DNA of 44,582 bases from Mycoplasma sp. CAG:611. Lineage in GTDB: Bacteria > Bacillota_I > Bacilli_A > RF39 > UBA660. The position numbers and the translations under genes were made by a program. Numbering within the stretch: the first letter of the stretch is position 1; the number at the start of each line of letters is the position of its first letter. The notes beneath the pieces are model-generated. The model was given only the letters and a program-made list of their open reading frames with translations. It did not search any database and was not told the origin of the DNA. This document shows positions 1 to 44,582 of this stretch, one piece after another. The stretch spans positions 26,618 through 71,199 of the forward strand of contig HF999802.1 in the NCBI GenBank assembly GCA_000434175.1, in the 5' to 3' direction.

Positions 1-1280
1 GCAAAAATTTGACTGAAAGACCTGAAGTATCAAGATTAATTGAAGATGTTAAGAAAGGTAGAATTAAGAATGTTTTAATTTATAAATTAGATAGACTTAC
101 TAGAAGTGTTAAGGATCTAATTTATTTAATAGAACTATTTGATAAAAATAATTGTACTTTTAATTCTCAAACAGAAAAAATAGATACTTCTAATGCTGTT
201 GGAAGAATGTTTGTTAAGATTATTGGAATATTTGCAGAATTTGAAAGAGAAAATTTAGCCGAAAGAGTAACATTTGGATATGAACAAAAAACTAAAGAAG
301 GTAATTATACTAATTGTAATGGAGTATTTGGTTATGATTATATAGTTGGAAAGGGTAAATTAAAACTAAATAAAGGTGAAGCCTTATACGTAAAGAAAAT
401 ATATAACTGGTATTTAGAAGGCGAATCTATGCTTAAAATTGCTAAAAAATTAAAAGACTTAAATGTTCCTACTAAAAGAGGAGGGCATTGGAATCAGTCA
501 ACTATTTATTCAATACTTACCAATCCTCTTTATATTGGCAATGTAAGATATGGTGTAGGAAGAAAAAATAGTTTTGAAGTTAGTGGTAAAAATATAGTAC
601 CAATAATTTCTCCAGAACTATTTAATAATGTTAGTAATTTAATGAAGAAAAGAAAAAAATTTCATAATAAAAAATATTCTTCTGATGATACTTATTACTT
701 TAGAGTATTAAGGTGTAGTTTATGTGGGAGAGGGTATCACGCTAGACAGCAACTGCAAAGCGGTAAAAAATACATTACTTATCAGTGTAATGGACATAAC
801 AATAATAGTTGTAATGCACCTGGATTTTCCCATATAAAAATAGAAAATGCTTTTATAAATTATTTAGATAATATTAAAGATTTAGAATTTGATAAAAGTA
901 TTTTAAAGAAAGAAAAAGATAATACAGATAATAATACTTTAGAACTACAAGAACAAATAGATAAATTGAATAATAAGAAAAAAGAAACTTTAAAATTATT
1001 TACTACAGATGAAATAGATTATGAAACATTTAACGAAATAAAGAATGTAATAAATGAAAAATTAGAAGTTTTAAATAATGAATTAAATAGTTTTAATAAA
1101 GAAAATAATCAAGAAGATTTAACAAATGTAGAAGTTATAAAAGAGGTTATTGTTAACTTAAATAACAATTTTCTTCACCTTGATAATCATGAAAAAAAGA
1201 TGTTTCTAGAAAGATTTGTTAAAGAAATAAAAGTAAGAAAGGAAGGCAATGATGTGATAATTGATGAGGTAATATTTTAA
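1..1280 (+). CDS. Large serine recombinase, 5' end cut by the window edge
   Basis: The frame is open to base 3. Resolvase-domain motifs are present (VLIYKLDRLTRS, GIFAEFERENLAERV), then a recombinase domain (GGHWNQSTIYSILTNPLYIGN), a Cys-rich zinc-ribbon region (CSLCG...YQCNGH...C) and a coiled-coil tail. The catalytic Ser region lies upstream of the window. Confidence 0.85.
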   Translation, partial: KNLTERPEVSRLIEDVKKGRIKNVLIYKLDRLTRSVKDLIYLIELFDKNNCTFNSQTEKIDTSNAVGRMFVKIIGIFAEFERENLAERVTFGYEQKTKEGNYTNCNGVFGYDYIVGKGKLKLNKGEALYVKKIYNWYLEGESMLKIAKKLKDLNVPTKRGGHWNQSTIYSILTNPLYIGNVRYGVGRKNSFEVSGKNIVPIISPELFNNVSNLMKKRKKFHNKKYSSDDTYYFRVLRCSLCGRGYHARQQLQSGKKYITYQCNGHNNNSCNAPGFSHIKIENAFINYLDNIKDLEFDKSILKKEKDNTDNNTLELQEQIDKLNNKKKETLKLFTTDEIDYETFNEIKNVINEKLEVLNNELNSFNKENNQEDLTNVEVIKEVIVNLNNNFLHLDNHEKKMFLERFVKEIKVRKEGNDVIIDEVIF

Positions 1281-1283
1281 ATG

Positions 1284-1307
1284 GCTCACTTAAAAGTGAG
1301 CTTTTTT
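1284..1307 (+). terminator. Rho-independent terminator after the recombinase gene
   Basis: Hairpin gctcactt/aagtgagc followed by TTTTTT. Confidence 0.6.
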
Positions 1308-1362
1308 GTATGCAATAATTTAATTTAAAAGGGAGATGATTTAATGAAAACATTTAAAGGAA

Positions 1363-1887
1363 GTGTTTATCATAGATAAATATGTTTTGGTATATGCTTA
1401 TGTGCCAGAGCAATTTTTATCTAGAAAAGATTTATCTTACTTAGATAAACTTATTTATATTAGAATAGTAGGATTTTGTAGAAATAACAATTATAATAAT
1501 ACTTGTTTTGCTAGTAATGGGTATTTTGCTAATTTATTTGGAGTTAAACCAAAAGCAATATCTGTAACTATTAAGAAACTAAAAGATTTAAGATTAATAA
1601 ATGTTAAATATATTAAAAATGAAAATTTAGTTAAACAAAGAAGTATTACTCTAACAAGTAATGTATGGAAAGGGATAAGTAATGGTGCAGTAGTTAATAA
1701 GGAAGAAGATGTTCCTTATATGAAGGAATATAATAATAAGATAAATAATAATAAAGAAATATATAATAAAATTATATCTTATGATACTGATGGAGTAATG
1801 CTTTGGAATGATAAAAGATGTGAATCAGTACCGCCAACCAAAGAAGAGCAAAAAGAAATGGAAGATTTATTAAGTGAATTTAAGTAA
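1363..1887 (+). CDS. Winged-HTH protein of a mobile-element type (replication/regulatory-like)
   Basis: GTG start. The segment FASNGYFANLFGVKPKAISVTIKKLKDLRLINV resembles HTH/DnaD-N-like MGE proteins. No enzymatic motif was seen. Confidence 0.4.
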   Translation: MFIIDKYVLVYAYVPEQFLSRKDLSYLDKLIYIRIVGFCRNNNYNNTCFASNGYFANLFGVKPKAISVTIKKLKDLRLINVKYIKNENLVKQRSITLTSNVWKGISNGAVVNKEEDVPYMKEYNNKINNNKEIYNKIISYDTDGVMLWNDKRCESVPPTKEEQKEMEDLLSEFK

Positions 1888-1931
1888 TTTGACAAATGAA
1901 TAAAAAAGCAATAAAATTAAATAAAGAATAG

Positions 1932-1976
1932 AAAGTGCTAGTACAGACTTTATATGTTTTGTGCTGGCACTTTTTT
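1932..1976 (+). terminator. Rho-independent terminator
   Basis: A 13-bp stem aaagtgctagtac/gtgctggcacttt (2 G-U pairs) followed by a T-run. Confidence 0.6.
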
Positions 1977-2373
1977 CTTTGATGAAAGAGAGGTGTTCAT
2001 AAAAATATAATATGTCCTTATTCATCCATAGTTTTTACTAGTATGGTAGTAAGTTGGATTGTTCTATGGATTGAATTTTACTAGGAAAATAAAGGATAAA
2101 AAAAGAGTTATGGATGAATTCTTCCATAATTTAATGTCAATTTTGCAAGTGCAAAATAAGATTTGATAGCATTATAAGGCTATATAATATAAGCATTTAT
2201 ATATAGTAGTGCTATCATTCCCCTTATCCTGCTTAAAAATAATCTTTAAAAAAAGAAAGAAAAGGTGATGTGTATCGGGTTATTCCCTAAAAGAAAGGAA
2301 AGTTATTATTGTTAAAAATTAGATTAATTATATTATGTAAGGAGTTATTTATAGTTTAAGATAGGTAATTTAT

Positions 2374-2904
2374 TTGAGAGAACAAATTATCTTAAGTTAC
2401 CAAAACTTAATATATAAAATATTATCTCATTATAGAATTTTATATAATTATAATAAAGATTTTGAAGAAGACTATTTTCATGAAGGAATAATAGCATTAA
2501 CTTTAGCTTATGATACTTATAAAGATGATTGTAATATTAAGTTTATTACTTATGCATCAAGATGTATTCATAATAGATATAAAGATATATTTAAAAAGAA
2601 ATCATTTAATGAAGAACCATTAGATTTACAAATAAAAGATGATTTATATTTATTAGATATTATTCCATCAAAAGAAGAAAAGATTCTTGATATGTTAATA
2701 AGAAAAGAAACAAAAGAAGAGTTAGAAAAATTTTTGAATAATTTAAGTAATGATGATAACTTTATTATATGTAGTTTATATGGTATTAAAACTAAAAAAA
2801 TAACTCAAAAGAATTTAGCAAAGATACTTAATTGTACTCAAAGTTGTATTGCTAAAAAACATAATAAAATATTAAATCTAATTAAAGAGGATCTGAAATA
2901 TTAA
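2374..2904 (+). CDS. Element-encoded sigma-70 family sigma factor (small; regions 2 and 4)
   Basis: Region 2-like segment HEGIIALTLAYDTYKDDCNIKFITYASRCIHNRY and region 4 HTH ITQKNLAKILNCTQSCIAKKHNKIL. The TTG start has a weak RBS, so the start is uncertain. Confidence 0.65.
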   Translation: MREQIILSYQNLIYKILSHYRILYNYNKDFEEDYFHEGIIALTLAYDTYKDDCNIKFITYASRCIHNRYKDIFKKKSFNEEPLDLQIKDDLYLLDIIPSKEEKILDMLIRKETKEELEKFLNNLSNDDNFIICSLYGIKTKKITQKNLAKILNCTQSCIAKKHNKILNLIKEDLKY

Positions 2905-3074
2905 ATCAGGTTCTTTTTTAACAGTTTAATTTAAAAAGTTTTATTTATAATATTAGTTATAAAAAAACGAAATTCACGTTTAACTTAGATTTTAAAATAA
3001 AATCCTTAAATAAAAATGAAAGTAGTTTGTAAATGTCAATCTTTAATTTTATTTAAAATTTTTCAAATAGGGGG

Positions 3075-3102
3075 TTGACTATGTGGCAAAATATGGTAAA
3101 AT
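3075..3102 (+). promoter_or_regulatory. SigA-type promoter of the cargo operon
   Basis: TTGACT (3075-3080), a 16-nt spacer, then an extended -10 TGgTAAAAT (TAAAAT at 3097-3102). Confidence 0.6.
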
Positions 3103-3146
3103 ACTATTTAAATTACTTAGGAGGATGGTGGCATGAAAACATTAAC

Positions 3147-3284
3147 ATGAAAACATTAACAAATATGATATTTAAATGTTTCTTTAAAGAGAATTGCATT
3201 AACAGCCTAAATATTGTTAGTGCTATTTGCTCATGCTTTAATTTCTGCCTAAATTTAAAATTATGTCTTGTCGGCGCATGTTAA
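3147..3284 (+). CDS. Candidate 45-aa Cys-rich hydrophobic peptide in the operon leader (coding status uncertain)
   Basis: MKTLTNMIFKCFFKENCINSLNIVSAICSCFNFCLNLKLCLVGAC has 7 Cys. The AGGAGG at 3119-3124 serves the upstream duplicated ATG at 3133, which reads MKTLT-stop. That TGA overlaps this ATG as ATGA. Confidence 0.3.
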   Translation: MKTLTNMIFKCFFKENCINSLNIVSAICSCFNFCLNLKLCLVGAC

Positions 3285-3311
3285 ACGTAAAAGTTTTGCG
3301 CTGGCTTTTTT
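3269..3311 (+). terminator. Intrinsic terminator/attenuator between the leader and the Rel/SpoT gene
   Basis: A 9-bp stem gtcggcgca/tgcgctggc (2 G-U pairs) with an 18-nt loop, followed by 7 T. It sits 17 nt before the GTG start at 3328. Confidence 0.7.
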
Positions 3312-3327
3312 TATTGGAGGTGTTTAA

Positions 3328-4767
3328 GTGAATAATATTACATTACAAGATTTATTAAATAAGCTAAATGAATATAATCCTAACGAAATTGAAATTGTAA
3401 AAAAAGCATATGAATATGCAGCAAATTTGCACTCAGGTCAAACAAGGCAAAGTGGAGAACCATATATATGTCATCCATTAAATGTTGCTTATATACTCGC
3501 TGAAATGCATGCGGATAGAGATACAATATGTGCAGGATTATTACATGACACATTAGAAGATACTAATACTACTAAAGAAGACATATCACATGACTTTAAT
3601 CAAAATATTGCTAATTTAGTAGACGGAGTAACCAAATTATCTAAAATGAATTTCTCATCTAAGCAAGATCAAAATTATGCTAATACTAGAAAAATAATAA
3701 CAGGAATAACAGAAGATGTTAGAATAATAATTATTAAACTTGCTGATAGACTTCATAATATGAGAACACTACAATTTAAGTCTGAATTTAAACAAAAGGA
3801 AAATTCTATTGAAACAATGGAAATATTTGTACCTTTAGCTTATTATATTGGAGCATATAGAATTAAATCAGAATTAGAAGATTTATCATTAAAGTATCTT
3901 AAACCAGATATGTATAGACAAATAGAAGAACGTAAGATAAAATTAGAACAAACTAGTAGTTATTGTTTAACTGAAATGTTATCTAAAATAGAGCATTTAT
4001 TAAAAGATAACAACATACCTAATGAAATAAAGGTAAGAACTAAGAATATTTATGGTATATATAAAAGATTAAGTGAAGGTCATAAATTATCTGATATTCA
4101 TGATTTATTAGCACTAAAAATTATGGTTGATAATGTTGAAAATTGCTATAGAACACTGGGAATGATTCATAGTGAGTATCATCCAATAAATGATAAATTT
4201 AAAGATTATATATGTAATCCCAAAACAAATATGTATAGAAGCTTACATACAACAGTATTTGGACCTGATGATAAACTAGTACAGACTCAAATTAGAACAT
4301 TTGATATGGATAGAGTAGCGTCATTTGGCTTAACTGCATACTGGGATGAACAAAAAGGTAAAGCTAGAGATGTAATGCAAGAAGACTTAAAACAAAAATT
4401 TCAATTTTTTAAGTCATTAACAGAAATCAATTCTATGTTTGGTGATAATCAACAATTTGTTAAACAAGTAAAAAGTGAATTATTTGCTGATAAGGTTTAT
4501 GTATATACGACTAAGGGAGATATAATAGAACTTCCTAGAGGTTCTACACCAATAGATTTCGCATATAAAATTCATACTGACATAGGAAACACTATGGTAG
4601 GGGTATTTGTTAATGATGAATATGTCCCAATAGATTATATCTTACAAAATAAAGATAGAGTTAGAATAGTAATTGATGATTTATCATATGGTCCAAGAGA
4701 AGATTGGATTAATAAAGCACAAACAAGTTTAGCAAAAAGGAAAATAAAGGAATTTAATAAAAAATAA
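3328..4767 (+). CDS. Rel/SpoT homolog (HD hydrolase + synthetase-like + TGS domains) lacking the C-terminal regulatory half
   Basis: HD motifs HSGQTRQSGEPYICHP and LLHDTLEDT are present, along with LADRLHNMRTL. The synthetase region reads RTKNIYGIYKRL, DLLALKIMV and YRSLHTTV. The TGS domain reads VYVYTTKGDIIELPRGSTPIDFAYKIH. The protein ends about where helical/ZFD/ACT domains begin in full-length Rel. Confidence 0.85.
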   Translation: MNNITLQDLLNKLNEYNPNEIEIVKKAYEYAANLHSGQTRQSGEPYICHPLNVAYILAEMHADRDTICAGLLHDTLEDTNTTKEDISHDFNQNIANLVDGVTKLSKMNFSSKQDQNYANTRKIITGITEDVRIIIIKLADRLHNMRTLQFKSEFKQKENSIETMEIFVPLAYYIGAYRIKSELEDLSLKYLKPDMYRQIEERKIKLEQTSSYCLTEMLSKIEHLLKDNNIPNEIKVRTKNIYGIYKRLSEGHKLSDIHDLLALKIMVDNVENCYRTLGMIHSEYHPINDKFKDYICNPKTNMYRSLHTTVFGPDDKLVQTQIRTFDMDRVASFGLTAYWDEQKGKARDVMQEDLKQKFQFFKSLTEINSMFGDNQQFVKQVKSELFADKVYVYTTKGDIIELPRGSTPIDFAYKIHTDIGNTMVGVFVNDEYVPIDYILQNKDRVRIVIDDLSYGPREDWINKAQTSLAKRKIKEFNKK

Positions 4768-4819
4768 TATTCCAAATTAAAGAAATATATTAAAAAATAA
4801 GAAAGTAAGGTGTTTAAAT

Positions 4820-7003
4820 GTGATTGAAAAAAAAGAAATAAAAAATATTGATTGCAATATAGAAAATGTTTTTAATTATCCAGAAATGTATATAGATTTA
4901 ATTAATAAACAAAAAGGTTTAGTAAAAATTGATAAGAAAAAATACACAGGAAAATCATTGGTATTAGTTATGTTTACATCAGTGTGCGATGTCGGCTGCC
5001 CGTTCTGTTGCTTTAAAGCTTTATCTTCTGCGACTAAGAAAAATATTAAGAATCAATTTACTCCTGAAGGTGTTAATAAATTTATTGAGTTTGCTAATAA
5101 AGCAAATGTTGGATATTTGCAAATATCTGGTGGAGGAGAGCCTTTCTTGGAAAAAGAAGCGTTATTAAAAAGTATTGAAAAAATAAATGCTGATAGGATA
5201 ATTTTAGTTACCGGAGGGGTATGGGCATATAATAGAGAAAAAGCAGAAAAATACTTAGATGAAATAAACCAAGCTATCAAAAAAAGAAAGAAGAAAGCAC
5301 GTATTTCTATTAGATTAAGCATTAGTCAATGCCATAGTATTAAATTAAAACATTATCCACTAGAAAATTTAATTAATATATTTGAAACTAAATATAGAGA
5401 TAATAAAAACTTTACATTACAAATAAAAACATTTAAAGATGATCCAACGTTAGAAAATAATCTAAAGACAATGGGTAGAAAATTTAAAATTGAAAAACTT
5501 CAGCCTAATAAATCTGATGATGACAAAATCATTAAGATAATGCCTTGGAAATCAAAATTAATACTTGACTCTGGATTTGAAATAGTAATTGGAATATCAA
5601 GGGTTTTCTATCCATCATTCAGACCAAATCTACATAATAATAAGTCATTTATGAAAATGGTGGAACTATATGATATAGATTTAGATAAATCACAAAATTA
5701 TTTTCCGTCACGTGCGTATAACTCTAAAGGTTATTTTGGTTTAGATTGGCTTGTAGAATATAATGGTAACATTAGTACATGGCAAAATAGCATTCAGGAC
5801 GATCAATTGAATATCTATGAAGATAATTATAAAACATCATTAAATCATACATTAGCAAATTTAATAACAAGATCATGCATTGACAATGGCTCAAAATATA
5901 GAGAAAAAATTGTATCAGAAATATCACCGAAAACGGTTATGCTGATGAAAGCCAATGGGATTAGAGATTATGCAAGTTCAATCCTCTTTGCTGATGCAAA
6001 GATAAGACTTTATGCTTATATTAGAATATTACAAGATTACGTAAAACAAGGACTTGTAAATGAAAAATTAATAGAAAATATGCCAGCTAGTATACAAAAA
6101 TTAATAAAATCACCTAAAAGTGTAATAAAAAAATATTATTTAAAGTCTAATACTTCGATATTAGCTCAAGAATTAAGTGCAGAGCCAGATAGAGATAAGT
6201 ACAAAGATTTCTTAGAATTAGTTAAATTAGGACATTTTGAAATGTCTAAACAAGATATTCAAACAGCAGTCGCATATTATAATATGTTTTTTCCGGATAA
6301 AAGAATAGCCAAAATAGAAGACTTTGTTAACGATAATAAAAATATGGATTTTAGGTTAAGGGATAGACTCTCTCCGATGAAAAAATTAAAAGATTTGAAT
6401 AATAAAGTAAATAATAAAAAGGAAATTTATATTTTTAGACATGGAGAAACTAATTGGAATGTTGAAAATAAAATTAGAGGAACATTTGAAGACACATCTT
6501 TAAAATTTACTGATAAAGGATTAAAACAGATTGATAAAATAGCATTAGCATTAGAGAAAAATAAAATTGAATATATTTATTCATCAGATCTTATTAGAAC
6601 TAGGAAAACGGTTGAGCTAGCTAATAAAGATTTTAAAATACCGGTGTCTTTTCATAAAGAATTAAGAGCTTGGAATGTTGGAAAATATCAAGGTAAACCA
6701 CTTTCTAATTTTTTAAATAGTCATGAAGGCAAAGAAGCTATTACAGATTACAATAAAGTTGTAACTGATGGTGAAAGTATTAATCAAGTTAGAGAAAGAT
6801 TAATGTATTTCTTAGAAAAATATGTAGTTAATTGTCCTTATGAAAGGGTTGCAATAATTACACATGGAGCCACAATGAGTAATTTAAAATCAGAAATAGA
6901 TGGTGAACAATATATTGATATTGATTATTGCAAAATAGTGTATGAAAATAAAAAGTTTAAATTGGTTGAAAGTAAAATTAGTGAAACTGATTTCGCAAAA
7001 TAA
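4820..7003 (+). CDS. Fusion protein: N-terminal radical-SAM domain, unassigned middle region, C-terminal histidine phosphatase (PGM-family) domain
   Basis: The CX3CX2C motif CDVGCPFC and SGGGEPFL mark the radical-SAM domain. The C-terminus has IYIFRHGETNWN (RHG motif) and a second catalytic His in IITHGAT. GTG start with an AAGGTG RBS. Confidence 0.8.
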   Translation: MIEKKEIKNIDCNIENVFNYPEMYIDLINKQKGLVKIDKKKYTGKSLVLVMFTSVCDVGCPFCCFKALSSATKKNIKNQFTPEGVNKFIEFANKANVGYLQISGGGEPFLEKEALLKSIEKINADRIILVTGGVWAYNREKAEKYLDEINQAIKKRKKKARISIRLSISQCHSIKLKHYPLENLINIFETKYRDNKNFTLQIKTFKDDPTLENNLKTMGRKFKIEKLQPNKSDDDKIIKIMPWKSKLILDSGFEIVIGISRVFYPSFRPNLHNNKSFMKMVELYDIDLDKSQNYFPSRAYNSKGYFGLDWLVEYNGNISTWQNSIQDDQLNIYEDNYKTSLNHTLANLITRSCIDNGSKYREKIVSEISPKTVMLMKANGIRDYASSILFADAKIRLYAYIRILQDYVKQGLVNEKLIENMPASIQKLIKSPKSVIKKYYLKSNTSILAQELSAEPDRDKYKDFLELVKLGHFEMSKQDIQTAVAYYNMFFPDKRIAKIEDFVNDNKNMDFRLRDRLSPMKKLKDLNNKVNNKKEIYIFRHGETNWNVENKIRGTFEDTSLKFTDKGLKQIDKIALALEKNKIEYIYSSDLIRTRKTVELANKDFKIPVSFHKELRAWNVGKYQGKPLSNFLNSHEGKEAITDYNKVVTDGESINQVRERLMYFLEKYVVNCPYERVAIITHGATMSNLKSEIDGEQYIDIDYCKIVYENKKFKLVESKISETDFAK

Positions 7004-7018
7004 TGTAGGAGGTGTATT

Positions 7019-8860
7019 GTGGATAAGGAAATGTTATTATTAAAAGCTAAAAGAATTAATACATATAATAATAAGGAGCAAAAAGAAATCTACGATGAAG
7101 TTATAAAGAATTTTGATAAATTTAGTGAATCTGAGCAAATTGACTTACTGCTTATTATGCGTACATATTTTTTAAAACAAGCAACTTTAGTAGAAAAAAG
7201 AGAATATGTTAAGAAAGTTGTTATAAGTATTAAAAAGCAATCAAACTTTATAGCACAAATCATTGAGTTATCATCAATAATTTATAAGTATACTACTAAA
7301 TCATTGCAGAATGAAATATTTGATGCTGTCTTTTTGGTTAACGATATGAAGCCTAGAAAACTTGTTGCTATATTATATTTTATAAAAAATACACATCGTG
7401 TTTATAATAAAAAACAATTTGATATAAGTAGAAAGAAGATAGAAGAAATCACAAAAGAAGCACCAGAATATTTAACTGACGCAATTACAAGTTTAAATAA
7501 CGATATTAGTAAAGATTTCAAGAAAAAAGGAAAATATTTATTCTTAATACCAGAATTTTTAAATGGCACGACTTTTGTTCAACCACCTTTAGCTTTAATG
7601 AATTGTGCAACTTATTTGAAAAATGACTTTTCTATAGATGTTGATATTCTTGATAATAGAATTTATAATTATCCATTAAAAGATTTACTTAATATTATAC
7701 GTAATTATAAAAAAGGAATAGTAATTTGTTCTTCTACGATTGACCAAGTACATAATTATTTTGTTGATTATCGTTATGTTATTTTTACAAAGTACGTAAA
7801 AACTATTAAAGGTAAATTTAATAATATACCGATTATCATATGTGGTGGGCAGGGCACTGTGAGGCCAGATATCGTCTTTAACGATTGTAATCCTGATTAT
7901 ATATTAAAAGGGGAATTTGATATTCAATTAGCTAATGTAATTAGAAATATGGATAAAAATGTTCCAATTGAAAATCTTCCAAATATTATTTATAAAGAGA
8001 AGAAGAAAATAATTAAAACAAGAGAGGATTTGAATGAACAACATCCAGTTGAATGGTGTAAATATGTACCTAATTATAATTTGATTCATTTAGAATGTTA
8101 TTTTGGCTATAGATATTATGATAATATGCCGGTAAGAAAATTGCACTGGAGTGTTGTTCAAGCAAGTAGAGGGTGTCCATTTAATTGCGCTTTCTGTTAC
8201 AATTTTTTTGCTAAAAGTGTTCGCTTTAGAAAAATAGATTCGGTAATAGCCGAATTAAAAGAAATACAAGAACGTGGGATTGAAGAAATATTCTTCTTAG
8301 ATCAAAATTTTATACTTGATAAAAAATATGCACAAAATTTATGCAAAGCCATGATAAATACTAAAATTCGAATCAAATGGCAATGCCAGATTTGTGTAAA
8401 TTCAATAGACTATGATACACTTAGTGTTATGAAAAAGGCGGGGTGTCAATTAATTTGGTTAGGTATTGAAAGTTTTGATGAAAATGTTCGCAAAATTAAT
8501 AATAAGAATTATTCTAATGAGCAATTATTAAAAGCAGTAGTTGCAATTAAAAATGCAGGAATTAATTACAATGGATTCTTTATGCTTGGTATGATGGGGG
8601 ATACTAATGAATCAATGGGAAAAACAGTTGAGTTAATAAAAAAACACAAAATAAATCTTACCAAAAGCATATTAATATGTACTCCTAGATTTGATACACA
8701 AATGTATCAAGAAACTGTTAAACAATTGGGAACAGAAATTGATAGTTTTTTAAAACTTGATTCGTATAAAGGAAGTATTAATAATAATGTAACTGAATCT
8801 GATATTAGTTATTATTTAGGAGAATTATTAAAAATGTCTAATGACAAAAAAGGAGAGTGA
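7019..8860 (+). CDS. B12-binding-domain radical-SAM enzyme with an N-terminal extension of about 170 aa
   Basis: A Rossmann-like B12-binding-type region (LFLIPEF...PPLALMNCATYL...ILDNR) precedes SRGCPFNCAFCYN (CX3CX2C). GTG start 6 nt after GGAGG. Confidence 0.75.
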   Translation: MDKEMLLLKAKRINTYNNKEQKEIYDEVIKNFDKFSESEQIDLLLIMRTYFLKQATLVEKREYVKKVVISIKKQSNFIAQIIELSSIIYKYTTKSLQNEIFDAVFLVNDMKPRKLVAILYFIKNTHRVYNKKQFDISRKKIEEITKEAPEYLTDAITSLNNDISKDFKKKGKYLFLIPEFLNGTTFVQPPLALMNCATYLKNDFSIDVDILDNRIYNYPLKDLLNIIRNYKKGIVICSSTIDQVHNYFVDYRYVIFTKYVKTIKGKFNNIPIIICGGQGTVRPDIVFNDCNPDYILKGEFDIQLANVIRNMDKNVPIENLPNIIYKEKKKIIKTREDLNEQHPVEWCKYVPNYNLIHLECYFGYRYYDNMPVRKLHWSVVQASRGCPFNCAFCYNFFAKSVRFRKIDSVIAELKEIQERGIEEIFFLDQNFILDKKYAQNLCKAMINTKIRIKWQCQICVNSIDYDTLSVMKKAGCQLIWLGIESFDENVRKINNKNYSNEQLLKAVVAIKNAGINYNGFFMLGMMGDTNESMGKTVELIKKHKINLTKSILICTPRFDTQMYQETVKQLGTEIDSFLKLDSYKGSINNNVTESDISYYLGELLKMSNDKKGE

Positions 8861-8865
8861 TATAA

Positions 8866-9870
8866 ATGAATGCTAAAGAAATTAGTAAAAGTAAATATTT
8901 AGATTTTGTTGAAGAAAAATTTAAGGCTTGTTTTAATGAAAAAGGATATGTTGAAGAACCAGCAGTTAATGTTACTTCCAAAATTGATCCAACAGTTGAC
9001 TTTATAGGTTCTAATATTTCACCATTAAAAAAATACTTAGATAATGAAGAATATGGTGATATAGGAAGATACATTGTGCAGGAATGTATGAAATATAAAT
9101 CATTTAAATATCTGAAAACTGATGTTCCACAAAAATTTGGCTGTTATTATAGAGGAATGGGAATAATAGCAAAACCAGATTTAGAAACAGTTGTTAAAGA
9201 TACTTTTGATTATTTAACTGATGAAAAATATTTAAACATTCCTCCTAAAGATCTTTGTATAAAGATTAGTTCTAAGGATGATGATTTAGTAAAGGCAACT
9301 GAAATTATCGATGGTGAAATAACTCGTTTAGTTGAGCAATCAAGCACTGAACATTATAGGCATCAATACGGCATGGATGAAAAAAATATTTTTGGAAGAG
9401 ATTTTAATATAGGCCTTAGAAAAAAAGACACAAATGAGTTTTTGAATTTTGCTGCTTTTGTTGTTATGGAAAATAATGATAGAAAGTTAGCTATTGATAT
9501 GGGGATTAGCAATTTAGTTTTATCTATGTGTAAATTTGGTACAAGTTCTACAGTAGCTAGTTCAAGAATTGCAGATTTTCTTGACATAGATTGTATTATA
9601 AAAGAAAAATTTGCAGATGCATTAGTTGCTGTATCAATTTTATTGAAAGAAGATATCACCAATCATAGATCTAAACATTTAAGAATGAAATTTAATCAAT
9701 ATTTACGTGTATTAAATTATTGGAATGAACAATTACAATATACTAACGAAGATGTAGTTAATTTAATTGTAAATTATTTAACTGCAGAATATCATTCTTG
9801 CTTTGAGCAAAGAAAAGATGAATTTTATAAAGTATTAACTTTGCAAAAAAAACGTATGGGTATAAAATAG
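8866..9870 (+). CDS. Stand-alone alanyl-tRNA-synthetase catalytic-core-like protein (divergent, possibly non-canonical)
   Basis: A by-eye alignment to the AlaRS N-terminus holds along the whole length. KEISKSKYLDF..IDPTVDFIGSNISPLKKYL matches AEIRQAFLDFF..NDPTLLFTNAGMNQFK. AIDMGISNLVLSM matches VDTGMGLERIAAV. ADALVAVSILLKEDI..HLRMKFNQYLRVL matches ADHIRSCAFLIADGV..YVLRRIIRRAVR. Confidence 0.5.
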   Translation: MNAKEISKSKYLDFVEEKFKACFNEKGYVEEPAVNVTSKIDPTVDFIGSNISPLKKYLDNEEYGDIGRYIVQECMKYKSFKYLKTDVPQKFGCYYRGMGIIAKPDLETVVKDTFDYLTDEKYLNIPPKDLCIKISSKDDDLVKATEIIDGEITRLVEQSSTEHYRHQYGMDEKNIFGRDFNIGLRKKDTNEFLNFAAFVVMENNDRKLAIDMGISNLVLSMCKFGTSSTVASSRIADFLDIDCIIKEKFADALVAVSILLKEDITNHRSKHLRMKFNQYLRVLNYWNEQLQYTNEDVVNLIVNYLTAEYHSCFEQRKDEFYKVLTLQKKRMGIK

Positions 9871-9902
9871 ATTATTATATAATAATAAGTATGGAGGATA
9901 AA

Positions 9903-10607
9903 ATGAGATTATTTTTAGCTAGTAATATTGGGGGTATAAAAAAGGAAAATGGTAATAAAATGCCAGTAAAATTTTTTGAAGATAATAAATTTTTAAAAAA
10001 TATGAAAGAAAGCATAAAGGATTACAATAAATTTGTTATTATTGCGAGTGATCCTGACAATTACGAATTAAACGATAATTATCTAAAACTAGATACAGAA
10101 ATTTTAGCATTATCAGGTCTTAAATTTAAAGAAAGTTTGGTACTTGATAATCGAAATAAAGAAGATATTGGTAATATACTTAAGAATAGTTCACTTATTT
10201 TTCTTAGTGGTGGTAATACATTTCAGCAAAATATGTTTTTAAATGCTATAAAGCTTAAAGATTATATCAAAGAAACTGATGCATGTATTGTTGGGATTAG
10301 TGCTGGCGCAATAAATAGTGCAGAAATTGTGTTTAGTAGTCCTGAAAATGAAAAAGATTTAACTCGTTCTGTCATATTAAAAGGTCTTGCTTTAACTACA
10401 ATTAACGTTGAACCACATTTTGATTTAGATAATCCTAATAAGATTCAAATGGATTCAATAATAAAAGAGTCAAATAATAGGATTATTTATGGGCTTCCAG
10501 ATAAATCGTATATATTTAATAATAAAGTTTATGGTAAATGTTATAGAATTTATAAAGAAAATATTGAACTAATTTCAAATGATGATGAAATAATAGATAT
10601 ATATTAA
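9903..10607 (+). CDS. Peptidase S51 family (dipeptidase E / cyanophycinase-like)
   Basis: FLSGGNTFQQ and VGISAGAINS (the GxSAG nucleophile elbow) are present. I chose the ATG at 9903, 5 nt after GGAGG, over the ATG at 9891. Confidence 0.7.
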   Translation: MRLFLASNIGGIKKENGNKMPVKFFEDNKFLKNMKESIKDYNKFVIIASDPDNYELNDNYLKLDTEILALSGLKFKESLVLDNRNKEDIGNILKNSSLIFLSGGNTFQQNMFLNAIKLKDYIKETDACIVGISAGAINSAEIVFSSPENEKDLTRSVILKGLALTTINVEPHFDLDNPNKIQMDSIIKESNNRIIYGLPDKSYIFNNKVYGKCYRIYKENIELISNDDEIIDIY

Positions 10608-10638
10608 TTAATAATTTTTCTTAAGGAGGTTGATTTAA

Positions 10639-11355
10639 TTGATAATTTCAAATGATTTATTTTATTTAAGTGGTAGTTGTTTTTCTGCGGTAAATAATAA
10701 AAGTATATTAGGCGAAGTATATGGTATAAATACAGGCCAAGGGTTAATATTAATAGATTGTGGAGAGGCTTCAACTGGTCCTGCTATGTTGAAAAAAACA
10801 TTAAAAAAATTTAATATTAATTCGCCTATAACGCATGTCATTCTTACTCATGGACACCACGATCACTGTGGAGGTGCTAAAGAAATGCAAGAGGCAGGTG
10901 CGAAAATTATAGTAGGTGCAGGTGATGCAACTTATTGCAAACAAGGTGGGCCAAAAGGAACACCATATGATATAGAGCAATCATTTCCTGCATTTATTCC
11001 CGATGTAGAAATATCTGTAGACAAAGAAATGATTATAAACGGTATTATGTTTGAATTTATTATGATACCAGGACATACAAATGGAGGAATGGCCATTAGG
11101 GTAAAGGTCGATGGTAAACTTGTTTTGTTTACCGGTGATACATTGGAAGCGGATGGAACTTACTTAGATAAATTTTTATTTGGTTGGGAAGGAGATCCAG
11201 CTTTTAATAAAGAAGAGATTGTTAATAGTATAATGAAATTAGCAAAATATAAAGCTGATATAGTTTTATCTGGCCACGGAAAAATATGCTTAATAAATGG
11301 TACTAAGTTGATCCGTCAAGCAGCAAAAAAAGTGAAAAGCATTCTAAATGTATGA
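10639..11355 (+). CDS. Metallo-beta-lactamase-fold hydrolase
   Basis: HxHxDH motif in VILTHGHHDHCGGA, with later His/Asp ligands (PGHTNGG, TGDT, SGHG). TTG start after GGAGG. Confidence 0.8.
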   Translation: MIISNDLFYLSGSCFSAVNNKSILGEVYGINTGQGLILIDCGEASTGPAMLKKTLKKFNINSPITHVILTHGHHDHCGGAKEMQEAGAKIIVGAGDATYCKQGGPKGTPYDIEQSFPAFIPDVEISVDKEMIINGIMFEFIMIPGHTNGGMAIRVKVDGKLVLFTGDTLEADGTYLDKFLFGWEGDPAFNKEEIVNSIMKLAKYKADIVLSGHGKICLINGTKLIRQAAKKVKSILNV

Positions 11356-12008
11356 TGTGTTTTATTATTGATTTTATTGTATATCGAAAAGAAATTGAGC
11401 CTATTAATTTTTTTGAATTGTAACTATCATCTCTAAAATGTAATATATCATTTGATAAGTATACTGAGAGATTATTATGATTCTCAATTGATTTAGAAGC
11501 AGAGGGCATAAAAATGTAAATTTGATATAAGAAATGCAAAAAGGGTTATGGCATTGGAGTTACAAAATTAGTGCATGAAGAATATACATTAAAAGTTAAA
11601 AAAGCAAGTGAAGAAGTTTTTGGTAATATAGGAAATTTTGAAAATACTGAAATTGCAAGTATTAGAAAACGGTATTATGCTATAGATGTTTAAATGCTAT
11701 CATGAATATTTGAACCTAAAGCGAAATCAATAATATTATTTTCTCAAAAAAGTATCAGTATAAATAGTAAGTTAATAGATGTAAATATGGTAGTTAATTG
11801 TTTATTACATATATATAAGGAATTATGATAGATAATAATTTTAGTATTGAATATAATAAAAAATCATAGAAAATCAATTAAAGAATTTGAATTAAATCAA
11901 ACTACGTGTTTCTTAGCTAATAGTCAAAATAAAAAAATTATGAAACTATTTGTAAAAATTAAAAAGGTGTGGTATCATTTCATCAAGAAGTGATACCACT
12001 CACTATAG

Positions 12009-12542
12009 CAATATTCACATACAAATAAACTTGTTAGGTTTTATGAAGGAGCAGATGGTCTTAAAACGGGTTCAACTACAGATGCTGGAAAATGTATCGC
12101 AGCAACTGCCAAAAGAAATGGTTTAAGACTTATTGCAATAAGTTTAGGATATAAAGATGTAACAACAAGAAATAAAGAAACAATGGATTTACTTGATTAT
12201 GGTTTTAATCAATATGAAATAAATATGCTTTATGAAAAAGATAAAAAAGTAGGAACAGTTAATGTAGATAAGGTAAATGAAAAAATAGATTTATATGCTA
12301 AAGAAGATATATTTATATTAAAAAAGAAAATAGATGAAAGTATTTCTTATCAATATGAAATAGTTTTAGATAATGTTAGTTATCCAATTAAAAAAGGTCA
12401 AAAAATAGCAACACTTTATGTAAAAGACAATAATACAATAGTAAAAAAATCTCCTTTAGTAGTAAATAAAGATATAAATAAGATGAGTATATTAAAGTTA
12501 TATTTTTATAACTTAAAAGACATTCTAGCAGGATTAAATTAA
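12009..12542 (+). pseudogene. 3' fragment of a D-alanyl-D-alanine carboxypeptidase (PBP5/DacB/DacF type)
   Basis: The frame opens after the TAG at 12006-12008 and reads HTNKLVRFYEGADGLKTGSTTDAGKCIAATAKRNGLRLIAISLG...LLDYGF, which includes the KTG motif and C-terminal domain. The SxxK and SxN parts are absent from the window. Confidence 0.7.
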
Positions 12543-12565
12543 GACAAGTTATTTGTCTTTTTTTA
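12541..12565 (+). terminator. Rho-independent terminator after the dac fragment
   Basis: Stem aagacaa/ttgtctt with a 5-nt loop, followed by a T-run. Confidence 0.6.
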
Positions 12566-12606
12566 ATTTTTATGATATAATACGGTCACTTTAAGGGGAT
12601 GTTTTG

Positions 12607-13059
12607 ATGAATTTTGTAAATAAAGAACATTTTAATATATTTTTAAGAGGATTAACTTATCTTGGACAAGGATTTCAAGGAATATGTTATTTAAATAAAA
12701 ATAATAATATAGTATATAAAGTTTTTCATGAATATATGGATAATGAAAAAGCAGGTTATGATAAAGATTTTTTATTACGATTTAGTAATATTAAAAATAA
12801 TACATTTATATGGCCGACTGATGTTATTTATGTAGAAAATGAATTAGTGGGTTATACAATGCCTTATAAAAACTCTAAAAATCTTTTTCAAATAGATCCT
12901 TTATCTGTTAGTTTAAATGCTTTAGAAAAAGGGATTACAAATATTTTTAAAGATATTAAAATAATAACAGATAACAATGTTACTTTATATGATGTTATGT
13001 ATAATATTATGTATAAAAATGGTAGATTATATGTTGTTGATACTTTAGAACAGGAATAA
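12607..13059 (+). CDS. Protein-kinase-like fold fragment (Gly-rich loop plus VYK), probably C-terminally truncated
   Basis: LGQGFQGICYL...IVYKVF resembles a kinase P-loop with its Lys. The ORF ends where an unrelated histidine-kinase remnant begins. Confidence 0.3.
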   Translation: MNFVNKEHFNIFLRGLTYLGQGFQGICYLNKNNNIVYKVFHEYMDNEKAGYDKDFLLRFSNIKNNTFIWPTDVIYVENELVGYTMPYKNSKNLFQIDPLSVSLNALEKGITNIFKDIKIITDNNVTLYDVMYNIMYKNGRLYVVDTLEQE

Positions 13060-13238
13060 ATAAAGAAGATTTAAACCATATTTTTGAAAGATTTTATAAA
13101 GGAAAAAACACTTCAAGTGATGGTGTTGGTATAGGTCTTTCTCTTGCTAAAACAATTATTGAAACTAATAATGGTAAAATAAGTGTTACATCAAAAGAAA
13201 AATGTTATACAATTTTTGAAATAAAGTATTTTAAATAA
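13059..13238 (+). pseudogene. Histidine kinase C-terminal (HATPase_c) remnant
   Basis: NKEDLNHIFERFYKGKNTSSDGVGIGLSLAKTIIETNNGKISVTSKEKCYTIFEIKYFK carries G1/G2-box-like motifs. There is no start codon and no upstream kinase body. Confidence 0.65.
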
Positions 13239-13297
13239 AATATAATTTGCAAATATACTTTATAAATGATATTATAAGTGTGTAAAGAGGTGATTTT

Positions 13298-14317
13298 ATG
13301 TCTATTGAAGAACGTAAAATAAAAAAAGAACTTGAAACGATTAAAAAAACAAAAGAAAAAATAAATAAACATCTTGGAAAGTTAATTGCTAAAAAAATAG
13401 ATAAAGAAAAAATTGAAGATAAAAAGGAATTAACTGACCTTTTTAAGGCAAGAAGTGGTTGTTTATCTTGTATGAATATATCACTTTATAGATATAATAT
13501 TACAAATTTTAAACGAAAAATAAAAAATAATGGTATTACTATTCCAAATGATAATTTTTTAAATCTTTTAAATTATAAACATTTACTTTATTATAGGTCA
13601 ATGCTTAATAAATTTTATAATAATGTTTTAAAAATAAAAGAATTTGATGAAGCAGGATTAGGAGCGCTTGCAGCAAAGTGTGGTGTTGATGCTAGAACTT
13701 ATTTTTATGATCATGAAAATATTACTCCTTTAGAAGATTTAGAAAAATATTTTAGTGAAAAATACCAAAAGAAAGTGGAACTAGTGCCTAAAGAAAATCA
13801 TGAAACAGTTGTTTATGATGTACCTAATAATACTGTACTTGTTAAAACTTCTGAAGTTTTAATTGGAATAACAAATAGTGAAACAAAAGAAGAACTATAT
13901 GAAAAAATAGAAAATCTTAAAAAAGAAATAATAAATAATTTAAGTTATATTCCAGGTATTAAAAATGATTATGCTTTTTATAATAGTTTATATAATCAAA
14001 TAGTAAAAAAAGTATATAATAGAGATGTTAATGAAATAATAAACACTTTAAATAATAGAAAAGATATTCCTATTAAAATATCTTCTTTAATTAGTGTTAT
14101 GCCTATAAAACATTTAACTTATTTTTATAAAGCACTTGAAGAACTTAATAATTATATAATAAGTAAAAGAAATATTGTTAATTCTAACGTTGTAAATAGT
14201 TTATATGATATGGCTGTTTCAAATGGTGTTAAAGTACACGATACAATTTCTAAAGAAAGTAAAACAACACCATATCAAGATCTTGTAAGTGAAGTTAAAA
14301 AAGGAGGACATAAATGA
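13298..14317 (+). CDS. Hypothetical protein, translationally coupled to fmt (ATGA overlap)
   Basis: A long ORF with an AGAGGTG RBS and a Lys-rich N-terminus. No motif was recognised. Confidence 0.5.
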   Translation: MSIEERKIKKELETIKKTKEKINKHLGKLIAKKIDKEKIEDKKELTDLFKARSGCLSCMNISLYRYNITNFKRKIKNNGITIPNDNFLNLLNYKHLLYYRSMLNKFYNNVLKIKEFDEAGLGALAAKCGVDARTYFYDHENITPLEDLEKYFSEKYQKKVELVPKENHETVVYDVPNNTVLVKTSEVLIGITNSETKEELYEKIENLKKEIINNLSYIPGIKNDYAFYNSLYNQIVKKVYNRDVNEIINTLNNRKDIPIKISSLISVMPIKHLTYFYKALEELNNYIISKRNIVNSNVVNSLYDMAVSNGVKVHDTISKESKTTPYQDLVSEVKKGGHK

Positions 14318-15246
14318 AAGATAAAAAAGTAGTATTTATGGGGACTCCAAAGTTTTCTTTAAATGTTTTAGAAAGCTTAATAGAAAATTGTAATGTAATC
14401 GCAGTAGTAACTCAACCTGATAAAGAAGTAGGAAGAAAACATGTTTTAACAATCAGTCCTGTAAAAGCTCTTGCTTTAAAACATAATATTAAAGTATTAC
14501 AACCAAGAAAATTAAGAAATGAATATCAAGATATAATAGATTTAAACCCTGATGTTATTATAACATGTGCCTATGGTCAAATTCTTCCTTATGAACTTTT
14601 AAGTTATCCTAAATATAAAACAATCAATGTTCATGCATCCCTTCTTCCTAAATTAAGGGGAGGAGCACCAATTCAAAGAGCAATTATGGATGGGTATAAA
14701 AAAACAGGAGTAACTATTATGCGTACTGAAGTTGGCATGGATGATGGAGATATGATATCATCTTATGAAATAGAAATAAAAGATGATGACACTTATGAAA
14801 CATTAAGTTCTAAACTATCTATTGTAGGAAAAGAATTACTTATTAAAACACTTCCAAGTATTTTTGATGGAACATGTAAATATATAAAACAAAATGAAGA
14901 TGAAGTTACTTTTGCTAAAATTATAAAAAAAGAAGATGAATATTTAAATTTTAATGATACAACAATTAATATATATAATAAAATAAGGGGACTTTCTCCT
15001 GAACCTTGTTGTTATTTTAATTTAAATAATGAAAGAGTTAAAATATATAATGCTAAAATAGGAAATTTTAAAGCTTCTTCATATGGAAAAATAACTAATA
15101 TATCAAAAGAAGGATTAGGAATAAGTACAAATGATGGTGAGATCATTATAACTAAACTTCAATTTCCTGGTAAAAAAGTAATGGAATTTAAAGATTATTT
15201 AAATGGTATAAAAAAAGAAGACTTAATTAATAAAAAAATTAATTAG
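14314..15246 (+). CDS. fmt: Methionyl-tRNA formyltransferase
   Basis: VVFMGTPKFS, VVTQPDK..GRK, NVHASLLPKLRGGAPIQRAI and the C-terminal domain are present. Confidence 0.9.
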   Translation: MKDKKVVFMGTPKFSLNVLESLIENCNVIAVVTQPDKEVGRKHVLTISPVKALALKHNIKVLQPRKLRNEYQDIIDLNPDVIITCAYGQILPYELLSYPKYKTINVHASLLPKLRGGAPIQRAIMDGYKKTGVTIMRTEVGMDDGDMISSYEIEIKDDDTYETLSSKLSIVGKELLIKTLPSIFDGTCKYIKQNEDEVTFAKIIKKEDEYLNFNDTTINIYNKIRGLSPEPCCYFNLNNERVKIYNAKIGNFKASSYGKITNISKEGLGISTNDGEIIITKLQFPGKKVMEFKDYLNGIKKEDLINKKIN

Positions 15247-15674
15247 TCTTTTTTTCTTACTCTGTATAATTTGTTTTCATTATTTAATATAGGTTTATAA
15301 ATATTTATATTTTCTTCTTTTTTAATTGTATTTTTATAGTACTTAATATTATCTATTTCTTTTTTTAAGGATTTTATTTTCTGTTCTTCCTTTAGATATA
15401 TTTTATAATTTATATTATCTCCGATAAAATAAGTAATAACGTCAGTTACAACGATAGAACAAAAAGTTGATAGATATCTTAATATATCTATTAAGACATT
15501 ATGATATTTATTAAACAGACTAATATTAGAAAATTTAATATAAATTAGTATATCTATAGTAAGTATTAATAACCATAAACAAGTATTAATATTTTTAGCT
15601 TTTTTTTCTTGGTTTAATTTAAGCTTTTTTATTTCAACATTTAATTTATTTATTTTTTCTTCATATATATTCAT
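15243..15674 (-). CDS. Hypothetical membrane protein (coiled-coil ends, two TM helices)
   Basis: The ORF has TM segments CLWLLILTIDILIYI and LSTFCSIVVTDVITYFI. It converges on fmt with a 4-nt overlap. Confidence 0.45.
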   Translation of the reverse strand: MNIYEEKINKLNVEIKKLKLNQEKKAKNINTCLWLLILTIDILIYIKFSNISLFNKYHNVLIDILRYLSTFCSIVVTDVITYFIGDNINYKIYLKEEQKIKSLKKEIDNIKYYKNTIKKEENINIYKPILNNENKLYRVRKKD

Positions 15675-15729
15675 ATAATTTTCCTTTCTTAAGATATTAT
15701 ATTAACTTATATTATTAAAATAAGCAATC

Positions 15730-16356
15730 TTAAAAATTAATTTTTATTATTTTGTTATGTATTTCAATAAATTCATCTTCTTTTAAATATTTTATTTCTC
15801 TCATCAAAGCGCTTCTATCAACTGCTAAGTATTCTGCTAGAGATGTAAAGTTTAAAGACATTTTAAATTTCTTTGAATTTTTTTTATTTGCTTCAAATTT
15901 AAAATATTCTAAAAGTTTTTCACGAATTGTTTTTTTTGTTAATATTTGAATCCTTTCATAAGTAAAATTTAATTTATCAATTACAAGCGTTAGGATATTA
16001 TTTATAAGAATATTATGATAATAACAATTTTTTTCACATTTATTAATTATTTTATCATAAGAAATTAAGGTTATTTCGGTATCTTCAAGAGCAATTAAAG
16101 ATAGCTCATTATTAATTAAATTAAACATCTTTGCTTCAAAAATATCATTCTCTTTTAAATTTTCAATTATTGTTTTATTACCATTGTAATCAATTCTAAT
16201 TATACTTGCACTACCTTTAGTTATAATACTTAAGATATTAGTATTTGAAGCATTATTAATAATTGTAGATCCTTTTTTAAAAGATATGTTTTTAGCATCC
16301 AAACATTTTAATAGTTTTTCTAAATCTTTTTCATTAATTCCATTAAAAATATTCAT
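15730..16356 (-). CDS. Crp/Fnr family transcriptional regulator
   Basis: A cNMP-binding-like N-terminal domain and a C-terminal HTH (SLAEYLAVDRSALMREIKYL). I chose the ATG at 16356 (MNIFNGINEKD) behind an AGGAAGG RBS rather than the longest ORF. Confidence 0.75.
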   Translation of the reverse strand: MNIFNGINEKDLEKLLKCLDAKNISFKKGSTIINNASNTNILSIITKGSASIIRIDYNGNKTIIENLKENDIFEAKMFNLINNELSLIALEDTEITLISYDKIINKCEKNCYYHNILINNILTLVIDKLNFTYERIQILTKKTIREKLLEYFKFEANKKNSKKFKMSLNFTSLAEYLAVDRSALMREIKYLKEDEFIEIHNKIIKINF

Positions 16357-16406
16357 AAATAAACCTTCCTTTACACTTTCTAAATAAATTATAACAAAAA
16401 TTGTAA

Positions 16407-16426
16407 ATTGTTGCAAATGCAACAAT
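16407..16426. promoter_or_regulatory. Perfect 9-bp inverted repeat (ATTGTTGCA-aa-TGCAACAAT), candidate Crp/Fnr-type operator for the nrd promoter
   Basis: It lies in the divergent intergenic region. Its centre is about 41 nt upstream of the start site predicted from the extended -10 TGgTAAACT (16443-16451). Confidence 0.4.
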
Positions 16427-16475
16427 AAGTATTTGTTTTTTATGGTAAACTTTAATCATAGACACAGTAGGGCAG

Positions 16476-18392
16476 GTGGTAGTTATTAAAGTAATAAAAA
16501 GAGATGGCTCATCAGTTGAATATGATAGAGAAAAAATAAAAATAGCCATAAGCAAAGCTAATAATGAGGTAAATGATGAAGAAAAAATATCACTTGCACA
16601 GATAAATAATATTATAAAATATATTGAAAGTTTAAACAAAAAAAGAATTTTAGTTGAAGATATTCAAGATATTATAGAAATAAGACTTATGAGTGCAGGA
16701 AAATATGAACTAGCTAAAAAATATATTACATATCGATATACAAGAGCGCTTATTAGAAAAGCAAATACAACAGATGAATCAATACTTAGTTTGCTTAAAA
16801 ATAATAATTCATTTGGTATAAAAAATAATAATGCATCTTATCAAAGAGATTTAATAGCAAGGGAAGTATCAAAAGATTTAACAGAAAGAATTTTATTGCC
16901 AGAAAAAATAGTTAAAGCACATGAAAAAGGTTTAATATACTTTCATGATATGGATTATTTTATTCAACCTATAATTAATTCAAGTTATATCAATCTTAAA
17001 GATATGTTAGAAAATGGAACATACATAAATGGTGTTAAAATAGAAAAGCCTAAGTCATTTCAAGTGGCATGTAATGTTACAATGCAAATTATTAATGCTA
17101 TATCAAACGGGCAAATAAATGGATTTTCTATTGATATAGATTGTTTAAGTCCTTATTTAAATGCAACATATTTAAAAAATGTTAATATGTTAAAAGAAAA
17201 ATATAAGACTAAAGCAAATGATATTTTGATAAAGACATTAGCTAATGATTTAACAAAAAAAGAATTAGAAAATGGAGTTCAAACCATTCATTATCAGATT
17301 AATACTCTTATTAACAGTAGTGGTGTTGTACCTTTGGTTACTTTGTTTTTAAGAATAAATAAAGATGATTTATTTAAACAAGAAACAGCCCTTATTATTG
17401 AAGAAATATTAAAACAAAGATTAAATGGTATAAATAAAGAAAGTGGTAAAGAAGAATATATATATCCTAAAATAGTATATGTTTTAGATGAAACTAATAA
17501 TTTAACTGGAGGATGTTATGATTATTTAACGAAAATTGTCGTAAATTGTATTTTAAATAATGGTAATGTTAATCTTCTTAGTTCAAAGAAAATGAAAGAG
17601 ATGTTTAATGGTAATGTTTTCTCTCCAATCGGAGAAAATCAATTTTTACCTATTTATAAAACATCCTCTAAATATAAGTTTGTTGGTAGATTTAATCAAG
17701 GAATAGTAAGTCTTAATTTACCAAGAGTAGCACTTTCTTTAAAAGAAAATGAGGACTTTTTTGAAAAATTAGATGAAGTTCTTGAAATATGTAAAGAATC
17801 ACTTTTATGTAAGTATTATTCACTTCTTGGTACAAATGAAGCAATATCAAGTATTCATTTTAGATATGGAGGTATAAGTAGACTAAATAAAAATGAAAAA
17901 ATAGATGAATTATTAAAAAATGGTTATTCAACACTTTTACTTAGTTATGTAGGGCTTCCTGAAGTAGTATATCTTCTTTTGAAAAAAAATATTAAGGAAG
18001 AAGAAGGAGAAAGCTTAGCAATTAAAATATTAAATAGGATAAATGAAGTTTTAAATAATTTATCAAATGAAATAGGAGTTAGTTTTAAATTATATTCATT
18101 TTATGATAATGTTTCTTCTAAATATTTTATAAATAAAGATTTAGAAGAGTTTGGTTATATTAAAAAAATAACTGATAAATCAAGTTATAATAGTGCTTAT
18201 TTTATTGAAGATGAAAAGCTTAATAAAATAGAAAAATTAGAATATGAAAAGAAATTTAATAATTTATCTTTGGGTGGAACAATTAATAGAGTTGATATAA
18301 GTGATTTAAAAATGGATGAATTAGAAGATTTAATAAAATATATTTATGAAAATGTTATATATTGCAATTTAAAAAATATGAAAAGGAGATAG
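16476..18392 (+). CDS. Degenerate NrdD paralog: ATP-cone plus class III RNR barrel, lacking active-site Cys, Zn ribbon and glycyl-radical domain
   Basis: It aligns with the downstream NrdD (VIKRDG ATP-cone, FHDMDYF, IEKPKSF). However HNCELINL becomes INSSYINL and CMGCRSFL becomes PIGENQFL. The protein ends before the CxxC...RTCGY segment. Confidence 0.75.
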   Translation: MVVIKVIKRDGSSVEYDREKIKIAISKANNEVNDEEKISLAQINNIIKYIESLNKKRILVEDIQDIIEIRLMSAGKYELAKKYITYRYTRALIRKANTTDESILSLLKNNNSFGIKNNNASYQRDLIAREVSKDLTERILLPEKIVKAHEKGLIYFHDMDYFIQPIINSSYINLKDMLENGTYINGVKIEKPKSFQVACNVTMQIINAISNGQINGFSIDIDCLSPYLNATYLKNVNMLKEKYKTKANDILIKTLANDLTKKELENGVQTIHYQINTLINSSGVVPLVTLFLRINKDDLFKQETALIIEEILKQRLNGINKESGKEEYIYPKIVYVLDETNNLTGGCYDYLTKIVVNCILNNGNVNLLSSKKMKEMFNGNVFSPIGENQFLPIYKTSSKYKFVGRFNQGIVSLNLPRVALSLKENEDFFEKLDEVLEICKESLLCKYYSLLGTNEAISSIHFRYGGISRLNKNEKIDELLKNGYSTLLLSYVGLPEVVYLLLKKNIKEEEGESLAIKILNRINEVLNNLSNEIGVSFKLYSFYDNVSSKYFINKDLEEFGYIKKITDKSSYNSAYFIEDEKLNKIEKLEYEKKFNNLSLGGTINRVDISDLKMDELEDLIKYIYENVIYCNLKNMKRR

Positions 18393-18398
18393 AAAAAT

Positions 18399-20564
18399 AT
18401 GCAAGTAATTAAAAGAGATGGAAGAAGACAAAAATTTGATAAGGAGAAGATATATAATGCTGTTAGTAAAGCATTTATTGAAGTTGATAAAGAATTAACG
18501 GAACAAGATAAGAAAAAGGCTTTAGAAATAGCAGATTATATTGAAAGTTTAAACAAAAATTTGAAGGTGGAAGAAGTTCAGGATATCGTTGAAGATAAAC
18601 TTATGGCAAGTAATAGGAAAGATGTTGCTAGATGTTATATAAGATATAGATATTTAAGAGGACTTGTAAGAGAAAGTAATACAACAGATAAAACAATATT
18701 TGAGCTTTTAAATGGTACAAATGAGTATTGGAATAGTGAAAATGCTAATAAAAATGCTAAAGTTGTTACCGTTCAAAGAGATTACATAGCAGGTATTACA
18801 AGTACTGATATAACAAGAAGATTTTTACTTCCTAAAGATATTGTGGAAGCACATGATGCTGGGATAATTCATTTTCATGATGCAGATTATTTCGCACAAA
18901 ATGCTTTACATAATTGTGAACTTATAAATCTTGAAGATATGTTACAAAATGGTACAATGATTAATAATATCTTAATTGAAAAGCCACATAGATTTTTAAC
19001 TGCAGCAACTATTGCAACTCAAATAATAACAGCGGTAACAAGTTCAAGTTATGGTGGTGCTACGATTACTTTAACAGCACTTGCACCATTTGTTAGATCT
19101 AGTTATAACAAATATTATGATAAGTATAAAAAAAGAGGCATGGATGATGAAACATGCAAAAAATATGCCATGGAAGATACAAAAAAAGAAATTGAAGATG
19201 GGGTTCAGACATTTAATTATCAGGTAAATTCAATGACTAATACAAACGGACAATCTCCTTTCTTATCAGTATGTATGTATCTTGGAGAAACAGAAGAATA
19301 CAAAGAGGAATTAGCTCTTATAATCGAGGAATTTTTAAAACAAAGAATATTAGGACTTAAGAATGAAAAAGGTGTTTACATAACACAAGCTTTTCCTAAA
19401 CTTTTATATGTTCTTGAAGAAGACAATATAAAAGAAGATAGTAAATATTATTATTTAACTGAGCTTGCTGCTAAATGTACTGCTAAAAGATTAGTTCCTG
19501 ATTATATTTCTGAAAAAATCATGAAAGAATGTAAAATAGATGCAAATGGTAATGGACAATGTTATCCATGTATGGGTTGTCGAAGCTTTTTAACACCATA
19601 TTTAGATAAAAATGGAAAACCTAAATATTATGGAAGATTTAATCAAGGCGTTGTTACTATTTCATTACCAGATGTTGCTTTATCTAGTAAAAAAGACATG
19701 GAAGAATTCTGGAAAATATTTGAAGAAAGATTAGAATTGTGTCATAGAGCACTTCAAATAAGACACGAACGCCTTGCCCATGCCATAAGTGATATTGCTC
19801 CAATTTTATGGCAACATGGGGCCCTTGCAAGACTTGAAAAAGGAGAAAGTATTCATGAACTTTTACATAATGGTTATTCAACTATATCACTTGGATATGC
19901 AGGACTTTATGAATGTGTTAAATATATGACAGGGAATTCTCATACTGATAATGGTGTAGGTAAAGAATTTGCTTTAGAAGTTATGAAAAAACTTAATGAT
20001 AAATGTGCTGAATGGAAAAAAGCAGAAAAAATAGATTATAGTGTTTATGGAACTCCAATTGAATCAACAACCTATAAATTTGCTAAATGTTTAAGAAATA
20101 GATTTGGTATAATCGAAGGAATAACTGATAGAGATTATATAACTAATTCATATCATGTTCCAGTATTTGAAAAAATAGACCCATTTACTAAATTAGCATT
20201 AGAAAGTGAATTTCAAAAACTATCTCCAGGTGGTGCGATAAGTTATATTGAATGTGCTGATTTAACAAATAATGTTGATGCTGTAATTGAAGTTATTAAA
20301 TTTATTTATGATCATATTATGTATGCAGAACTTAATACTAAATCAGACTATTGTCAAGTTTGTGGCTATGATGGTGAAATAAAAATCGTTGATGAAGATG
20401 GCAAACTTGATTGGAAATGTCCTAACTGTGGTAATATGGACCATTCTAAAATGAATGTTGCAAGAAGAACATGTGGTTATATTGGTACAAACTTCTTTAA
20501 TCAAGGAAGAACTGATGAAATTAGAAATAGATATGTTCATTTAGATAATCATAAAATAGACTAG
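18399..20564 (+). CDS. nrdD: Anaerobic ribonucleoside-triphosphate reductase (class III)
   Basis: ATP-cone, GCRSFL active-site loop, Zn ribbon CQVCG...CPNCG and glycyl-radical motif RRTCGYIG. Confidence 0.92.
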   Translation: MQVIKRDGRRQKFDKEKIYNAVSKAFIEVDKELTEQDKKKALEIADYIESLNKNLKVEEVQDIVEDKLMASNRKDVARCYIRYRYLRGLVRESNTTDKTIFELLNGTNEYWNSENANKNAKVVTVQRDYIAGITSTDITRRFLLPKDIVEAHDAGIIHFHDADYFAQNALHNCELINLEDMLQNGTMINNILIEKPHRFLTAATIATQIITAVTSSSYGGATITLTALAPFVRSSYNKYYDKYKKRGMDDETCKKYAMEDTKKEIEDGVQTFNYQVNSMTNTNGQSPFLSVCMYLGETEEYKEELALIIEEFLKQRILGLKNEKGVYITQAFPKLLYVLEEDNIKEDSKYYYLTELAAKCTAKRLVPDYISEKIMKECKIDANGNGQCYPCMGCRSFLTPYLDKNGKPKYYGRFNQGVVTISLPDVALSSKKDMEEFWKIFEERLELCHRALQIRHERLAHAISDIAPILWQHGALARLEKGESIHELLHNGYSTISLGYAGLYECVKYMTGNSHTDNGVGKEFALEVMKKLNDKCAEWKKAEKIDYSVYGTPIESTTYKFAKCLRNRFGIIEGITDRDYITNSYHVPVFEKIDPFTKLALESEFQKLSPGGAISYIECADLTNNVDAVIEVIKFIYDHIMYAELNTKSDYCQVCGYDGEIKIVDEDGKLDWKCPNCGNMDHSKMNVARRTCGYIGTNFFNQGRTDEIRNRYVHLDNHKID

Positions 20565-20575
20565 AAGGTGAAATA

Positions 20576-21073
20576 ATGAGATATGCTCAAATAAGAGATA
20601 TGGATATAAGTAATGGTGAAAAAATAGGAGTAGCGTTATTTACATCAGGATGTAGATTTTATTGTAAAAATTGTTTTAACAAAGAATTATGGGATGTAAA
20701 AAGTGGTAATTTATGGAGTAAGGAAGTTGAAGATAATTTCCTTACTCTTGCTAAACCTGATTATATATCAAGAATATCAATATTAGGGGGAGAACCTTTT
20801 ATTGATGAAAATTTAACAGACTTAGAAAAATTAGTTAAAAGAATTAAAGAAACTTATCCTAATAAAAAACTATGGATATATTCAGGATATACATATGAAG
20901 AATTATTAGAAAGAGCAAAAAATATATTAAACTATGTTGATATTTTAGTAGATGGAAGATACGTTGATGAATTAAAAGATTACAAATTAAAATTCAGGGG
21001 TTCTTCTAATCAAAGAGTAATTGATGTTCAAAATAGTTTAAAAGAAAACAAAGTAATTATATATTTAGATTAA
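20576..21073 (+). CDS. nrdG: Anaerobic RNR activating radical-SAM protein
   Basis: GCRFYCKNC (CX3CX2C) and ILGGEPF are present. Size and position after nrdD fit. Confidence 0.88.
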   Translation: MRYAQIRDMDISNGEKIGVALFTSGCRFYCKNCFNKELWDVKSGNLWSKEVEDNFLTLAKPDYISRISILGGEPFIDENLTDLEKLVKRIKETYPNKKLWIYSGYTYEELLERAKNILNYVDILVDGRYVDELKDYKLKFRGSSNQRVIDVQNSLKENKVIIYLD

Positions 21074-21085
21074 GGAGATTAAAAT

Positions 21086-21523
21086 ATGTTAGTAAATATA
21101 AAAAAATTAAATGAAAATGCTAAACTTCCTACTTATGGCACAGTTTATTCTGCTGGATGTGATTTATATGCTTGCATGGATGAAGATGTTAGTATAAATC
21201 CAGGAGAAACTAAATTAATCAAAACAGGATTAAGTATGGAAATACCAGAAAATTATGCAGGACTTATTTATGCAAGAAGTGGGTTAGCAACAAAAAAAGG
21301 CCTTGCTCCTGCTAATAAAGTTGGAGTAATAGATAGTGATTATAGAGGCGAAATAATGGTAGCTTTACATAATCATAGTAATGAAGTTCAAACAATTGAT
21401 AAAAATGAAAGAATAGCACAATTAGTAGTAACACCATTTTTAAAAGTAGAATTTAATGAAGTAGAAGATTTAAATGATACAGTACGTGGTGCTGGTGGTT
21501 TTGGTTCAACTGGTACAAAATAA
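21086..21523 (+). CDS. dut: dUTP diphosphatase
   Basis: dUTPase motifs SAGCDLYA, ARSGLA, GVIDSDYRGEI and RGAGGFGSTG. Confidence 0.9.
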   Translation: MLVNIKKLNENAKLPTYGTVYSAGCDLYACMDEDVSINPGETKLIKTGLSMEIPENYAGLIYARSGLATKKGLAPANKVGVIDSDYRGEIMVALHNHSNEVQTIDKNERIAQLVVTPFLKVEFNEVEDLNDTVRGAGGFGSTGTK

Positions 21524-21547
21524 ACAAGCAAATGCTTGTTTTTATTT
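21523..21547 (+). terminator. Rho-independent terminator after dut
   Basis: Hairpin aacaagca/tgcttgtt followed by TTTATTT. Confidence 0.65.
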
Positions 21548-21654
21548 GGCAAAAATTACCAACAATAAATGACATAAATTTATGATAAAATAAATCTTGT
21601 AAGATAGAAAAATATACCAAATTTGACGCCTGTTGAAAAGTGTAAAGAAAAATA

Positions 21655-21725
21655 TTGACATGGGGGGGGTATATTATATAATAACCTTATAAAGTTAATA
21701 GTTAATAAAATAAAAGGAAGTTTGA
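21655..21725 (+). promoter_or_regulatory. Poly-G promoter/leader cassette, copy 1 (G8, 16-nt spacer)
   Basis: TTGACA (21655-60), t, G8 (21662-69), then TATAAT (21677-82), followed by the conserved leader ccttataaagttaatagttaataaaataa. Confidence 0.7.
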
Positions 21726-21729
21726 TAAT

Positions 21730-21887
21730 ATGATAGAAAAACTAAAACAAAATAAATTAATATTAATAATATTTATGATATCTATAATTCTTATAATAAA
21801 GTAAGACCAACTTTATATTTAAAATCAAATATTAAAATAACTGGAGGCTCAGGAACAAGTACTAATCCATATACACTTGGAATTTAG
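21730..21887 (+). pseudogene. Internally deleted remnant of a paralog of the 22751-23782 surface protein
   Basis: A 24-aa signal-anchor ORF (MIEKLKQNKLILIIFMISIILIIK, stop at 21802). An out-of-frame tail at 21804-21887 encodes RPTLYLKSNIKITGGSGTSTNPYTLGI, matching the C-terminus RPVLYLKSAVKITGGSGTSTNPYTLGL. Confidence 0.7.
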
Positions 21888-21998
21888 TAATAGGTTTTTC
21901 AAAAATTAAATAAAATATCAAATTATTTAATTTTTTTAATGTCTAAATTTAGGTCATTTTGATTTTGCTCCGTATAATTATATATGGAGGATAATTAA

Positions 21999-22577
21999 AT
22001 GATAGAACAATTAGAACAAAAAACAGTAATTAAAAGTAATAAAAAAGAAAATAAGAAAAACTTAAATTTAAGTAAAAGAATTGATAATGTATTAAAAAAT
22101 ATTAACGAAAGAAACCCTGTAAAATTAAGAAATTATACACCACAAATATTAGTTGAAAATGGTGTTAAAGATCTTCCAATGTATGAAAACCCATCTCATA
22201 TAAGAAAAAACATTTTAACTAAAAAAGAGACACAAAAATTAGGCTTAGCAACAAGTATAAGAAATCATTATCATGGTTTAGGTAAGGAACTTTATATAAA
22301 AATAATTAATAGTTTGGACAGCCCGAGAGTTATATTTAAAAATAAAAACAATAAGGATTATTTGATATTAACGACAGTTAAAGATGATAATAATAGTAAC
22401 ATAATAGTTCTCATTGAAATAGAAACAATTACAAAAATAAATATCTTTAATATTGACATTAATAGAATAAAGACTGTATATGGTTATGATAGGAAAGATC
22501 CTGATTTAAATAAATATATTAAAAATAATATTAAATTAGGAAGGTTTACAAAAATTTATGAACAAAAAAGAACTTAA
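21999..22577 (+). CDS. Stand-alone MuF-C-terminal/PBECR-like domain protein (MGE-associated)
   Basis: The pattern LPMYENPSHIRKNIL...HYHGLGKELYIKIINSLDSPRVIF...YLILTTVKDDNNSNIIVLIEI...INRIKTVYGYD matches my recollection of that domain. No search was run. Confidence 0.35.
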   Translation: MIEQLEQKTVIKSNKKENKKNLNLSKRIDNVLKNINERNPVKLRNYTPQILVENGVKDLPMYENPSHIRKNILTKKETQKLGLATSIRNHYHGLGKELYIKIINSLDSPRVIFKNKNNKDYLILTTVKDDNNSNIIVLIEIETITKINIFNIDINRIKTVYGYDRKDPDLNKYIKNNIKLGRFTKIYEQKRT

Positions 22578-22678
22578 GTACGGGTATAAACAACCGCAGT
22601 TAAGTTCTTTTGTATCAATAATATACCATAAAATTATTTTGTTGTAAACACAATTGCTAAAAAATGTTAATAAAATTA

Positions 22679-22750
22679 TTGACATGGGGGGGGGTGTATT
22701 ATATAATAACCTTATAAAGTTAATAGTTAATAAAATAAGGCTGTGATATA
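22679..22750 (+). promoter_or_regulatory. Poly-G promoter/leader cassette, copy 2 (G9, 17-nt spacer)
   Basis: TTGACA (22679-84), t, G9 (22686-94), then TATAAT (22702-07). The same leader runs to aaggctgtgatata before the GTG at 22751. Confidence 0.75.
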
Positions 22751-23782
22751 GTGAAAAAAATAATAAGTTTTTTAAAAACAGATATAAAAATAATAAATAG
22801 TTATTTTCTATTTGCAATTATTTTAATAATACTAATAAGTATAGGATATTCAAGTTATGCATTATTTAGTTTTACAAAAACAAGTACTAATGTAATTGAA
22901 GCTACTGTAGGAGAATTAAAAAAAAGCGGAGCAGATACCCTTATAAAATTAACAGATAATACAAATGATAGTGGACTATATACAATAACACATCCAAAAG
23001 ATACAACACTTCAAATAGGAAATGATAAAGATATAACAGAATATAGATATCGTGGAGCAAGTCCAAAAAACTATGTAACATTTAATAACGAAACATGGAG
23101 AATACTTGGGGTATTCCCCACAGATGATGGAACAGGAAATATTGAAAATAGAATAAGGATAATAAGAAATGAAAGTATAGGGAATAAATATTGGGATACA
23201 AGTGATTCAAATAATTGGGCTAGACCATCAACATTAAATACAGAACTTAATACAACATATTTAAATAGTTTAACAAGTGAAGCACAAAATATGATAGGAA
23301 ATACAAAATATTATTTAGGAGGAAAAAATGTAACCTATAATAATGGATATGCAGATACACCATTACAATTTTATTCATATGAAAGAAAGATACAAAATAC
23401 AACAAGTAATGAGTTTTACAATGGAACAAATCCAAATAGTTGGGTTGGAAAACTAGGACTAATGTATGTAAGTGATTATGGATATGCAAGTAGTAATTGT
23501 GAAAATAAAAGAATATATGATTATAACTCATCAGCAAATGATATAAGAGCATGTAATGATACGAACTGGTTATACAATATAAAGGATAATGAGTGGATAT
23601 TGCCTCAGAATGCCGGCACTAGTAACCGTGCGTTTTATGTCAATTCAAACGGGCACGTGAACTACAACTTCGTTGTCTACAACGGTCAGTTTGCCGTTCG
23701 GCCAGTCCTATATCTAAAATCCGCAGTAAAAATAACTGGAGGATCAGGAACAAGTACTAATCCATATACACTTGGTTTATAA
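22751..23782 (+). CDS. Signal-anchored secreted/surface protein with a C-terminal ...AVRPVLYLK-type domain
   Basis: N-terminal TM ending SYALFSF. The C-terminal part (YVSDYGYASS, EWILPQN, FAVRPVLYLKS) resembles the WLRS/VRPA-type domain common in Firmicutes surface proteins. Confidence 0.6.
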   Translation: MKKIISFLKTDIKIINSYFLFAIILIILISIGYSSYALFSFTKTSTNVIEATVGELKKSGADTLIKLTDNTNDSGLYTITHPKDTTLQIGNDKDITEYRYRGASPKNYVTFNNETWRILGVFPTDDGTGNIENRIRIIRNESIGNKYWDTSDSNNWARPSTLNTELNTTYLNSLTSEAQNMIGNTKYYLGGKNVTYNNGYADTPLQFYSYERKIQNTTSNEFYNGTNPNSWVGKLGLMYVSDYGYASSNCENKRIYDYNSSANDIRACNDTNWLYNIKDNEWILPQNAGTSNRAFYVNSNGHVNYNFVVYNGQFAVRPVLYLKSAVKITGGSGTSTNPYTLGL

Positions 23783-23815
23783 GAATTATGACAATTCATA
23801 GTTCTTTTTGTTTTA
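23781..23815 (+). terminator. Rho-independent terminator
   Basis: An 11-bp stem aagaattatga/tcatagttctt (1 G-U pair) with a 4-nt loop, followed by a T-rich tail. Confidence 0.65.
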
Positions 23816-23888
23816 AAAAATATAGACTTTATTTTTAATTTTTGATAGAATATATTTAGAAGAAAAATAATAGAAAGTTGGTAATTTT

Positions 23889-26162
23889 ATGGCAAAAAGA
23901 AAAAAAAGAAATGTGAAAGAAAAAGATAATCATTTTTTAATACAATTATGGGGTGTTTTACTAATTCTTATTAGTATTTTAGGAATAGGAAAATATGGAC
24001 CAGCTGGTAGGATAATATCATCGTTTGCTCTTTTTTTAGTGGGAAATTTATATCTTCTTTTACTTGTTGCTATTTTATTCTTAGGAATTTATATGGTTGT
24101 TAAAGAAGAAAAATTTAATTTTTTCAGTGCTAAAATGATGGGAATATATTTAATGATTATTAGCGTTTTAGTATTTTTACATATAAGTTATTGTTTAGAA
24201 AATATTGATACATCAAAGATTATAAGTGAAACATATGAAAACTTACTTGTAGGTATTGATAAAATAATGGGAAATGAAATTAAAACAGGAGTATTTAATC
24301 CTGCTTTAGAAAATACAGGTGGTGGAATAATTGGTTCTTTATTTGCTACAGCTTTTTATAAATTATTTGAAAAAGATGGTGCTAATATTGTATGTTGGGT
24401 CTTTTTAATAACAGGATTTATGGTGTTTACAGGTATGTCTATTTTTGATATTGTAAGAAATACTAAAGATAAGGTAAAGGAAATACTACCTAAAAAAGAT
24501 AAAGCAAGTACTAAAGATAAGAAACATGAAAATAAATTTGATGAAACTAAATTAAAAATTAATACAAATGATGAAGAAGAAGAAGAAATACCTAAAAAGG
24601 TTGTTAAAAATATAAGTGAAATAACTAATATTAATGCAGAAAAGAAAATAGAGCCTGAAGTTAAAGAAGAAAAAGAAGTTATTGTTAATAAAAATTATAT
24701 TTTACCTTCTTTTGATTTATTAGATTCACCACAAAAAAATAAAAAAGCTATTGATAAAGTAGCAATTGCTAATAATTCTAAAAAGCTTGTTGAAACATTA
24801 AGAGATTTTGGAATAATTGGAGAAGTCGTAGCGGTAAATGTTGGACCTTCTGTTATTCAGTATGAACTTGAGTTGTCACAAGGAACTAAACTTTCTAAAC
24901 TTCTTGGAATAAACCGTGAAATAGCTTTAGCGCTTGCTAAGAAGGATGTTCGTATTCAAGCTCCAATTCCTGGCAAGAATACTGTTGGAATTGAAATGCC
25001 AAATGATAATGCCCAAACAGTTACACTTCGTGAAACACTTGAGGGTTTAAAAAGAGAAAATAAACTTAAGACAAAATTAACTGCAGGACTTGGTAAGGAC
25101 ATTATGGGTAATGTTCAAGCATGTTATATAAATAAAACCCCACATTTACTTGTTGCAGGGGCTACCGGTAGTGGTAAATCAGTATGTATTAACTGTATAA
25201 TTTTATCTATTCTAATGTTTACTAAACCAGATGAAGTAAAACTTATTTTAGTAGATCCTAAAAAAGTAGAACTTGGTGTTTATAATTGTGTACCACATCT
25301 TGTAACACCAGTTGTTACTGATCCTAAAAAAGCTAGTCAAGCATTGCAAAAGGCAGTTAGTGAAATGGATAGAAGATATGATTTATTTGAAGAAAGTAAA
25401 ACAAGAAATATTGAAGGTTATAATGAATATGTATTAAAATATAATAAAAATAAAAGTGAAGATGAAAAGCTTAAACCACTTCCTTATTGGGTTGTAATAG
25501 TAGATGAGCTAGCCGATCTTATGTTAGTTGCAGGAAAAGAAGTTGAACAATCTATTATGCGTATTACACAAATGGCTCGTGCGGCAGGAATTCATTTAAT
25601 TATTGCAACACAAAGACCATCAACAGATGTCATAACAGGTTTAATTAAAGCAAACATTCCGTCAAGACTATCTTTTGCAGTTTCATCAAGTATTGATTCA
25701 AGAACCATTCTTGACATGACTGGAGCAGAAAAGCTTTTAGGAAAAGGAGATATGTTATATCTTCCAATGGGAGACATTGTACCTCAAAGAATTCAAGGAG
25801 CATTTGTTAGTGATAGTGAAATTGAAAAAGTTGTAAATTATTGTATCAGTCAACAAAAAGCTCAATATGACCAAACATTCTTTAGTTCCTTTGAAGAAAA
25901 AGATGAAGAATTAAAATCATCCTCAGTTAGTGGTGATGTTGAAGAGTATGATGATCCGTTATACAATGAAATAGTAGAATTTGTAATAACTTCAGGTAAA
26001 GCAAGTGCATCACTTTTACAAAGAAAGTTTAGACTTGGTTATAATAGAGCTGCAAGATGCATTGATTTACTTGAAGAAAGAGGAATAATTGGACCACAAA
26101 ATGGTTCTAAACCAAGAGAAGTATTAGTAAAACTTGAAGATAATAATAATGATAATGAGTAG
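23889..26162 (+). CDS. ftsK: DNA translocase FtsK/SpoIIIE
   Basis: N-terminal TM helices, Walker A GATGSGKS, VIVDELADLM, and a gamma-domain wHTH LLQRKFRLGYNRAARCIDLLEERGIIG. Confidence 0.92.
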   Translation: MAKRKKRNVKEKDNHFLIQLWGVLLILISILGIGKYGPAGRIISSFALFLVGNLYLLLLVAILFLGIYMVVKEEKFNFFSAKMMGIYLMIISVLVFLHISYCLENIDTSKIISETYENLLVGIDKIMGNEIKTGVFNPALENTGGGIIGSLFATAFYKLFEKDGANIVCWVFLITGFMVFTGMSIFDIVRNTKDKVKEILPKKDKASTKDKKHENKFDETKLKINTNDEEEEEIPKKVVKNISEITNINAEKKIEPEVKEEKEVIVNKNYILPSFDLLDSPQKNKKAIDKVAIANNSKKLVETLRDFGIIGEVVAVNVGPSVIQYELELSQGTKLSKLLGINREIALALAKKDVRIQAPIPGKNTVGIEMPNDNAQTVTLRETLEGLKRENKLKTKLTAGLGKDIMGNVQACYINKTPHLLVAGATGSGKSVCINCIILSILMFTKPDEVKLILVDPKKVELGVYNCVPHLVTPVVTDPKKASQALQKAVSEMDRRYDLFEESKTRNIEGYNEYVLKYNKNKSEDEKLKPLPYWVVIVDELADLMLVAGKEVEQSIMRITQMARAAGIHLIIATQRPSTDVITGLIKANIPSRLSFAVSSSIDSRTILDMTGAEKLLGKGDMLYLPMGDIVPQRIQGAFVSDSEIEKVVNYCISQQKAQYDQTFFSSFEEKDEELKSSSVSGDVEEYDDPLYNEIVEFVITSGKASASLLQRKFRLGYNRAARCIDLLEERGIIGPQNGSKPREVLVKLEDNNNDNE

Positions 26163-26173
26163 GAGGATTATTT

Positions 26174-26875
26174 ATGAGTTTACATATAAAAACAGAATAT
26201 GATGATGATATAGCAAAATTAGTAATTATGCCAGGTGACCCTGTTCGTGTTAAATTTATCGCAGAAAACTATTTAGATGATTATAAATTAGTAAATAATG
26301 TTAGATTAAATTTAGCTTACACAGGATATTATAAAGGAGTTAAAGTAACGGTTATGTCTTCAGGTATGGGATGTCCAAGTATGGCAATTTATGCTAAAGA
26401 ATTATTTGACTATTATAATGTTGAAAAAATTATAAGGGTAGGTTCATGCGGAAGTTATTATGATGAAATAGATGTTAAAAGCGTAATTTTAGCAGAAAAA
26501 GCATATACTTTATCAAACTTTAGTTATCAATACGATGGAAATGAGCTTGATTTAATAAGTGCTTCATCATTCTTAAATCAAAAAATAATCGAAAATGCAT
26601 ATAAAGCAAATATCGAGTTAAGAATAGGTAATATTGAAACAACAGATGTTTTTTATAAAACAATTAATAATCCTGAAGTTAAAAAAAATTACTGTTTAGG
26701 TGTAGAAATGGAAACATTTGCTCTTTTCTATGTTGCAAGTTTATACAAAAAACAAGCAAGCAGTATTTTAACTGTATCAGATAATTTAGTTAATAATAAA
26801 AAATTAACTACCGAAGAAAGGGAAACAACATTTAATGAGGCAATAAGCCTTGCCCTTAATTCTATAATAGAATAA
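26174..26875 (+). CDS. deoD: Purine nucleoside phosphorylase, DeoD type
   Basis: MPGDPVR, SSGMGCPSMAIYAKEL, RVGSCGS and GVEMETFALF. Confidence 0.85.
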   Translation: MSLHIKTEYDDDIAKLVIMPGDPVRVKFIAENYLDDYKLVNNVRLNLAYTGYYKGVKVTVMSSGMGCPSMAIYAKELFDYYNVEKIIRVGSCGSYYDEIDVKSVILAEKAYTLSNFSYQYDGNELDLISASSFLNQKIIENAYKANIELRIGNIETTDVFYKTINNPEVKKNYCLGVEMETFALFYVASLYKKQASSILTVSDNLVNNKKLTTEERETTFNEAISLALNSIIE

Positions 26876-26916
26876 TAAAAGCTGTACATACTATTTAACA
26901 AGAGGAGAAAAGATTT

Positions 26917-28188
26917 ATGGAATATAAACAAATAGATAAAAGATCTTACAAACTTCATTTAATAAAAACAGATAAATTTAAAACCATTACAGTTAGATGT
27001 ATTTTTAAAGAAAAAATAAATAAAGAGGAAATAACGATTCGTAATTTCCTTTTTGAACTTTTATTAAGTTCTTGTAAAAAGTATCCATCTAAAAGAAATT
27101 TTAGTATAGCGAAACAAGAATTATACGATTTAAATCTTTATGGAAATAATACAAGAATAGGTAATACTTTTAGTACAGAAATATCAATTTCAATGTTAGA
27201 AAATAAATATATTAATGATGATATTACTATGAAAGGACTTGAATTTTTAAAAGAGGTAATTTTTAATCCTAACCTTGAAGATAATAAAGATTTTAGAAAT
27301 AATTTTAATATAACTAAAAATTATTTATTGTCTTATATAAAACAATGTTATGACTATCCAAAAAGTTATTCTTACATGAAGCTTAAAAATCTTATGGGAG
27401 AAGATTATTCTTTTTCCTATAATATGGATGGTAATATCAAAGATTTAGAAGAAATAACTTTAACAAGCTTACAAAAGTATTATGATAAATTTATTAAAAA
27501 TAGTTTAATAGATATATATGTAATAGGTAATATAAACTTTTATGAAATGGAAAATGCTATTTCTAAAACATTTAATTTTAAAAAAATTAAAAAAGATGAA
27601 TTATCATTTAAAATAAATTATATTCCAAAGAGTAAAAAACTTATAAAATATGAAGAAAGTAAGAATTTTAATCAAACAAGACTCTTAATAAGTTGTTATT
27701 TAAAAAAATTAACGGAAAAAGAAAGAAAATATGTTATGTTTTTATATAATATAATTCTAGGAGCAAGTCCTGATTCTTTTTTGTTTAAAAATGTAAGAGA
27801 AAGAAAGTCATTAACTTATGATATTTTATCTAATTATAGAAAAAGTGATAATTTTTTAGTTATATCAAGTGGGATTGATTATACAAAGTGTAATGAAGTG
27901 ATAAAAGGAATAAAAGAAGAAATGAATAATATAAGAAAAGGTAAGTTTAGTATAGAAAAACTAAATAATGCTAAAAGTCTTATGATTAGTTCATTAAAAG
28001 AATTTGATGAATACCCATCTTCTATTATTGATTATTATTTCAGTATGGAATACTTAGATTGTGATAATATAGAAACTGCAATTAAAGAAGTTTTAAGTGT
28101 TACAAAAAAAGATATAGTAAAGGTTAGTAAAAAAATAAATAGGGATGTTATTTATGTACTTAAGGAGACAAAAGATGAAAGAGATTAA
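26917..28188 (+). CDS. M16-family peptidase-like protein without the HxxEH zinc motif (non-catalytic partner)
   Basis: The M16 fold length and its pairing with the next gene fit. The expected HxxEH position reads NFLFELL. Confidence 0.65.
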   Translation: MEYKQIDKRSYKLHLIKTDKFKTITVRCIFKEKINKEEITIRNFLFELLLSSCKKYPSKRNFSIAKQELYDLNLYGNNTRIGNTFSTEISISMLENKYINDDITMKGLEFLKEVIFNPNLEDNKDFRNNFNITKNYLLSYIKQCYDYPKSYSYMKLKNLMGEDYSFSYNMDGNIKDLEEITLTSLQKYYDKFIKNSLIDIYVIGNINFYEMENAISKTFNFKKIKKDELSFKINYIPKSKKLIKYEESKNFNQTRLLISCYLKKLTEKERKYVMFLYNIILGASPDSFLFKNVRERKSLTYDILSNYRKSDNFLVISSGIDYTKCNEVIKGIKEEMNNIRKGKFSIEKLNNAKSLMISSLKEFDEYPSSIIDYYFSMEYLDCDNIETAIKEVLSVTKKDIVKVSKKINRDVIYVLKETKDERD

Positions 28189-29455
28189 TATAAATAATTT
28201 TGAAGAAAAACTATATTTTGATAAACTTGACAATGGTCTTTTAGTATATCTTGTGCCACTTAAAAACAAGAAAAATTTTTATGTATCATTTGGTACTAAA
28301 TATGGAAATTATAATTCTAAATTTAAAGTAAATAATAAAATATATGAAATGCCAAGTGGAATAGCACATTTTTTGGAACATAAGTTATTTGAAAAAGAAA
28401 AAGAAAATCCATTTGATTTTTATGCCAAAAGTGGAACTGATGTAAATGCTGGTACATCAATATTCTATACAAATTATTATTTTACTGGAAATAATAATTA
28501 TAATGAAAATTTAAAATATCTACTTAAGTTTGTTACTAATCTTGAAATAACAGAAAAAGATGTTGAAAAAGAAAAAGGAATTATTTTAGAAGAAGCAAGA
28601 ATGGTTAGTGATAATCCTAATAGATTACTTTATGATAAAACAAGAGAAAATGCTTTTTTTAAAGATCCATATAAATATAAAGTAATTGGGGAAAAGAAAG
28701 AAATAAAAAGTATAACTAAAAAAGATTTAGAAATATGTTTTAATGCTTTTTATAGACCTGATAATATGTTTATTATAGCAGTAGGTAATATCAATAAAGA
28801 TGAAACAATAAAAATAATAAAAGAAGAGCTAAAAGATTTTAAAAATGATAATAAAAAAATAGAAAAATTATATTATGAAGAAGATGATGAAGTATTTATT
28901 CCTTATGAGAAAATAAAATTAAAGACAGAAACAACAAGGTTAAGTTTAAATTATAAAGTAAATAAAAATATTTTAGGCATGGATGAGTATAAAAGAGAAA
29001 TATATTTAGGAATGATGCTAACATTAGTTTTAGGATCAACTTCTTTAGCAAAAGAAAAATTACAAGAAAAAAATTTATGTACAGAAATAAGTACTAATTT
29101 ATTAAGTAGCCATAGTCATTATTTAATTGGTGTTACTGCTGTTACAGAAAATCAAGATAAATTAATAAATGAATTAAGAAGAATTTTTAAAAATATAAAA
29201 ATTTCTAAAAAAGATTTTGAAAGAATAAAAAAAGTATGGGTTGCTAATGAAATTAAATCTATTGATAATATAAGTGCAACCAGTAGTGATATATTAACAG
29301 ATTTAATTGATTTAGGAGAGTATAAAAATAATAAAATAAAAGATATTCAAAATCTTTCATATGAAGAACTTATTAATTTAATTAAGAAGATTGATTTTGA
29401 AAATTTAGAAAAAACTAATAAACTTGAAATTGTTGTAATATCTAAGAAAAATTAG
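28175..29455 (+). CDS. M16-family zinc peptidase
   Basis: GIAHFLEHKLFE carries the HxxEH motif. I chose the ATG at 28175 behind AAGGAGA, which overlaps the upstream gene by 14 nt. Confidence 0.8.
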   Translation: MKEININNFEEKLYFDKLDNGLLVYLVPLKNKKNFYVSFGTKYGNYNSKFKVNNKIYEMPSGIAHFLEHKLFEKEKENPFDFYAKSGTDVNAGTSIFYTNYYFTGNNNYNENLKYLLKFVTNLEITEKDVEKEKGIILEEARMVSDNPNRLLYDKTRENAFFKDPYKYKVIGEKKEIKSITKKDLEICFNAFYRPDNMFIIAVGNINKDETIKIIKEELKDFKNDNKKIEKLYYEEDDEVFIPYEKIKLKTETTRLSLNYKVNKNILGMDEYKREIYLGMMLTLVLGSTSLAKEKLQEKNLCTEISTNLLSSHSHYLIGVTAVTENQDKLINELRRIFKNIKISKKDFERIKKVWVANEIKSIDNISATSSDILTDLIDLGEYKNNKIKDIQNLSYEELINLIKKIDFENLEKTNKLEIVVISKKN

Positions 29456-29564
29456 TAATAATTGTTACTTTACTAAACTATACTATATTAGACAAAAAAA
29501 TATTGCAAAATTTTGTAATATTTGTTAAGATTAAAATGTAAAGATAAGAAGGGAACGATTACAT

Positions 29565-30245
29565 ATGGATATAAAAATGTTTTTTGAATTTCCAGGTGTA
29601 TTAATCACAATAGGTGTGTTTTTACTTGTTGTTTCTATTGTAATAGGAATAATTGCATATAAAAATCCTGTTGATGATATTGAAGAAATCGAAGATATTA
29701 AAAGTAAATTAAAAGGTAAAGATGAACATCATGAGGAAAAAGAATATACAAGTGAAGAAGATTTCTTGGATAAAGAAGTTGTTGAAGATAATAAGATAGA
29801 TGATGAAACAAAACTTGAGCCAACTGTTGAAGTTGAAGAAAATGATATTCCTTTAGAAGAAAATAAAGAAGATATAGAACAAGTAAGTGAAGAAAATTTA
29901 AGTAAAACAGAAGTTTTAGATACAAGTTTGTTTGTAGAAAATAAAGAAGAACCATTACAAGAAAACTTGGAAAAAACAGAAAATTTAGATGATGTAAAGG
30001 ATGAAATAATGTCATTATTAAGTGATATAGATAATAAAGAAGTAGAAGAAACAAAAAAAGAAGAACTACCAAAAACAATTTATGGTGGAGCAAATCCTAG
30101 TGCAAATATAAAGCTTGATAATGAATTTAAGGAAAAACTTCCTTATGAAGAAAAAACAATTGATTTAGAAAAAACAGAAGATTTAATTAACACGTTAAAT
30201 AAGGAAACAGTAAAAAATGAAGAAGAAGATATAGAAATTTTATAG
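29565..30245 (+). CDS. Membrane-anchored, highly acidic (Glu-rich) protein
   Basis: N-terminal TM VLITIGVFLLVVSIVIGIIAY followed by a low-complexity E/K/D-rich tail. Confidence 0.5.
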   Translation: MDIKMFFEFPGVLITIGVFLLVVSIVIGIIAYKNPVDDIEEIEDIKSKLKGKDEHHEEKEYTSEEDFLDKEVVEDNKIDDETKLEPTVEVEENDIPLEENKEDIEQVSEENLSKTEVLDTSLFVENKEEPLQENLEKTENLDDVKDEIMSLLSDIDNKEVEETKKEELPKTIYGGANPSANIKLDNEFKEKLPYEEKTIDLEKTEDLINTLNKETVKNEEEDIEIL

Positions 30246-30314
30246 CTTCTTTTTTGTTATAAAAACAATTTAACTTACATATATTTAAGTGTATAAAGAA
30301 AGGATGATAAAAAT

Positions 30315-30575
30315 ATGGATACACTTAAAGTGTCAAGTAAATCTAACCCAAATTCAGTTGCAGGAGCATTAACTAATGTTTTTAGAGATAAAGGAAAAGT
30401 AGAAATACAAGCAATTGGAGCAGGAGCACTTAATCAAGCAATTAAAGGAGTAGCAATAGCAAGAGGATTTGTTGCCCCAAGTGGTAAAAATTTAGTATGT
30501 ATTCCTGCTTTTACTGATATAAGTATAGATGGGGAAGAACGAACAGCGATAAAATTAATTGTAGAAGCAAAGTAA
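30315..30575 (+). CDS. spoVS: Stage V sporulation protein S
   Basis: An 86-aa protein reading LKVSSKSNPNSVAGAL...IQAIGAGALNQAIKGVAIARGF...IPAFT, typical of SpoVS. Confidence 0.88.
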   Translation: MDTLKVSSKSNPNSVAGALTNVFRDKGKVEIQAIGAGALNQAIKGVAIARGFVAPSGKNLVCIPAFTDISIDGEERTAIKLIVEAK

Positions 30576-30590
30576 AGATTGCTTCTTTTT
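30564..30590 (+). terminator. Terminator after spoVS
   Basis: Stem gaagcaa/ttgcttc followed by TTTTT. Confidence 0.55.
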
Positions 30591-30686
30591 ACATGTTAGT
30601 TTTACATGTTAATTTTAAAAAGCCTTGCCTTTATTTAGATTTATGGGTATAATTAAATCAATACATAAAGAAAGGAAGATTTATTT

Positions 30687-32198
30687 ATGATTGATGCAAT
30701 CAATAATGCAAATGATTTTTTAAATAACATTTTATTTGGTGTTCCAATGATTATCTTTATTCTTGGTACAGGATTATATCTTACAATTAGATTAGGATTT
30801 ATTCAAATAACTAAGATAAAAGATATATGGAATAACACAATAAAAAAGATGTTTAAAAAATCTAAAGGGAAAGGACTTATAAGTTCAGGAGAAGCTGCAC
30901 TTATTTCTTTAGGAGAAATTGTAGGCTCTGGTAATATTGCAGGAGTAGCTACTGCTATAGCAGCTGGAGGACCTGGGGCAATATTCTGGATGTGGGTTGC
31001 GGCATTCTTTGGAATGGCTACTAAATTTGCTGAAATTACACTTGGTATTGTTTATAGAAAAGTGTTTACTAAAGATGGCAATGTTAAAGGTGGTCCAATG
31101 TACTATTTAAGAGATGGAGTTAGAAGTAAATTTTTAGCTGGTTTCTACGCAGTAATGTCTATATTATCATATATAGTAATCGTAGCAATGGTTGATACAA
31201 ATACAATTGTTTCAACAGTAACAACTAAATTTAACATTCCAGATTATGTACTTGGTATTGTTTTAGTAATAATTGTTGGAGTTATAATATTTGGTGGTAT
31301 TAAACGTCTTGGTAAGTTTAGTAAAAACTTTGTTCCTATTATGGGAATATTCTATATAATTTCAGGATTAGTTGTAATATTTAGTAATCTTGAATTAGTA
31401 GGACCTGCATTTTCTACAATTATAAAAGCAGCATTTACGCCTCAAGCAGCAGCTGGAGGATTTGCGGGAGCAAGTATCGCACAAATAATTAGATATGGAT
31501 TTGCTCGTGGTATTTATTCTAATGAAGCAGGACTTGGAACTGCAGCTTTTGCGCATAGTGCGGCAGAAACAGATCATCCAACAAGACAAGCTTTATGGGG
31601 ACCAACAGAAATATTTATAGATACAATTATCGTAAATACAATTACAGGTCTAGTAGTAGTTATGTCTGGACTTTGGACTAGTGGAGCAGATGGCTCACCT
31701 CTTGTAATGGCAGCATTTGATAAAGTTTTACCGGGTGGTGTAGGAAGTATAATGATATTTATCGCTTCAATTTGTTTCTCATTTACATGTTTAACATCTG
31801 CAAGTTATGTTTGTCAAGAATCTGCAGAATACTTATTTGGAACAAAAAGTCAAAAAGTTATTAATGCTTTATGGTTAGTATTTATCTTTATTGGTTCTGT
31901 TACTTCTTTAGAATTTGTTTGGAATTTAGCAGATACTGTTAATGGACTTTTATTGATACCAAATTTACTTGGACTTTTAATTTTAAGCAATGTTGTTGTT
32001 AAGAAAAAGAAAGAATTCTTTAAAGAAACAAGAAAAAGAAAAATTTCTGATTTATCTACTGAAGCATTGTTAATTGATTTATTAACAAAAAATGATATTT
32101 CAATGGAAGAAGCTATAGATAAATTAAATAAAGATTTAGATATTGATAAAGAAGAAATAAAAAATGCCAGTGTAAATGTTAAAAAAATAATAGGGTAA
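30687..32198 (+). CDS. Alanine/glycine:cation symporter (AGCS family)
   Basis: GNIAGVATAIAAGGPGAIFWMWVAAFFGMATKFAE and GIYSNEAGLGTAA, with multiple TM helices. A soluble C-terminal tail of about 60 aa is unusual. Confidence 0.85.
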   Translation: MIDAINNANDFLNNILFGVPMIIFILGTGLYLTIRLGFIQITKIKDIWNNTIKKMFKKSKGKGLISSGEAALISLGEIVGSGNIAGVATAIAAGGPGAIFWMWVAAFFGMATKFAEITLGIVYRKVFTKDGNVKGGPMYYLRDGVRSKFLAGFYAVMSILSYIVIVAMVDTNTIVSTVTTKFNIPDYVLGIVLVIIVGVIIFGGIKRLGKFSKNFVPIMGIFYIISGLVVIFSNLELVGPAFSTIIKAAFTPQAAAGGFAGASIAQIIRYGFARGIYSNEAGLGTAAFAHSAAETDHPTRQALWGPTEIFIDTIIVNTITGLVVVMSGLWTSGADGSPLVMAAFDKVLPGGVGSIMIFIASICFSFTCLTSASYVCQESAEYLFGTKSQKVINALWLVFIFIGSVTSLEFVWNLADTVNGLLLIPNLLGLLILSNVVVKKKKEFFKETRKRKISDLSTEALLIDLLTKNDISMEEAIDKLNKDLDIDKEEIKNASVNVKKIIG

Positions 32199-32333
32199 CC
32201 TGTTATTTTTTAATGTTTACTTTCTTTTTGTAAAATAATTAACCTTTTTTTTCTTACGTGTGTAAAATTTCTTGTTAAATTATGATAACTTTGTTATACT
32301 ATTAATGAATAAATATGAGAGAAGGAAAATTTT

Positions 32334-33497
32334 ATGAAAGTTAATGTTGGAGTAATTTTTGGGGGAAAAAGTGTAGAACATGAAATAAGTATAATTTCTG
32401 CAGTTGAAGCAATGGGCTATATGGATACTAATAAATATAATGTTATTCCTATATATATAGATAAAGAAGGAACATGGTATACAGGAGATCATTTTAAAGA
32501 TATTCTTAATTATCGTGATATGGATGTTGTTAAAAGGTATGCTAAAAAGGTATGTTTAATAAGAAGAGGAAAAAGTTGTATTTTACAATCTCTTGGTTTT
32601 ACAAGAAGAACGCTTAATGTAATAGATATTGTTTTTCCTATAGGTCATGGACTTTATATGGAAGATGGTAGTTTACAAGGGTATTTAGATATGCTTGGAG
32701 TTCCTTATGTAGGAAGTGGTGTAGTTGCCAGTGCGATAGGACAAGACAAAGTTTTTATGAAACAAATACTCAAAGCTAATGATATTCCTACGACTAATTA
32801 TGTTTGGTTTACATCAAAAGAATTTATTTCTTCAAAGAAAAAAGTTTTAGAAAAAATAAATACTTTAAATTATCCAATGTATGTAAAACCTGCTTCATTA
32901 GGTTCAAGTATTGGAATAACAAGAGCAACAACAGAACATGAATTAATCGCTGGTATAAAAGAAGCAATTAGATTTGATAATAAAATAATAATCGAAGAAG
33001 AAATAAAACATGTAAAAGAAGTAAATATAAGTGTTTTAGGAACATATGAAGATGTTGAAACTTCTGAAATTGAAGAAATTAATGTAACTGATGAATTTTT
33101 TACTTTTAAAGAAAAATATGTAGAAAATTATTCTAAAACAATTAAAAAAGGAAGAAAAGCTAATCCTTTATTATCTAAAGAAATGATGGAAGATTTAAAA
33201 ATGTATGCAATAAATACATTTAAAGCTATAAATGCAAGAGGAGTCGCTAGAATAGATTTTTTAATTGATGATAAATCAAAAAAAATATATGTTAGTGAAA
33301 TTAATACAATGCCAGGAAGTTTATCACTTTATTTATGGCTTCCTAAAAAGAAAAGTCAAACAGAGTTAATAAATGATCTTATAAAAATAGCAATTGAAGA
33401 ATATAAAAGTAAAAATAATTTAATCTTAGCATTTGAAAATAATTTATTAGATAAGTTTGATATATTAAATGGTAAGAAAACAAATAAAAGCAGATAA
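32334..33497 (+). CDS. ddl: D-alanine--D-alanine ligase
   Basis: VGVIFGGKSVEHEISIISA, an ATP-grasp core (YVKPASLGSSIGI) and EINTMPG. Confidence 0.88.
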   Translation: MKVNVGVIFGGKSVEHEISIISAVEAMGYMDTNKYNVIPIYIDKEGTWYTGDHFKDILNYRDMDVVKRYAKKVCLIRRGKSCILQSLGFTRRTLNVIDIVFPIGHGLYMEDGSLQGYLDMLGVPYVGSGVVASAIGQDKVFMKQILKANDIPTTNYVWFTSKEFISSKKKVLEKINTLNYPMYVKPASLGSSIGITRATTEHELIAGIKEAIRFDNKIIIEEEIKHVKEVNISVLGTYEDVETSEIEEINVTDEFFTFKEKYVENYSKTIKKGRKANPLLSKEMMEDLKMYAINTFKAINARGVARIDFLIDDKSKKIYVSEINTMPGSLSLYLWLPKKKSQTELINDLIKIAIEEYKSKNNLILAFENNLLDKFDILNGKKTNKSR

Positions 33498-33510
33498 CTA
33501 TCTGCTTTTA
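33487..33510. terminator. Shared bidirectional hairpin at the abutting ends of ddl and the sigma gene
   Basis: aaaagcagata-ac-tatctgctttt is palindromic. The stop codons of the two convergent genes are adjacent (33497/33498). Confidence 0.45.
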
Positions 33511-34343
33511 TTAATGTTTTTTTCTAATCTTTCATAATCATATTTCAATTTATAAAGAGCATTATTTAGTATTTTACTAATTCTTTGTTTTGTAAGATTG
33601 TATTTTTCTCCAATTTCTTTTAAAGTTAAATTATCTTTAAAATATAATTTAATAATATCTAATTCCTTTTCATTTAATAAAGATAATTTACTTTTAACTA
33701 TTTCATATTCTAATTTTTTAATAACTTGTTCACAAGGGTCTATCGCATCTTCATAAGTTATATAATCTATATAATCTTCTTCTATATCATCACTTATTCT
33801 TATATTTAAAGATAATATATTTAAAAGAAAAAGTTTATAATTTTTAACGGTACTAATACTAATATTTAATATATTAGCAAGTTCTTGGTCGTTTAAATTA
33901 GGGTTGGTATTAATAATACTTTTTAATTTATTTATTCTTTGCATTGTATGAATATTTATATTAAATCCTTTACTATTTTCTAAAACATATTTAGTAAGTT
34001 GCTGTTTAATAATTATTCCGGCATAACTTGAAAATTTAACATCTTTTTCTGGATTAAAAGATTTAACAGCATTTATTAAGGCTAAATTTCCTTCATTTAT
34101 TAAATCAAATATATTAATAACAGAAGTTGTACTTCCAATAAAAGTTTTTGCAATAGTAACAGATAGCCCTAAATTGTGATTAATTAGTTTTTTAAAAGCA
34201 TTTTTATCTCCTTTTTGATATTTATTAAAAAGGTTTATTTGTTCTTCTTTTTTTAATACTTCAAATTGTTTTATATAATTTAAATAATCTTGTAACTCTT
34301 TATTATTTATATATTCGTAATTCCATTTTGTTATTTCTTTCAT
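33498..34343 (-). CDS. Sigma-70 family sigma factor with regions 2, 3 and 4
   Basis: NLGLSVTIAKTF, EGNLALINAVKSFNPEKDVKFSSYAGIIIKQQL and the region 4 HTH LTLKEIGEKYNLTKQRISKILNNAL. Confidence 0.75.
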   Translation of the reverse strand: MKEITKWNYEYINNKELQDYLNYIKQFEVLKKEEQINLFNKYQKGDKNAFKKLINHNLGLSVTIAKTFIGSTTSVINIFDLINEGNLALINAVKSFNPEKDVKFSSYAGIIIKQQLTKYVLENSKGFNINIHTMQRINKLKSIINTNPNLNDQELANILNISISTVKNYKLFLLNILSLNIRISDDIEEDYIDYITYEDAIDPCEQVIKKLEYEIVKSKLSLLNEKELDIIKLYFKDNLTLKEIGEKYNLTKQRISKILNNALYKLKYDYERLEKNINKSR

Positions 34344-34439
34344 ATAAATATTCCTTCTTACTTTTATATTATTATAAAATCTCTTTCTTAAAAAGTTCTT
34401 ATATTATAACATGTAAGAATAAAAAAAGAAAGTTTTTTA

Positions 34440-35057
34440 TTAAAACTTTCGATATAATCCAACAACTTTACCTAATATTGTAACATTTTTTAAAATAATT
34501 GGTTCCATTGTGTCATTTTCAGGTTGTAGTCTAAAATGATCTTTTTCTTTATAAAATGTTTTTACAGTTACCTCATTATCATCATTCATTGCCACTACAA
34601 TATCACCATTTTTAGCATCATTTTTTCTTTCTACAATTATTATATCGTTATCATAGATACCTACATTAATCATACTTTCGCCACTTACCCTTAAAGTAAA
34701 GATATCTTTTTTATTAGCAACAAGATTAACTGGTAAATCAAAATATTCATCTGGCATTTCAATCGCATCAATTGGATTACCTGCAGTTACTTTTCCAAGT
34801 AGGGGAACAGATACAACAGTTTCATCCTTTTTTGCATATTCATTAGGCACTAAAAGTTCAATAGTTCTGTTTTTTTCAGGATCTTTAGTAATAAAACCTT
34901 TTTGAACTAAAGTATTTAAATGTGTTTGTACTGTAGCAGTACTATTTAAATTTGTTGCTTTACATAATTCTCTAACAGTAGGGGGGTAACCTTTTTTAGC
35001 CATGTATTTTTTAAGTTCTTTTAATACGTTTTCTTGTTTATTAGTTAATTTTTCCAT
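34440..35057 (-). CDS. lexA: LexA repressor
   Basis: An N-terminal wHTH (GYPPTVRELC), a cleavage-site region (VTAGNP), and S24 peptidase motifs LRVSGESMINVGI and VTVKTF. Confidence 0.92.
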   Translation of the reverse strand: MEKLTNKQENVLKELKKYMAKKGYPPTVRELCKATNLNSTATVQTHLNTLVQKGFITKDPEKNRTIELLVPNEYAKKDETVVSVPLLGKVTAGNPIDAIEMPDEYFDLPVNLVANKKDIFTLRVSGESMINVGIYDNDIIIVERKNDAKNGDIVVAMNDDNEVTVKTFYKEKDHFRLQPENDTMEPIILKNVTILGKVVGLYRKF

Positions 35058-35128
35058 ATCTTTTTCCTCCTTATGTATTTAGTTTAACATATCATGTGTA
35101 AAATGTCAAACAAATGTTTCAAAAAGTT

Positions 35129-35157
35129 ATTGACACGAACATATATTTGTAATAAAC
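35129..35157 (+). promoter_or_regulatory. Promoter with an embedded SOS (LexA) box, divergent from lexA
   Basis: TTGACA (35129-34), a 17-nt spacer, then TAAACT (35152-57). The spacer contains CGAACATATATTTG (35135-48), 12/14 to the Firmicutes consensus CGAACATATGTTCG. A weaker box CAAACAAATGTTTC lies at 35106-19. Confidence 0.6.
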
Positions 35158-35177
35158 TTAAATCAAGAAAGGAGAAA

Positions 35178-35321
35178 ATGGTTATGGAAAGCATTACACC
35201 AAAAAAATTAATTATTATATTCTATCTAATGGTAATAATTTTTACTTGTATATTTGCTCTTAGAATAGAAAATCTTGAAAGTAAGGAGGACGCTATAAAT
35301 AAAATAGTAAATTTACAATAA
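35178..35321 (+). CDS. 47-aa single-TM protein, candidate SOS-induced division inhibitor (YneA/SosA position analog)
   Basis: An AAGGAGAAA RBS precedes the ATG at 35178. The protein reads MVMESITPKKLIIIFYLMVIIFTCIFALRIENLESKEDAINKIVNLQ. It is divergent from lexA and sits behind an SOS box. Confidence 0.5.
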   Translation: MVMESITPKKLIIIFYLMVIIFTCIFALRIENLESKEDAINKIVNLQ

Positions 35322-35325
35322 TATA

Positions 35326-35354
35326 TTTACATAAAAGAATATTTATAGTAAAAT
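35326..35354 (+). promoter_or_regulatory. SigA-type promoter for the T-box-like leader
   Basis: TTTACA, a 17-nt spacer, then TAAAAT. Confidence 0.55.
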
Positions 35355-35360
35355 AATATC

Positions 35361-35502
35361 GTAACTTATTTATATTTAAATGATGGAGCTTGGAAACTCT
35401 ATATTATTAATTTAATAATAAATCATTTATTAAAAGAGATTCTTGGAAAAGAATAAGTAAAGTGGAACCGCGGAATTTAATTTCGTCTTTACATATCTTT
35501 TT
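35361..35502 (+). ncRNA. T-box-like leader (probably tRNA-Gly responsive) with a canonical antiterminator and an atypical Stem I
   Basis: Helix A1 is gtaaag/ctttac (35457-62/35487-92). The 7-nt bulge is UGGAACC (35463-69) and helix A2 is gcggaat/atttcgt. A Stem III-like hairpin attctt-GGAA-aagaat lies just upstream (35439-54). glyQS is downstream. Confidence 0.5.
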
Positions 35503-35528
35503 CAAGTTTTTATTTTATGGGGGATAAC

Positions 35529-36173
35529 ATGAAGAAAACAGATTTTGTAAAATATTTTTGTAATTATGAAATATCAAAAGTAGATATATATTATTTATAT
35601 GATTTAGATACATATTCATATGAATTAAGTACTAGCAATATTAAAAAAAATCCTTTTAAATTTACAGATATTTATATTAAAGATGATGAGATATTTATAA
35701 ACTTTTTAATAAATTATTGTAAAACTAATAATATACCTTATTCATTTATGGCTACTATTAGCACACAAAATAAGGACAAAAAGAATTTTAAACATAGTTT
35801 AACAAAAGAAGAAATAAAAGAAAAAAACATTCAGTTTATCGTGGTAAAACAAGATGATAAAGATAATATTTCTTTTTATAAAGAACCATTAAATGAGGAT
35901 GAAAAAATTAATGAAATACAAAATAAATTAAAGATAAATATAAATAGTGAAAAACAATTAAATAAAACAATTGAATTATTAAATGAATTTCTTGATAAAT
36001 ATTATGTTTATCAAATGATTAAAACATATAATAATGATGATTTTAATGTTATAATAACTTTACAAAATAATATAACTATTATAATAAAAGGAACATATTT
36101 AATTAATAATTTAATTGAATATTTAAACATAAAATATGAACATAAAAAAGAGAGGGTTATTAAATATGAATAG
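35529..36173 (+). CDS. Hypothetical protein (first gene after the T-box-like leader)
   Basis: The ATG at 35529 follows GGGGGA. No motif was recognised. Confidence 0.5.
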   Translation: MKKTDFVKYFCNYEISKVDIYYLYDLDTYSYELSTSNIKKNPFKFTDIYIKDDEIFINFLINYCKTNNIPYSFMATISTQNKDKKNFKHSLTKEEIKEKNIQFIVVKQDDKDNISFYKEPLNEDEKINEIQNKLKININSEKQLNKTIELLNEFLDKYYVYQMIKTYNNDDFNVIITLQNNITIIIKGTYLINNLIEYLNIKYEHKKERVIKYE

Positions 36174-36915
36174 TAAAATATTAGAACAAATAAGAAATGT
36201 TGATTTTAAAGAAATAGATTTATCTATTATAAATAATGAATTAGTTATAAAAATACTTCAAAAAGAGAATTTAAATAAAAGATTTCCTACAATTAGCATC
36301 TATTCTAAAAATTTAGAAGAAATGTCTAATCAAGAGTTATTTTCTTTTATAACAGAATTATATTTTCAAACAGGGGATGTGTATCATTATAGTAAAGTAA
36401 AAGATTATATAATAGGGAAAGAATTATTATTAAGTGATAAATATATGTTAGTTAATACAAATGCAAGAAAATTATTTATTGATGCTAATAGTAATCTTAT
36501 AAATGAAGAATTTTTAAAAAATTTAAGTTATTCGCTTTTTAATGGAATTACAAATAAAATAGAGGAAGGTTTAAATAAAGAAGGTAAAGTTAATTTTAAT
36601 GTTTTATTAAGTAATAAAACTTCAATTAATACATATGAAAATAGACTTGGTGTTACATATTTTCTACTTTTAGAAGATAATAAATTAGGAAAAGCAATAT
36701 ATAATTATTTACTTGAATGTGTTTTTGATAAAGATTTAATTAATTCTAAAATAAAGTTTGATAATAGTAAAAATTGTTGTAATATAAGTATTGAAGATTT
36801 ATCAATTTTTATTAATAGCAAAAAATTAGTAGATGAGTTAAATAATCTAGGTTTATTAGAAGAAGTATATAAAAAAGAAGAAAATATGAAAAGACAATTA
36901 AAATGGGAGGAATAA
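36166..36915 (+). CDS. Hypothetical protein (second gene, overlaps the previous gene by 8 nt)
   Basis: The ATG at 36166 follows GAGAGGG. The gene ends 4 nt before glyQS. No motif was recognised. Confidence 0.5.
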
Positions 36916-36919
36916 TATT

Positions 36920-38284
36920 ATGAATATGGAAAAAATGGTAAATTATTGTAAAAATTATGGTTTTATATTTCAAGGAAGTGAAATATACGGAGGACTTTCT
37001 AATACTTTTGACTATGGTCCTTTAGGAGTAGAACTTAAAAATAATTTAAAAAATACTTGGCTTAAAAGATTTATTCAAGAAGATATAAATTGTGTTAAGC
37101 TTGACAGTGCTATTTTAATGAATCCTAAAGTATGGGAAGCAAGCGGACATTTAAAGACTTTTAGCGATCCATTAATTGATTGTAAAGAATGTAATTCAAG
37201 ATATCGTGCAGATAAGTTACTTGAAGATAATAATGTTAGTGATGTAGAGAAAATGACTAGTGATGATATGATTAATTATATAAAAGATAATCATATTAAA
37301 TGTCCTAAATGTGGTAAATGTAATTTTACTGATATAAGACAATTTAATTTAATGTTTAAAACATTCCAAGGAGTAACTGAAGATTTAAAAGATACAATTT
37401 ATTTAAGACCAGAAACAGCCCAAGGAATATTTGTTGATTTTTTAAATGTTCAAAGAAGTATGAGACTTAAAATACCATTTGGTATAGGACAAGTAGGTAA
37501 AAGTTTTAGAAATGAAATAACACCTGGTAATTTTATTTTTAGAGTTCGTGAATTCGAACAAATGGAACTAGAGTTTTTTTGTAAACCAGGAACAGAACTT
37601 GAATGGTTTAATTTTTATAAAGAAAAAGCTAAAAACTTTTTAAAAGATTTAGGATTTAAAGAAGAAAACTTAAGATTTAGAGATCATTCTAAAGAAGAAC
37701 TTAGTTTTTATAGTAATGCAACTACTGATATCGAGTATAAATTTCCATTTGGTTTTGGTGAACTTTGGGGTATTGCATCAAGAACTAATTATGATTTAAC
37801 TAAACATCAAGAATATTCAAATATTTCACAAGAATATTTAGATCCATTAACAAATGAAAAATATATTCCTTATGTAGTGGAACCATCTTTAGGGGTTGAA
37901 AGGCTTGTACTTGCAACTTTGCTTAATGCTTATCATGAAGAAACACTAGAAAATAAAGAAACAAGAGAAGTACTTAAACTTATTCCATATCTTGCACCTT
38001 ATAAAGTAACTGTTCTTCCATTAATAAAAAAACTTCATAGTGAAAAAGCTATAGAAATTTATAATAAATTATCTAAATGTTTTTCTACTAGTTATGATGA
38101 AACTGGAAGTATAGGAAAACGTTACAGAAGAAGTGATGCTGTTGGAACACCTTATGCTATTACAATAGATGATGATACTTTAAATAATAATACAGTAACA
38201 TTAAGAAATAGAGATACGATGGAACAAATAGTAATAAAATTAGATGAAGTAGAAAAATATATTGAAGAAAGAATAAAATTTTAA
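36920..38284 (+). CDS. glyQS: Glycine--tRNA ligase (alpha2 dimeric type)
   Basis: [65 protein letters not shown] and an anticodon-binding C-terminus. Confidence 0.92.
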
Positions 38285-38354
38285 TCTTTCTTCTTTTTTT
38301 AGGCATAATTAGACATTCTTTCCTTTTATACTAAAAATGGAAGGAAGGATGATT

Positions 38355-38789
38355 ATGAAAGAATATTATATTTTTAATTTAAAAAAGGAGTTTGCTAAAT
38401 TATATAAAGATAGGCCTAGTGAACTATTTTACATATTTAATAGAATTTATTATATGAAAGAAGTAGATAAAAATTATGGTTATAATTTATTTGAACAAAT
38501 ATGTAATTTTATAGATAAAAAAGAAATAAATGAATATCTTTATAATATATATAAAGATAAAATGATGTATTCTTATAATGAAAATGAACATGTTATTAAT
38601 AATTTATTTTTAAATGAAATTAGTATTTTGAAAGTAAAAAATAGTAATTTAAGATTAGAAACTAATAAAGAAGATTGTTCTTTTTTAAAAGATTTAAATA
38701 GTTTTAATAATACTTATTTTGTATGTGATTTTAAAAATCAAGAGTTTTTCTTTTTAAAAAATAATAAGGTAATACTTAAAAATTTATAA
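38355..38789 (+). CDS. sirA: SirA (YneE)-like sporulation inhibitor of replication
   Basis: YYIFNLKKEFAKLYKDRPSELFYIF resembles B. subtilis SirA YYTYLIKEEFANHYFGRESVMFELF. The size is similar and the gene lies immediately upstream of yneF, as in B. subtilis. Confidence 0.5.
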   Translation: MKEYYIFNLKKEFAKLYKDRPSELFYIFNRIYYMKEVDKNYGYNLFEQICNFIDKKEINEYLYNIYKDKMMYSYNENEHVINNLFLNEISILKVKNSNLRLETNKEDCSFLKDLNSFNNTYFVCDFKNQEFFFLKNNKVILKNL

Positions 38790-38845
38790 ATATCTTGTAA
38801 TTGAATATATTTTATTATAGAATATATTTATGGAGGGAAAAAGTT

Positions 38846-39061
38846 ATGGGATTTGGACATGATTTATTATATATTGTAATTGGTTTAATACCAGGACTTG
38901 TTTTAGGGTTCTTACTTGCTCGTATGTGGATGAAAAAATATTTAAAGAAAAATCCACCAATTAATGAAGAAATGGTAAAAATAATGATGAGTCAAATGGG
39001 TAGAACTCCATCTCAAAAACAAGTTAATCAAGTTATGAAACAAATGAGTAAATATATGTAA
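38846..39061 (+). CDS. yneF: UPF0154 membrane protein YneF
   Basis: A 71-aa protein with one TM followed by KKNPPINEEMVKIMMSQMGRTPSQKQVNQVMKQM, typical of YneF. Confidence 0.8.
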   Translation: MGFGHDLLYIVIGLIPGLVLGFLLARMWMKKYLKKNPPINEEMVKIMMSQMGRTPSQKQVNQVMKQMSKYM

Positions 39062-39109
39062 TGTATATTTATTTTTTTATGAAAAAATTGTTAAAAATTC
39101 TAAAAAATA

Positions 39110-39185
39110 TTGACAACCTGGGGGGGGTGCTTTATATAATTAATTTATAAAGTTAATAGTTAATAAAATAAGGTTGTGATGTATA
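39110..39185 (+). promoter_or_regulatory. Poly-G promoter/leader cassette, copy 3 (G8, 19-nt spacer)
   Basis: TTGACA (39110-15), acct, G8 (39120-27), then TATAAT (39135-40). The leader taatttataaagttaatagttaataaaataaggttgtgat is conserved. Confidence 0.65.
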
Positions 39186-39191
39186 TATTTT

Positions 39192-40652
39192 ATGATAGTT
39201 TTCTTAAAGGATTTATTTGAAAATAAAATAGATATTAAAAAATTTATAATTTATTTATTGTTTATATTTTTAATTCTTTTTCCTTTTAATGTTAAATCAT
39301 ATTCGTATATAATATTAATTTGCTTTTTATTAGTATTATTATTATATAACAAAAAGCATAATATAAAATTAGTTATGGGGTATATTCTATTTGTTTTTAT
39401 AACCATATTTGTTATTGAAAACTTTCATGAAGAAAATGTTAGTAAAATATTATATAACGATATATTTAATCCTCAAATAGAAGAAAAGATAAATAAAATA
39501 TTAGCAAGTGATAAATCATATTACAGAATGAATAATTTAAATTATCCAACAAAAATAGTTAATAAAATATATAGTTCTAATTATTTTACAACAAATATTT
39601 ATTCGTCAACTTATAATAATTATTATTTGAATTTTGTACGTAATGTTTTTGGTGGAAGTGTGGCTGATTATAATTACTTTCTAGTATCTGGGAATAATAA
39701 TTTACTTTTTAATTCATACATGGGAGTAAAATATTTATATTCTAAAATGGAACTAAAACAAGGATATATTAAATTTGATGATAATATATATTTAAATGAA
39801 AATTATTATCCTTTGATTTATGCAAATAGTAATATTGTAAGCCAAAATGATTTTGAAAAATATAAGTATCCTTATTCAAATGAGTTGTTAATGAAAAATG
39901 TCGTTTCAAATAAAAATAGTAATAATAATATTAATAAATTTGATATTAAAAAGATTAATTTAGATTATACTTTAACATATAATGATGGCGTAAAAATTAA
40001 GAAGCTTGATGAAGGATATTTGCTTACAGTAGAAGATACTGGAAAACTAGAATTAAATTTAAATCAAAAGTTAATAAATAAAATATTATTTATAATTCTT
40101 GAAGGCCTTGAAAAAAATAGTTGCAGTTATGATAATATAAATATGACTATTAATGATGTTTCAAACATTTTAACATGTAAAACATGGCCATATGATAATA
40201 AAAATAATACTTTTAAATTTGTTATAAGTGAAGATAATTTGGATAAGTTAACAATTAATTTAACAAAAGGAACATATAAGATAACCAATATTTCAACATT
40301 TGTTTTAGATTACGAAGATTTTAAAAATTGGAAAGAAGATATAAAACCATTTAATATAACTTCATTTAATAGTTCTTTAATAAAAGGAAATATAACCATA
40401 GATAATCCATCTTATTTAGTAACTAGCATTCCTTATGATAAAGGATTTAAAGTTGTTGTAAATAATAAAGAAGTATCTTATGAAAATATAAATAATGGAT
40501 TTTTAGGAATATATTTAGAAAAAGGTAATTATGATGTTGAAATAACTTATAAAAGTCCTTGGCTAAATATAGGAAAATTATTAAGTTTTATAGGGATAAT
40601 TAGTTTTATAACAATTGTTTTAATAGAAAGAAAAAATAAAATAAAAAAATAA
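39192..40652 (+). CDS. YfhO-family-like membrane protein, C-terminal half only
   Basis: About three TM helices are followed by a large extracytoplasmic domain. The end is YfhO-like: NNGFLGIYLEKGNYDVEITYKSPWLNIGKLLSFIGIISFITIVLI. The multi-TM N-terminal half of canonical YfhO is absent. Confidence 0.4.
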   Translation: MIVFLKDLFENKIDIKKFIIYLLFIFLILFPFNVKSYSYIILICFLLVLLLYNKKHNIKLVMGYILFVFITIFVIENFHEENVSKILYNDIFNPQIEEKINKILASDKSYYRMNNLNYPTKIVNKIYSSNYFTTNIYSSTYNNYYLNFVRNVFGGSVADYNYFLVSGNNNLLFNSYMGVKYLYSKMELKQGYIKFDDNIYLNENYYPLIYANSNIVSQNDFEKYKYPYSNELLMKNVVSNKNSNNNINKFDIKKINLDYTLTYNDGVKIKKLDEGYLLTVEDTGKLELNLNQKLINKILFIILEGLEKNSCSYDNINMTINDVSNILTCKTWPYDNKNNTFKFVISEDNLDKLTINLTKGTYKITNISTFVLDYEDFKNWKEDIKPFNITSFNSSLIKGNITIDNPSYLVTSIPYDKGFKVVVNNKEVSYENINNGFLGIYLEKGNYDVEITYKSPWLNIGKLLSFIGIISFITIVLIERKNKIKK

Positions 40653-40672
40653 GAGTCTTAATTGACTCTTAT
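40651..40672. terminator. Bidirectional terminator between convergent genes
   Basis: aagagtc-ttaatt-gactctt flanked by A-run and T-run. Confidence 0.6.
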
Positions 40673-41367
40673 TTTGTAATCATTTTTAATTCAGTTTGAC
40701 TACTATAGATATTAATTTTAACTTTTAAATTACCACCTGTAATAACTGCTTGATGGTTACCATCATCTGTTTCAGTTATATTAACATCACTTGTATCTTT
40801 TGGTGAATACCACATTCTAAATCTATAATATCTTTTTTTAGCAGTAGAACCATTTACAAATTCAAAATTATTTAAATAAAGTAAATAGTCATTTGAAGTA
40901 GCATCATATTTAAATGTTTCTAAATTAAATGGTGTTAAATCACTTATATAAGTTGGATTAACGATTTGACTTTCACTTGCAATAGTAGAAGTATCATTTT
41001 CTGCTTGGGTTAAATTTACTTTTACATTATCTTTATTTAATGTACTTGTAGGATCTACAGTAAAATAAATATAATAATACAATTTTATTGTACCTGTTGC
41101 TGTAACATTTAAATTAAATCCAAAATAGTTTTCATTTGCAATACCTTCTTCATCTGTCATACTTGAAGCATTTTGTAAATTAATAGCATTTTCGTTTTCC
41201 GTGTATGAAAAATTAATAACACCAGTAGTTATTTTATTTTCACTATTACTATGAATTACTGCAGTAAAAAACGCATATGATATTCCTAATATAAGTACTG
41301 ATAATAATATTACTATAATTATTGTAATAATAGTTTTTTGTTTTTTTAAATGATTTTCTTTTTCCAT
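40669..41367 (-). CDS. Signal-anchored secreted protein, SYAFF-motif family
   Basis: An N-terminal TM ending GISYAFFTAV, then VINFSYTENENAINLQN. This is paralogous to the N-terminus of the partial ORF at 44379. Confidence 0.55.
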   Translation of the reverse strand: MEKENHLKKQKTIITIIIVILLSVLILGISYAFFTAVIHSNSENKITTGVINFSYTENENAINLQNASSMTDEEGIANENYFGFNLNVTATGTIKLYYYIYFTVDPTSTLNKDNVKVNLTQAENDTSTIASESQIVNPTYISDLTPFNLETFKYDATSNDYLLYLNNFEFVNGSTAKKRYYRFRMWYSPKDTSDVNITETDDGNHQAVITGGNLKVKINIYSSQTELKMITK

Positions 41368-41567
41368 ATTCGTACCTTCCTATTCAATAAAATAATAACA
41401 TATTATTTTATTTTTATCAAACATATAGAATAAATTTTATAAAAAATGTTAAATTTTAATAAAAAATAGTCAAATTTCTTGATTTTGCAAGTTATCTATG
41501 TTACTTTATATATGTAAGCATCGTATGAAAATAAATTGCTTATAAATTTATAGGGAGGTAAATTTAA

Positions 41568-41840
41568 ATGAAAAAAGTAGAATTAGTTGAAGCAGTAGCT
41601 ACAAAAGCTGGACTTACAAAAGCAGATGCAGCTCGTGCAGTAGACGCAACATTTGAAGTAATTACAGAAGCACTTGCAAAAGGAGATAGAGTACCACTAG
41701 TTGGATTTGGAACATTTGCAGTTTCAAAAAGAGCAGCTAGAACAGGACGTAATCCTCAAACTGGCGCTGTAGTTAATATCGCTGCAAGAAACGCTGTTAC
41801 ATTTAAAGCTGGAGCAGCATTAAAAGAATCTGTAAATTAG
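41568..41840 (+). CDS. hup: DNA-binding protein HU
   Basis: A 90-aa protein with LVGFGTFAVSKRAARTGRNPQTG and VTFKAG. Confidence 0.92.
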   Translation: MKKVELVEAVATKAGLTKADAARAVDATFEVITEALAKGDRVPLVGFGTFAVSKRAARTGRNPQTGAVVNIAARNAVTFKAGAALKESVN

Positions 41841-41922
41841 TAAGAAGCCTTAGGGCTTTTTTCTTTTTATTCTTTTTTTATTTTATATTTTTTGTTATAA
41901 TTAATATGAAGGGAAGTACATT

Positions 41923-43011
41923 ATGAATGATAAGATAAAAGAAATATTAGAAATGATAACTAATAAAGGTTTTAAAGCTTATGTTGTGGGAGGTTATGTA
42001 AGAGATTATTTAAGAAAAATAAAAACAAATGATATTGATATATGTACTAATGCTAGAGTAAAAGATTTAATGGAAATATTTAAAGATTATAAAGTTACAC
42101 CTTTAGAATATGGTAATATTTTATTAGAAACAAAAGATTATTTATATGAAATAACAACTTTTAGAAAAGATATAGATTACATTAATAATAGAAAACCTAT
42201 AATTGAATATGTTGATACTTTAGAAGAAGATATAACAAGAAGAGATTTTACAGTTAATTCTATATGTATGGATAAAGATGGTAAAATAATAGATTTATTA
42301 AATGGAAAGAAAGATTTAAATAAAAAAATAATTAGAACAATTGGAGATCCTTATTTTAAAATAAAACAAGATTCTTTAAGAATACTTAGAGCTATTAGAT
42401 TTGCAAGTTGTTTAAATTTTAAAATAGAAGATAATTTAAAAAATGCTATTAAGGAAAACAAAGATTTACTTAAAGATTTATCTTATGAAAGAAAAAAAGA
42501 AGAATTAACTAAAATATTTACAAGTGATAATAAAGCTTATGGTATAAAACTTTTAAAAGAATTAGATTTACTAGAGGTGTTAGAATTAACTAATATAGAT
42601 AATGTATTAAGAACAAAAGATTTAATAGGTATGTGGAGTACAATTACAATAAATGATAATTATCCATTTACTAAAAAAGAAAAAGATCTTATTAATAATA
42701 TAAATAAACTTTTAAAAGAAGATTTAAATGATATATTTGTATTATATAAAACAGGTTTATATGAAATTAATGTTGTATGTGATTTAAAAAAATTATCTAA
42801 GAAAAAATATAGTAATAAATATGAAAAATTAGTAATTAAAGCAAAAAATGAAATAGATATAACAACTGAAGATATATGTATATTATTAAATAAAGAACCA
42901 GGTTGTTTTTTAAAGGAAATATATAGTGATTTAGAAAAAAATATATTACTTAAAAATATTAAGAATAATAAAGAAGAAATAGAAAAATATATATTAAATA
43001 ACTATAAATAA
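41923..43011 (+). CDS. cca: CCA-adding enzyme / tRNA nucleotidyltransferase family
   Basis: AYVVGGYVRDYL...NDIDICT and RRDFTVNSI. At 362 aa it is a short form. Confidence 0.8.
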   Translation: MNDKIKEILEMITNKGFKAYVVGGYVRDYLRKIKTNDIDICTNARVKDLMEIFKDYKVTPLEYGNILLETKDYLYEITTFRKDIDYINNRKPIIEYVDTLEEDITRRDFTVNSICMDKDGKIIDLLNGKKDLNKKIIRTIGDPYFKIKQDSLRILRAIRFASCLNFKIEDNLKNAIKENKDLLKDLSYERKKEELTKIFTSDNKAYGIKLLKELDLLEVLELTNIDNVLRTKDLIGMWSTITINDNYPFTKKEKDLINNINKLLKEDLNDIFVLYKTGLYEINVVCDLKKLSKKKYSNKYEKLVIKAKNEIDITTEDICILLNKEPGCFLKEIYSDLEKNILLKNIKNNKEEIEKYILNNYK

Positions 43012-43046
43012 TGTTATAATAAAAGGAGTTTTTAGGAGAGTGATTT

Positions 43047-43694
43047 ATGAAAACAAATAATATATTAGATATAATGAAAACAAATAATATAGTTATACCA
43101 AGTTATTTGTTAAAAACTTATAAAAAACTTAATTTAAGTGAAAAAGAGTTGATTTTTTTATCTTATTTAATTACATTTAATGATAAAATATTATTTGATA
43201 TAAATAAGTTTTCTATTAGTACTTCACTTAGTATACCTGAAATAATGGAACTTATAGATAGTTTAATATCTAAAAATATTATAATAATGGTAACAGATAA
43301 AAAAGAAACTGGTATGATAAGGGAATATTTAGATATAAGTAGTTTATATGATAAAATAATTGTTATGACATTAAATGACAGTGAAAATGAAATTGTTAAT
43401 AAAGATAATTCTAATATATATGATGTTATAGAAAAAGAATTTGGTAGATGTTTAAGTCCTATTGAATATGAAACTATAAAAGGATGGTTAGATTCTAATA
43501 TAAGTGAAGATTTAATTAAAGAAGCATTAAAAGAAGCTATTTTAAATGGGGTTAATAACTTAAAATATATTGATAGAATTTTATATGAATGGAATAAAAA
43601 AGGATATAAAACACCAAGTGATGTTGTTAAAAAAAGACAAGTAAAAGAAGAAAAAATTGATTTATTTGATTATGATTGGTTAGATGAAGAATGA
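43047..43694 (+). CDS. dnaD: DnaD-domain replication initiation protein
   Basis: The C-terminal DnaD/DnaB-2 domain reads IEKEFGRCLSPIEYETIKGWLD...YIDRILYEWNKKGYKT. Adjacency to nth matches B. subtilis. Confidence 0.8.
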   Translation: MKTNNILDIMKTNNIVIPSYLLKTYKKLNLSEKELIFLSYLITFNDKILFDINKFSISTSLSIPEIMELIDSLISKNIIIMVTDKKETGMIREYLDISSLYDKIIVMTLNDSENEIVNKDNSNIYDVIEKEFGRCLSPIEYETIKGWLDSNISEDLIKEALKEAILNGVNNLKYIDRILYEWNKKGYKTPSDVVKKRQVKEEKIDLFDYDWLDEE

Positions 43695-44311
43695 ATAAAG
43701 AAAAAGAAATTTTAAATTATTTAAATGAAATAATACCTAATCCTGTTTGCGAATTAAATTATAATAAAGATTATGAATTATTATTAGCAGTAATGTTAAG
43801 TGCACAAACTAAAGATGCTAGAGTAAATAAAGTAACAAAAGTATTATTTAATAAATATGATAGTTTAAAAAAATTAAAAGAAGCAAATATAAAAGATATA
43901 GAAAATATTATAAAAGAACTTGGAAATTATCATAAAAAAAGTGAAGCTGTTATAAACATTGCTAAAATATTAGATGAGAAGTATAATGGTAAAGTAATTA
44001 ATAATAGAAAGATTTTAGAAAATTTACCAATGGTAGGAAGAAAAACAACAAATGTTGTTTTAAGTGAATTGTTTAATGAACCTACTATCGCAGTAGATAC
44101 TCATGTAGAAAGAGTAAGTAAAAGATTAGGGTTAGTTAAAAAAGATGATGATGTAATAAAAATAGAAGAAAAATTAAAAAGAAAATTTGATAAGAATATA
44201 TGGAGTAAATTACATAAACAATTTGTATTATTTGGAAGGTATTATTGTACTTCTAAAAAACCAAGTTGTAATAAATGTAAATTACAAATATATTGTAAGA
44301 AAGAATTTTAA
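43691..44311 (+). CDS. nth: Endonuclease III
   Basis: LLLAVMLSAQTKDARVN, the HhH LPMVGRKTTNVVL, catalytic VDTHV, and a 4Fe-4S cluster CX6CX2CX5C (CTSKKPSCNKCKLQIYC). Confidence 0.9.
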   Translation: MNKEKEILNYLNEIIPNPVCELNYNKDYELLLAVMLSAQTKDARVNKVTKVLFNKYDSLKKLKEANIKDIENIIKELGNYHKKSEAVINIAKILDEKYNGKVINNRKILENLPMVGRKTTNVVLSELFNEPTIAVDTHVERVSKRLGLVKKDDDVIKIEEKLKRKFDKNIWSKLHKQFVLFGRYYCTSKKPSCNKCKLQIYCKKEF

Positions 44312-44378
44312 AAAAGTTCTTTTTTTTATAATAAATATATGTTAAAATTAATATGAAAGATAAAGGAGCGTATATATT

Positions 44379-44582
44379 ATGAAAAATGTTAATAAAAAAG
44401 AATTGTTTATAAAATTAATACCTTTATTTATAACTTTATTAAGTTGTATTATATTAGTAAGTTATGCTTATTATAAAATAAAATTAGAAGGACAAAAAAC
44501 ACATTTTGTATCAACAGATGTAATATCATTTACATATAAAGAAAGTGAAGATAAAATATCTATAACTAATATGGAACCAAAA
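44379..44582 (+). CDS. Signal-anchored secreted protein, SYA-motif family (3' end outside the window)
   Basis: MKNVNKKELFIKLIPLFITLLSCIILVSYAYYKIKLEGQKTHFVSTDVISFTYKESEDKISITN. An AAAGGAG RBS is present. This is similar to the N-terminus of the 40669-41367 protein. Confidence 0.55.
   Translation, partial: MKNVNKKELFIKLIPLFITLLSCIILVSYAYYKIKLEGQKTHFVSTDVISFTYKESEDKISITNMEPK

Follow-up and report, generated by a model that had tools for sequence, protein, structure and literature searches.

Organization of the locus

The window, i.e. the whole stretch of 44,582 nucleotides that was analysed (positions 26,618 to 71,199 of contig HF999802.1, Mycoplasma sp. CAG:611), contains at positions 1-12028 most of a cargo island that is 12.5 kb long, derived from a phage and non-autonomous. 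The order of the elements is as follows: 5' part of the disrupted gene (dac), attL, a 34-aa micro-ORF, a large serine recombinase (LSR) gene, a replication-initiator remnant, a sigma factor gene, a seven-gene cargo operon, a hairpin, attR and the 3' part of dac. Features located in the window are listed in Table 1. A preliminary description, made from the sequence of the window, had placed its left edge inside an LSR gene and had regarded everything to the left of dac as accessory. Both statements proved correct: the first base of the window falls near codon 53 of the 475-codon LSR gene, and the segment from position 1 to ~12020 is missing from a relative whose flanking sequences are 94-97% identical.

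Table 1. Features of the island and of its surroundings (window coordinates)
Feature	Position	Strand	Remarks
LSR gene, 3' 423 codons	1-1280	+	Pfam Resolvase, Recombinase and Zn_ribbon_recom; phrog_95 integrase, 341 bits
HTH_36 protein	1363-1887	+	PF13730; phrog_270/678/186 (replication initiation or DnaD-like)
Sigma-70 family factor, 176 aa	2374-2904	+	Sigma70_r2; phrog_351
Cargo operon	3075-11355	+	Pfam; leader with Cys-rich small ORF
Truncated Rel/SpoT homologue (RSH), cargo	3328-4767	+	
Radical-SAM/His-phosphatase fusion, cargo	4820-7003	+	
B12-type radical SAM, cargo	7019-8860	+	
334-aa protein, cargo	8866-9870	+	
S51 peptidase, cargo	9891-10607	+	
MBL hydrolase, cargo	10639-11355	+	
Hairpin, 13-bp stem	11969-11999	+	GTGGTATCA...TGATACCAC; dG -20 kcal/mol, z -6.5
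attR	12001-12050	+	Island-side arm CACTATAGCAATATTCACAT, core ACAAATAA (12021-12028), dac-side arm
dac 3' half	12021-12542	+	TNKLVRFYEGADGLKTG through PBP5 C-terminal domain to stop codon
spoVS	30318-30566		
SirA-family gene	38337-38789		PF10747

The beginning of the LSR gene (first ~52 codons) was found upstream of the window at C56:25463-26604, together with the dac 5' half, attL and the micro-ORF. The scaffold has a gap of 13 N just before window base 1, with an overlap of 22 nt left unmerged around it. Merging the 22-nt duplicate yielded a 475-aa reading frame with the catalytic-Ser motif YCRVSTEEQ (residues 6-14), which is intact in other assemblies. The protein has the domain set of LSRs (PF00239, PF07508 and PF13408), and the nearest phage LSRs are merely 30-36% identical to it.

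The only phage-type genes detected in the island by Pfam and PHROGs were those of the integrase, the replication-initiator remnant and the sigma factor. Judged by its similarity to the N-terminal part of phage replication initiators, the HTH_36 protein is a remnant of a phage-like backbone. The same searches detected no structural, packaging or lysis genes, and identity with an active SPbeta-like prophage was rejected on this ground. The island could not be assigned to the ICEs or IMEs either: relaxase, coupling protein and T4SS were absent among the island ORFs of at least 60 aa in a Pfam scan, which by its nature cannot exclude an oriT. Among the NCBIfam models the sigma factor matched the generic sigma70-ECF superfamily with 66 bits and the SigK and SigE models with ~56 bits, far below their cut-offs; it probably regulates the cargo operon. 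Since the host has its own 718-aa Rel, encoded on C26, the RSH of the island is accessory. The 334-aa cargo protein had no match in Pfam or PDB, and PADLOC returned weak hits only for the cargo. The hairpin is conserved at the right end of the type-A elements, with the same sequence preceding attR in G077, G236 and G102.

The interrupted gene and the integration site

The dac-like frame opens directly after the TAG at 12006-12008 and reads QYSHTNKLVRFYEGADGLKTG... as far as the stop codon at 12540-12542. Its abrupt start at 12009 and the lack of the SxxK and SxN half had been noted in the preliminary description. The part encoded in the window has the KTG box together with the C-terminal part of PBP5, and its match to PF00768 is limited to profile positions 185-237. 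The first four codons (12009-12020, QYSH) are island-derived; the true right junction is the 8-bp core ACAAATAA, which is common to the attL and attR junctions. The missing 5' half, suspected to lie upstream, adjoins the island at C56:25463-26137 in the same orientation. It carries the signal peptide, SLTK and SAN, ends ~480 bases (~0.5 kb) before window base 1, and is followed by the micro-ORF and the start of the LSR gene. The disrupted gene codes for a PBP5-type DD-carboxypeptidase and the island is integrated in its NTNK codons. NCBIfam gave neither a DacB nor a DacF assignment for the protein. The host genome contains two further dac paralogues, so that loss of the split gene could be tolerated.

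When the two halves were joined in silico at the common core, as the preliminary description had proposed, an intact 390-aa reading frame was obtained, letter-for-letter identical to the public protein P0121. This natural allele, i.e. the empty site, is present with the same neighbouring genes on 24-30 public contigs. Island-free close relatives with a precise empty site were also found; in L006, the relative with the 94-97% identical flanks, the left and right alignments to the empty site have just the 8-bp core in common. The upstream 5' half, the restoration of a natural allele and the island-free relatives refute a plain deletion as the cause of the dac truncation. Reconstructed attP (TACTATAGCA...AAAT[AA]A...TGCTATAGTA) has TACTATAGCA/TGCTATAGTA as outer inverted repeats and the AA of the Lys codon as its centre, and attB is CTAACA..TGTTAG; both are imperfect palindromes about the central dinucleotide.

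Within the species of the window the island is polymorphic, empty and occupied forms both being present on public contigs. The occupied form was found repeatedly in independent assemblies, and the samples listed for the two forms did not overlap. The assembly from which the window comes has no attB or attP contig. Nor was attP found in JGI and IMG/VR contigs, a negative that is uninformative because attR itself was found there only once.

A family of dac-splitting elements

Genomes encoding an LSR 49-96% identical to that of the island were regarded as carriers; 401 genomes of the order were sampled, and the carriers span ~23 genera and ~7% of the sampled species of these small-genome gut Bacilli. 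Of the 30 carrier genomes, 29 have the LSR gene within dac, always at one and the same Lys codon (NTNK). The element of G406 is at an intergenic, non-dac pseudo-site, which is ordinary mobile-element behaviour. The elements range from 2.7 to 50 kb, occur in two orientation types and have highly variable cargo. Minimal elements (2.7-4 kb) carry no transfer or replication genes and retain an intact LSR gene and micro-ORF. The crossover point of all elements possessing LSR plus micro-ORF is one particular AA dinucleotide in the Lys codon, about which attP is symmetric in both orientation types. Joining in silico gave one intact ORF for all family members tried (15/15). Neither half was decayed in any of the 15 interrupted genes assembled in full, or in any of the ~29 overall. 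LSRs 87-96% identical were found in genera with a divergent Dac (44-54% identity to that of the window's species), which argues for horizontal movement of the elements.

The micro-ORF (27-45 aa) is conserved, with a core EIMKFFLxTSxPRIL in every element that has a full-length LSR. It matches phrog_30936, has a median dN/dS of 0.21 and is missing exactly where the LSR has no Zn-ribbon and coiled coil. It lies on the dac sense strand in 23/23 elements, in some of them only 35-60 nt past the junction. Type-A elements have a terminator-like hairpin after the stop of the dac 5' part, by which read-through would be limited. These properties make the micro-ORF a candidate recombination directionality factor (RDF), and the 42-aa GirX of the gin element provides a size precedent for so tiny an RDF (PMC5595907).

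Four species of the genus g64 share one element. The dS values of the element genes (0.09-1.1) track those of host genes, and by this measure the element has co-diverged with its hosts, to dS ~1, by vertical inheritance. The dac halves of these species keep open frames, and their dN/dS (N-half 0.02-0.09, C-half 0.05-0.22) shows them to be at least as constrained as the intact dac of genus g1 (0.09-0.58). The LSR of g64 is a 270-aa resolvase-like enzyme, under purifying selection, with no Zn-ribbon, coiled coil or micro-ORF. Such strong purifying selection on both halves suggests that the gene remains in use and hence is rejoined. The argument applies to this relative with its truncated LSR rather than to the polymorphic island of the window, and it presupposes that inheritance was vertical and that recombination with intact alleles was rare.

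Sporulation genes and promoters

The presence of spoVS and a sirA-like gene, mentioned in the preliminary description, was confirmed (Table 1). The host also has Spo0A, SpoIVA, YabP and a SpoVB-like protein. Its SigK scored above the NCBIfam equivalog cut-off; SigG-, SigE-, SigF- and SigH-like factors scored below theirs. For the order sporulation is predicted only (PMC10868615), and the same holds for this host, known as an uncultured MAG.

Each of the 26 dac orthologues that were compared has an invariant CATA -10 box, which precedes the RBS by 12-14 nt. Boxes of this type also precede spoIVA, sigK, yabP and the spoVB-like gene of the host, in contrast to sigG (GAATA-N18-CATTATA) and the C33 dac paralogue (TATAAT type). 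The dac and sporulation-gene boxes agree with the published sigma-E consensus (CATA-type -10, ATA -35; PMC3789822), and dacB of B. subtilis is under sigma-E control (PMC517825). From these sequences we infer, with moderate confidence, that the split dac is a mother-cell sporulation gene of the sigma-E/K type. Upstream of the micro-ORF/LSR operon, which showed no clear sigma-E/K promoter of its own, lies a conserved TTGGAATAwTT-N14-sTATAAT element that is not clearly CATA-type. The recombination module may be transcribed either by read-through from the dac promoter or from its own promoter.

Interpretation

We favour, with a probability of about 0.5, the reading that the island splits dac and is excised again in the manner of skin and gin. 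Excision would most likely take place during spore formation: a timing like that of skin and SPbeta is suggested by the sporulation regulators of the host, the CATA promoters of dac, the elements reduced to the LSR, and purifying selection combined with vertical inheritance. We infer fairly strongly that the interrupted dac would still be needed and that the LSR would restore it by precise excision between attL and attR. The RDF would be the micro-ORF, as GirX is in gin. If dac is a mother-cell gene, productive excision would fall in the terminally differentiated mother cell (moderate confidence) and the element would stay in the spore genome. What the preliminary description had predicted about the 5' half, the restored frame and the island-free relatives was borne out; its skin/SPbeta-like interpretation is supported indirectly. 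That the cargo operon and its sigma factor might be developmentally timed, as it also suggested, is speculation.

The main competing explanation, an ordinary integrative (mobilisable) cargo island of the LSR type, we regard as possible but doubtful. The LSR would happen to recognise the conserved NTNK-coding DNA, one of three redundant dac paralogues would be knocked out, and excision would be occasional, for horizontal transfer, with no developmental role. Many phage LSRs integrate inside genes without any such role (Bxb1 in groEL1, phiC31), and near-identical LSR modules in genera with divergent Dac, variable cargo, the pseudo-site in G406, polymorphism within the window's species, the two other paralogues and the sigma-A-like -10 box at the LSR operon all fit this explanation. 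It does not account well for the lack of decay in any interrupted dac, for co-divergence in g64 to dS ~1 with open frames and dN/dS of 0.02-0.2 in both halves, or for the smallest elements, which have kept LSR and micro-ORF intact. A reversible switch in growing cells (active lysogeny or phase variation) is improbable. In this case LSR and micro-ORF would excise and re-integrate the element vegetatively and so toggle dac in part of the population, irrespective of sporulation. Listeria comK phages are a precedent, an LSR with a candidate RDF might in principle work in either direction, and the promoter element upstream of the module is sigma-A-like. Against the switch, most elements lack replication functions, so that the excised circle would be lost on division, and dac has a CATA promoter of the sporulation type instead of a TATAAT one. 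Nor does repeated re-integration agree well with g64, where an element with a truncated LSR and without the micro-ORF has long persisted vertically.

The probability of an assembly artefact or chimeric scaffold, or of a plain dac deletion, is negligible. As the scaffold gap with its unmerged overlap falls inside the LSR gene, the link between the dac 5' part and the island could have been spurious, and both dac halves of G016 stop at contig ends. However, the arrangement dacN-micro-ORF-475-aa LSR-HTH-sigma-RSH is found without a break on many independent ENA contigs, which reach 190 kb, the same architecture occurs in ~29 other genomes, and the empty site matches base for base; the independent contigs and the empty-site match refute an artefact.

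An extended form of the excision reading appears rather unlikely to us: a lineage-wide, self-timed module for splitting and restoring a gene, with a domesticated LSR in one genus. The micro-ORF would then be transcribed from the host's dac sporulation promoter, so that excision would occur exactly when and where the split gene is switched on. At 27-45 aa it would be the smallest known LSR directionality factor, and the 270-aa LSR of g64 would be an excision-only recombinase.

Comparison with known elements

Intervening elements excised in sporulation are known in cultured Bacillus and Clostridium, in sigK, spsM, spoVFB, spoVR, gerE and yabG. No published case of such an element in a dac gene was found in the literature searched. 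On our main reading, the target gene dac and the host lineage would be new for skin/gin-type elements: a peptidoglycan DD-carboxypeptidase would join the list of targets, and the phenomenon would reach abundant uncultured human-gut Bacilli with genomes of ~1 Mb. The family would represent a large natural series of LSR/att-site/micro-ORF triplets with a common target, useful for studies of directionality control and as orthogonal integrases. There would be indirect evidence that reduced-genome gut bacteria really sporulate, and attB/attP junction reads would become a DNA marker of in vivo sporulation in metagenomes.

The dac island is similar to gin, which is located in gerE of Bacillus cereus ATCC 10987 and encodes the LSR GirC and the RDF GirX (PMC5595907). 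Both are non-prophage cargo elements splitting a sporulation gene (predicted for dac). In each an LSR is accompanied by a very small ORF that usually escapes annotation, the two junctions have the same short core, and the gene is restored precisely and in frame (for dac, in silico). They differ in target, in the number of LSRs (one in the dac island, three in gin) and in host, here an uncultured gut lineage of the Bacillus class with a ~1-Mb genome; in the dac island excision, its timing and the role of the micro-ORF as RDF are predicted.

With skin in sigK (SpoIVCA in B. subtilis; CD1231 and the RDF CD1234 in C. difficile; PMC5025042) the island shares its phage origin and degenerate state, an LSR, the location in a mother-cell gene (predicted for dac), polymorphism among strains, and germ-line retention compatible only with excision in a terminal cell. 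Unlike in skin hosts, sigK is uninterrupted here; dac encodes an enzyme and has paralogues, whereas sigK is a master regulator; and the family spans >20 genera with sizes down to 2.7 kb. Recombinase control of the sigma-E/SpoIIID type is known for skin, whereas the dac LSR promoter is not clearly CATA-type.

The SPbeta prophage in spsM (SprA/SprB; PMC4191935, PMC5499854) resembles the dac island in LSR integration at a quasi-symmetric site inside a sporulation gene (predicted for dac) and in a plausibly constitutive recombinase whose direction is set by the RDF. The sense-strand position of the micro-ORF would permit control by the host promoter or by sporulation, as for sprB. SPbeta is a 134-kb active phage, in contrast to the island with its lack of structural and lysis genes. 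Bxb1 (groEL1), the A118-type phages (comK) and Tn4451/TnpX, which enter ORFs and play no part in development, have the same enzyme family and att-site logic, disrupt genes on integration, move horizontally and, like the element of G406, use pseudo-sites. The dac elements differ from these in that they point to long-term retention with the target gene under selection, and in that the minimal ones have lost all functions except recombination.

Insertion of the island in dac

The genome (0.93 Mb, 56 contigs, estimated completeness 96%; window 24% G+C) carries dac, coding for a PBP5-type DD-carboxypeptidase, in two parts; the window spans bases 26618-71199 of its contig C56. The 3' half covers only positions 185-237 of the Peptidase_S11 profile and has neither SxxK nor SxN, as stated in the preliminary description. 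The 5' half, which was predicted there to lie upstream of the window, was found immediately upstream in the same orientation. It is a 224-aa ORF with the C-terminal end ...TWIANTNK-PVYK*, followed by a 34-aa ORF (micro-ORF) and the start of the large serine recombinase (LSR) gene, MQTAIYCRVSTEEQ. The sequence ACAAATAA is common to both junctions. Joining the halves in silico at this sequence, a check proposed with the prediction, yielded an intact 390-aa Dac ORF with SLTK, SAN and KTG motifs.

Comparison with relatives lacking the island, suggested in the same place, revealed an uninterrupted dac (97% identity, collinear flanks) in the human-gut MAG 'uncultured Tenericutes bacterium UMGS1485', whose two alignments to contig C56 overlap by exactly the 8 bp of ACAAATAA. 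The joined 390-aa protein is identical, letter for letter, to P0121 of a public protein collection; 24-30 contigs encode it, with the neighbourhood (rpoD-trmK-YqfQ-VanY, dac, fmt) unchanged. On this sequence evidence the island is a precise 12.5-kb insertion, because the empty site overlaps by 8 bp and the joined protein exists naturally as P0121. The alternative named in the preliminary description, a simple deletion of dac, is excluded by the empty site and the natural joined allele. Some 'Dac fusion' proteins of the collection (456, 541 and 416 aa) and its 280-aa cluster members were rejected, being either an unrelated HTH protein or the product of chimeric contigs.

Window base 1 is directly preceded by 13 N, with the same 22 nt (GCAAAAATTTGACTGAAAGACC) on either side. 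This gap is a contig overlap within the LSR gene that was left unmerged, with no sequence missing: collapsing the 22-nt overlap gave a 475-aa LSR, and exactly that ORF is called in independent assemblies.

Coordinates of the features discussed (C, contig; L, locus examined; G000, the window genome; other G-numbers, sampled genomes of the order)
Feature	Position	Remark
dac 5' half, 224-aa ORF	C56:25463-26137	same orientation as 3' half; signal peptide, SLTK, SAN
ACAAATAA, common to both junctions	C56:26114; window 12021
Micro-ORF, 34 aa	C56:26311-26415; L089 3848-3952	just upstream of window base 1; MTCLSKNISLEIMKFFLNTSVPRILRERKGITSN
13-N gap with its 22-nt flanks	C56:26583-26639
LSR, last 423 codons	from window base 1	Resolvase, Recombinase and Zn_ribbon_recom domains
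Leader of cargo operon, with small ORF	window 3075-3327
dac 3' half	frame from window 12009, right after TAG; stop 12540-12542	reads QYSHTNKLVRFYEGADGLKTG
MuF-domain protein, 192 aa	window 21999-22577
STAS gene and SigF-like gene	G000:C33:7758-8752
RpoD-like paralogues	G000:C35:6737-10072
Largest insertion in dac	G277:C5:10825-62210	L068-L070
Family member at pseudo-site	G406:C57, ~8150-8600, - strand	L077
Second dac 5' half of G102	G102:C23:15766-16398
Fic/DOC-family and 367-aa protein cargo, G037	G037:C15, 6427-7530 and 9103-9936	L020

A family of elements in one codon

With the LSR as query, homologues of 49-96% identity were found in 30 of 401 genomes of the order, belonging to about 23 genera. 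In 29 of the 30 carrier genomes the homologue lies inside dac, which is split at the same codon, and joining resulted in a single ORF of 368-401 aa in all 15 fully assembled cases. The smallest islands are of 2.7 kb (G286, Fic plus LSR) and 3.3 kb (G407), as against 12.5 kb here. The largest insertion in this codon (50 kb, G277) has an LSR gene at each end, the two being of different subtypes, and probably represents two elements stacked in one site.

In orientation types A and A' the LSR gene adjoins the dac 5' half and reads in the same direction as dac (the window's island is of type A); in type B it is on the opposite strand, at the distal end of the element. The reconstructed attP sites differ between the types, yet in both the centre of symmetry is the same AA in the Lys codon. 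The elements are integrated by the LSR at the empty site attB, which lies in the stretch coding for NTNK and is a quasi-palindrome. LSRs that are 87-96% identical occur in genera with Dac proteins only 44-54% identical to that of the window genome, and in G406, whose own dac is intact, a family member occupies an intergenic pseudo-site resembling attB (...TATACAAACGAATAAA/GTCGTG...). The elements therefore are, or recently were, mobile.

The dac 'split' of G016 was not counted as an insertion, both halves ending at contig ends. Two dac 5' halves that differ from each other were found in G102, on contigs C1 and C23, both ending at residue 222; they reflect either a strain mixture or a second paralogue that is split. 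Small type-B elements carry Fic/DOC-family proteins as cargo (G037; G286, L057), and the type-B element of G037 also encodes a protein of 367 aa that has HIGH and KMSKS-like motifs and resembles class-I aminoacyl-tRNA synthetases.

The micro-ORF and the cargo

An ORF of 27-45 aa is present in every element with a full-length LSR (23/23), just 5' of the LSR gene in types A and A' and elsewhere in the element in type B, and always on the dac sense strand (23/23). It matches phrog_30936, has the core (L/I)x(I/L)(E/D)(I/M)M(K/E)FF(L/I)xTSxP(R/K)IL, and the median dN/dS of its codons is 0.21. Because it is conserved with full-length LSRs, and because GirX, the recombination directionality factor (RDF) of gin, is an unannotated ORF of 42 aa (PMC5595907), we propose the micro-ORF product as a candidate RDF.

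The island also codes for an HTH protein resembling phage replication initiators (phrog_270), a sigma-70 family factor and a seven-gene cargo operon, with a truncated Rel/SpoT (the host's own Rel has 718 aa), two radical-SAM enzymes, one of them fused to a His-phosphatase, an S51 peptidase, an MBL hydrolase and a 334-aa protein for which no PDB or Pfam match was found. Domain and PHROGs searches of the island detected neither phage structural genes nor conjugation genes, PADLOC gave only weak generic matches for the cargo, and no Rfam families were found in window 1-12700. In the leader of the cargo operon, just 5' of the two radical-SAM genes, there is a small ORF whose tail is hydrophobic and rich in Cys (...CFFKENCINSLNIVSAICSCFNFCLNLKLCLVGAC); it could encode a RiPP-like precursor. 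Elsewhere in the window, among housekeeping genes, lies a gene for a protein whose C-terminal domain is of the phage MuF type (PF18819).

Sporulation genes and the dac promoter

Members of RF39, an order of gut Bacilli that are uncultured and have small genomes, are predicted to be spore formers with a reduced gene set (PMC10868615). The genome encodes Spo0A, SpoIVA, YabP, a SpoVB-like flippase, YetF, SirA and SpoVS; SigK scored above the NCBIfam equivalog cut-off, and SigG-, SigE-, SigF- and SigH-like factors below theirs. CATA is invariant in all 26 dac orthologues inspected, intact or split; it stands 12-14 nt 5' of the RBS, and another 13-19 nt 5' of it is a block rich in ATA/TAAAT. Such a box precedes 11 of 450 RBS-preceded ORFs of the genome, yabP and the spoVB-like gene among them. 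The spoIVA box is TCATATA-N13-CATAAATTT, and sigK also has a CATA-type box. The forespore type GAATA-N18-CATTATA was found before sigG, and the dac paralogue on contig C33 has, unlike the split dac, a TATAAT-type sequence. The split dac is probably a mother-cell sporulation gene. NCBIfam gave no DacB or DacF label for Dac, only generic DacD/PBP3-type matches, and the dac neighbourhood in the window genome is uninformative on DacB versus DacF. In G037 dac is divergent from a spoIIAA-like/sigF-like pair.

On contig C33 a SpoIIAA-like STAS gene directly overlaps the SigF-like gene with no spoIIAB between them; this agrees with a report that RF39 lacks spoIIAB (PMC10868615). The genome further encodes three full-length RpoD-like paralogues in tandem (354-383 aa), in addition to its housekeeping rpoD (contig C56), which is unusual at a genome size of 0.93 Mb.

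Constraint on the split gene in genus g64

Four species of genus g64 (G249:C2, L053; G120:C1, L054; G082:C24, L071; G263:C53, L072) have one common element, consisting of a gene for a 729-aa membrane protein and a truncated LSR gene (269-275 aa), with no micro-ORF. The LSR ends right after the recombinase domain, without Zn-ribbon or coiled coil.

Divergence of element and host genes among the g64 species
Gene	dS	dN/dS
Truncated LSR (element)	0.09-1.1	0.15-0.19
729-aa membrane protein (element)	0.09-0.52	0.10-0.28
Host downstream gene	0.26-0.9	0.14-0.70
dac N-half	0.15-1.6	0.02-0.09
dac C-half	0.18-0.96	0.05-0.22

The dS values of the element are commensurate with those of the host, thus the insertion is older than speciation, and the reading frames of both dac halves are still open. 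For intact dac in genus g1 dN/dS is 0.09-0.58, so the interrupted g64 gene is at least as constrained. Since a dead gene would lose constraint over that distance, and since a secreted single-chain enzyme that is still used has to be made from a rejoined gene, the split g64 dac must still be in use and hence be rejoined, provided that descent was vertical and that intact alleles recombined little with it. This constraint, observed for a relative's element and not the window's island, is the strongest indirect evidence of skin-like behaviour. The truncated LSR, whose dN/dS of 0.15-0.19 indicates purifying selection, may be a resolvase-like, excision-only, domesticated enzyme.

Proposed excision and its timing

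Recombination between the island-dac junctions (attL x attR) by the LSR and the micro-ORF product would excise the element and restore dac. With moderate confidence, excision would take place in the mother cell, so that the spore would keep the element. The distance from the junction to the micro-ORF start is 35-60 nt in G093 and G365, which makes read-through from the dac promoter into the micro-ORF plausible. In type A an AT-rich hairpin (13 bp, with a U-run; dG -12.9, z -4.75) lies behind the stop of the dac 5' half, and the micro-ORF is preceded by a conserved TTGGAATAwTT-N14-sTATAAT element, with CATA-containing blocks further upstream. This conserved element argues for the micro-ORF having its own promoter; the analysis reached no assignment of the putative promoter to sigma-A, E, K or G. 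In the micro-ORF/LSR operon a generic sigma-70 scan performed no better than on shuffles, and a terminator scan of the region found nothing.

The genome's own assembly contains no attB or attP contig. No attP was found in JGI metagenome contigs or IMG/VR, in an insensitive search whose attR control matched only one contig, and among the samples listed (longest contigs only) none contained both empty and occupied forms. The support for skin-like excision is indirect.

Comparison with known systems

No description of dac-splitting elements was found in the published literature. New are dac as target, the host lineage and the breadth of the family, and also the conserved micro-ORF and the truncated yet constrained recombinase of genus g64. 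In architecture and logic the dac-splitting island is the same as the gene-intervening elements skin, SPbeta and gin. Closest in kind is gin, which is not a prophage and pairs an LSR with a 42-aa RDF.

What the first reader, a model, noticed from the sequence alone, without database searches (positions are those of the whole stretch)
3075..11355. Element-borne operon joining a truncated Rel/SpoT enzyme to two radical-SAM enzymes, an AlaRS-like core, an S51 peptidase and an MBL hydrolase
Seen: six co-directional genes are separated by only 5-53 nt. They sit behind one strong promoter (3075-3102) and a leader/attenuator (3269-3311), inside an island that interrupts a dac gene.

The encoded chemistries are:
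- (p)ppGpp-type 3'-pyrophosphate hydrolysis or transfer, plus a TGS domain. In RelA the TGS domain contacts the tRNA CCA end.
- Radical SAM fused to a histidine phosphatase.
- A B12-type radical SAM enzyme, a class that typically methylates unactivated carbons.
- An amino-acid-activating class II synthetase-like core.
- A Ser peptidase of the aspartyl-dipeptidase/cyanophycinase family.
- A metallo-hydrolase.

I do not recognise this combination as a described pathway.

Inference, three non-exclusive hypotheses:
1. It makes a modified or aminoacylated nucleotide (an alarmone derivative, a chain-terminator-like product or a Trojan-horse-type product), with the phosphatase, peptidase and MBL serving maturation or self-immunity.
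2. It is a conflict or defence module acting on tRNA 3' ends. Toxic small alarmone synthetases pyrophosphorylate tRNA CCA, and here TGS, the AlaRS-like protein and the phosphatase would all plausibly touch the same end.
3. It is a RiPP-like system acting on the Cys-rich leader peptide.
Basis: partly seen in the sequence, partly recalled or inferred. Interest (0 to 1): 0.85.

Follow-up and report, generated by a model that had tools for sequence, protein, structure and literature searches.

The report
Mobile operon for an aminoacyl-nucleoside product
A six-gene operon on a small integrative element is real, recurs in distant bacteria, and most likely builds and detoxifies a radical-SAM-modified nucleoside carrying an amino acid, a pathway nobody has described.

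Summary
Six co-directional genes (3328-11355) lie 5-52 nt apart behind a promoter-like site and a terminator hairpin. They sit on a serine-recombinase element whose right end abuts the 3' part of a dac gene. All nine predicted domains were found. The 334-aa protein has an AlaRS catalytic-fragment fold (Foldseek E ~1e-15).

The genes co-localise elsewhere. The same six genes occur in three other genomic contexts at 61-89% identity. A core of AlaRS-like protein, radical-SAM/histidine-phosphatase fusion and S51 peptidase recurs in Bacilli, Clostridia, Alphaproteobacteria and Patescibacteria, often beside serine recombinases.

Partners of the radical-SAM module are nucleotide enzymes, either fused (NUDIX, adenosine deaminase, dCTP-deaminase-like) or adjacent (kinases). 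In relatives an RNA-domain-less RlmN/Cfr-type adenine methylase accompanies the core. In one relative an MccF-type S66 peptidase occupies the peptidase slot.

Best reading (about 0.4): the operon makes an aminoacylated, C-methylated purine nucleoside or nucleotide, and the hydrolases mature it or protect the host. The closest precedent is ascamycin AcmF/AcmE.

The Rel copy keeps its hydrolase motifs but carries a conserved Glu-to-Gln change at the synthetase catalytic site.

No PADLOC model or paper describes this gene set. The product is unknown. Novelty: new variant of a known kind.

The parts
9..1280 (+). Large serine recombinase (integrase) of the element. Its N-terminus is cut off by the start of the window.
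   Evidence: phrog_95 integrase, E 2.5e-101, profile positions 140-564 of 651. ORF.
1363..1887 (+). Element gene resembling a DnaD / replication-initiator protein.
   Evidence: phrog_270, 678 and 186, E 7e-12 to 3e-6.
2374..2904 (+). Small sigma-70/ECF-type sigma factor directly upstream of the operon. It may regulate the operon; this was not tested.
   Evidence: Sigma70_r2. TIGR02937, 66 bits against a cutoff of 42.9.
3075..3102 (+). Promoter-like site: TTGACT, 16 nt, TG, TAAAAT.
   Evidence: The -35 and -10 are conserved in L015. The match alone is no better than chance in AT-rich DNA.
3133..3160 (+). 14-nt tandem duplication (ATGAAAACATTAAC, two copies). It creates a 5-codon mini-ORF, MKTLT* (3133-3150), that overlaps the ATG at 3147 of the leader ORF. 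The duplication is unique to this window.
   Evidence: Sequence. L015 has a single copy.
3147..3284 (+). 45-codon leader ORF whose stop codon lies inside the terminator hairpin.
   Evidence: Leader ORFs of 45 and 35 codons lie at the same place in L015 and L020. The sequences are poorly conserved (7, 2 and 3 Cys).
3270..3312 (+). Intrinsic-terminator-like hairpin plus U-run (an attenuator) immediately before the ribosome-binding site of the first gene.
   Evidence: -16.3 kcal/mol, z -2.9. Hairpins at the same position in L015 (z -5.6) and L020 (z -6.1) show compensatory changes. No Rfam family matches.
3328..4767 (+). Truncated long RSH (HD hydrolase, synthetase-like domain, TGS). It ends right after the TGS domain. 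The hydrolase motifs are intact; the synthetase catalytic Glu is replaced by Gln.
   Evidence: About 50% identical to B. subtilis Rel 6yxa, residues 7-483. QTQIRT replaces EVQIRT in all four cluster-borne copies.
4820..7003 (+). Radical SAM (CxxxCxxC at C56/C60/C63) plus a family-specific beta/helical region, fused to a C-terminal histidine phosphatase.
   Evidence: AF2 pLDDT 90.7. Foldseek best matches are EpeE/YydG at 3e-9, then anSME and BlsE. A family of about 100 clusters at 50% identity.
7019..8860 (+). Class-B-type radical SAM enzyme with a 180-residue N-terminal extension. Whether it binds cobalamin is uncertain.
   Evidence: Radical_SAM 8.7e-25; B12-binding E 0.0053. All NCBIfam hits are below cutoff (PhpK family 127.8 against 600). 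Best PDB match is AprD4 6fd2.
8866..9870 (+). Stand-alone AlaRS-like catalytic core with a short helical C-terminal domain.
   Evidence: AF2 pLDDT 91. Foldseek to AlaRS catalytic fragments, E 1e-15, TMq 0.73-0.76. The family has no Pfam model.
9891..10607 (+). S51 serine peptidase (PepE/cyanophycinase family). The GxSAG nucleophile and the PH motif are present.
   Evidence: Alignment to PepE 7c9b.
10639..11355 (+). Metallo-beta-lactamase-fold hydrolase (HxHxDH motif present).
   Evidence: Homologues give a weak Anti-Pycsar_Apyc1 hit.
12030..12542 (+). 3' part of a D-Ala-D-Ala carboxypeptidase (dac) gene (KTG motif, PBP5_C). It marks the right end of the element.

Best explanation
The operon is cargo of a small serine-recombinase integrative element. 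I propose that it is a compact biosynthetic and self-protection pathway for an amino-acid-bearing, radical-SAM-modified purine (probably adenine) nucleoside or nucleotide. Such a product would be an antimetabolite of the aminoacyl-nucleoside kind.

Proposed order of steps. All of them are inferred.
1. The radical-SAM module of the 727-aa protein alters a nucleotide, and its fused histidine phosphatase removes a phosphate.
2. The class-B radical SAM enzyme performs a second radical step, C-methylation or deoxygenation. In simpler relatives an RlmN/Cfr-type adenine C-methylase that lacks its RNA-binding domain accompanies the core instead.
3. The truncated AlaRS-like protein attaches an amino acid. 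It does so either through its own adenylate or from aminoacyl-tRNA, as AcmF does in ascamycin synthesis.
4. The S51 peptidase removes that amino acid again, for self-immunity or activation. AcmE and MccF play this role elsewhere.
5. The MBL hydrolase and the Rel HD domain trim phosphodiester or 3'-pyrophosphate groups. The Rel synthetase-like and TGS domains serve binding or regulation, not alarmone synthesis.

Expression is gated by a leader ORF whose stop codon lies inside a terminator hairpin.

Shown here: the gene content, the folds, the conservation, the mobility, the fusion and neighbourhood pattern, and the Glu-to-Gln change.

Inferred: the substrate, the order of steps and the product.
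For: Conserved unit.
- The same six genes occur in L010 (61-67% identity, on an ICE-like region with TraG and a serine recombinase), in L015/L019 (88%) and in L020.
- The core of AlaRS-like protein + rSAM-HisPhos + S51 occurs in at least 10 further distinct loci. These come from Bacilli, Erysipelotrichaceae, Christensenellaceae, an Alphaproteobacteria MAG and Patescibacteria.
- P0061 fuses rSAM, HisPhos and S51 in one protein.

Nucleotide substrate.
- The rSAM module is fused to NUDIX, adenosine deaminase and dCTP-deaminase-like domains, to a class-B rSAM and to HisPhos.
- It is adjacent to a dTMP-kinase-like gene plus adenylate kinase, to an NDK-domain protein with MFS and EamA exporters, and to NUDIX and dNK genes.

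Adenine methylation.
- The accompanying small rSAM matches RlmN/Cfr at E 1e-50 to 1e-72, from profile position about 70 onward. It therefore lacks the N-terminal RNA-binding domain.
- It keeps both mechanistic cysteines, as read from the L039 sequence.

Aminoacyl logic.
- The AlaRS fold is confirmed.
- In the relative locus L033/L034 an S66/MccF-type peptidase sits where S51 sits elsewhere.
- The sister cluster L039 combines a MoaA/viperin-like rSAM, an S51-like protein, a 48%-identical class-B rSAM, a GNAT, a LysRS/EpmA-like class II core and an RlmN-like gene.
- AcmF, a truncated AlaRS-like enzyme, alanylates a nucleoside, and the AcmE hydrolase reverses that step (PMC12945691).
- Tiny rSAM nucleoside-antibiotic clusters exist, for example thmABC (PMC12691670).

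Active-site motifs.
- The rSAM CxxxCxxC and GGE motifs are invariant across the family.
- The Rel HD motifs are intact.
- The S51 GxSAG and PH motifs are present.
- The HisPhos RHG and the MBL HxHxDH motifs are visible in the ORF translations.
Against: - No product, substrate or activity was observed. Everything rests on association.
- The window operon has no exporter and no nucleotide kinase.
- By fold, the rSAM module is closest to peptide- and sugar-acting SPASM/twitch-type enzymes (EpeE, anSME, BtrN). Only BlsE among the top hits acts on a nucleoside.
- Rel, the class-B rSAM and the MBL are absent from most loci, so their role is the least constrained.
- Presence in genome-reduced Patescibacteria and the SIR2 fusion would fit a defence or housekeeping role equally well.
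- The AlaRS-like active-site equivalences (N181, D211) come from motif inspection, not from a significant alignment. hhalign aligned only query residues 20-136.
Confidence: 0.4

Rival explanations
1. Anti-phage or anti-mobile-element defence. On infection, the radical-SAM and phosphatase enzymes make a modified nucleotide (a chain terminator or a signal) inside the cell, as prokaryotic viperins and Ophion do. The other enzymes would act as regulators or antidotes.
For: - The operon is cargo of mobile elements and sits in variable regions.
- L033 lies beside AbiE and HipA.
- One family member is fused to SIR2_2.
- Kinases are adjacent in L007, as they are for pVips.
- The MBL gives weak Apyc1-like hits.
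- Ophion (rSAM + PHP phosphatase + PRTase) is a validated defence system.
Against: - No PADLOC model matches the radical SAM-phosphatase fusion, the AlaRS-like protein or the S51 peptidase; the other three proteins give only weak partial hits to candidate families.
- The viperin model scores 22.5 against a cutoff of 180, and viperin is not among the fold matches.
- MFS and EamA exporters in L035 point to a secreted product.
- An aaRS-like protein plus a peptidase has no precedent in defence systems.
- There is no sensor or effector architecture.
Confidence: 0.2
2. An RNA-directed system acting on tRNA 3' ends or on A37/A2503-type adenines, for modification, repair or conflict. The AlaRS-like protein and the TGS domain would bind the acceptor end. 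The RlmN-like or class-B rSAM would methylate RNA adenine. The histidine phosphatase and the HD domain would remove 3'-phosphate or 3'-pyrophosphate.
For: - The AlaRS-like model includes part of the helical tRNA-recognition region.
- The TGS domain is intact.
- RlmN/Cfr relatives are RNA methylases.
- AcmF binds aminoacyl-tRNA.
- From established knowledge: toxSAS enzymes pyrophosphorylate the tRNA CCA end and small alarmone hydrolases reverse this.
Against: - The RlmN-like partners lack the N-terminal RNA-binding domain.
- Rel-TGS is absent from most loci.
- Fusions and neighbours are small-molecule nucleotide enzymes: NUDIX, ADA, DCD, ADK, NDK.
- The Glu-to-Gln change argues against pyrophosphotransfer.
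Confidence: 0.15
3. A peptide-based pathway, either a RiPP or a carrier-peptide ('pearlin'-like) route. The 45-aa ORF would be the substrate or scaffold. The EpeE-like and class-B rSAM enzymes would modify it, the AlaRS-like protein would add an amino acid, and the S51 peptidase would release the product.
For: - A small ORF is kept at the same place in the window, L015 and L020.
- Precursor genes followed by leaky terminators are common in RiPP operons (established knowledge).
- The best fold match of the rSAM module is the peptide epimerase EpeE.
- The class-B rSAM has sub-threshold hits to RiPP C-methyltransferases.
Against: - The peptide is about 30% identical where the enzymes are 88% identical, and its Cys content is not conserved.
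- L010 has only a 5-codon ORF.
- In most of the triad loci examined the promoter directly precedes the first gene and no leader ORF-plus-hairpin is seen. L021 is a possible exception, with a 38-codon ORF and a small hairpin-like repeat directly upstream of the AlaRS-like gene.
- No auxiliary-cluster cysteines are conserved.
- This reading does not explain the nucleotide-enzyme fusions.
Confidence: 0.1
4. Cell-wall-related cargo. The enzymes would remodel peptidoglycan stem peptides or nucleotide-linked precursors, by Ala or D-amino-acid addition and removal, and would be functionally tied to the interrupted dac gene.
For: - Two different recombinase lineages carrying this cargo both insert into dac, at different positions.
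- An S66 LD-carboxypeptidase family protein sits in the peptidase slot in L033.
- The rSAM fold is epimerase-like.
Against: - L010 and L015 carry the cluster away from dac.
- Targeting of dac can be explained by serine-recombinase elements preferring sporulation-type genes. The host lineage has SpoIVB and SpoIIM.
- There are no Mur or Fem-type partners.
Confidence: 0.05

Closest known systems
Ascamycin pathway AcmF / AcmD / AcmE (Streptomyces sp. 80H647; PMC12945691)
   Same: AcmF is a truncated AlaRS-like protein that has only the aminoacylation and tRNA-recognition domains. It works with nucleoside-modifying enzymes, and a dedicated hydrolase removes the amino acid again. The product class is an aminoacyl nucleoside.
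   Different: - AcmF has lost the ATP- and alanine-binding residues (N219Q, D232E) and needs Ala-tRNA from a full AlaRS paralogue, AcmD. The family here appears to keep the equivalent Asn and Asp (N181, D211 invariant; a tentative mapping), and no AlaRS paralogue is in the operon.
- There are no sulfamate or halogenation genes here.
- The hydrolase here is S51, not an alpha/beta hydrolase.
- Radical SAM enzymes are central here.
Microcin C immunity enzymes MccF (S66 peptidase) and MccE/RimL (GNAT)
   Same: A serine peptidase, and in the sister cluster L039 a GNAT, sits beside an aaRS-like enzyme. In L033 an S66 protein occupies the slot that S51 holds elsewhere. This is consistent with cleavage of an aminoacyl-nucleotide.
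   Different: There is no MccB (ThiF-like) adenylating enzyme and no heptapeptide precursor ending in Asn. The window's peptidase is S51, not S66. No activity was tested.
Small radical-SAM nucleoside-antibiotic or antiviral clusters: thmABC (4'-thiothymidine, PMC12691670), prokaryotic viperins, Ophion (bioRxiv 10.1101/2025.09.30.679545), oxetanocin OxsB/OxsA
   Same: A radical SAM enzyme is paired with nucleotide kinases or phosphohydrolases. The pairing of an HD-domain protein with a class-B rSAM, as in OxsA/OxsB, is mirrored here by the Rel HD domain and the 613-aa enzyme.
   Different: - The rSAM module here is a separate family. The viperin model is far below cutoff, and the fold ranks with EpeE, anSME and BlsE.
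- OxsB was not among the PDB sequence hits of the 613-aa protein.
- None of those systems has an aaRS-like protein plus a peptidase.
Long RSH enzymes (Rel/SpoT) and small alarmone hydrolases
   Same: The protein is about 50% identical to B. subtilis Rel over the HD, synthetase and TGS domains. The HD catalytic motifs are intact.
   Different: - It ends after the TGS domain, so it lacks the helical, zinc-finger and ACT domains needed for ribosome control.
- The catalytic Glu of EVQIRT is Gln, and the neighbouring motifs are changed (MH to MD, AAHW to TAYW), in all four cluster-borne copies.
- It is the first gene of a mobile biosynthetic-type operon.

Membership tests
Long RSH (Rel/SpoT) bifunctional alarmone enzymes | HD hydrolase domain with its His-Asp metal site and the ED motif. 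| tested here: met
   HD_4 1.9e-41. The HPLNV...LLHDTLEDT...KLADRLHNMRTL motifs align with B. subtilis Rel.
Long RSH (Rel/SpoT) bifunctional alarmone enzymes | Synthetase domain with the catalytic Glu of the EVQIRT motif. | tested here: not met
   The domain is present (RelA_SpoT 1e-29). The Glu is Gln (QTQIRT) in the window, L015, L020 and L010.
Long RSH (Rel/SpoT) bifunctional alarmone enzymes | C-terminal regulatory region beyond TGS (helical, zinc-finger/RIS and ACT/RRM domains). | tested here: not met
   The protein ends at residue 479, equal to B. subtilis Rel residue 483. TIGR00691 is matched only to profile position 451 of 687.
Toxic small alarmone synthetases (toxSAS, e.g. FaRel2/CapRel) | A stand-alone active synthetase domain with a cognate antitoxin. 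| tested here: not met
   The architecture is a long RSH N-terminal half. The catalytic Glu is replaced. PADLOC gives only a weak partial hit, PDC-S33 at 35 bits.
Class B (cobalamin-dependent) radical SAM methyltransferases | CxxxCxxC radical SAM core. | tested here: met
   Radical_SAM 8.7e-25. The CPFNCAFC motif is visible in the translation.
Class B (cobalamin-dependent) radical SAM methyltransferases | N-terminal cobalamin-binding Rossmann domain. | tested here: inconclusive
   PF02310 E 0.0053, 17 bits against a cutoff of 32.1. Homologues at 48-64% identity carry a precomputed PF02310 hit. The best solved relative, AprD4, has the domain but uses no B12 (the statement about AprD4 is from my own knowledge).
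AlaRS-like aminoacyl transferases (AcmF type) | Truncated AlaRS fold (aminoacylation domain plus helical tRNA-recognition part, with no editing or C-Ala domains). | tested here: met
   Foldseek E 1e-15 to AlaRS catalytic fragments, TMq 0.73-0.76, for a 334-aa protein.
AlaRS-like aminoacyl transferases (AcmF type) | Aminoacyl-tRNA-dependent transfer to a nucleoside acceptor, with loss of the adenylate-forming residues. | not testable with these tools
   N181 and D211 are invariant. By motif inspection they look like AlaRS N212 and D235, which would mean the adenylate-forming residues are retained. hhalign aligns only query residues 20-136.
Prokaryotic viperins (pVip) | Membership of the viperin radical SAM family. 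| tested here: not met
   NF038283 scores 22.5 bits against a cutoff of 180. No viperin is among the top Foldseek hits.
SPASM/twitch radical SAM peptide maturases (RiPP) | Auxiliary Fe-S cluster cysteines and a conserved precursor peptide. | tested here: not met
   Only C56, C60 and C63 are invariant across 33 family members. The leader ORF is poorly conserved, and no comparable one precedes most triad loci examined (L021 is a possible exception).
Microcin C-type peptide-nucleotide systems | MccB-type adenylyltransferase plus a precursor peptide with a C-terminal Asn. | tested here: not met
   No ThiF/MccB-like gene is in the operon. The leader ORF ends in Cys.
Catalogued anti-phage defence systems (PADLOC-DB v2) | A match of the component proteins to system models. 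| tested here: not met
   There are no hits for the rSAM-HisPhos, AlaRS-like or S51 proteins. The other three proteins give only weak partial hits.

The most novel reading that the evidence does not exclude
The operon converts a 3'-pyrophosphorylated (alarmone-type) or ordinary adenine nucleotide into an aminoacylated, C-methylated nucleoside that mimics the aminoacyl-A76 end of tRNA. That would be a puromycin-like translation poison or signal, made by radical chemistry and spread by dac-targeting mobile elements among gut Bacilli and Patescibacteria. The catalytically altered Rel (hydrolase kept, synthetase Glu changed to Gln, TGS kept) would recognise or detoxify the 3' end of the product. 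This would define a new class of alarmone- or tRNA-end-related natural product and give a new use for an RSH enzyme.
Probability: 0.12. Interest if true: 0.9.

Novelty: new variant of a known kind. Interest (0 to 1): 0.7.

Why it matters
If the reading is right, uncultured gut Bacilli, Patescibacteria and some Proteobacteria share a mobile, minimal pathway for an aminoacyl-nucleoside antimetabolite. The pathway is built from three protein families that have no annotation today:
- a radical-SAM/helical module that is usually fused to a phosphatase;
- a stand-alone AlaRS-like core with no Pfam model;
- a dedicated S51 peptidase.

This would have four consequences.
- It would give a second, widespread example of AlaRS-derived enzymes used outside translation, after AcmF.
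- It would assign a small-molecule role to RlmN/Cfr-type adenine C-methylases that lack their RNA-binding domain.
- It would show an RSH enzyme recruited into secondary metabolism, with a conserved Glu-to-Gln change at its synthetase site.
- It would point to a new nucleoside scaffold and to resistance enzymes for it.

The comparative data also supply a concrete three-gene core to express and test.

Tried and rejected
Known RNA element in the leader. Rfam gave no match at E <= 1, so this was rejected.

Viperin-like enzyme. Weak NCBIfam hits prompted this idea. The score and the fold ranking rejected it.

Sequence-only link of the 334-aa protein to solved structures.
- phmmer found nothing relevant.
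- The profile gave AlaRS only at E 0.41.
- hhalign to a real AlaRS aligned only query residues 20-136.
- The fold comparison settled the question.

The alphaproteobacterial 320-aa neighbour. I first took it for the AlaRS-like protein. It is a dTMP-kinase-like P-loop protein.

Literature. Eight full-text searches combining the domain names found no description of this gene set. An earlier attempt was rejected for term syntax. The Nat Chem AlaX paper concerns editing-domain proteins and is not this family.

Annotated collections. No homologue of the rSAM module is in PLSDB plasmids or INPHARED phages; only the phosphatase domain hits there. None is in IMG/VR viral contigs.

The fused class-B rSAM of P0305. 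It is only 23% identical to the window's enzyme. The fusion therefore supports a functional link between the two enzyme classes, not orthology.

A shared 'ICSCF / ICTSKY' motif. I saw it between the leader ORFs and small ORFs upstream of triad loci. I judged it likely chance, because in those loci the small ORF lies upstream of the promoter.

Relatedness to ThmA, AcmF and OxsB.

Full report
1. THE OBSERVATION

The window is about 25% G+C. Six + strand ORFs lie at 3328-4767, 4820-7003, 7019-8860, 8866-9870, 9891-10607 and 10639-11355. The gaps between them are 52, 15, 5, 20 and 31 nt, and most have a GGAGG-type ribosome-binding site.

Profile searches confirm every predicted domain.
- Gene 1 has HD_4, RelA_SpoT and TGS. 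TIGR00691 scores 533.6 against a cutoff of 499.2 and matches only profile positions 1-451 of 687.
- Gene 2 has a radical-SAM N-terminus and His_Phos_1 at residues 536-699.
- Gene 3 has Radical_SAM and a weak B12-binding hit.
- Genes 5 and 6 are Peptidase_S51 and Lactamase_B.
- Gene 4, the 334-aa protein, has no Pfam hit. Its AlphaFold model (pLDDT 91) matches AlaRS catalytic fragments (Foldseek E about 1e-15, TMq 0.73-0.76).

The element genes lie upstream: a large serine integrase cut off by the window start, a DnaD-like protein and a small sigma factor. Downstream, a dac reading frame resumes at about 12030 with the KTG motif and the PBP5_C domain. The rest of the window is ordinary chromosome.

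2. THE LEADER

The site TTGACT-16-TG-TAAAAT (3075-3102) is present and is conserved in L015. Such matches are at chance frequency in this DNA (74 found against 82.6 expected).

A 14-nt tandem duplication (3133-3160) creates a 5-codon mini-ORF that overlaps the ATG of a 45-codon ORF (3147-3284). The stop codon of that ORF lies inside a hairpin (3270-3305) followed by a U-run (-16.3 kcal/mol, z -2.9).

L015 and L020 have ORFs of 45 and 35 codons that end in equivalent hairpins (z -5.6 and -6.1). The stem sequences differ and show compensatory changes. L010 has a 5-codon ORF and a weaker hairpin.

The peptides are poorly conserved, with 7, 2 and 3 Cys. No Rfam family matches. I read this as a translation-coupled attenuator rather than a precursor peptide. 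Neither reading was tested.

3. CO-LOCALISATION

The 727-aa fusion protein defines a family found in Clostridia, Christensenellaceae, Patescibacteria, Alphaproteobacteria and Janthinobacterium. The 334-aa protein defines a family with no annotation at all.

I scanned 32 fetched loci with the window's proteins and used the called genes of the contigs.
- The same six genes occur in L010. There the identity is 61-67%, S51 is on the opposite strand, and the cluster lies beside TraG and a serine recombinase.
- They also occur in L015/L019 (88% identity, a different chromosomal site) and in L020.
- L017/L018 is a decayed copy. It keeps a 49-aa remnant of Rel with an internal deletion, has no S51, and lies beside a Peptidase_S11 fragment.
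- A three-gene core (AlaRS-like, rSAM-HisPhos, S51) occurs in at least ten further distinct loci.
- In Shapirobacteria the core sits head-to-head with a Rel gene.
- P0061 fuses rSAM, HisPhos and S51 in one protein.
- L028 has AlaRS-like protein flanked by two S51 genes, with another rSAM.

The refutation criterion 'homologs never co-localise' is therefore not met.

4. MOBILITY

Large serine recombinases flank the core in L023, L025, L026, L027, L029, L032 and L005.

In L023, L025 and L027 a 5' dac fragment ends just after the SxxK motif, immediately upstream of the core. In L023 and L025 the dac frame resumes after the recombinase. The insertion point differs from the one in the window, which lies near the KTG motif. 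Two recombinase lineages therefore carry this cargo into the same gene. The MAG that carries L019 and L028 encodes SpoIVB and SpoIIM.

No homologue of the rSAM module is in PLSDB, INPHARED or IMG/VR.

5. WHAT THE PARTS SAY

(a) Rel.
- It is about 50% identical to B. subtilis Rel residues 7-483, and its hydrolase motifs are intact.
- The synthetase catalytic Glu of EVQIRT is Gln, MH is MD, and AAHW is TAYW.
- These changes are identical in all four cluster-borne copies, down to 61% identity.
- The change is therefore an old, selected feature. It argues for hydrolase or binding roles rather than alarmone or tRNA pyrophosphorylation.

(b) The rSAM module.
- Only the CxxxCxxC cysteines are invariant.
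- The model (pLDDT 90.7) matches EpeE/YydG (3e-9), anSME, BlsE and BtrN over the core only (TMq about 0.4).
- Residues from about 337 to 530 form a family-specific helical domain.

(c) An exhaustive profile search finds about 100 clusters at 50% identity that carry the module. It is fused to:
- NUDIX, adenosine deaminase, a dCTP-deaminase-like domain and a class-B rSAM;
- HisPhos and an ARMT1-like phosphatase;
- SIR2_2.

(d) Neighbours of the stand-alone modules.
- A LuxR-STAND regulator, a dTMP-kinase-like gene and adenylate kinase (L007).
- EamA, an RlmN-like rSAM, MFS, an AlaRS-like gene and an NDK-domain protein (L035).
- A separate HisPhos, an S66 LD-carboxypeptidase/MccF-family protein, an AlaRS-like gene, Vut_1, HAD-NUDIX, glycosyltransferases and dNK (L033).

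(e) The 283-312-aa rSAM.
- It accompanies the core in L001, L012, L029, L032 and L035.
- It is an RlmN/Cfr relative (E 1e-50 to 1e-72, below cutoff) that starts at profile position about 70, so it lacks the RNA-binding N-domain.
- The L039 copy keeps both mechanistic cysteines.

(f) The class-B rSAM.
- Its nearest solved relative is AprD4.
- A 48%-identical homologue sits in the sister cluster L039/L040. That cluster holds a MoaA/viperin-like rSAM, an S51-like protein, an FkbM methyltransferase, a GNAT, a LysRS/EpmA-like class II core and an RlmN-like gene.
- A 38% homologue in Bacteroidales overlaps a HisPhos gene.

6. SYNTHESIS

One theme recurs, with non-orthologous replacements:
- a radical SAM enzyme tied to nucleotide-processing enzymes;
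- a class II aaRS-like catalytic core without an anticodon-binding domain;
- a serine peptidase (S51 or S66), with or without a GNAT;
- an adenine C-methylase-type or class-B rSAM.

The closest characterised logic is ascamycin. There the truncated AlaRS-like AcmF alanylates a nucleoside sulfamate using Ala-tRNA, and the AcmE hydrolase removes the alanine (PMC12945691). Microcin C immunity (MccF, MccE) and small rSAM nucleoside clusters such as thmABC (PMC12691670) are further parallels.

I therefore favour a pathway to an aminoacylated, C-methylated purine nucleoside or nucleotide with hydrolase-based maturation or immunity, at a confidence of 0.4. Defence (0.2), RNA-directed action (0.15), a peptide-based pathway (0.1) and cell-wall remodelling (0.05) remain as rivals.

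No PADLOC model matches the rSAM-HisPhos, AlaRS-like or S51 proteins. No paper in the library describes this gene set.

7. LIMITS

- No substrate, product or expression data exist.
- The mapping of N181 and D211 onto AlaRS N212 and D235 is by motif inspection only.
- The left end of the element and the 5' part of dac lie outside the window.
- Similarity to AcmF, ThmA and OxsB could not be computed.

Noticed in passing
window 12030-12542; L023 3446-3700 and about 9580-10300; L025 9643-9810 and about 16000-16300; L017 9137-9361: Elements carrying this cargo are inserted in a dac (D-Ala-D-Ala carboxypeptidase) gene in several lineages, but at two different points. One point is just after the SxxK motif (L023, L025, L027). 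The other is just before the KTG motif (the window). The recombinases are only distantly related (56-60 bits). It is unclear whether dac targeting is a sporulation-gene 'intervening element' habit or is tied to the cargo.
   Followed up: partly
window 3133-3160: A perfect 14-nt tandem duplication (ATGAAAACATTAAC, two copies) at the start of the leader ORF. It is absent from L015. It creates a 5-codon ORF whose TGA stop overlaps the second ATG. It could alter leader translation and so operon expression.
   Followed up: partly
window 16476-18392 and 18399-20564, followed by 20576-21073 and 21086-21523: Two tandem anaerobic ribonucleotide reductase (NrdD) paralogues, each with an ATP-cone. Only the second has the glycyl-radical domain. 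NrdG and dUTPase follow.
   Followed up: no
window 21999-22577: A 192-aa protein with a phage MuF C-terminal domain lies alone between dUTPase and FtsK. It may be a phage remnant.
   Followed up: no
L014 1825-5814: With table 11, the AlaRS-like gene and the rSAM-HisPhos-S51 fusion gene break into many short ORFs. The database protein P0061 is nevertheless 951 aa. The contig probably uses an alternative genetic code (UGA read as sense). A class II aaRS gene (tRNA-synt_2 with an anticodon-binding domain) lies directly upstream.
   Followed up: no
L028 6940-11790: The MAG that carries the six-gene cluster (L019) has a second, divergent locus. It holds a 437-aa unknown protein, a 284-aa radical SAM, S51, an AlaRS-like gene and a second S51, and lies between SpoIVB and SpoIIM. 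It has no rSAM-HisPhos gene. The AlaRS-like/S51 pair seems to be the tightest association.
   Followed up: partly
L015 4528-8208 and 17722-21480: In L015 the six-gene cluster is bracketed by two copies of an AMP-binding enzyme plus hybrid histidine kinase gene pair. A 583-aa short-form AlaRS and nucleotide kinases lie a few kb upstream. The direct gene-pair repeat may mark how the cluster arrived there.
   Followed up: no
L010 8075-8150: A tRNA-like sequence (anticodon CCA by eye, so tRNA-Trp), followed by a terminator, lies just upstream of the promoter of the six-gene cluster on the ICE-like element. It was not checked with ARAGORN.
   Followed up: no
L037/L038 8421-19741: In Bacteroidales a 38%-identical homologue of the class-B radical SAM overlaps a stand-alone histidine phosphatase gene. 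It heads a different cluster with three more radical SAM genes, an Fe-S aldo-keto reductase, glycosyltransferases and a formyltransferase.
   Followed up: no

Follow-up and report, generated by a model that had tools for sequence, protein, structure and literature searches.

A shortened alanyl-tRNA synthetase derivative in a mobile three-gene cassette of gut Bacilli, a candidate nucleoside aminoacyltransferase

AlaL, a 334-aa protein of Mycoplasma sp. CAG:611, is a shortened and rewired derivative of alanyl-tRNA synthetase (AlaRS) that has altered active-site residues and conserved partner genes. It lies in a six-gene operon within the window (the whole 44,582-nucleotide stretch analyzed here), but the conserved unit is a three-gene mobile cassette, composed of AlaL, a radical-SAM/histidine-phosphatase fusion and an S51 peptidase. 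A truncated AlaRS relative on mobile DNA with these two partners most likely aminoacylates a modified nucleoside and not tRNA. With about even confidence, we propose that AlaL, in the manner of AcmF, aminoacylates a nucleoside previously modified by radical-SAM chemistry and dephosphorylated, and that the S51 peptidase would be a detoxifier resembling MccG. The features of the operon and its island are as follows.

9..1280, + strand: large serine recombinase of the island, incomplete at the window edge
3075..3327, + strand: operon leader; terminator-like hairpin, then a T-run; holds a 45-aa Cys-rich ORF
3328..4767, + strand: truncated Rel/SpoT paralog, 479 aa; HD, RelA_SpoT and TGS domains; accessory
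4820..7003, + strand: radical-SAM/histidine-phosphatase fusion, 727 aa; CX3CX2C cluster (C56, C60, C63), helical middle (~337-520), C-terminal His_Phos_1 (RHGET, H682); constant AlaL partner
7019..8860, + strand: B12-binding radical-SAM enzyme, 613 aa; accessory
8866..9870, + strand: AlaL, AlaRS-like protein, 334 aa; class II aminoacylation domain (~1-243) and proximal half of the AlaRS tRNA-recognition helical domain (~244-334); pocket residues K76, N194, A197, V199, D211, G213 and R234
9891..10607, + strand: S51 peptidase, 238 aa; PF03575, E 9.5e-14; constant AlaL partner
10639..11355, + strand: metallo-beta-lactamase-fold hydrolase, 238 aa; accessory, closest relatives only

The AlaL open reading frame is real, with a GGAG Shine-Dalgarno sequence ~9 nt 5' of its ATG. 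Residues 15-194 match positions 6-180 of the NCBIfam AlaRS model NF002436 (E 1.4e-6), scoring 27.2 bits against a cut-off of 529 bits. The Pfam search returned zero families for AlaL at E ≤ 0.1, including PF01411 (tRNA-synt_2c; gathering threshold 30.3 bits), the model that the original prediction had named as a check; distant family members (P0130, P0184 and P0103) exceed that cut-off, at 33-46 bits. Searched against the PDB, the AlaL family profile had AlaRS as its sole match (1riq/3htz, E 0.35), and it recovered the genuine alaS in three related genomes (E 1.8e-10 to 6e-6). Hhalign paired this profile with AlaRS N-termini at 97% (E 9e-11) and a broader-family profile at 99.2% probability (E 1.1e-19, 338 columns), and the homology is collinear from the N-terminus. 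Enoyl-ACP reductase matches from a single-sequence PDB search proved to be chance only. The host genome's own alaS is a separate gene of 582 aa.

The AF2 model of AlaL (pLDDT 89.8) matches AlaRS catalytic fragments in Foldseek (E 5.6e-15, TM 0.73-0.75) and, in VIA, the AlaRS structures 9jc7, 3htz and 3hxu (Z 27.6, rmsd 3.0 Å, 313 residues aligned). GlyRS-alpha is the next family (Z 14.8), and HisZ-type structures are among the lower matches (Z ~13.5). Taken with the NF002436 and hhalign results, the structural comparison, which had also been proposed beforehand, bears out the original prediction that the protein tracks the AlaRS N-terminal domain. The match to the AlaRS N-terminal catalytic fragment (PDB 3hxu, 1riq, 9jc7; PF01411) is collinear from residue 6 to the C-terminus, and AlaL retains the N-terminal DPT...F..G....K, the Q-x-C-x-(R/K) and the D-x-G motifs, although sequence identity is merely 12-14%. 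By structural match, the protein ends at ~371 of E. coli AlaRS, ~357 of A. aeolicus and ~421-426 of A. fulgidus, so that residues ~244-334 make up the first, proximal half of the domain for tRNA recognition. Nothing in AlaL corresponds to the distal subdomain, to the editing domain or to C-Ala. An earlier description of AlaL as a catalytic core alone was thus correct for editing and C-Ala but wrong in part on the tRNA-recognition domain, whose retained half includes a conserved basic helix, S-K-H-F-R-K-K-F.

The class II motif-3 arginine holds the gamma-phosphate of ATP. It is absent from all 168 sequences in which residues were counted, 33 from the window subfamily and 135 from the wider family. 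In the profile alignment, D211-M-G213-I-S-N-L-V of AlaL is placed on D-T-G-M-G-L-E-R of motif 3, with L217-V218 on the Glu-Arg pair, N194 on Glu209 and A197 on Asn212. Motif 3 had been recognized as diverged, but the initial placement of DMGISNL on GMGLERI was off by two positions; in the corrected register, the Asp235 and Gly237 equivalents are kept and Glu-Arg is lost. The QxCxR motif reads Q72-E-C74-M-K76, confirming the ECMK noted earlier in place of an RCVR-like sequence. At the Arg69 site, Lys (K76) occurs in 28 of the 33 subfamily sequences and Arg in five, while 128 of the 135 wider-family sequences have Arg. The subfamily carries Asn, Ser or Thr at the Glu209 site, and Thr or Ala at the Asn212 site, where the wider family has Asn. 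The Asp235 site is Asp throughout the subfamily (33/33) and Glu in most of the wider family (124/135), and the Gly237 site is Gly in 32 subfamily members and Ala in one. Inspection of the Ala and ATP pockets, as originally suggested, thus reveals a partial loss: the motif-3 Arg, Glu209 and Asn212 equivalents are gone, and those of Asp235 and Gly237 remain. Thirty-eight columns are invariant among the 33 subfamily sequences, whose identity to the window protein goes down to 41%, and they include polar and charged residues surrounding the old active site.

Several other class II cores have been detached from tRNA charging and repurposed, as AlaL has, among them the amino acid:carrier-protein ligases, AsnA, EpmA/PoxA and HisZ. 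These derive from SerRS, AspRS, LysRS or HisRS, whereas AlaL derives from AlaRS. The active ones among these paralogs are generally known to keep the motif-3 arginine that the AlaL family has lost.

A precedent from AlaRS itself is AcmF of ascamycin biosynthesis (Streptomyces sp. 80H647), a truncated, non-adenylating AlaRS-like enzyme that uses Ala-tRNA as donor to alanylate a nucleoside sulfamate; the hydrolase AcmE removes the Ala that AcmF has added (PMC12945691). Like AcmF, AlaL is a shortened AlaRS derivative that stands alone, lacks the editing and C-Ala domains, is missing residues that ATP binding and amino-acid activation require, and is encoded in a cluster with nucleoside-modifying genes. 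Each cluster also has an aminoacyl-removing hydrolase, AcmE for AcmF and, putatively, S51 for AlaL. The loop from the Asn212 site to the Asp235 site is 13 residues long in AcmF, 14 in AlaL and 23 in E. coli AlaRS. An earlier suggestion that AlaL, within its operon, charges a nucleotide or metabolite with an amino acid fits this precedent (PMC12945691) and the conserved partner genes. The two proteins also differ. AcmF, compared by its published description, keeps the whole tRNA-recognition domain, whereas AlaL keeps about half. Glu232 of AcmF, at the Asp235 site, is essential, Gln occupies the Asn212 site, and mutation of E374 lowers activity (PMC12945691); the AlaL subfamily has Asp (33/33) and Thr or Ala at the former two sites, and none of the top 150 AlaL-family representatives carries the published numbered residues of AcmF. 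AlaL is partnered by a radical-SAM/phosphatase fusion and AcmF by a sulfamate pathway, and the hosts are gut Bacilli with ~1-Mb genomes and Streptomyces, respectively.

The AlaL family consists of short AlaRS-like proteins that stand alone, in at least 482 sequence clusters. In the AlaL branch, the neighbors are nearly always S51 and the radical-SAM/histidine-phosphatase fusion, the latter sometimes replaced by a radical-SAM gene and a HAD phosphatase gene. In 13 genome loci, AlaL is adjacent to the fusion in 10 and to S51 in 11, and the same partners occur in most metagenome contigs of sufficient length. At many loci (e.g., L004, L051 and L053), the AlaL and fusion genes overlap or abut. Source records of the loci are labelled Bacilli, Erysipelotrichaceae, Clostridia, Patescibacteria and, for one MAG, Alphaproteobacteria. 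Cassettes of this branch often adjoin a serine recombinase. Several loci besides that of the window have flanking recombinases of the type found in the window island, and other cassettes stand next to integrase or recombinase genes. The remaining operon genes are accessory. The Rel/SpoT paralog is present in some cassettes and absent from most, and a full-length 718-aa Rel is encoded elsewhere in the host genome. The B12-binding radical-SAM enzyme, likely a C- or P-methyltransferase, is limited to the closest relatives (L041, L042, L064 and L065).

In the variant cassettes L077 and L082, AlaL and S51 are accompanied by an AphA-like HAD phosphatase and a stand-alone radical-SAM enzyme, a non-orthologous replacement that preserves the same pathway logic. 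The L082 radical-SAM enzyme has its best match in the viperin family (9.7e-20). Orthology between the window radical-SAM domain and the stand-alone enzymes of the variant cassettes was considered and rejected; the similarity is generic only, and the viperin label is therefore not transferable to the window enzyme. In two sets of decayed cassettes (L048/L074 and L090/L091), S51 is intact and the other two genes are lost, a pattern resembling that of orphan immunity genes.

The radical-SAM domain of the fusion is weakly viperin/MoaA-like (E 5.5e-5 and 8.5e-6). Its best structural match in a wide VIA search is the peptide epimerase EpeE (Z 15.4), followed by SuiB, PqqE and SkfB; viperin scores Z 10.4. 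The Foldseek list for the 727-aa fusion model was filled by phosphatase-domain matches. The only invariant cysteines of the fusion are C56, C60, C63 and C704, and auxiliary-cluster cysteines are absent.

The S51 peptidase has an invariant Ser137 and an invariant His176, which form a triad with Asp204, 28 residues past the His. Most cassette homologues likewise have Asp as the third triad member, and some have Glu or Asn. S51 peptidases such as MccG hydrolyze aminoacyl-nucleotides and provide self-immunity (PMC9239234). MccG has a Ser-His-Asp triad with H168 and D196 also 28 residues apart, and the window enzyme is like it in having Asp and not the Glu of PepE. By this likeness, the window S51 is a candidate aminoacyl-nucleoside/nucleotide hydrolase for self-protection.

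Contexts in the wider family are nucleotide-centered and include the microcin C immunity and decoration gene set. Neighbors there encode an S66/MccF-like peptidase, an Acetyltransf_3 GNAT, a class I methyltransferase, an Orn/DAP decarboxylase and a carbamoyltransferase, as well as DCD pairs and a thymidylate-kinase-like protein. Some members carry a fused GNAT, methyltransferase or HD domain, and some have no radical-SAM partner at all. Sister branches of AlaL thus have as neighbors the kinds of protein, such as MccF (S66) and MccE2 (GNAT), by which microcin C is decorated or detoxified (Mcc protein roles from PMC8323819). Two other components of the microcin C pathway are missing. The ThiF-like adenylyltransferase MccB is absent from the window operon and the related clusters inspected, and Pfam detects a ThiF domain in none of the six operon proteins. 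Nor was there a conserved small ORF upstream of the AlaL cassettes that could correspond to an MccA-type short precursor ending in Asn. AlaL would fill the place of MccB.

Searches of defense and mobile-element collections gave little. PADLOC 2.0 models matched AlaL, the fusion and S51 with zero families, and only the accessory B12 radical-SAM, Rel and metallo-beta-lactamase proteins weakly touched candidate models. PHROGs had nothing for AlaL or S51, and the phosphatase domain of the fusion matches one PHROG of unknown function. No AlaL relative was found among IMG/VR viral contigs, and the plasmid collection gave no match to the Calothrix plasmid homologue. A 7.7-kb unannotated phage fragment, MT839551.1, showed one weak match (25.8% over 129 residues). 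Rfam had no match at E ≤ 1 in the leader region (2800-3500), and a T-box or other riboswitch was accordingly set aside.

The results above establish the ancestry and fold of AlaL, its altered residues and its conserved gene partners; the substrate, the donor, the product and the role of the peptidase are inferences. AlaL, which keeps the class II fold and the active-site-proximal helical half, would no longer be a working tRNA synthetase. The radical-SAM domain of the fusion would alter a nucleotide, from which the phosphatase domain, or the separate AphA-like HAD phosphatase of variant cassettes, would remove a phosphate. AlaL would then bind the nucleoside in the old adenylate site and add an amino acid, yielding an aminoacyl-nucleoside antimetabolite. 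S51 would cleave the aminoacyl-nucleoside bond and shield the producer in the way that MccG deals with processed microcin C. Since the motif-3 Arg is missing in every family member examined, an aminoacyl-tRNA donor, as for AcmF, is somewhat more likely than an adenylate made from ATP, although the missing distal half of the tRNA-recognition domain weakens that case. The amino acid is probably not alanine, since the pocket of AlaL is rebuilt.

Alternatively, AlaL may itself activate an amino acid. An ATP-dependent amino acid:nucleoside (or small-molecule) ligase would make an aminoacyl-adenylate and pass it to a modified nucleoside that replaces A76 of tRNA. The motif-2 basic residue (K/R at 76) and the Asp235 and Gly237 equivalents are kept, the distal tRNA-binding half is absent, and the C-terminus at E. 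coli ~371 lies near the end of a known deletion product; in work from the Schimmel laboratory, an AlaRS N-terminal fragment near ~371 reportedly forms adenylate and does not charge tRNA. Such a ligase is nevertheless doubtful, given a motif-3 Arg absent from 168 of 168 sequences, the loss of the Glu209 and Asn212 equivalents in the window subfamily, and the failure of AcmF, with comparable losses, to adenylate (PMC12945691). The loss of canonical catalytic residues would also suit a non-catalytic, HisZ-like subunit that binds a nucleotide, an aminoacyl-nucleotide or a tRNA end and presents this ligand to, or regulates, the radical-SAM/phosphatase, and both the overlapping or abutting genes (L004, L051, L053) and the HisZ-type structural matches (Z ~13.5) are consistent with it. 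We regard this as unlikely: the pocket is strongly constrained, with its polar and charged residues among the 38 invariant columns, and the wider family, found also without a radical-SAM partner, has GNAT, methyltransferase and HD fusions that suit a pathway enzyme better.

A tRNA-directed toxin or defense system, with AlaL docked on the acceptor end while the radical-SAM/phosphatase (with Rel where it occurs) modifies the 3' end and halts translation, e.g., upon phage infection, would agree with the mobile setting (a serine-recombinase island here, integrase or recombinase genes at other cassettes), the TGS domain of the accessory Rel and the retained part of the tRNA-recognition domain with its basic helix. 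It is very unlikely, considering that the distal tRNA-binding subdomain is absent, most cassettes lack Rel, the three core proteins have no PADLOC model and IMG/VR holds no relative; S51 and S66 partners also suggest a small aminoacyl-nucleotide, not tRNA (PMC9239234). Previous suggestions of a tRNA-acceptor-end binder or of a resistance or regulatory protein found no specific support. Peptide maturases are the top structural matches of the radical-SAM domain (EpeE Z 15.4, SuiB, PqqE, SkfB), the operon has a B12-dependent radical-SAM enzyme and the leader has a 45-aa Cys-rich ORF, and AlaL could on these grounds extend a small precursor peptide that radical-SAM enzymes modify and S51 releases, as in a RiPP or PEARL-like pathway. 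This we rate lower still, because the leader ORF is not conserved at other loci and most cassettes have none; the radical-SAM domain also has no auxiliary-cluster cysteines, and an ever-present phosphatase in two unrelated forms would be left unexplained. Homology to AlaRS raises the prospect of a second functional or resistance-type alanyl-tRNA synthetase, which is scarcely credible for a protein that stops short of the distal recognition subdomain, has neither editing domain nor C-Ala, has lost the motif-3 Arg and Asn212 equivalents, receives no score from PF01411 and resides in a genome with its own alaS.

Transfer of an amino acid to a modified nucleoside, the reading that we prefer, also has evidence counted against it. 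At the Asp235 and Asn212 sites, the window subfamily matches neither AcmF nor its own wider family, and the radical-SAM domain is weakly viperin/MoaA-like with EpeE as best structural match. The operon contains no exporter and no dedicated tRNA, and tRNA genes of this kind are absent from the window and the cassettes. S51 could be a maturation enzyme instead of an immunity enzyme. A more specific version is a tentative possibility only: the cassette would be a small, horizontally mobile pathway to aminoacyl-nucleoside translation poisons of a new class, in which an NTP is altered by the radical-SAM domain, possibly in a viperin-like reaction, dephosphorylated and, as acceptor in the old adenylate pocket of AlaL, aminoacylated from aminoacyl-tRNA, with the MccG-like S51 as the antidote. 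If so, the family of at least 482 clusters would be a widespread MccB-free route to microcin-C-like or ascamycin-like warheads, and the cell could use the cassette in competition or phage defense.

With only three genes in the cassette, the proposed aminoacylation of a modified nucleoside is directly testable by heterologous expression. If it is true, AlaRS has spawned a large, nearly unstudied family of small-molecule aminoacyl transferases of which AcmF is the sole characterized relative. The family would mark clusters for aminoacyl-nucleoside/nucleotide antimetabolites in uncultured gut Bacilli, Patescibacteria, cyanobacterial plasmids and other hosts, and would account for many S51/S66 'immunity' peptidases outside microcin C clusters. 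An AlaRS-like gene beside an S51 or S66 peptidase would then provide a genome-mining handle for aaRS-inhibitor or puromycin-like compounds.

AlaL, the AlaRS-like protein, is encoded by the fourth of six co-directional genes in the window operon, its ORF starting 5 nt past the stop of the preceding gene with a GGAG ribosome-binding site.

Features of the window operon and its flanks
9–1280: large serine recombinase (Resolvase, Recombinase and Zn ribbon), left edge, island start
3328–4767: gene 1, truncated Rel paralog, 479 aa
4820–7003, +: gene 2, radical-SAM/His-phosphatase fusion, 727 aa
gene 3: B12 radical-SAM enzyme
8866–9870, +: gene 4, AlaL, 334 aa
9891–10607, +: gene 5, S51 peptidase
gene 6: MBL hydrolase
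12183–12542: lone PBP5_C domain ORF (remnant), just right of the operon; the island ends beside it

The resemblance to AlaRS had been read by eye, to be checked by profile and structure searches. A Pfam scan of AlaL returned no family at E ≤ 0.1. Other searches connect it with AlaRS. The AlphaFold2 model (mean pLDDT 89.8) has AlaRS catalytic fragments as its top Foldseek matches (E 5.6e-15, TM 0.73–0.75), and VIA aligned 313 of the 334 residues to AlaRS (Z 27.6, rmsd 3.0 Å), with GlyRS-alpha as runner-up family at Z 14.8. The NCBIfam short-AlaRS model NF002436 matches residues 15–194 at model positions 6–180 (E 1.4e-6). A 33-homologue profile found AlaRS as the sole, collinear match in the PDB (E 0.35) and detected the genuine alaS of three related genomes (E 1.8e-10 to 6e-6). 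Profile–profile comparison with 16 AlaRS N-termini gave 97% probability, rising to 99.2% (E 1.1e-19, 338 columns) with the wider family of short AlaRS-like relatives included. These matches show that the alignment made by eye is not spurious.

The protein was originally described as following AlaRS as far as the helical region after motif 3, with no tRNA-recognition, editing or C-Ala domains. The editing domain, C-Ala and the distal half of the tRNA-recognition domain are indeed absent. However, model residues 6–334 superpose on residues 1–371 of E. coli AlaRS, 1–357 of A. aeolicus and 55–426 of A. fulgidus. The four helices of AlaL residues about 244–334 thus constitute the tRNA-recognition domain's proximal half.

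In the active site, the reported ECMK holds: AlaL has Q72-E-C74-M-K76 against QKCIRT in the genome's own AlaRS. Motif 3, read as DMGISNL in place of GMGLERI, was out of register by two; profile alignment places D211-M-G213-I-S-N-L-V opposite D-T-G-M-G-L-E-R, so that the equivalents of Asp235 and Gly237 are kept and the loss is of Glu-Arg.

Residues at six sites in AlaRS, the wider family and AlaL's own branch, the window subfamily (168 sequences tabulated)
Arg69 site: AlaRS R; wider family R; window subfamily K
Glu209 site: AlaRS E; wider family D; window subfamily N
Asn212 site: AlaRS N; wider family N; window subfamily T/A
Asp235 site: AlaRS D; wider family E; window subfamily D
Gly237 site: AlaRS G; wider family A/G; window subfamily G
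Motif-3 Arg site: AlaRS R; wider family variable; window subfamily variable

None of the 168 sequences has the motif-3 arginine, and R234 is invariant throughout the window subfamily. Since 38 columns are invariant among its 33 members despite identities to AlaL as low as 41%, the pocket is under selection and not decaying.

The only alaS of the genome (L006:1495–3243, contig C56) lies about 58 kb downstream of the AlaL locus and encodes 582 aa. AlaRS reading frames in same-family and same-class relatives are mostly 863–924 aa, so the host runs on a short AlaRS with about 300 C-terminal residues fewer. Separately, MT839551.1, a 7.7-kb phage fragment from a human faecal source that carries no annotation, weakly matches the AlaRS-like protein at 21–404 (−) (25.8% over residues 12–140, E 3e-4); the match may stem from a phage AlaRS or from a family member truncated where the contig stops.

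The 61 close homologues of AlaL (300–340 aa) all lack a precomputed Pfam domain. When 1.84 billion cluster representatives were searched exhaustively with a profile, 482 clusters matched at E ≤ 1e-3, of which 135 reached E ≤ 1e-30; almost all are stand-alone proteins of 300–430 aa. Some remote members are fusions with GNAT, methyltransferase or HD domains, and remote members exceed the PF01411 threshold (46, 35 and 33 bits). In an AlaRS-rooted tree, the window subfamily nests deep within the wider family.

All eight wider-family clusters inspected are nucleotide-centred, and seven contain S66 (MccF-type) peptidases. They also include DCD pairs or triplets, one thymidylate-kinase-like gene, viperin-like radical-SAM enzymes, class I methyltransferases, Orn/DAP decarboxylases, Acetyltransf_3 GNATs, one carbamoyltransferase and extra aaRS genes, among them core-only tRNA-synt_2 proteins. 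In the microcin C system, MccF (S66) and MccE2 (GNAT) confer self-immunity by hydrolysing and acetylating aminoacyl-nucleotides, respectively, which are decorated by MccD (class I methyltransferase fold) and a carbamoyltransferase (PMC8323819). One module recurs, comprising a class I methyltransferase, an AlaRS-like protein, an S66 peptidase and a core-only tRNA-synt_2 (Asp/Lys/Asn-type; 339–379 aa, without anticodon-binding domain), and thus two different aaRS-derived cores per cluster.

Loci of the module
L094:8193–12303: Calothrix parasitica NIES-267 plasmid AP018229.1
L095:549–4239: methyltransferase further downstream
L060:290–5294: methyltransferase and S66 domains fused

Across 13 genome and 31 metagenome loci, only AlaL, the fusion and S51 are constant. 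The loci carry MAG labels of Bacilli, Erysipelotrichaceae, Clostridia, Patescibacteria/Shapirobacteria and Alphaproteobacteria, and 60 genomes related to that of the window all lack the AlaL gene. Many copies of this cassette are flanked by large serine recombinases or an integrase; in the window, the recombinase and PBP5_C flanks are consistent with a dac gene interrupted by an island, as originally proposed. Two variant cassettes (L077, L082) retain S51 and AlaL, and the fusion's place is taken by two separate proteins, one an AphA-like HAD phosphatase and the other a stand-alone radical-SAM enzyme. That the phosphatase has been exchanged for an unrelated one argues for a phosphorylated substrate as a constant element of the pathway. 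Cassette decay is seen in three lineages, in two of which S51 is intact and AlaL and the fusion are remnants. On the contig shared by L048 and L074 (L048 10001–13871), AlaL is broken across two ORFs and 95 aa of the fusion are left; in L090 and L091 (7971–10826), an 81-aa stub is all that is left of AlaL. S51 and its adjoining serine recombinase are intact in both. In L073 (5376–9276), the fusion is in four pieces.

Several neighbours vary. MAG CATYVZ01 (L041, L049) has two AlaRS-like genes, 84% and 48% identical to AlaL, the second adjoining S51 without the fusion. At L004:13111–13962, a 283-aa RlmN/Cfr-like radical-SAM methyltransferase (E 3.5e-50), without about the first 70 RlmN residues, occupies the slot of the B12 radical-SAM enzyme, which suggests that adenine C-methylation may be an optional decoration there. 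The operon Rel is additional to a full-length 718-aa Rel on another contig, C26 (L096); in L001–L003, the Rel paralog is directly preceded by a Ham1-like ITPase, and S51 is followed by a TyrRS gene. The operon leader (3103–3327), for which Rfam matched no family, contains a 14-nt sequence duplicated in tandem, an ORF for a Cys-rich peptide of 45 aa, and a hairpin then T-run; of that peptide, the motif ICSCF alone recurs in L041, the closest relative.

The modelled fusion (pLDDT 80.4) has a C-terminal domain matching PhoE and alpha-ribazole phosphatases (Z 23.4). Its radical-SAM part is weakly MoaA- or viperin-like in sequence and structurally closest to EpeE (Z 15.4; viperin, Z 10.4); it is not an orthologue of the stand-alone radical-SAM enzymes in L077 and L082. 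The fusion also has a helical middle, to which no family was assigned. The Ser137-His176-Asp204 triad of S51 is intact, with Asp as third residue 28 residues after His, both as in MccG, an S51 enzyme that confers self-immunity by hydrolysing aminoacyl-nucleotides (PMC9239234).

Our literature search found no paper on the AlaRS-like family or the cassette. The closest characterised relative of AlaL, and the precedent for its kind of enzyme, is AcmF of ascamycin biosynthesis. This truncated AlaRS-like protein, incapable of adenylation, moves Ala from Ala-tRNA onto the sulfamate group of a nucleoside that occupies the former adenylate site; the hydrolase AcmE undoes this reaction (PMC12945691). 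The AcmF Glu at the Asp235 site is common to the wider family but not to the window subfamily.

It is unlikely that AlaL is an ATP-dependent ligase. A non-catalytic binding subunit, set beside a pocket with 38 invariant columns, is rather improbable. We consider a tRNA-directed toxin or defence module quite improbable and a peptide pathway, for all the EpeE likeness, a shade more so. That AlaL is a true second AlaRS is scarcely credible. The best-supported reading, which we hold with roughly even confidence, is that AlaL forms the aminoacyl-nucleoside bond in a short pathway, with aminoacyl-tRNA a slightly likelier donor of the amino acid than activation by ATP. Radical-SAM modification of a putative substrate would come first, followed by dephosphorylation and then aminoacylation of the nucleoside by AlaL, and S51 would serve as the antidote to the aminoacyl-nucleoside.

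Follow-up and report, generated by a model that had tools for sequence, protein, structure and literature searches.

Do runs of eight or nine G, placed between the -35 and -10 hexamers of three near-identical promoter/leader cassettes in DNA with a G+C content of about 24%, work as slippage-prone switches of surface genes? The question is raised by a stretch of 44,582 nucleotides from Mycoplasma sp. CAG:611, referred to here as the window. A first-pass annotation of this stretch had described the three cassettes and proposed that slipped-strand phase variation of the G tracts switches surface or envelope genes on and off, or grades their expression.

All three modules were found at the positions given by that annotation, all on the (+) strand, and its tract lengths of 8, 9 and 8 as well as its spacers of 16, 17 and 19 nt were borne out on the window sequence. 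Each module is about 100 bases in size. Two architectures can be told apart, namely type A (TTGACA-T-G8-7 nt-TATAAT with a 16-nt spacer; sites 1 and 2) and type B (TTGACA-ACCT-G8-7 nt-TATAAT with a 19-nt spacer; site 3). The parts of the cassettes, together with a hairpin in front of the first one, are as follows.

21522-21541, (+) strand: terminator-like hairpin, 3' of the dUTPase gene and just 5' of cassette 1.
21630-21729, (+) strand: cassette 1, type A; upstream motif CTGTTGAAAA (G at 21632), -35 TTGACA at 21655-21660, G8 at 21662-21669, -10 TATAAT at 21677-21682 (spacer 16 nt), leader 27-mer at 21687-21713, RBS-like AAGGAAGTTTGAT.
22654-22750, (+) strand: cassette 2, type A; upstream motif TTGCTAAAAA (G at 22656), -35 TTGACA at 22679-22684, G9 at 22686-22694, -10 TATAAT at 22702-22707 (spacer 17 nt), leader 27-mer at 22712-22738, RBS-like AAGGCTGTGAT.
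39088-39178, (+) strand: cassette 3, type B; upstream motif TTGTTAAAAA (G at 39090), -35 TTGACA at 39110-39115 followed by ACCT, G8 at 39120-39127, -10 TATAAT at 39135-39140 (spacer 19 nt), leader 27-mer at 39145-39171, RBS-like AAGGTTGTG.

Set off by the hairpin, cassette 1 is predicted to be a transcription unit of its own. A chance origin of the G runs, already judged improbable in the annotation, is hard to reconcile with the scans: the pattern gave seven overlapping matches against 0.14 expected, none of 100 shuffles equalled seven, and the three cassettes hold the only G runs of at least 7 in the window, in which a G6 run stands at 34981-34986. The leader 27-mer TTATAAAGTTAATAGTTAATAAAATAA occurs exactly three times in the window with 0 mismatches, where 0 occurrences are expected. 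Sites 1 and 2 scored 12/12 in the promoter consensus scan, which covered spacers of 16-18 nt and so left site 3 with its 19 nt outside its range.

The core of the module is as annotated, but the module itself is longer, beginning about 30 nt 5' of the tract at the motif TTG(T/C)T(A/G)AAAA. At each of the three sites, the tract begins exactly 30 nt after the G of this motif (21632 to 21662, 22656 to 22686 and 39090 to 39120), and this distance stays constant while TTGACA is shifted by 3 nt between type A and type B. This indicates that the motif, the tract and the -10 form a fixed frame in which the -35 hexamer slides by 3 nt. At the other end, the leader tail had been given as ...AAGG(c/t)TGTGAT, which is correct for sites 2 and 3 but not for site 1, reading ...AAAAGGAAGTTTGAT.

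To see what the cassettes could drive, the sequences behind them have to be listed.

21730-21804, (+) strand: stub ORF of 24 codons (MIEKLKQNKLILIIFMISIILIIK, then stop), the 5' end of an 864-aa-type family gene.
21800-21887, (+) strand: out-of-frame 3' tail (ending ...RPTLYLKSNIKITGGSGTSTNPYTLGI, then stop) from a 342-aa family paralogue.
21999-22577, (+) strand: MuF_C-domain gene of 192 aa, matching the phage MuF C-terminal domain.
22751-23782, (+) strand: intact family gene of 343 aa with a GTG start, signal anchor ...IGYSSYALFS and C-terminal ...GGSGTSTNPYTLGL.
39179-40652, (+) strand: 5'-truncated yfhO, with a C-terminal 486-aa ORF from 39192, bluntly fused to the RBS of cassette 3.
44380-44582, (+) strand: start of a family-type gene (MKNVNKKELFIKLIPLF...SYAYYKIKLEGQKT); the sequence 5' of it is ordinarily AT-rich and lacks a poly-G cassette.

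The expectation that envelope genes stand behind the cassettes is thus met in the window by site 2, which alone precedes an intact family gene, but not by sites 1 and 3, which carry rearrangement scars. At site 1, the first 70 nt of the stub match the 864-aa-type gene present at this locus in ten other strains, and from 21800 on the sequence is that of the last ~28 codons, out of frame, of a 342-aa paralogue lying 5' of the MuF_C gene (L037; numbers with L denote related loci). In all related strains inspected, the MuF_C gene is flanked on both sides by family genes that a cassette drives. At site 3, the orthologous cassette in L050, L058, L069 and L123 precedes a family gene, complete copies of which have 444-594 aa, and the full 828-aa yfhO of other strains is located elsewhere, behind GT2 and GtrA genes. 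Both junctions (21799/21800 and 39178/39179) are essentially blunt and private to the window, and the regions flanking them lie ~820 kb apart in one 985-kb MAG contig. They may stem from true rearrangement or from a chimeric assembly. UMGS1485 has a third orphan cassette (L012, (-) strand, 1633), where the leader enters sequence without a substantial ORF. The locus at 44380 is occupied by variable genes of 483-613 aa in ten other strains.

Exact-protein look-ups of the 343-aa ORF, including a version with M for V, and of the yfhO fragment returned no match, and related loci were reached via the exact-protein matches of neighbouring genes. A metagenome scan with a 25-nt leader core gave 81 loci. 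From the scan and the neighbour-gene loci together, 105 cassettes (99 of them parseable) were collected from gut-metagenome contigs; they fall into ~20 flank-defined loci, precede at least five unrelated N-terminal classes and number ~10-20 per genome, the orthologue of cassette 1 being found in 24 other contigs. The promoter/leader is therefore as portable as the first-pass annotation had called it, and the search for further copies and their downstream genes, which was also its suggestion, has brought more than 100 of them from related gut-metagenome contigs.

Conservation was examined in an alignment of 68 distinct cassette copies. The conserved span starts at the TTG(T/C)T(A/G)AAAA motif, takes in an A-rich stretch, both promoter hexamers with the G tract between them, and the leader, and ends at the SD-like AAGGNTGTGAT, which on comparison by eye is identical at 9 of 11 positions to AAGGAGGTGAT, the complement of the 16S 3' end. 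The arrangement TTGACA-(T or ACCT)-G8/9-7 nt-TATAAT is kept in 91 of the 99 parseable copies elsewhere as well as at all three window sites, so that the homopolymer sits between the -35 and -10 of a predicted sigma-70-type promoter. Other assignments were tried and rejected. Aligned by eye, the consensus of sigma-54 (-24/-12) and that of the sporulation factor sigma-F (-10 GGnnAnAHTR) each fit some cassette variants only, and no other -35/-10 register of type B yields 16-18 nt without poor hexamers. The 19 nt of type B would suit a MerR-type activated promoter, but ACCTGGGGGGGGTGYTTTA has no apparent inverted repeat by eye.

Across ~917 kb of related DNA, 100% of the G runs of at least 7 lie within cassettes; the G8-G10 run is the sole long G/C homopolymer class in these genomes. 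The copies sit singly among housekeeping genes (dUTPase/ABC transporter, MgsA/FtsK, PBP/DnaG, GyrB/GatC, UPF0154). When species-representative genomes were scanned with a leader 20-mer, the matches were mostly chance AT-rich ones and real cassettes were seen in the UMGS1485 genome only. Viral contigs gave 0 cassette matches, indicating that the cassette is not phage-borne. A variant cassette with a different leader and a new N-terminus (MKKQNIIMGISF...SYAAYKFSA) was noticed in L078 ((+) strand, ~13167). The contigs L053, L066, L087, L042 and L140 start or stop inside the G tract or a few bases away from it, which could reflect length heterogeneity within the sample, difficult sequencing of poly-G or the repeat nature of the cassette.

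The genes behind the cassettes encode a large protein family. Their products begin with a few N-terminal classes, MKKIISFLKTDIKIINSYF...IGYSSYALFS, MIEKLKQNKLILIIF...TGVTYSLYEI, MNFFKRFQKLKVKEQTDKKR... and a few others, and the downstream ORFs range from 130 to 894 aa, many family copies being truncated. The bodies are modular and include an ALK/LTK glycine-rich domain (ALK_LTK, 1.5e-42), a dockerin (8.6e-8) and a shared C-terminal module with a weak FGE-sulfatase-like signature, and one unrelated Cys-rich cassette-driven protein has a VPNTG-type sorting tail. The same locus and N-terminus can carry different gene bodies across strains (343 vs 714 aa at site 2; 632-890 aa at site 1). The secreted or surface nature of the products, as annotated, agrees with their N-terminal signal anchors, the dockerin, the ALK/LTK domain and the VPNTG-type tail. 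For the family as a whole, it is well supported by sequence that we are dealing with dispersed, modular, highly length-variable proteins predicted to be secreted or surface-exposed.

The 343-aa protein of the window has 3386 homologues at E <=1e-5, none with an informative name; family homologues carry the labels 'Mycoplasma sp. CAG:611' or 'Bacilli bacterium'. For this protein, and for the family members of L001 and L002, there was no match in NCBIfam, nor in Pfam above noise. Its AlphaFold2 model, built from a 30-sequence alignment, had a mean pLDDT of 45, too low for a fold search. By eye, a canonical L-x-[GAS]-C lipobox is absent from the window proteins, the N-termini of which read ...LIILISIGYSSYALFS and ...IITGVTYSLYEI. 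We take the segments ...GYSSYALFS, ...VTYSLYEI and ...SYAAYKFSA after the membrane anchor to resemble SipW-type (TasA-like) signal peptides; the NCBIfam scan of the family N-termini (e.g., window 22751-22900) returned no match for this resemblance.

The window is chromosomal, encoding nrdD/nrdG, dUTPase, FtsK, Ddl, a PBP5 domain, LexA, SirA, DnaD and HU, and exact matches to its proteins occur in human-gut metagenome contigs and MAGs. The index lists 941 assembly blocks for the exact dUTPase protein and 3157 for the exact HU protein, indicating that the organism is widespread. Since spoIVA lies nearby and cell-wall genes are present, the host is not a true mollicute; it is an uncultured low-GC (~24%), wall-bearing and apparently spore-forming human-gut member of the Bacillota ('Tenericutes UMGS1485'/'Mycoplasma sp. 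CAG:611'). Some other genes of the window deserve mention. A 281-aa RpoD/RpoS-like protein of the sigma-70 family, scoring below every NCBIfam cut-off, is encoded at 33498-34343 on the (-) strand next to lexA (34440-35057), and may represent a sigma factor of an unusual, group-2-like kind. Grouped at 9-2904 are genes for a large serine recombinase (Resolvase, Recombinase, Zn-ribbon), for an HTH protein and for a 176-aa SigK/SigE-like sigma factor; this edge of the window probably carries a mobile or skin-like element. At 16476-20564 there are two tandem NrdD paralogues, the first without a Gly_radical domain match, and their order is kept in 10 of 10 related strains.

If the tract is a switch, its length should differ between strains, and invariance across isolates had been named in the first-pass annotation as the result that would speak against it. 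Here, the two architectures part: type A (sites 1 and 2) varies, but type B (site 3) had 0 indels in 37 observations from at least eight loci. Among copies of the site-2 locus that agree in all 45 nt of their upstream flank, three carried G8, five (the window included) G9 and one G10. The site-1 locus had G8 in 17 copies and G9 in four; G9 was found on at least three allele backgrounds (MNFFKRF, LVLIIF and LVLIMF) and G8 on at least MNFFKRF and LVLIMF. As G9 thus arises on several backgrounds at site 1, and L002 (G8) and L045 (G9) share an identical flank there, we infer that the events are recurrent. Occasional G9 copies appeared at each of four further type-A loci, and the type-A range between near-identical strains is G7-G10.

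A non-modal length was seen in 17 of 70 type-A copies, and in 8 of 37 among loci of at least 8 kb. Both states occur in long contigs (L002, 53 kb, G8; L045, 152 kb, G9; L037, 60 kb, G9), and some length variants are in short, possibly low-coverage contigs (L040-L042). As a control, 23 A/T runs of 7-8 nt were scored, giving a non-modal length in 1 of 205 observations. In the MKKIIS class, an A7 run spans codons 2-3; it did not vary in any of the 43 copies having it, and a frameshift switch at this position was rejected for that reason.

Meanwhile, G8 is the modal length in both architectures (72 of 99 copies, 73%). The difference between type A and the first 28 type-B copies gave p = 0.0024 in a Fisher test, in which the sequences compared are related to one another. 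The bases flanking the type-B tract are diverse, and its run can be 7, 9 or 10 G through substitution. Substitutions that keep the length are tolerated (G7A, GGGAGGG, and T-to-G giving G9 or G10), indicating that spacing is conserved at least as much as the identity of the Gs. The strict keeping of the 19-nt spacer points to a functional geometry rather than to a drifting 'off' state, and the invariance of type B fits a geometry kept by selection, not a tract that switches freely. The proposal of phase variation is therefore partly supported, in that the type-A tract is polymorphic next to stable A/T controls, and weakened in that G8 prevails in 73% of copies and type B has no indels.

The conserved leader had been proposed as a second regulatory layer. 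No RNA structure was detected: the folding energies of the leader (z-scores +0.43 and -0.01) could not be told apart from those of shuffles, and an Rfam search of the whole window at the gathering threshold gave 0 matches. As a consequence, this second layer is pure conjecture. The tandem GTTAATA is reduced to a single copy in one locus (L142-L144, ~1443-1500), and leaders differ after TATAAAGTTAA in other cassette copies. The inverted repeat AACCTTAT/ATAAGGTT, which appeared when the folded segment began further upstream, was rejected as it is missing in type B and at site 1. The leader could serve as an operator or a translation enhancer, or it could simply be inherited sequence.

These results can be combined into a mechanism to which we give slightly better than even credence. 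The module would be the common sigma-A-type promoter, 5'UTR and RBS of the family, and its slippage-prone poly-G spacer would act as a rheostat at each locus. Expression would be started by the A-rich upstream region with the TTGYTRAAAA motif, the consensus -35 and -10, the short unstructured A/U-rich 5'UTR and the SD-like sequence. Slipped-strand mispairing during replication would presumably add or remove one G, and in type A such one-G steps would set the -35/-10 spacing at 15, 16, 17 or 18 nt. The strength of the promoter could thus shift heritably, reversibly and independently in each of the ~10-20 copies of a genome, while selection would keep type B at its single length of 19 nt. Given the perfect hexamers, promoters with 16-18 nt between them are all predicted to be active, so that the effect would be graded at most and maybe small. 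From the on/off or graded switching originally put forward, the graded form is what the promoter geometry predicts; a clean on/off switch is not.

In another explanation, the length differences are errors of sequencing or assembly at a difficult homopolymer, and the tract is stable in vivo. G8 and G10 on the exact site-2 flank do come from stretches of 1.3-3.5 kb (L040, L041, L042, L124), and several contigs stop in or beside the tract. However, G8 and G9 are both present in long contigs (53, 60 and 152 kb), the rate of type-A variants is unchanged for loci of at least 8 kb, and the 37 type-B copies, with tracts of equal length, are free of such 'errors', which makes this explanation very improbable. 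It is also unlikely, although less so, that the conserved 5' block is mainly a substrate for homology or rearrangement, that variation arises through swapping, truncation and deletion of gene bodies, and that the G run is irrelevant. The differing bodies behind the same N-terminus at sites 1 and 2, the numerous truncated family copies and the three orphan cassettes, whose junctions lie 0-70 nt from the start codon, agree with this. Nevertheless, the junctions are blunt, private and at differing positions, so that a site-specific crossover point is not evident, and those of the window could be assembly artefacts; the cassettes have no recombinase gene beside them, the single one that the window encodes (9-1280) being 20 kb off, and the conserved, uninterrupted G run is left unexplained.

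A more serious competitor, which we regard as possible though clearly the less probable choice, takes the G run as a fixed cis-element. Through recognition or DNA shape it would serve an activator or sigma factor together with TTGYTRAAAA, the cassettes would define a regulon of co-regulated surface-protein genes, and the length polymorphism would be mutational noise of little consequence. The modal G8 of type A and type B alike, the absence of type-B indels and the 30 nt kept between motif and tract at the three window sites in spite of the 3-nt shift of TTGACA all fit such an element; the constant distance besides a sliding -35 hints at a role of the tract itself, through its position or its sequence. 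A 19-nt spacer makes a poor stand-alone sigma-70 promoter, and type B may therefore need a helper; among the genes of the window is the one for the unusual 281-aa sigma factor of RpoD/RpoS-like type. Against a fixed element, substitutions that break or extend the run at unchanged length are tolerated, type-A length variants are frequent and recurrent, no regulator was identified, and the spacer has no apparent dyad symmetry, which argues against a MerR-type operator. The slippage rheostat and the fixed element are compatible with each other. Together they would make a two-layer unit, in which a dedicated factor, perhaps the atypical 281-aa RpoD-like sigma of the window or an activator, reads the upstream motif and the G block as a regulon of ~10-20 genes, slippage tunes or silences single members, and the 16- and 19-nt registers would be functionally distinct classes. 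We consider this combination rather unlikely.

The cassette draws its interest from the prevalence of the organism, from the great size of a family that carries no annotation, and from a hypothesis that lends itself to direct testing on metagenomic reads that already exist. If the cassette tunes its genes, it offers a simple marker of surface variation, readable from sequence and directly scorable in existing metagenomes, it explains the assembly breaks at these loci, and it flags the family as the host- or phage-facing surface of the organism. If the tract is fixed, the cassette still marks a compact regulon and a portable strong promoter in a lineage without genetic tools. If the two-layer reading is true, combinatorial surface variation would come from one promoter module in a prevalent uncultured lineage of gut Bacillota. 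Known phase variation in human-gut commensals is dominated by invertible promoters in Bacteroides, and repeat-slippage switches are known mostly from pathogens such as Neisseria, Treponema, Campylobacter and mycoplasmas. In the searchable literature we found no description of the cassette or the family and no mention of UMGS1485; papers on CAG-611 seem unrelated by title and abstract.

Several known systems can be set beside the cassette. The switch of the pilus clusters in Bifidobacterium breve UCC2003 is reportedly an intragenic frameshift. Surface structure in that strain varies through replication slippage of G tracts in the pilus clusters (PMC9187656). Both cases concern G tracts at the surface genes of a human-gut commensal, the tract of the cassette being placed in a promoter spacer instead. 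In Treponema pallidum, tpr subfamily II and tprL have poly-G tracts of ~7-12, of which those of up to 8 are permissive, and the length varies within isolates (PMC7864442). They share with the cassette a paralogous surface-protein family with poly-G at each promoter; unlike here, the tpr tract is at or overlapping the -10, just 5' of the transcription start, and not in the -35/-10 spacer. This location rules out a spacing mechanism for tprL (PMC7864442). A warning comes from Mycoplasma agalactiae vpma, in which a T-tract beside the -10 has experimentally no role and Xer1 inversion drives switching (PMC2268961), indicating that the position of a tract alone is no proof of function.

In Mycoplasma hyorhinis vlp, and also in M. 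arthritidis maa2 and M. mycoides vmm, indels in a spacer repeat toggle transcription (PMC2268961, citing Citti & Wise 1995). The cassette resembles vlp in belonging to a variable multigene family of surface proteins, each with a conserved promoter/5' block (leader, signal region) and a spacer homopolymer. It departs from vlp, maa2 and vmm in being poly-G rather than poly-A or TA. The clustering of vlp, vsp and vsa in one locus is not shared by its genes, which stand one by one among housekeeping genes, and their signal-anchored products generally lack a canonical lipobox and are not lipoproteins; its host, unlike those of vlp, has peptidoglycan and sporulation genes.

Among the closest counterparts are T. 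pallidum tp0126 and Neisseria meningitidis porA, in which poly-G lies between the -35 and -10 with an optimum at 17 nt, and one-G steps lead from graded to absent expression (PMC7864442). As there, the poly-G of the cassette is in the spacer of a sigma-70-type promoter, here a predicted one, of a surface-protein gene. Unlike these promoters, the cassette has perfect consensus hexamers, with which the 16-18 nt states are likely all active, and one of its classes stands at 19 nt and never varies. It is moreover a multi-copy element (~10-20 per genome) of a Gram-positive-type gut commensal. By its predicted anatomy, by its variation between strains (type A only) and by the class of its genes, the cassette would belong with porA, tp0126 and vlp.
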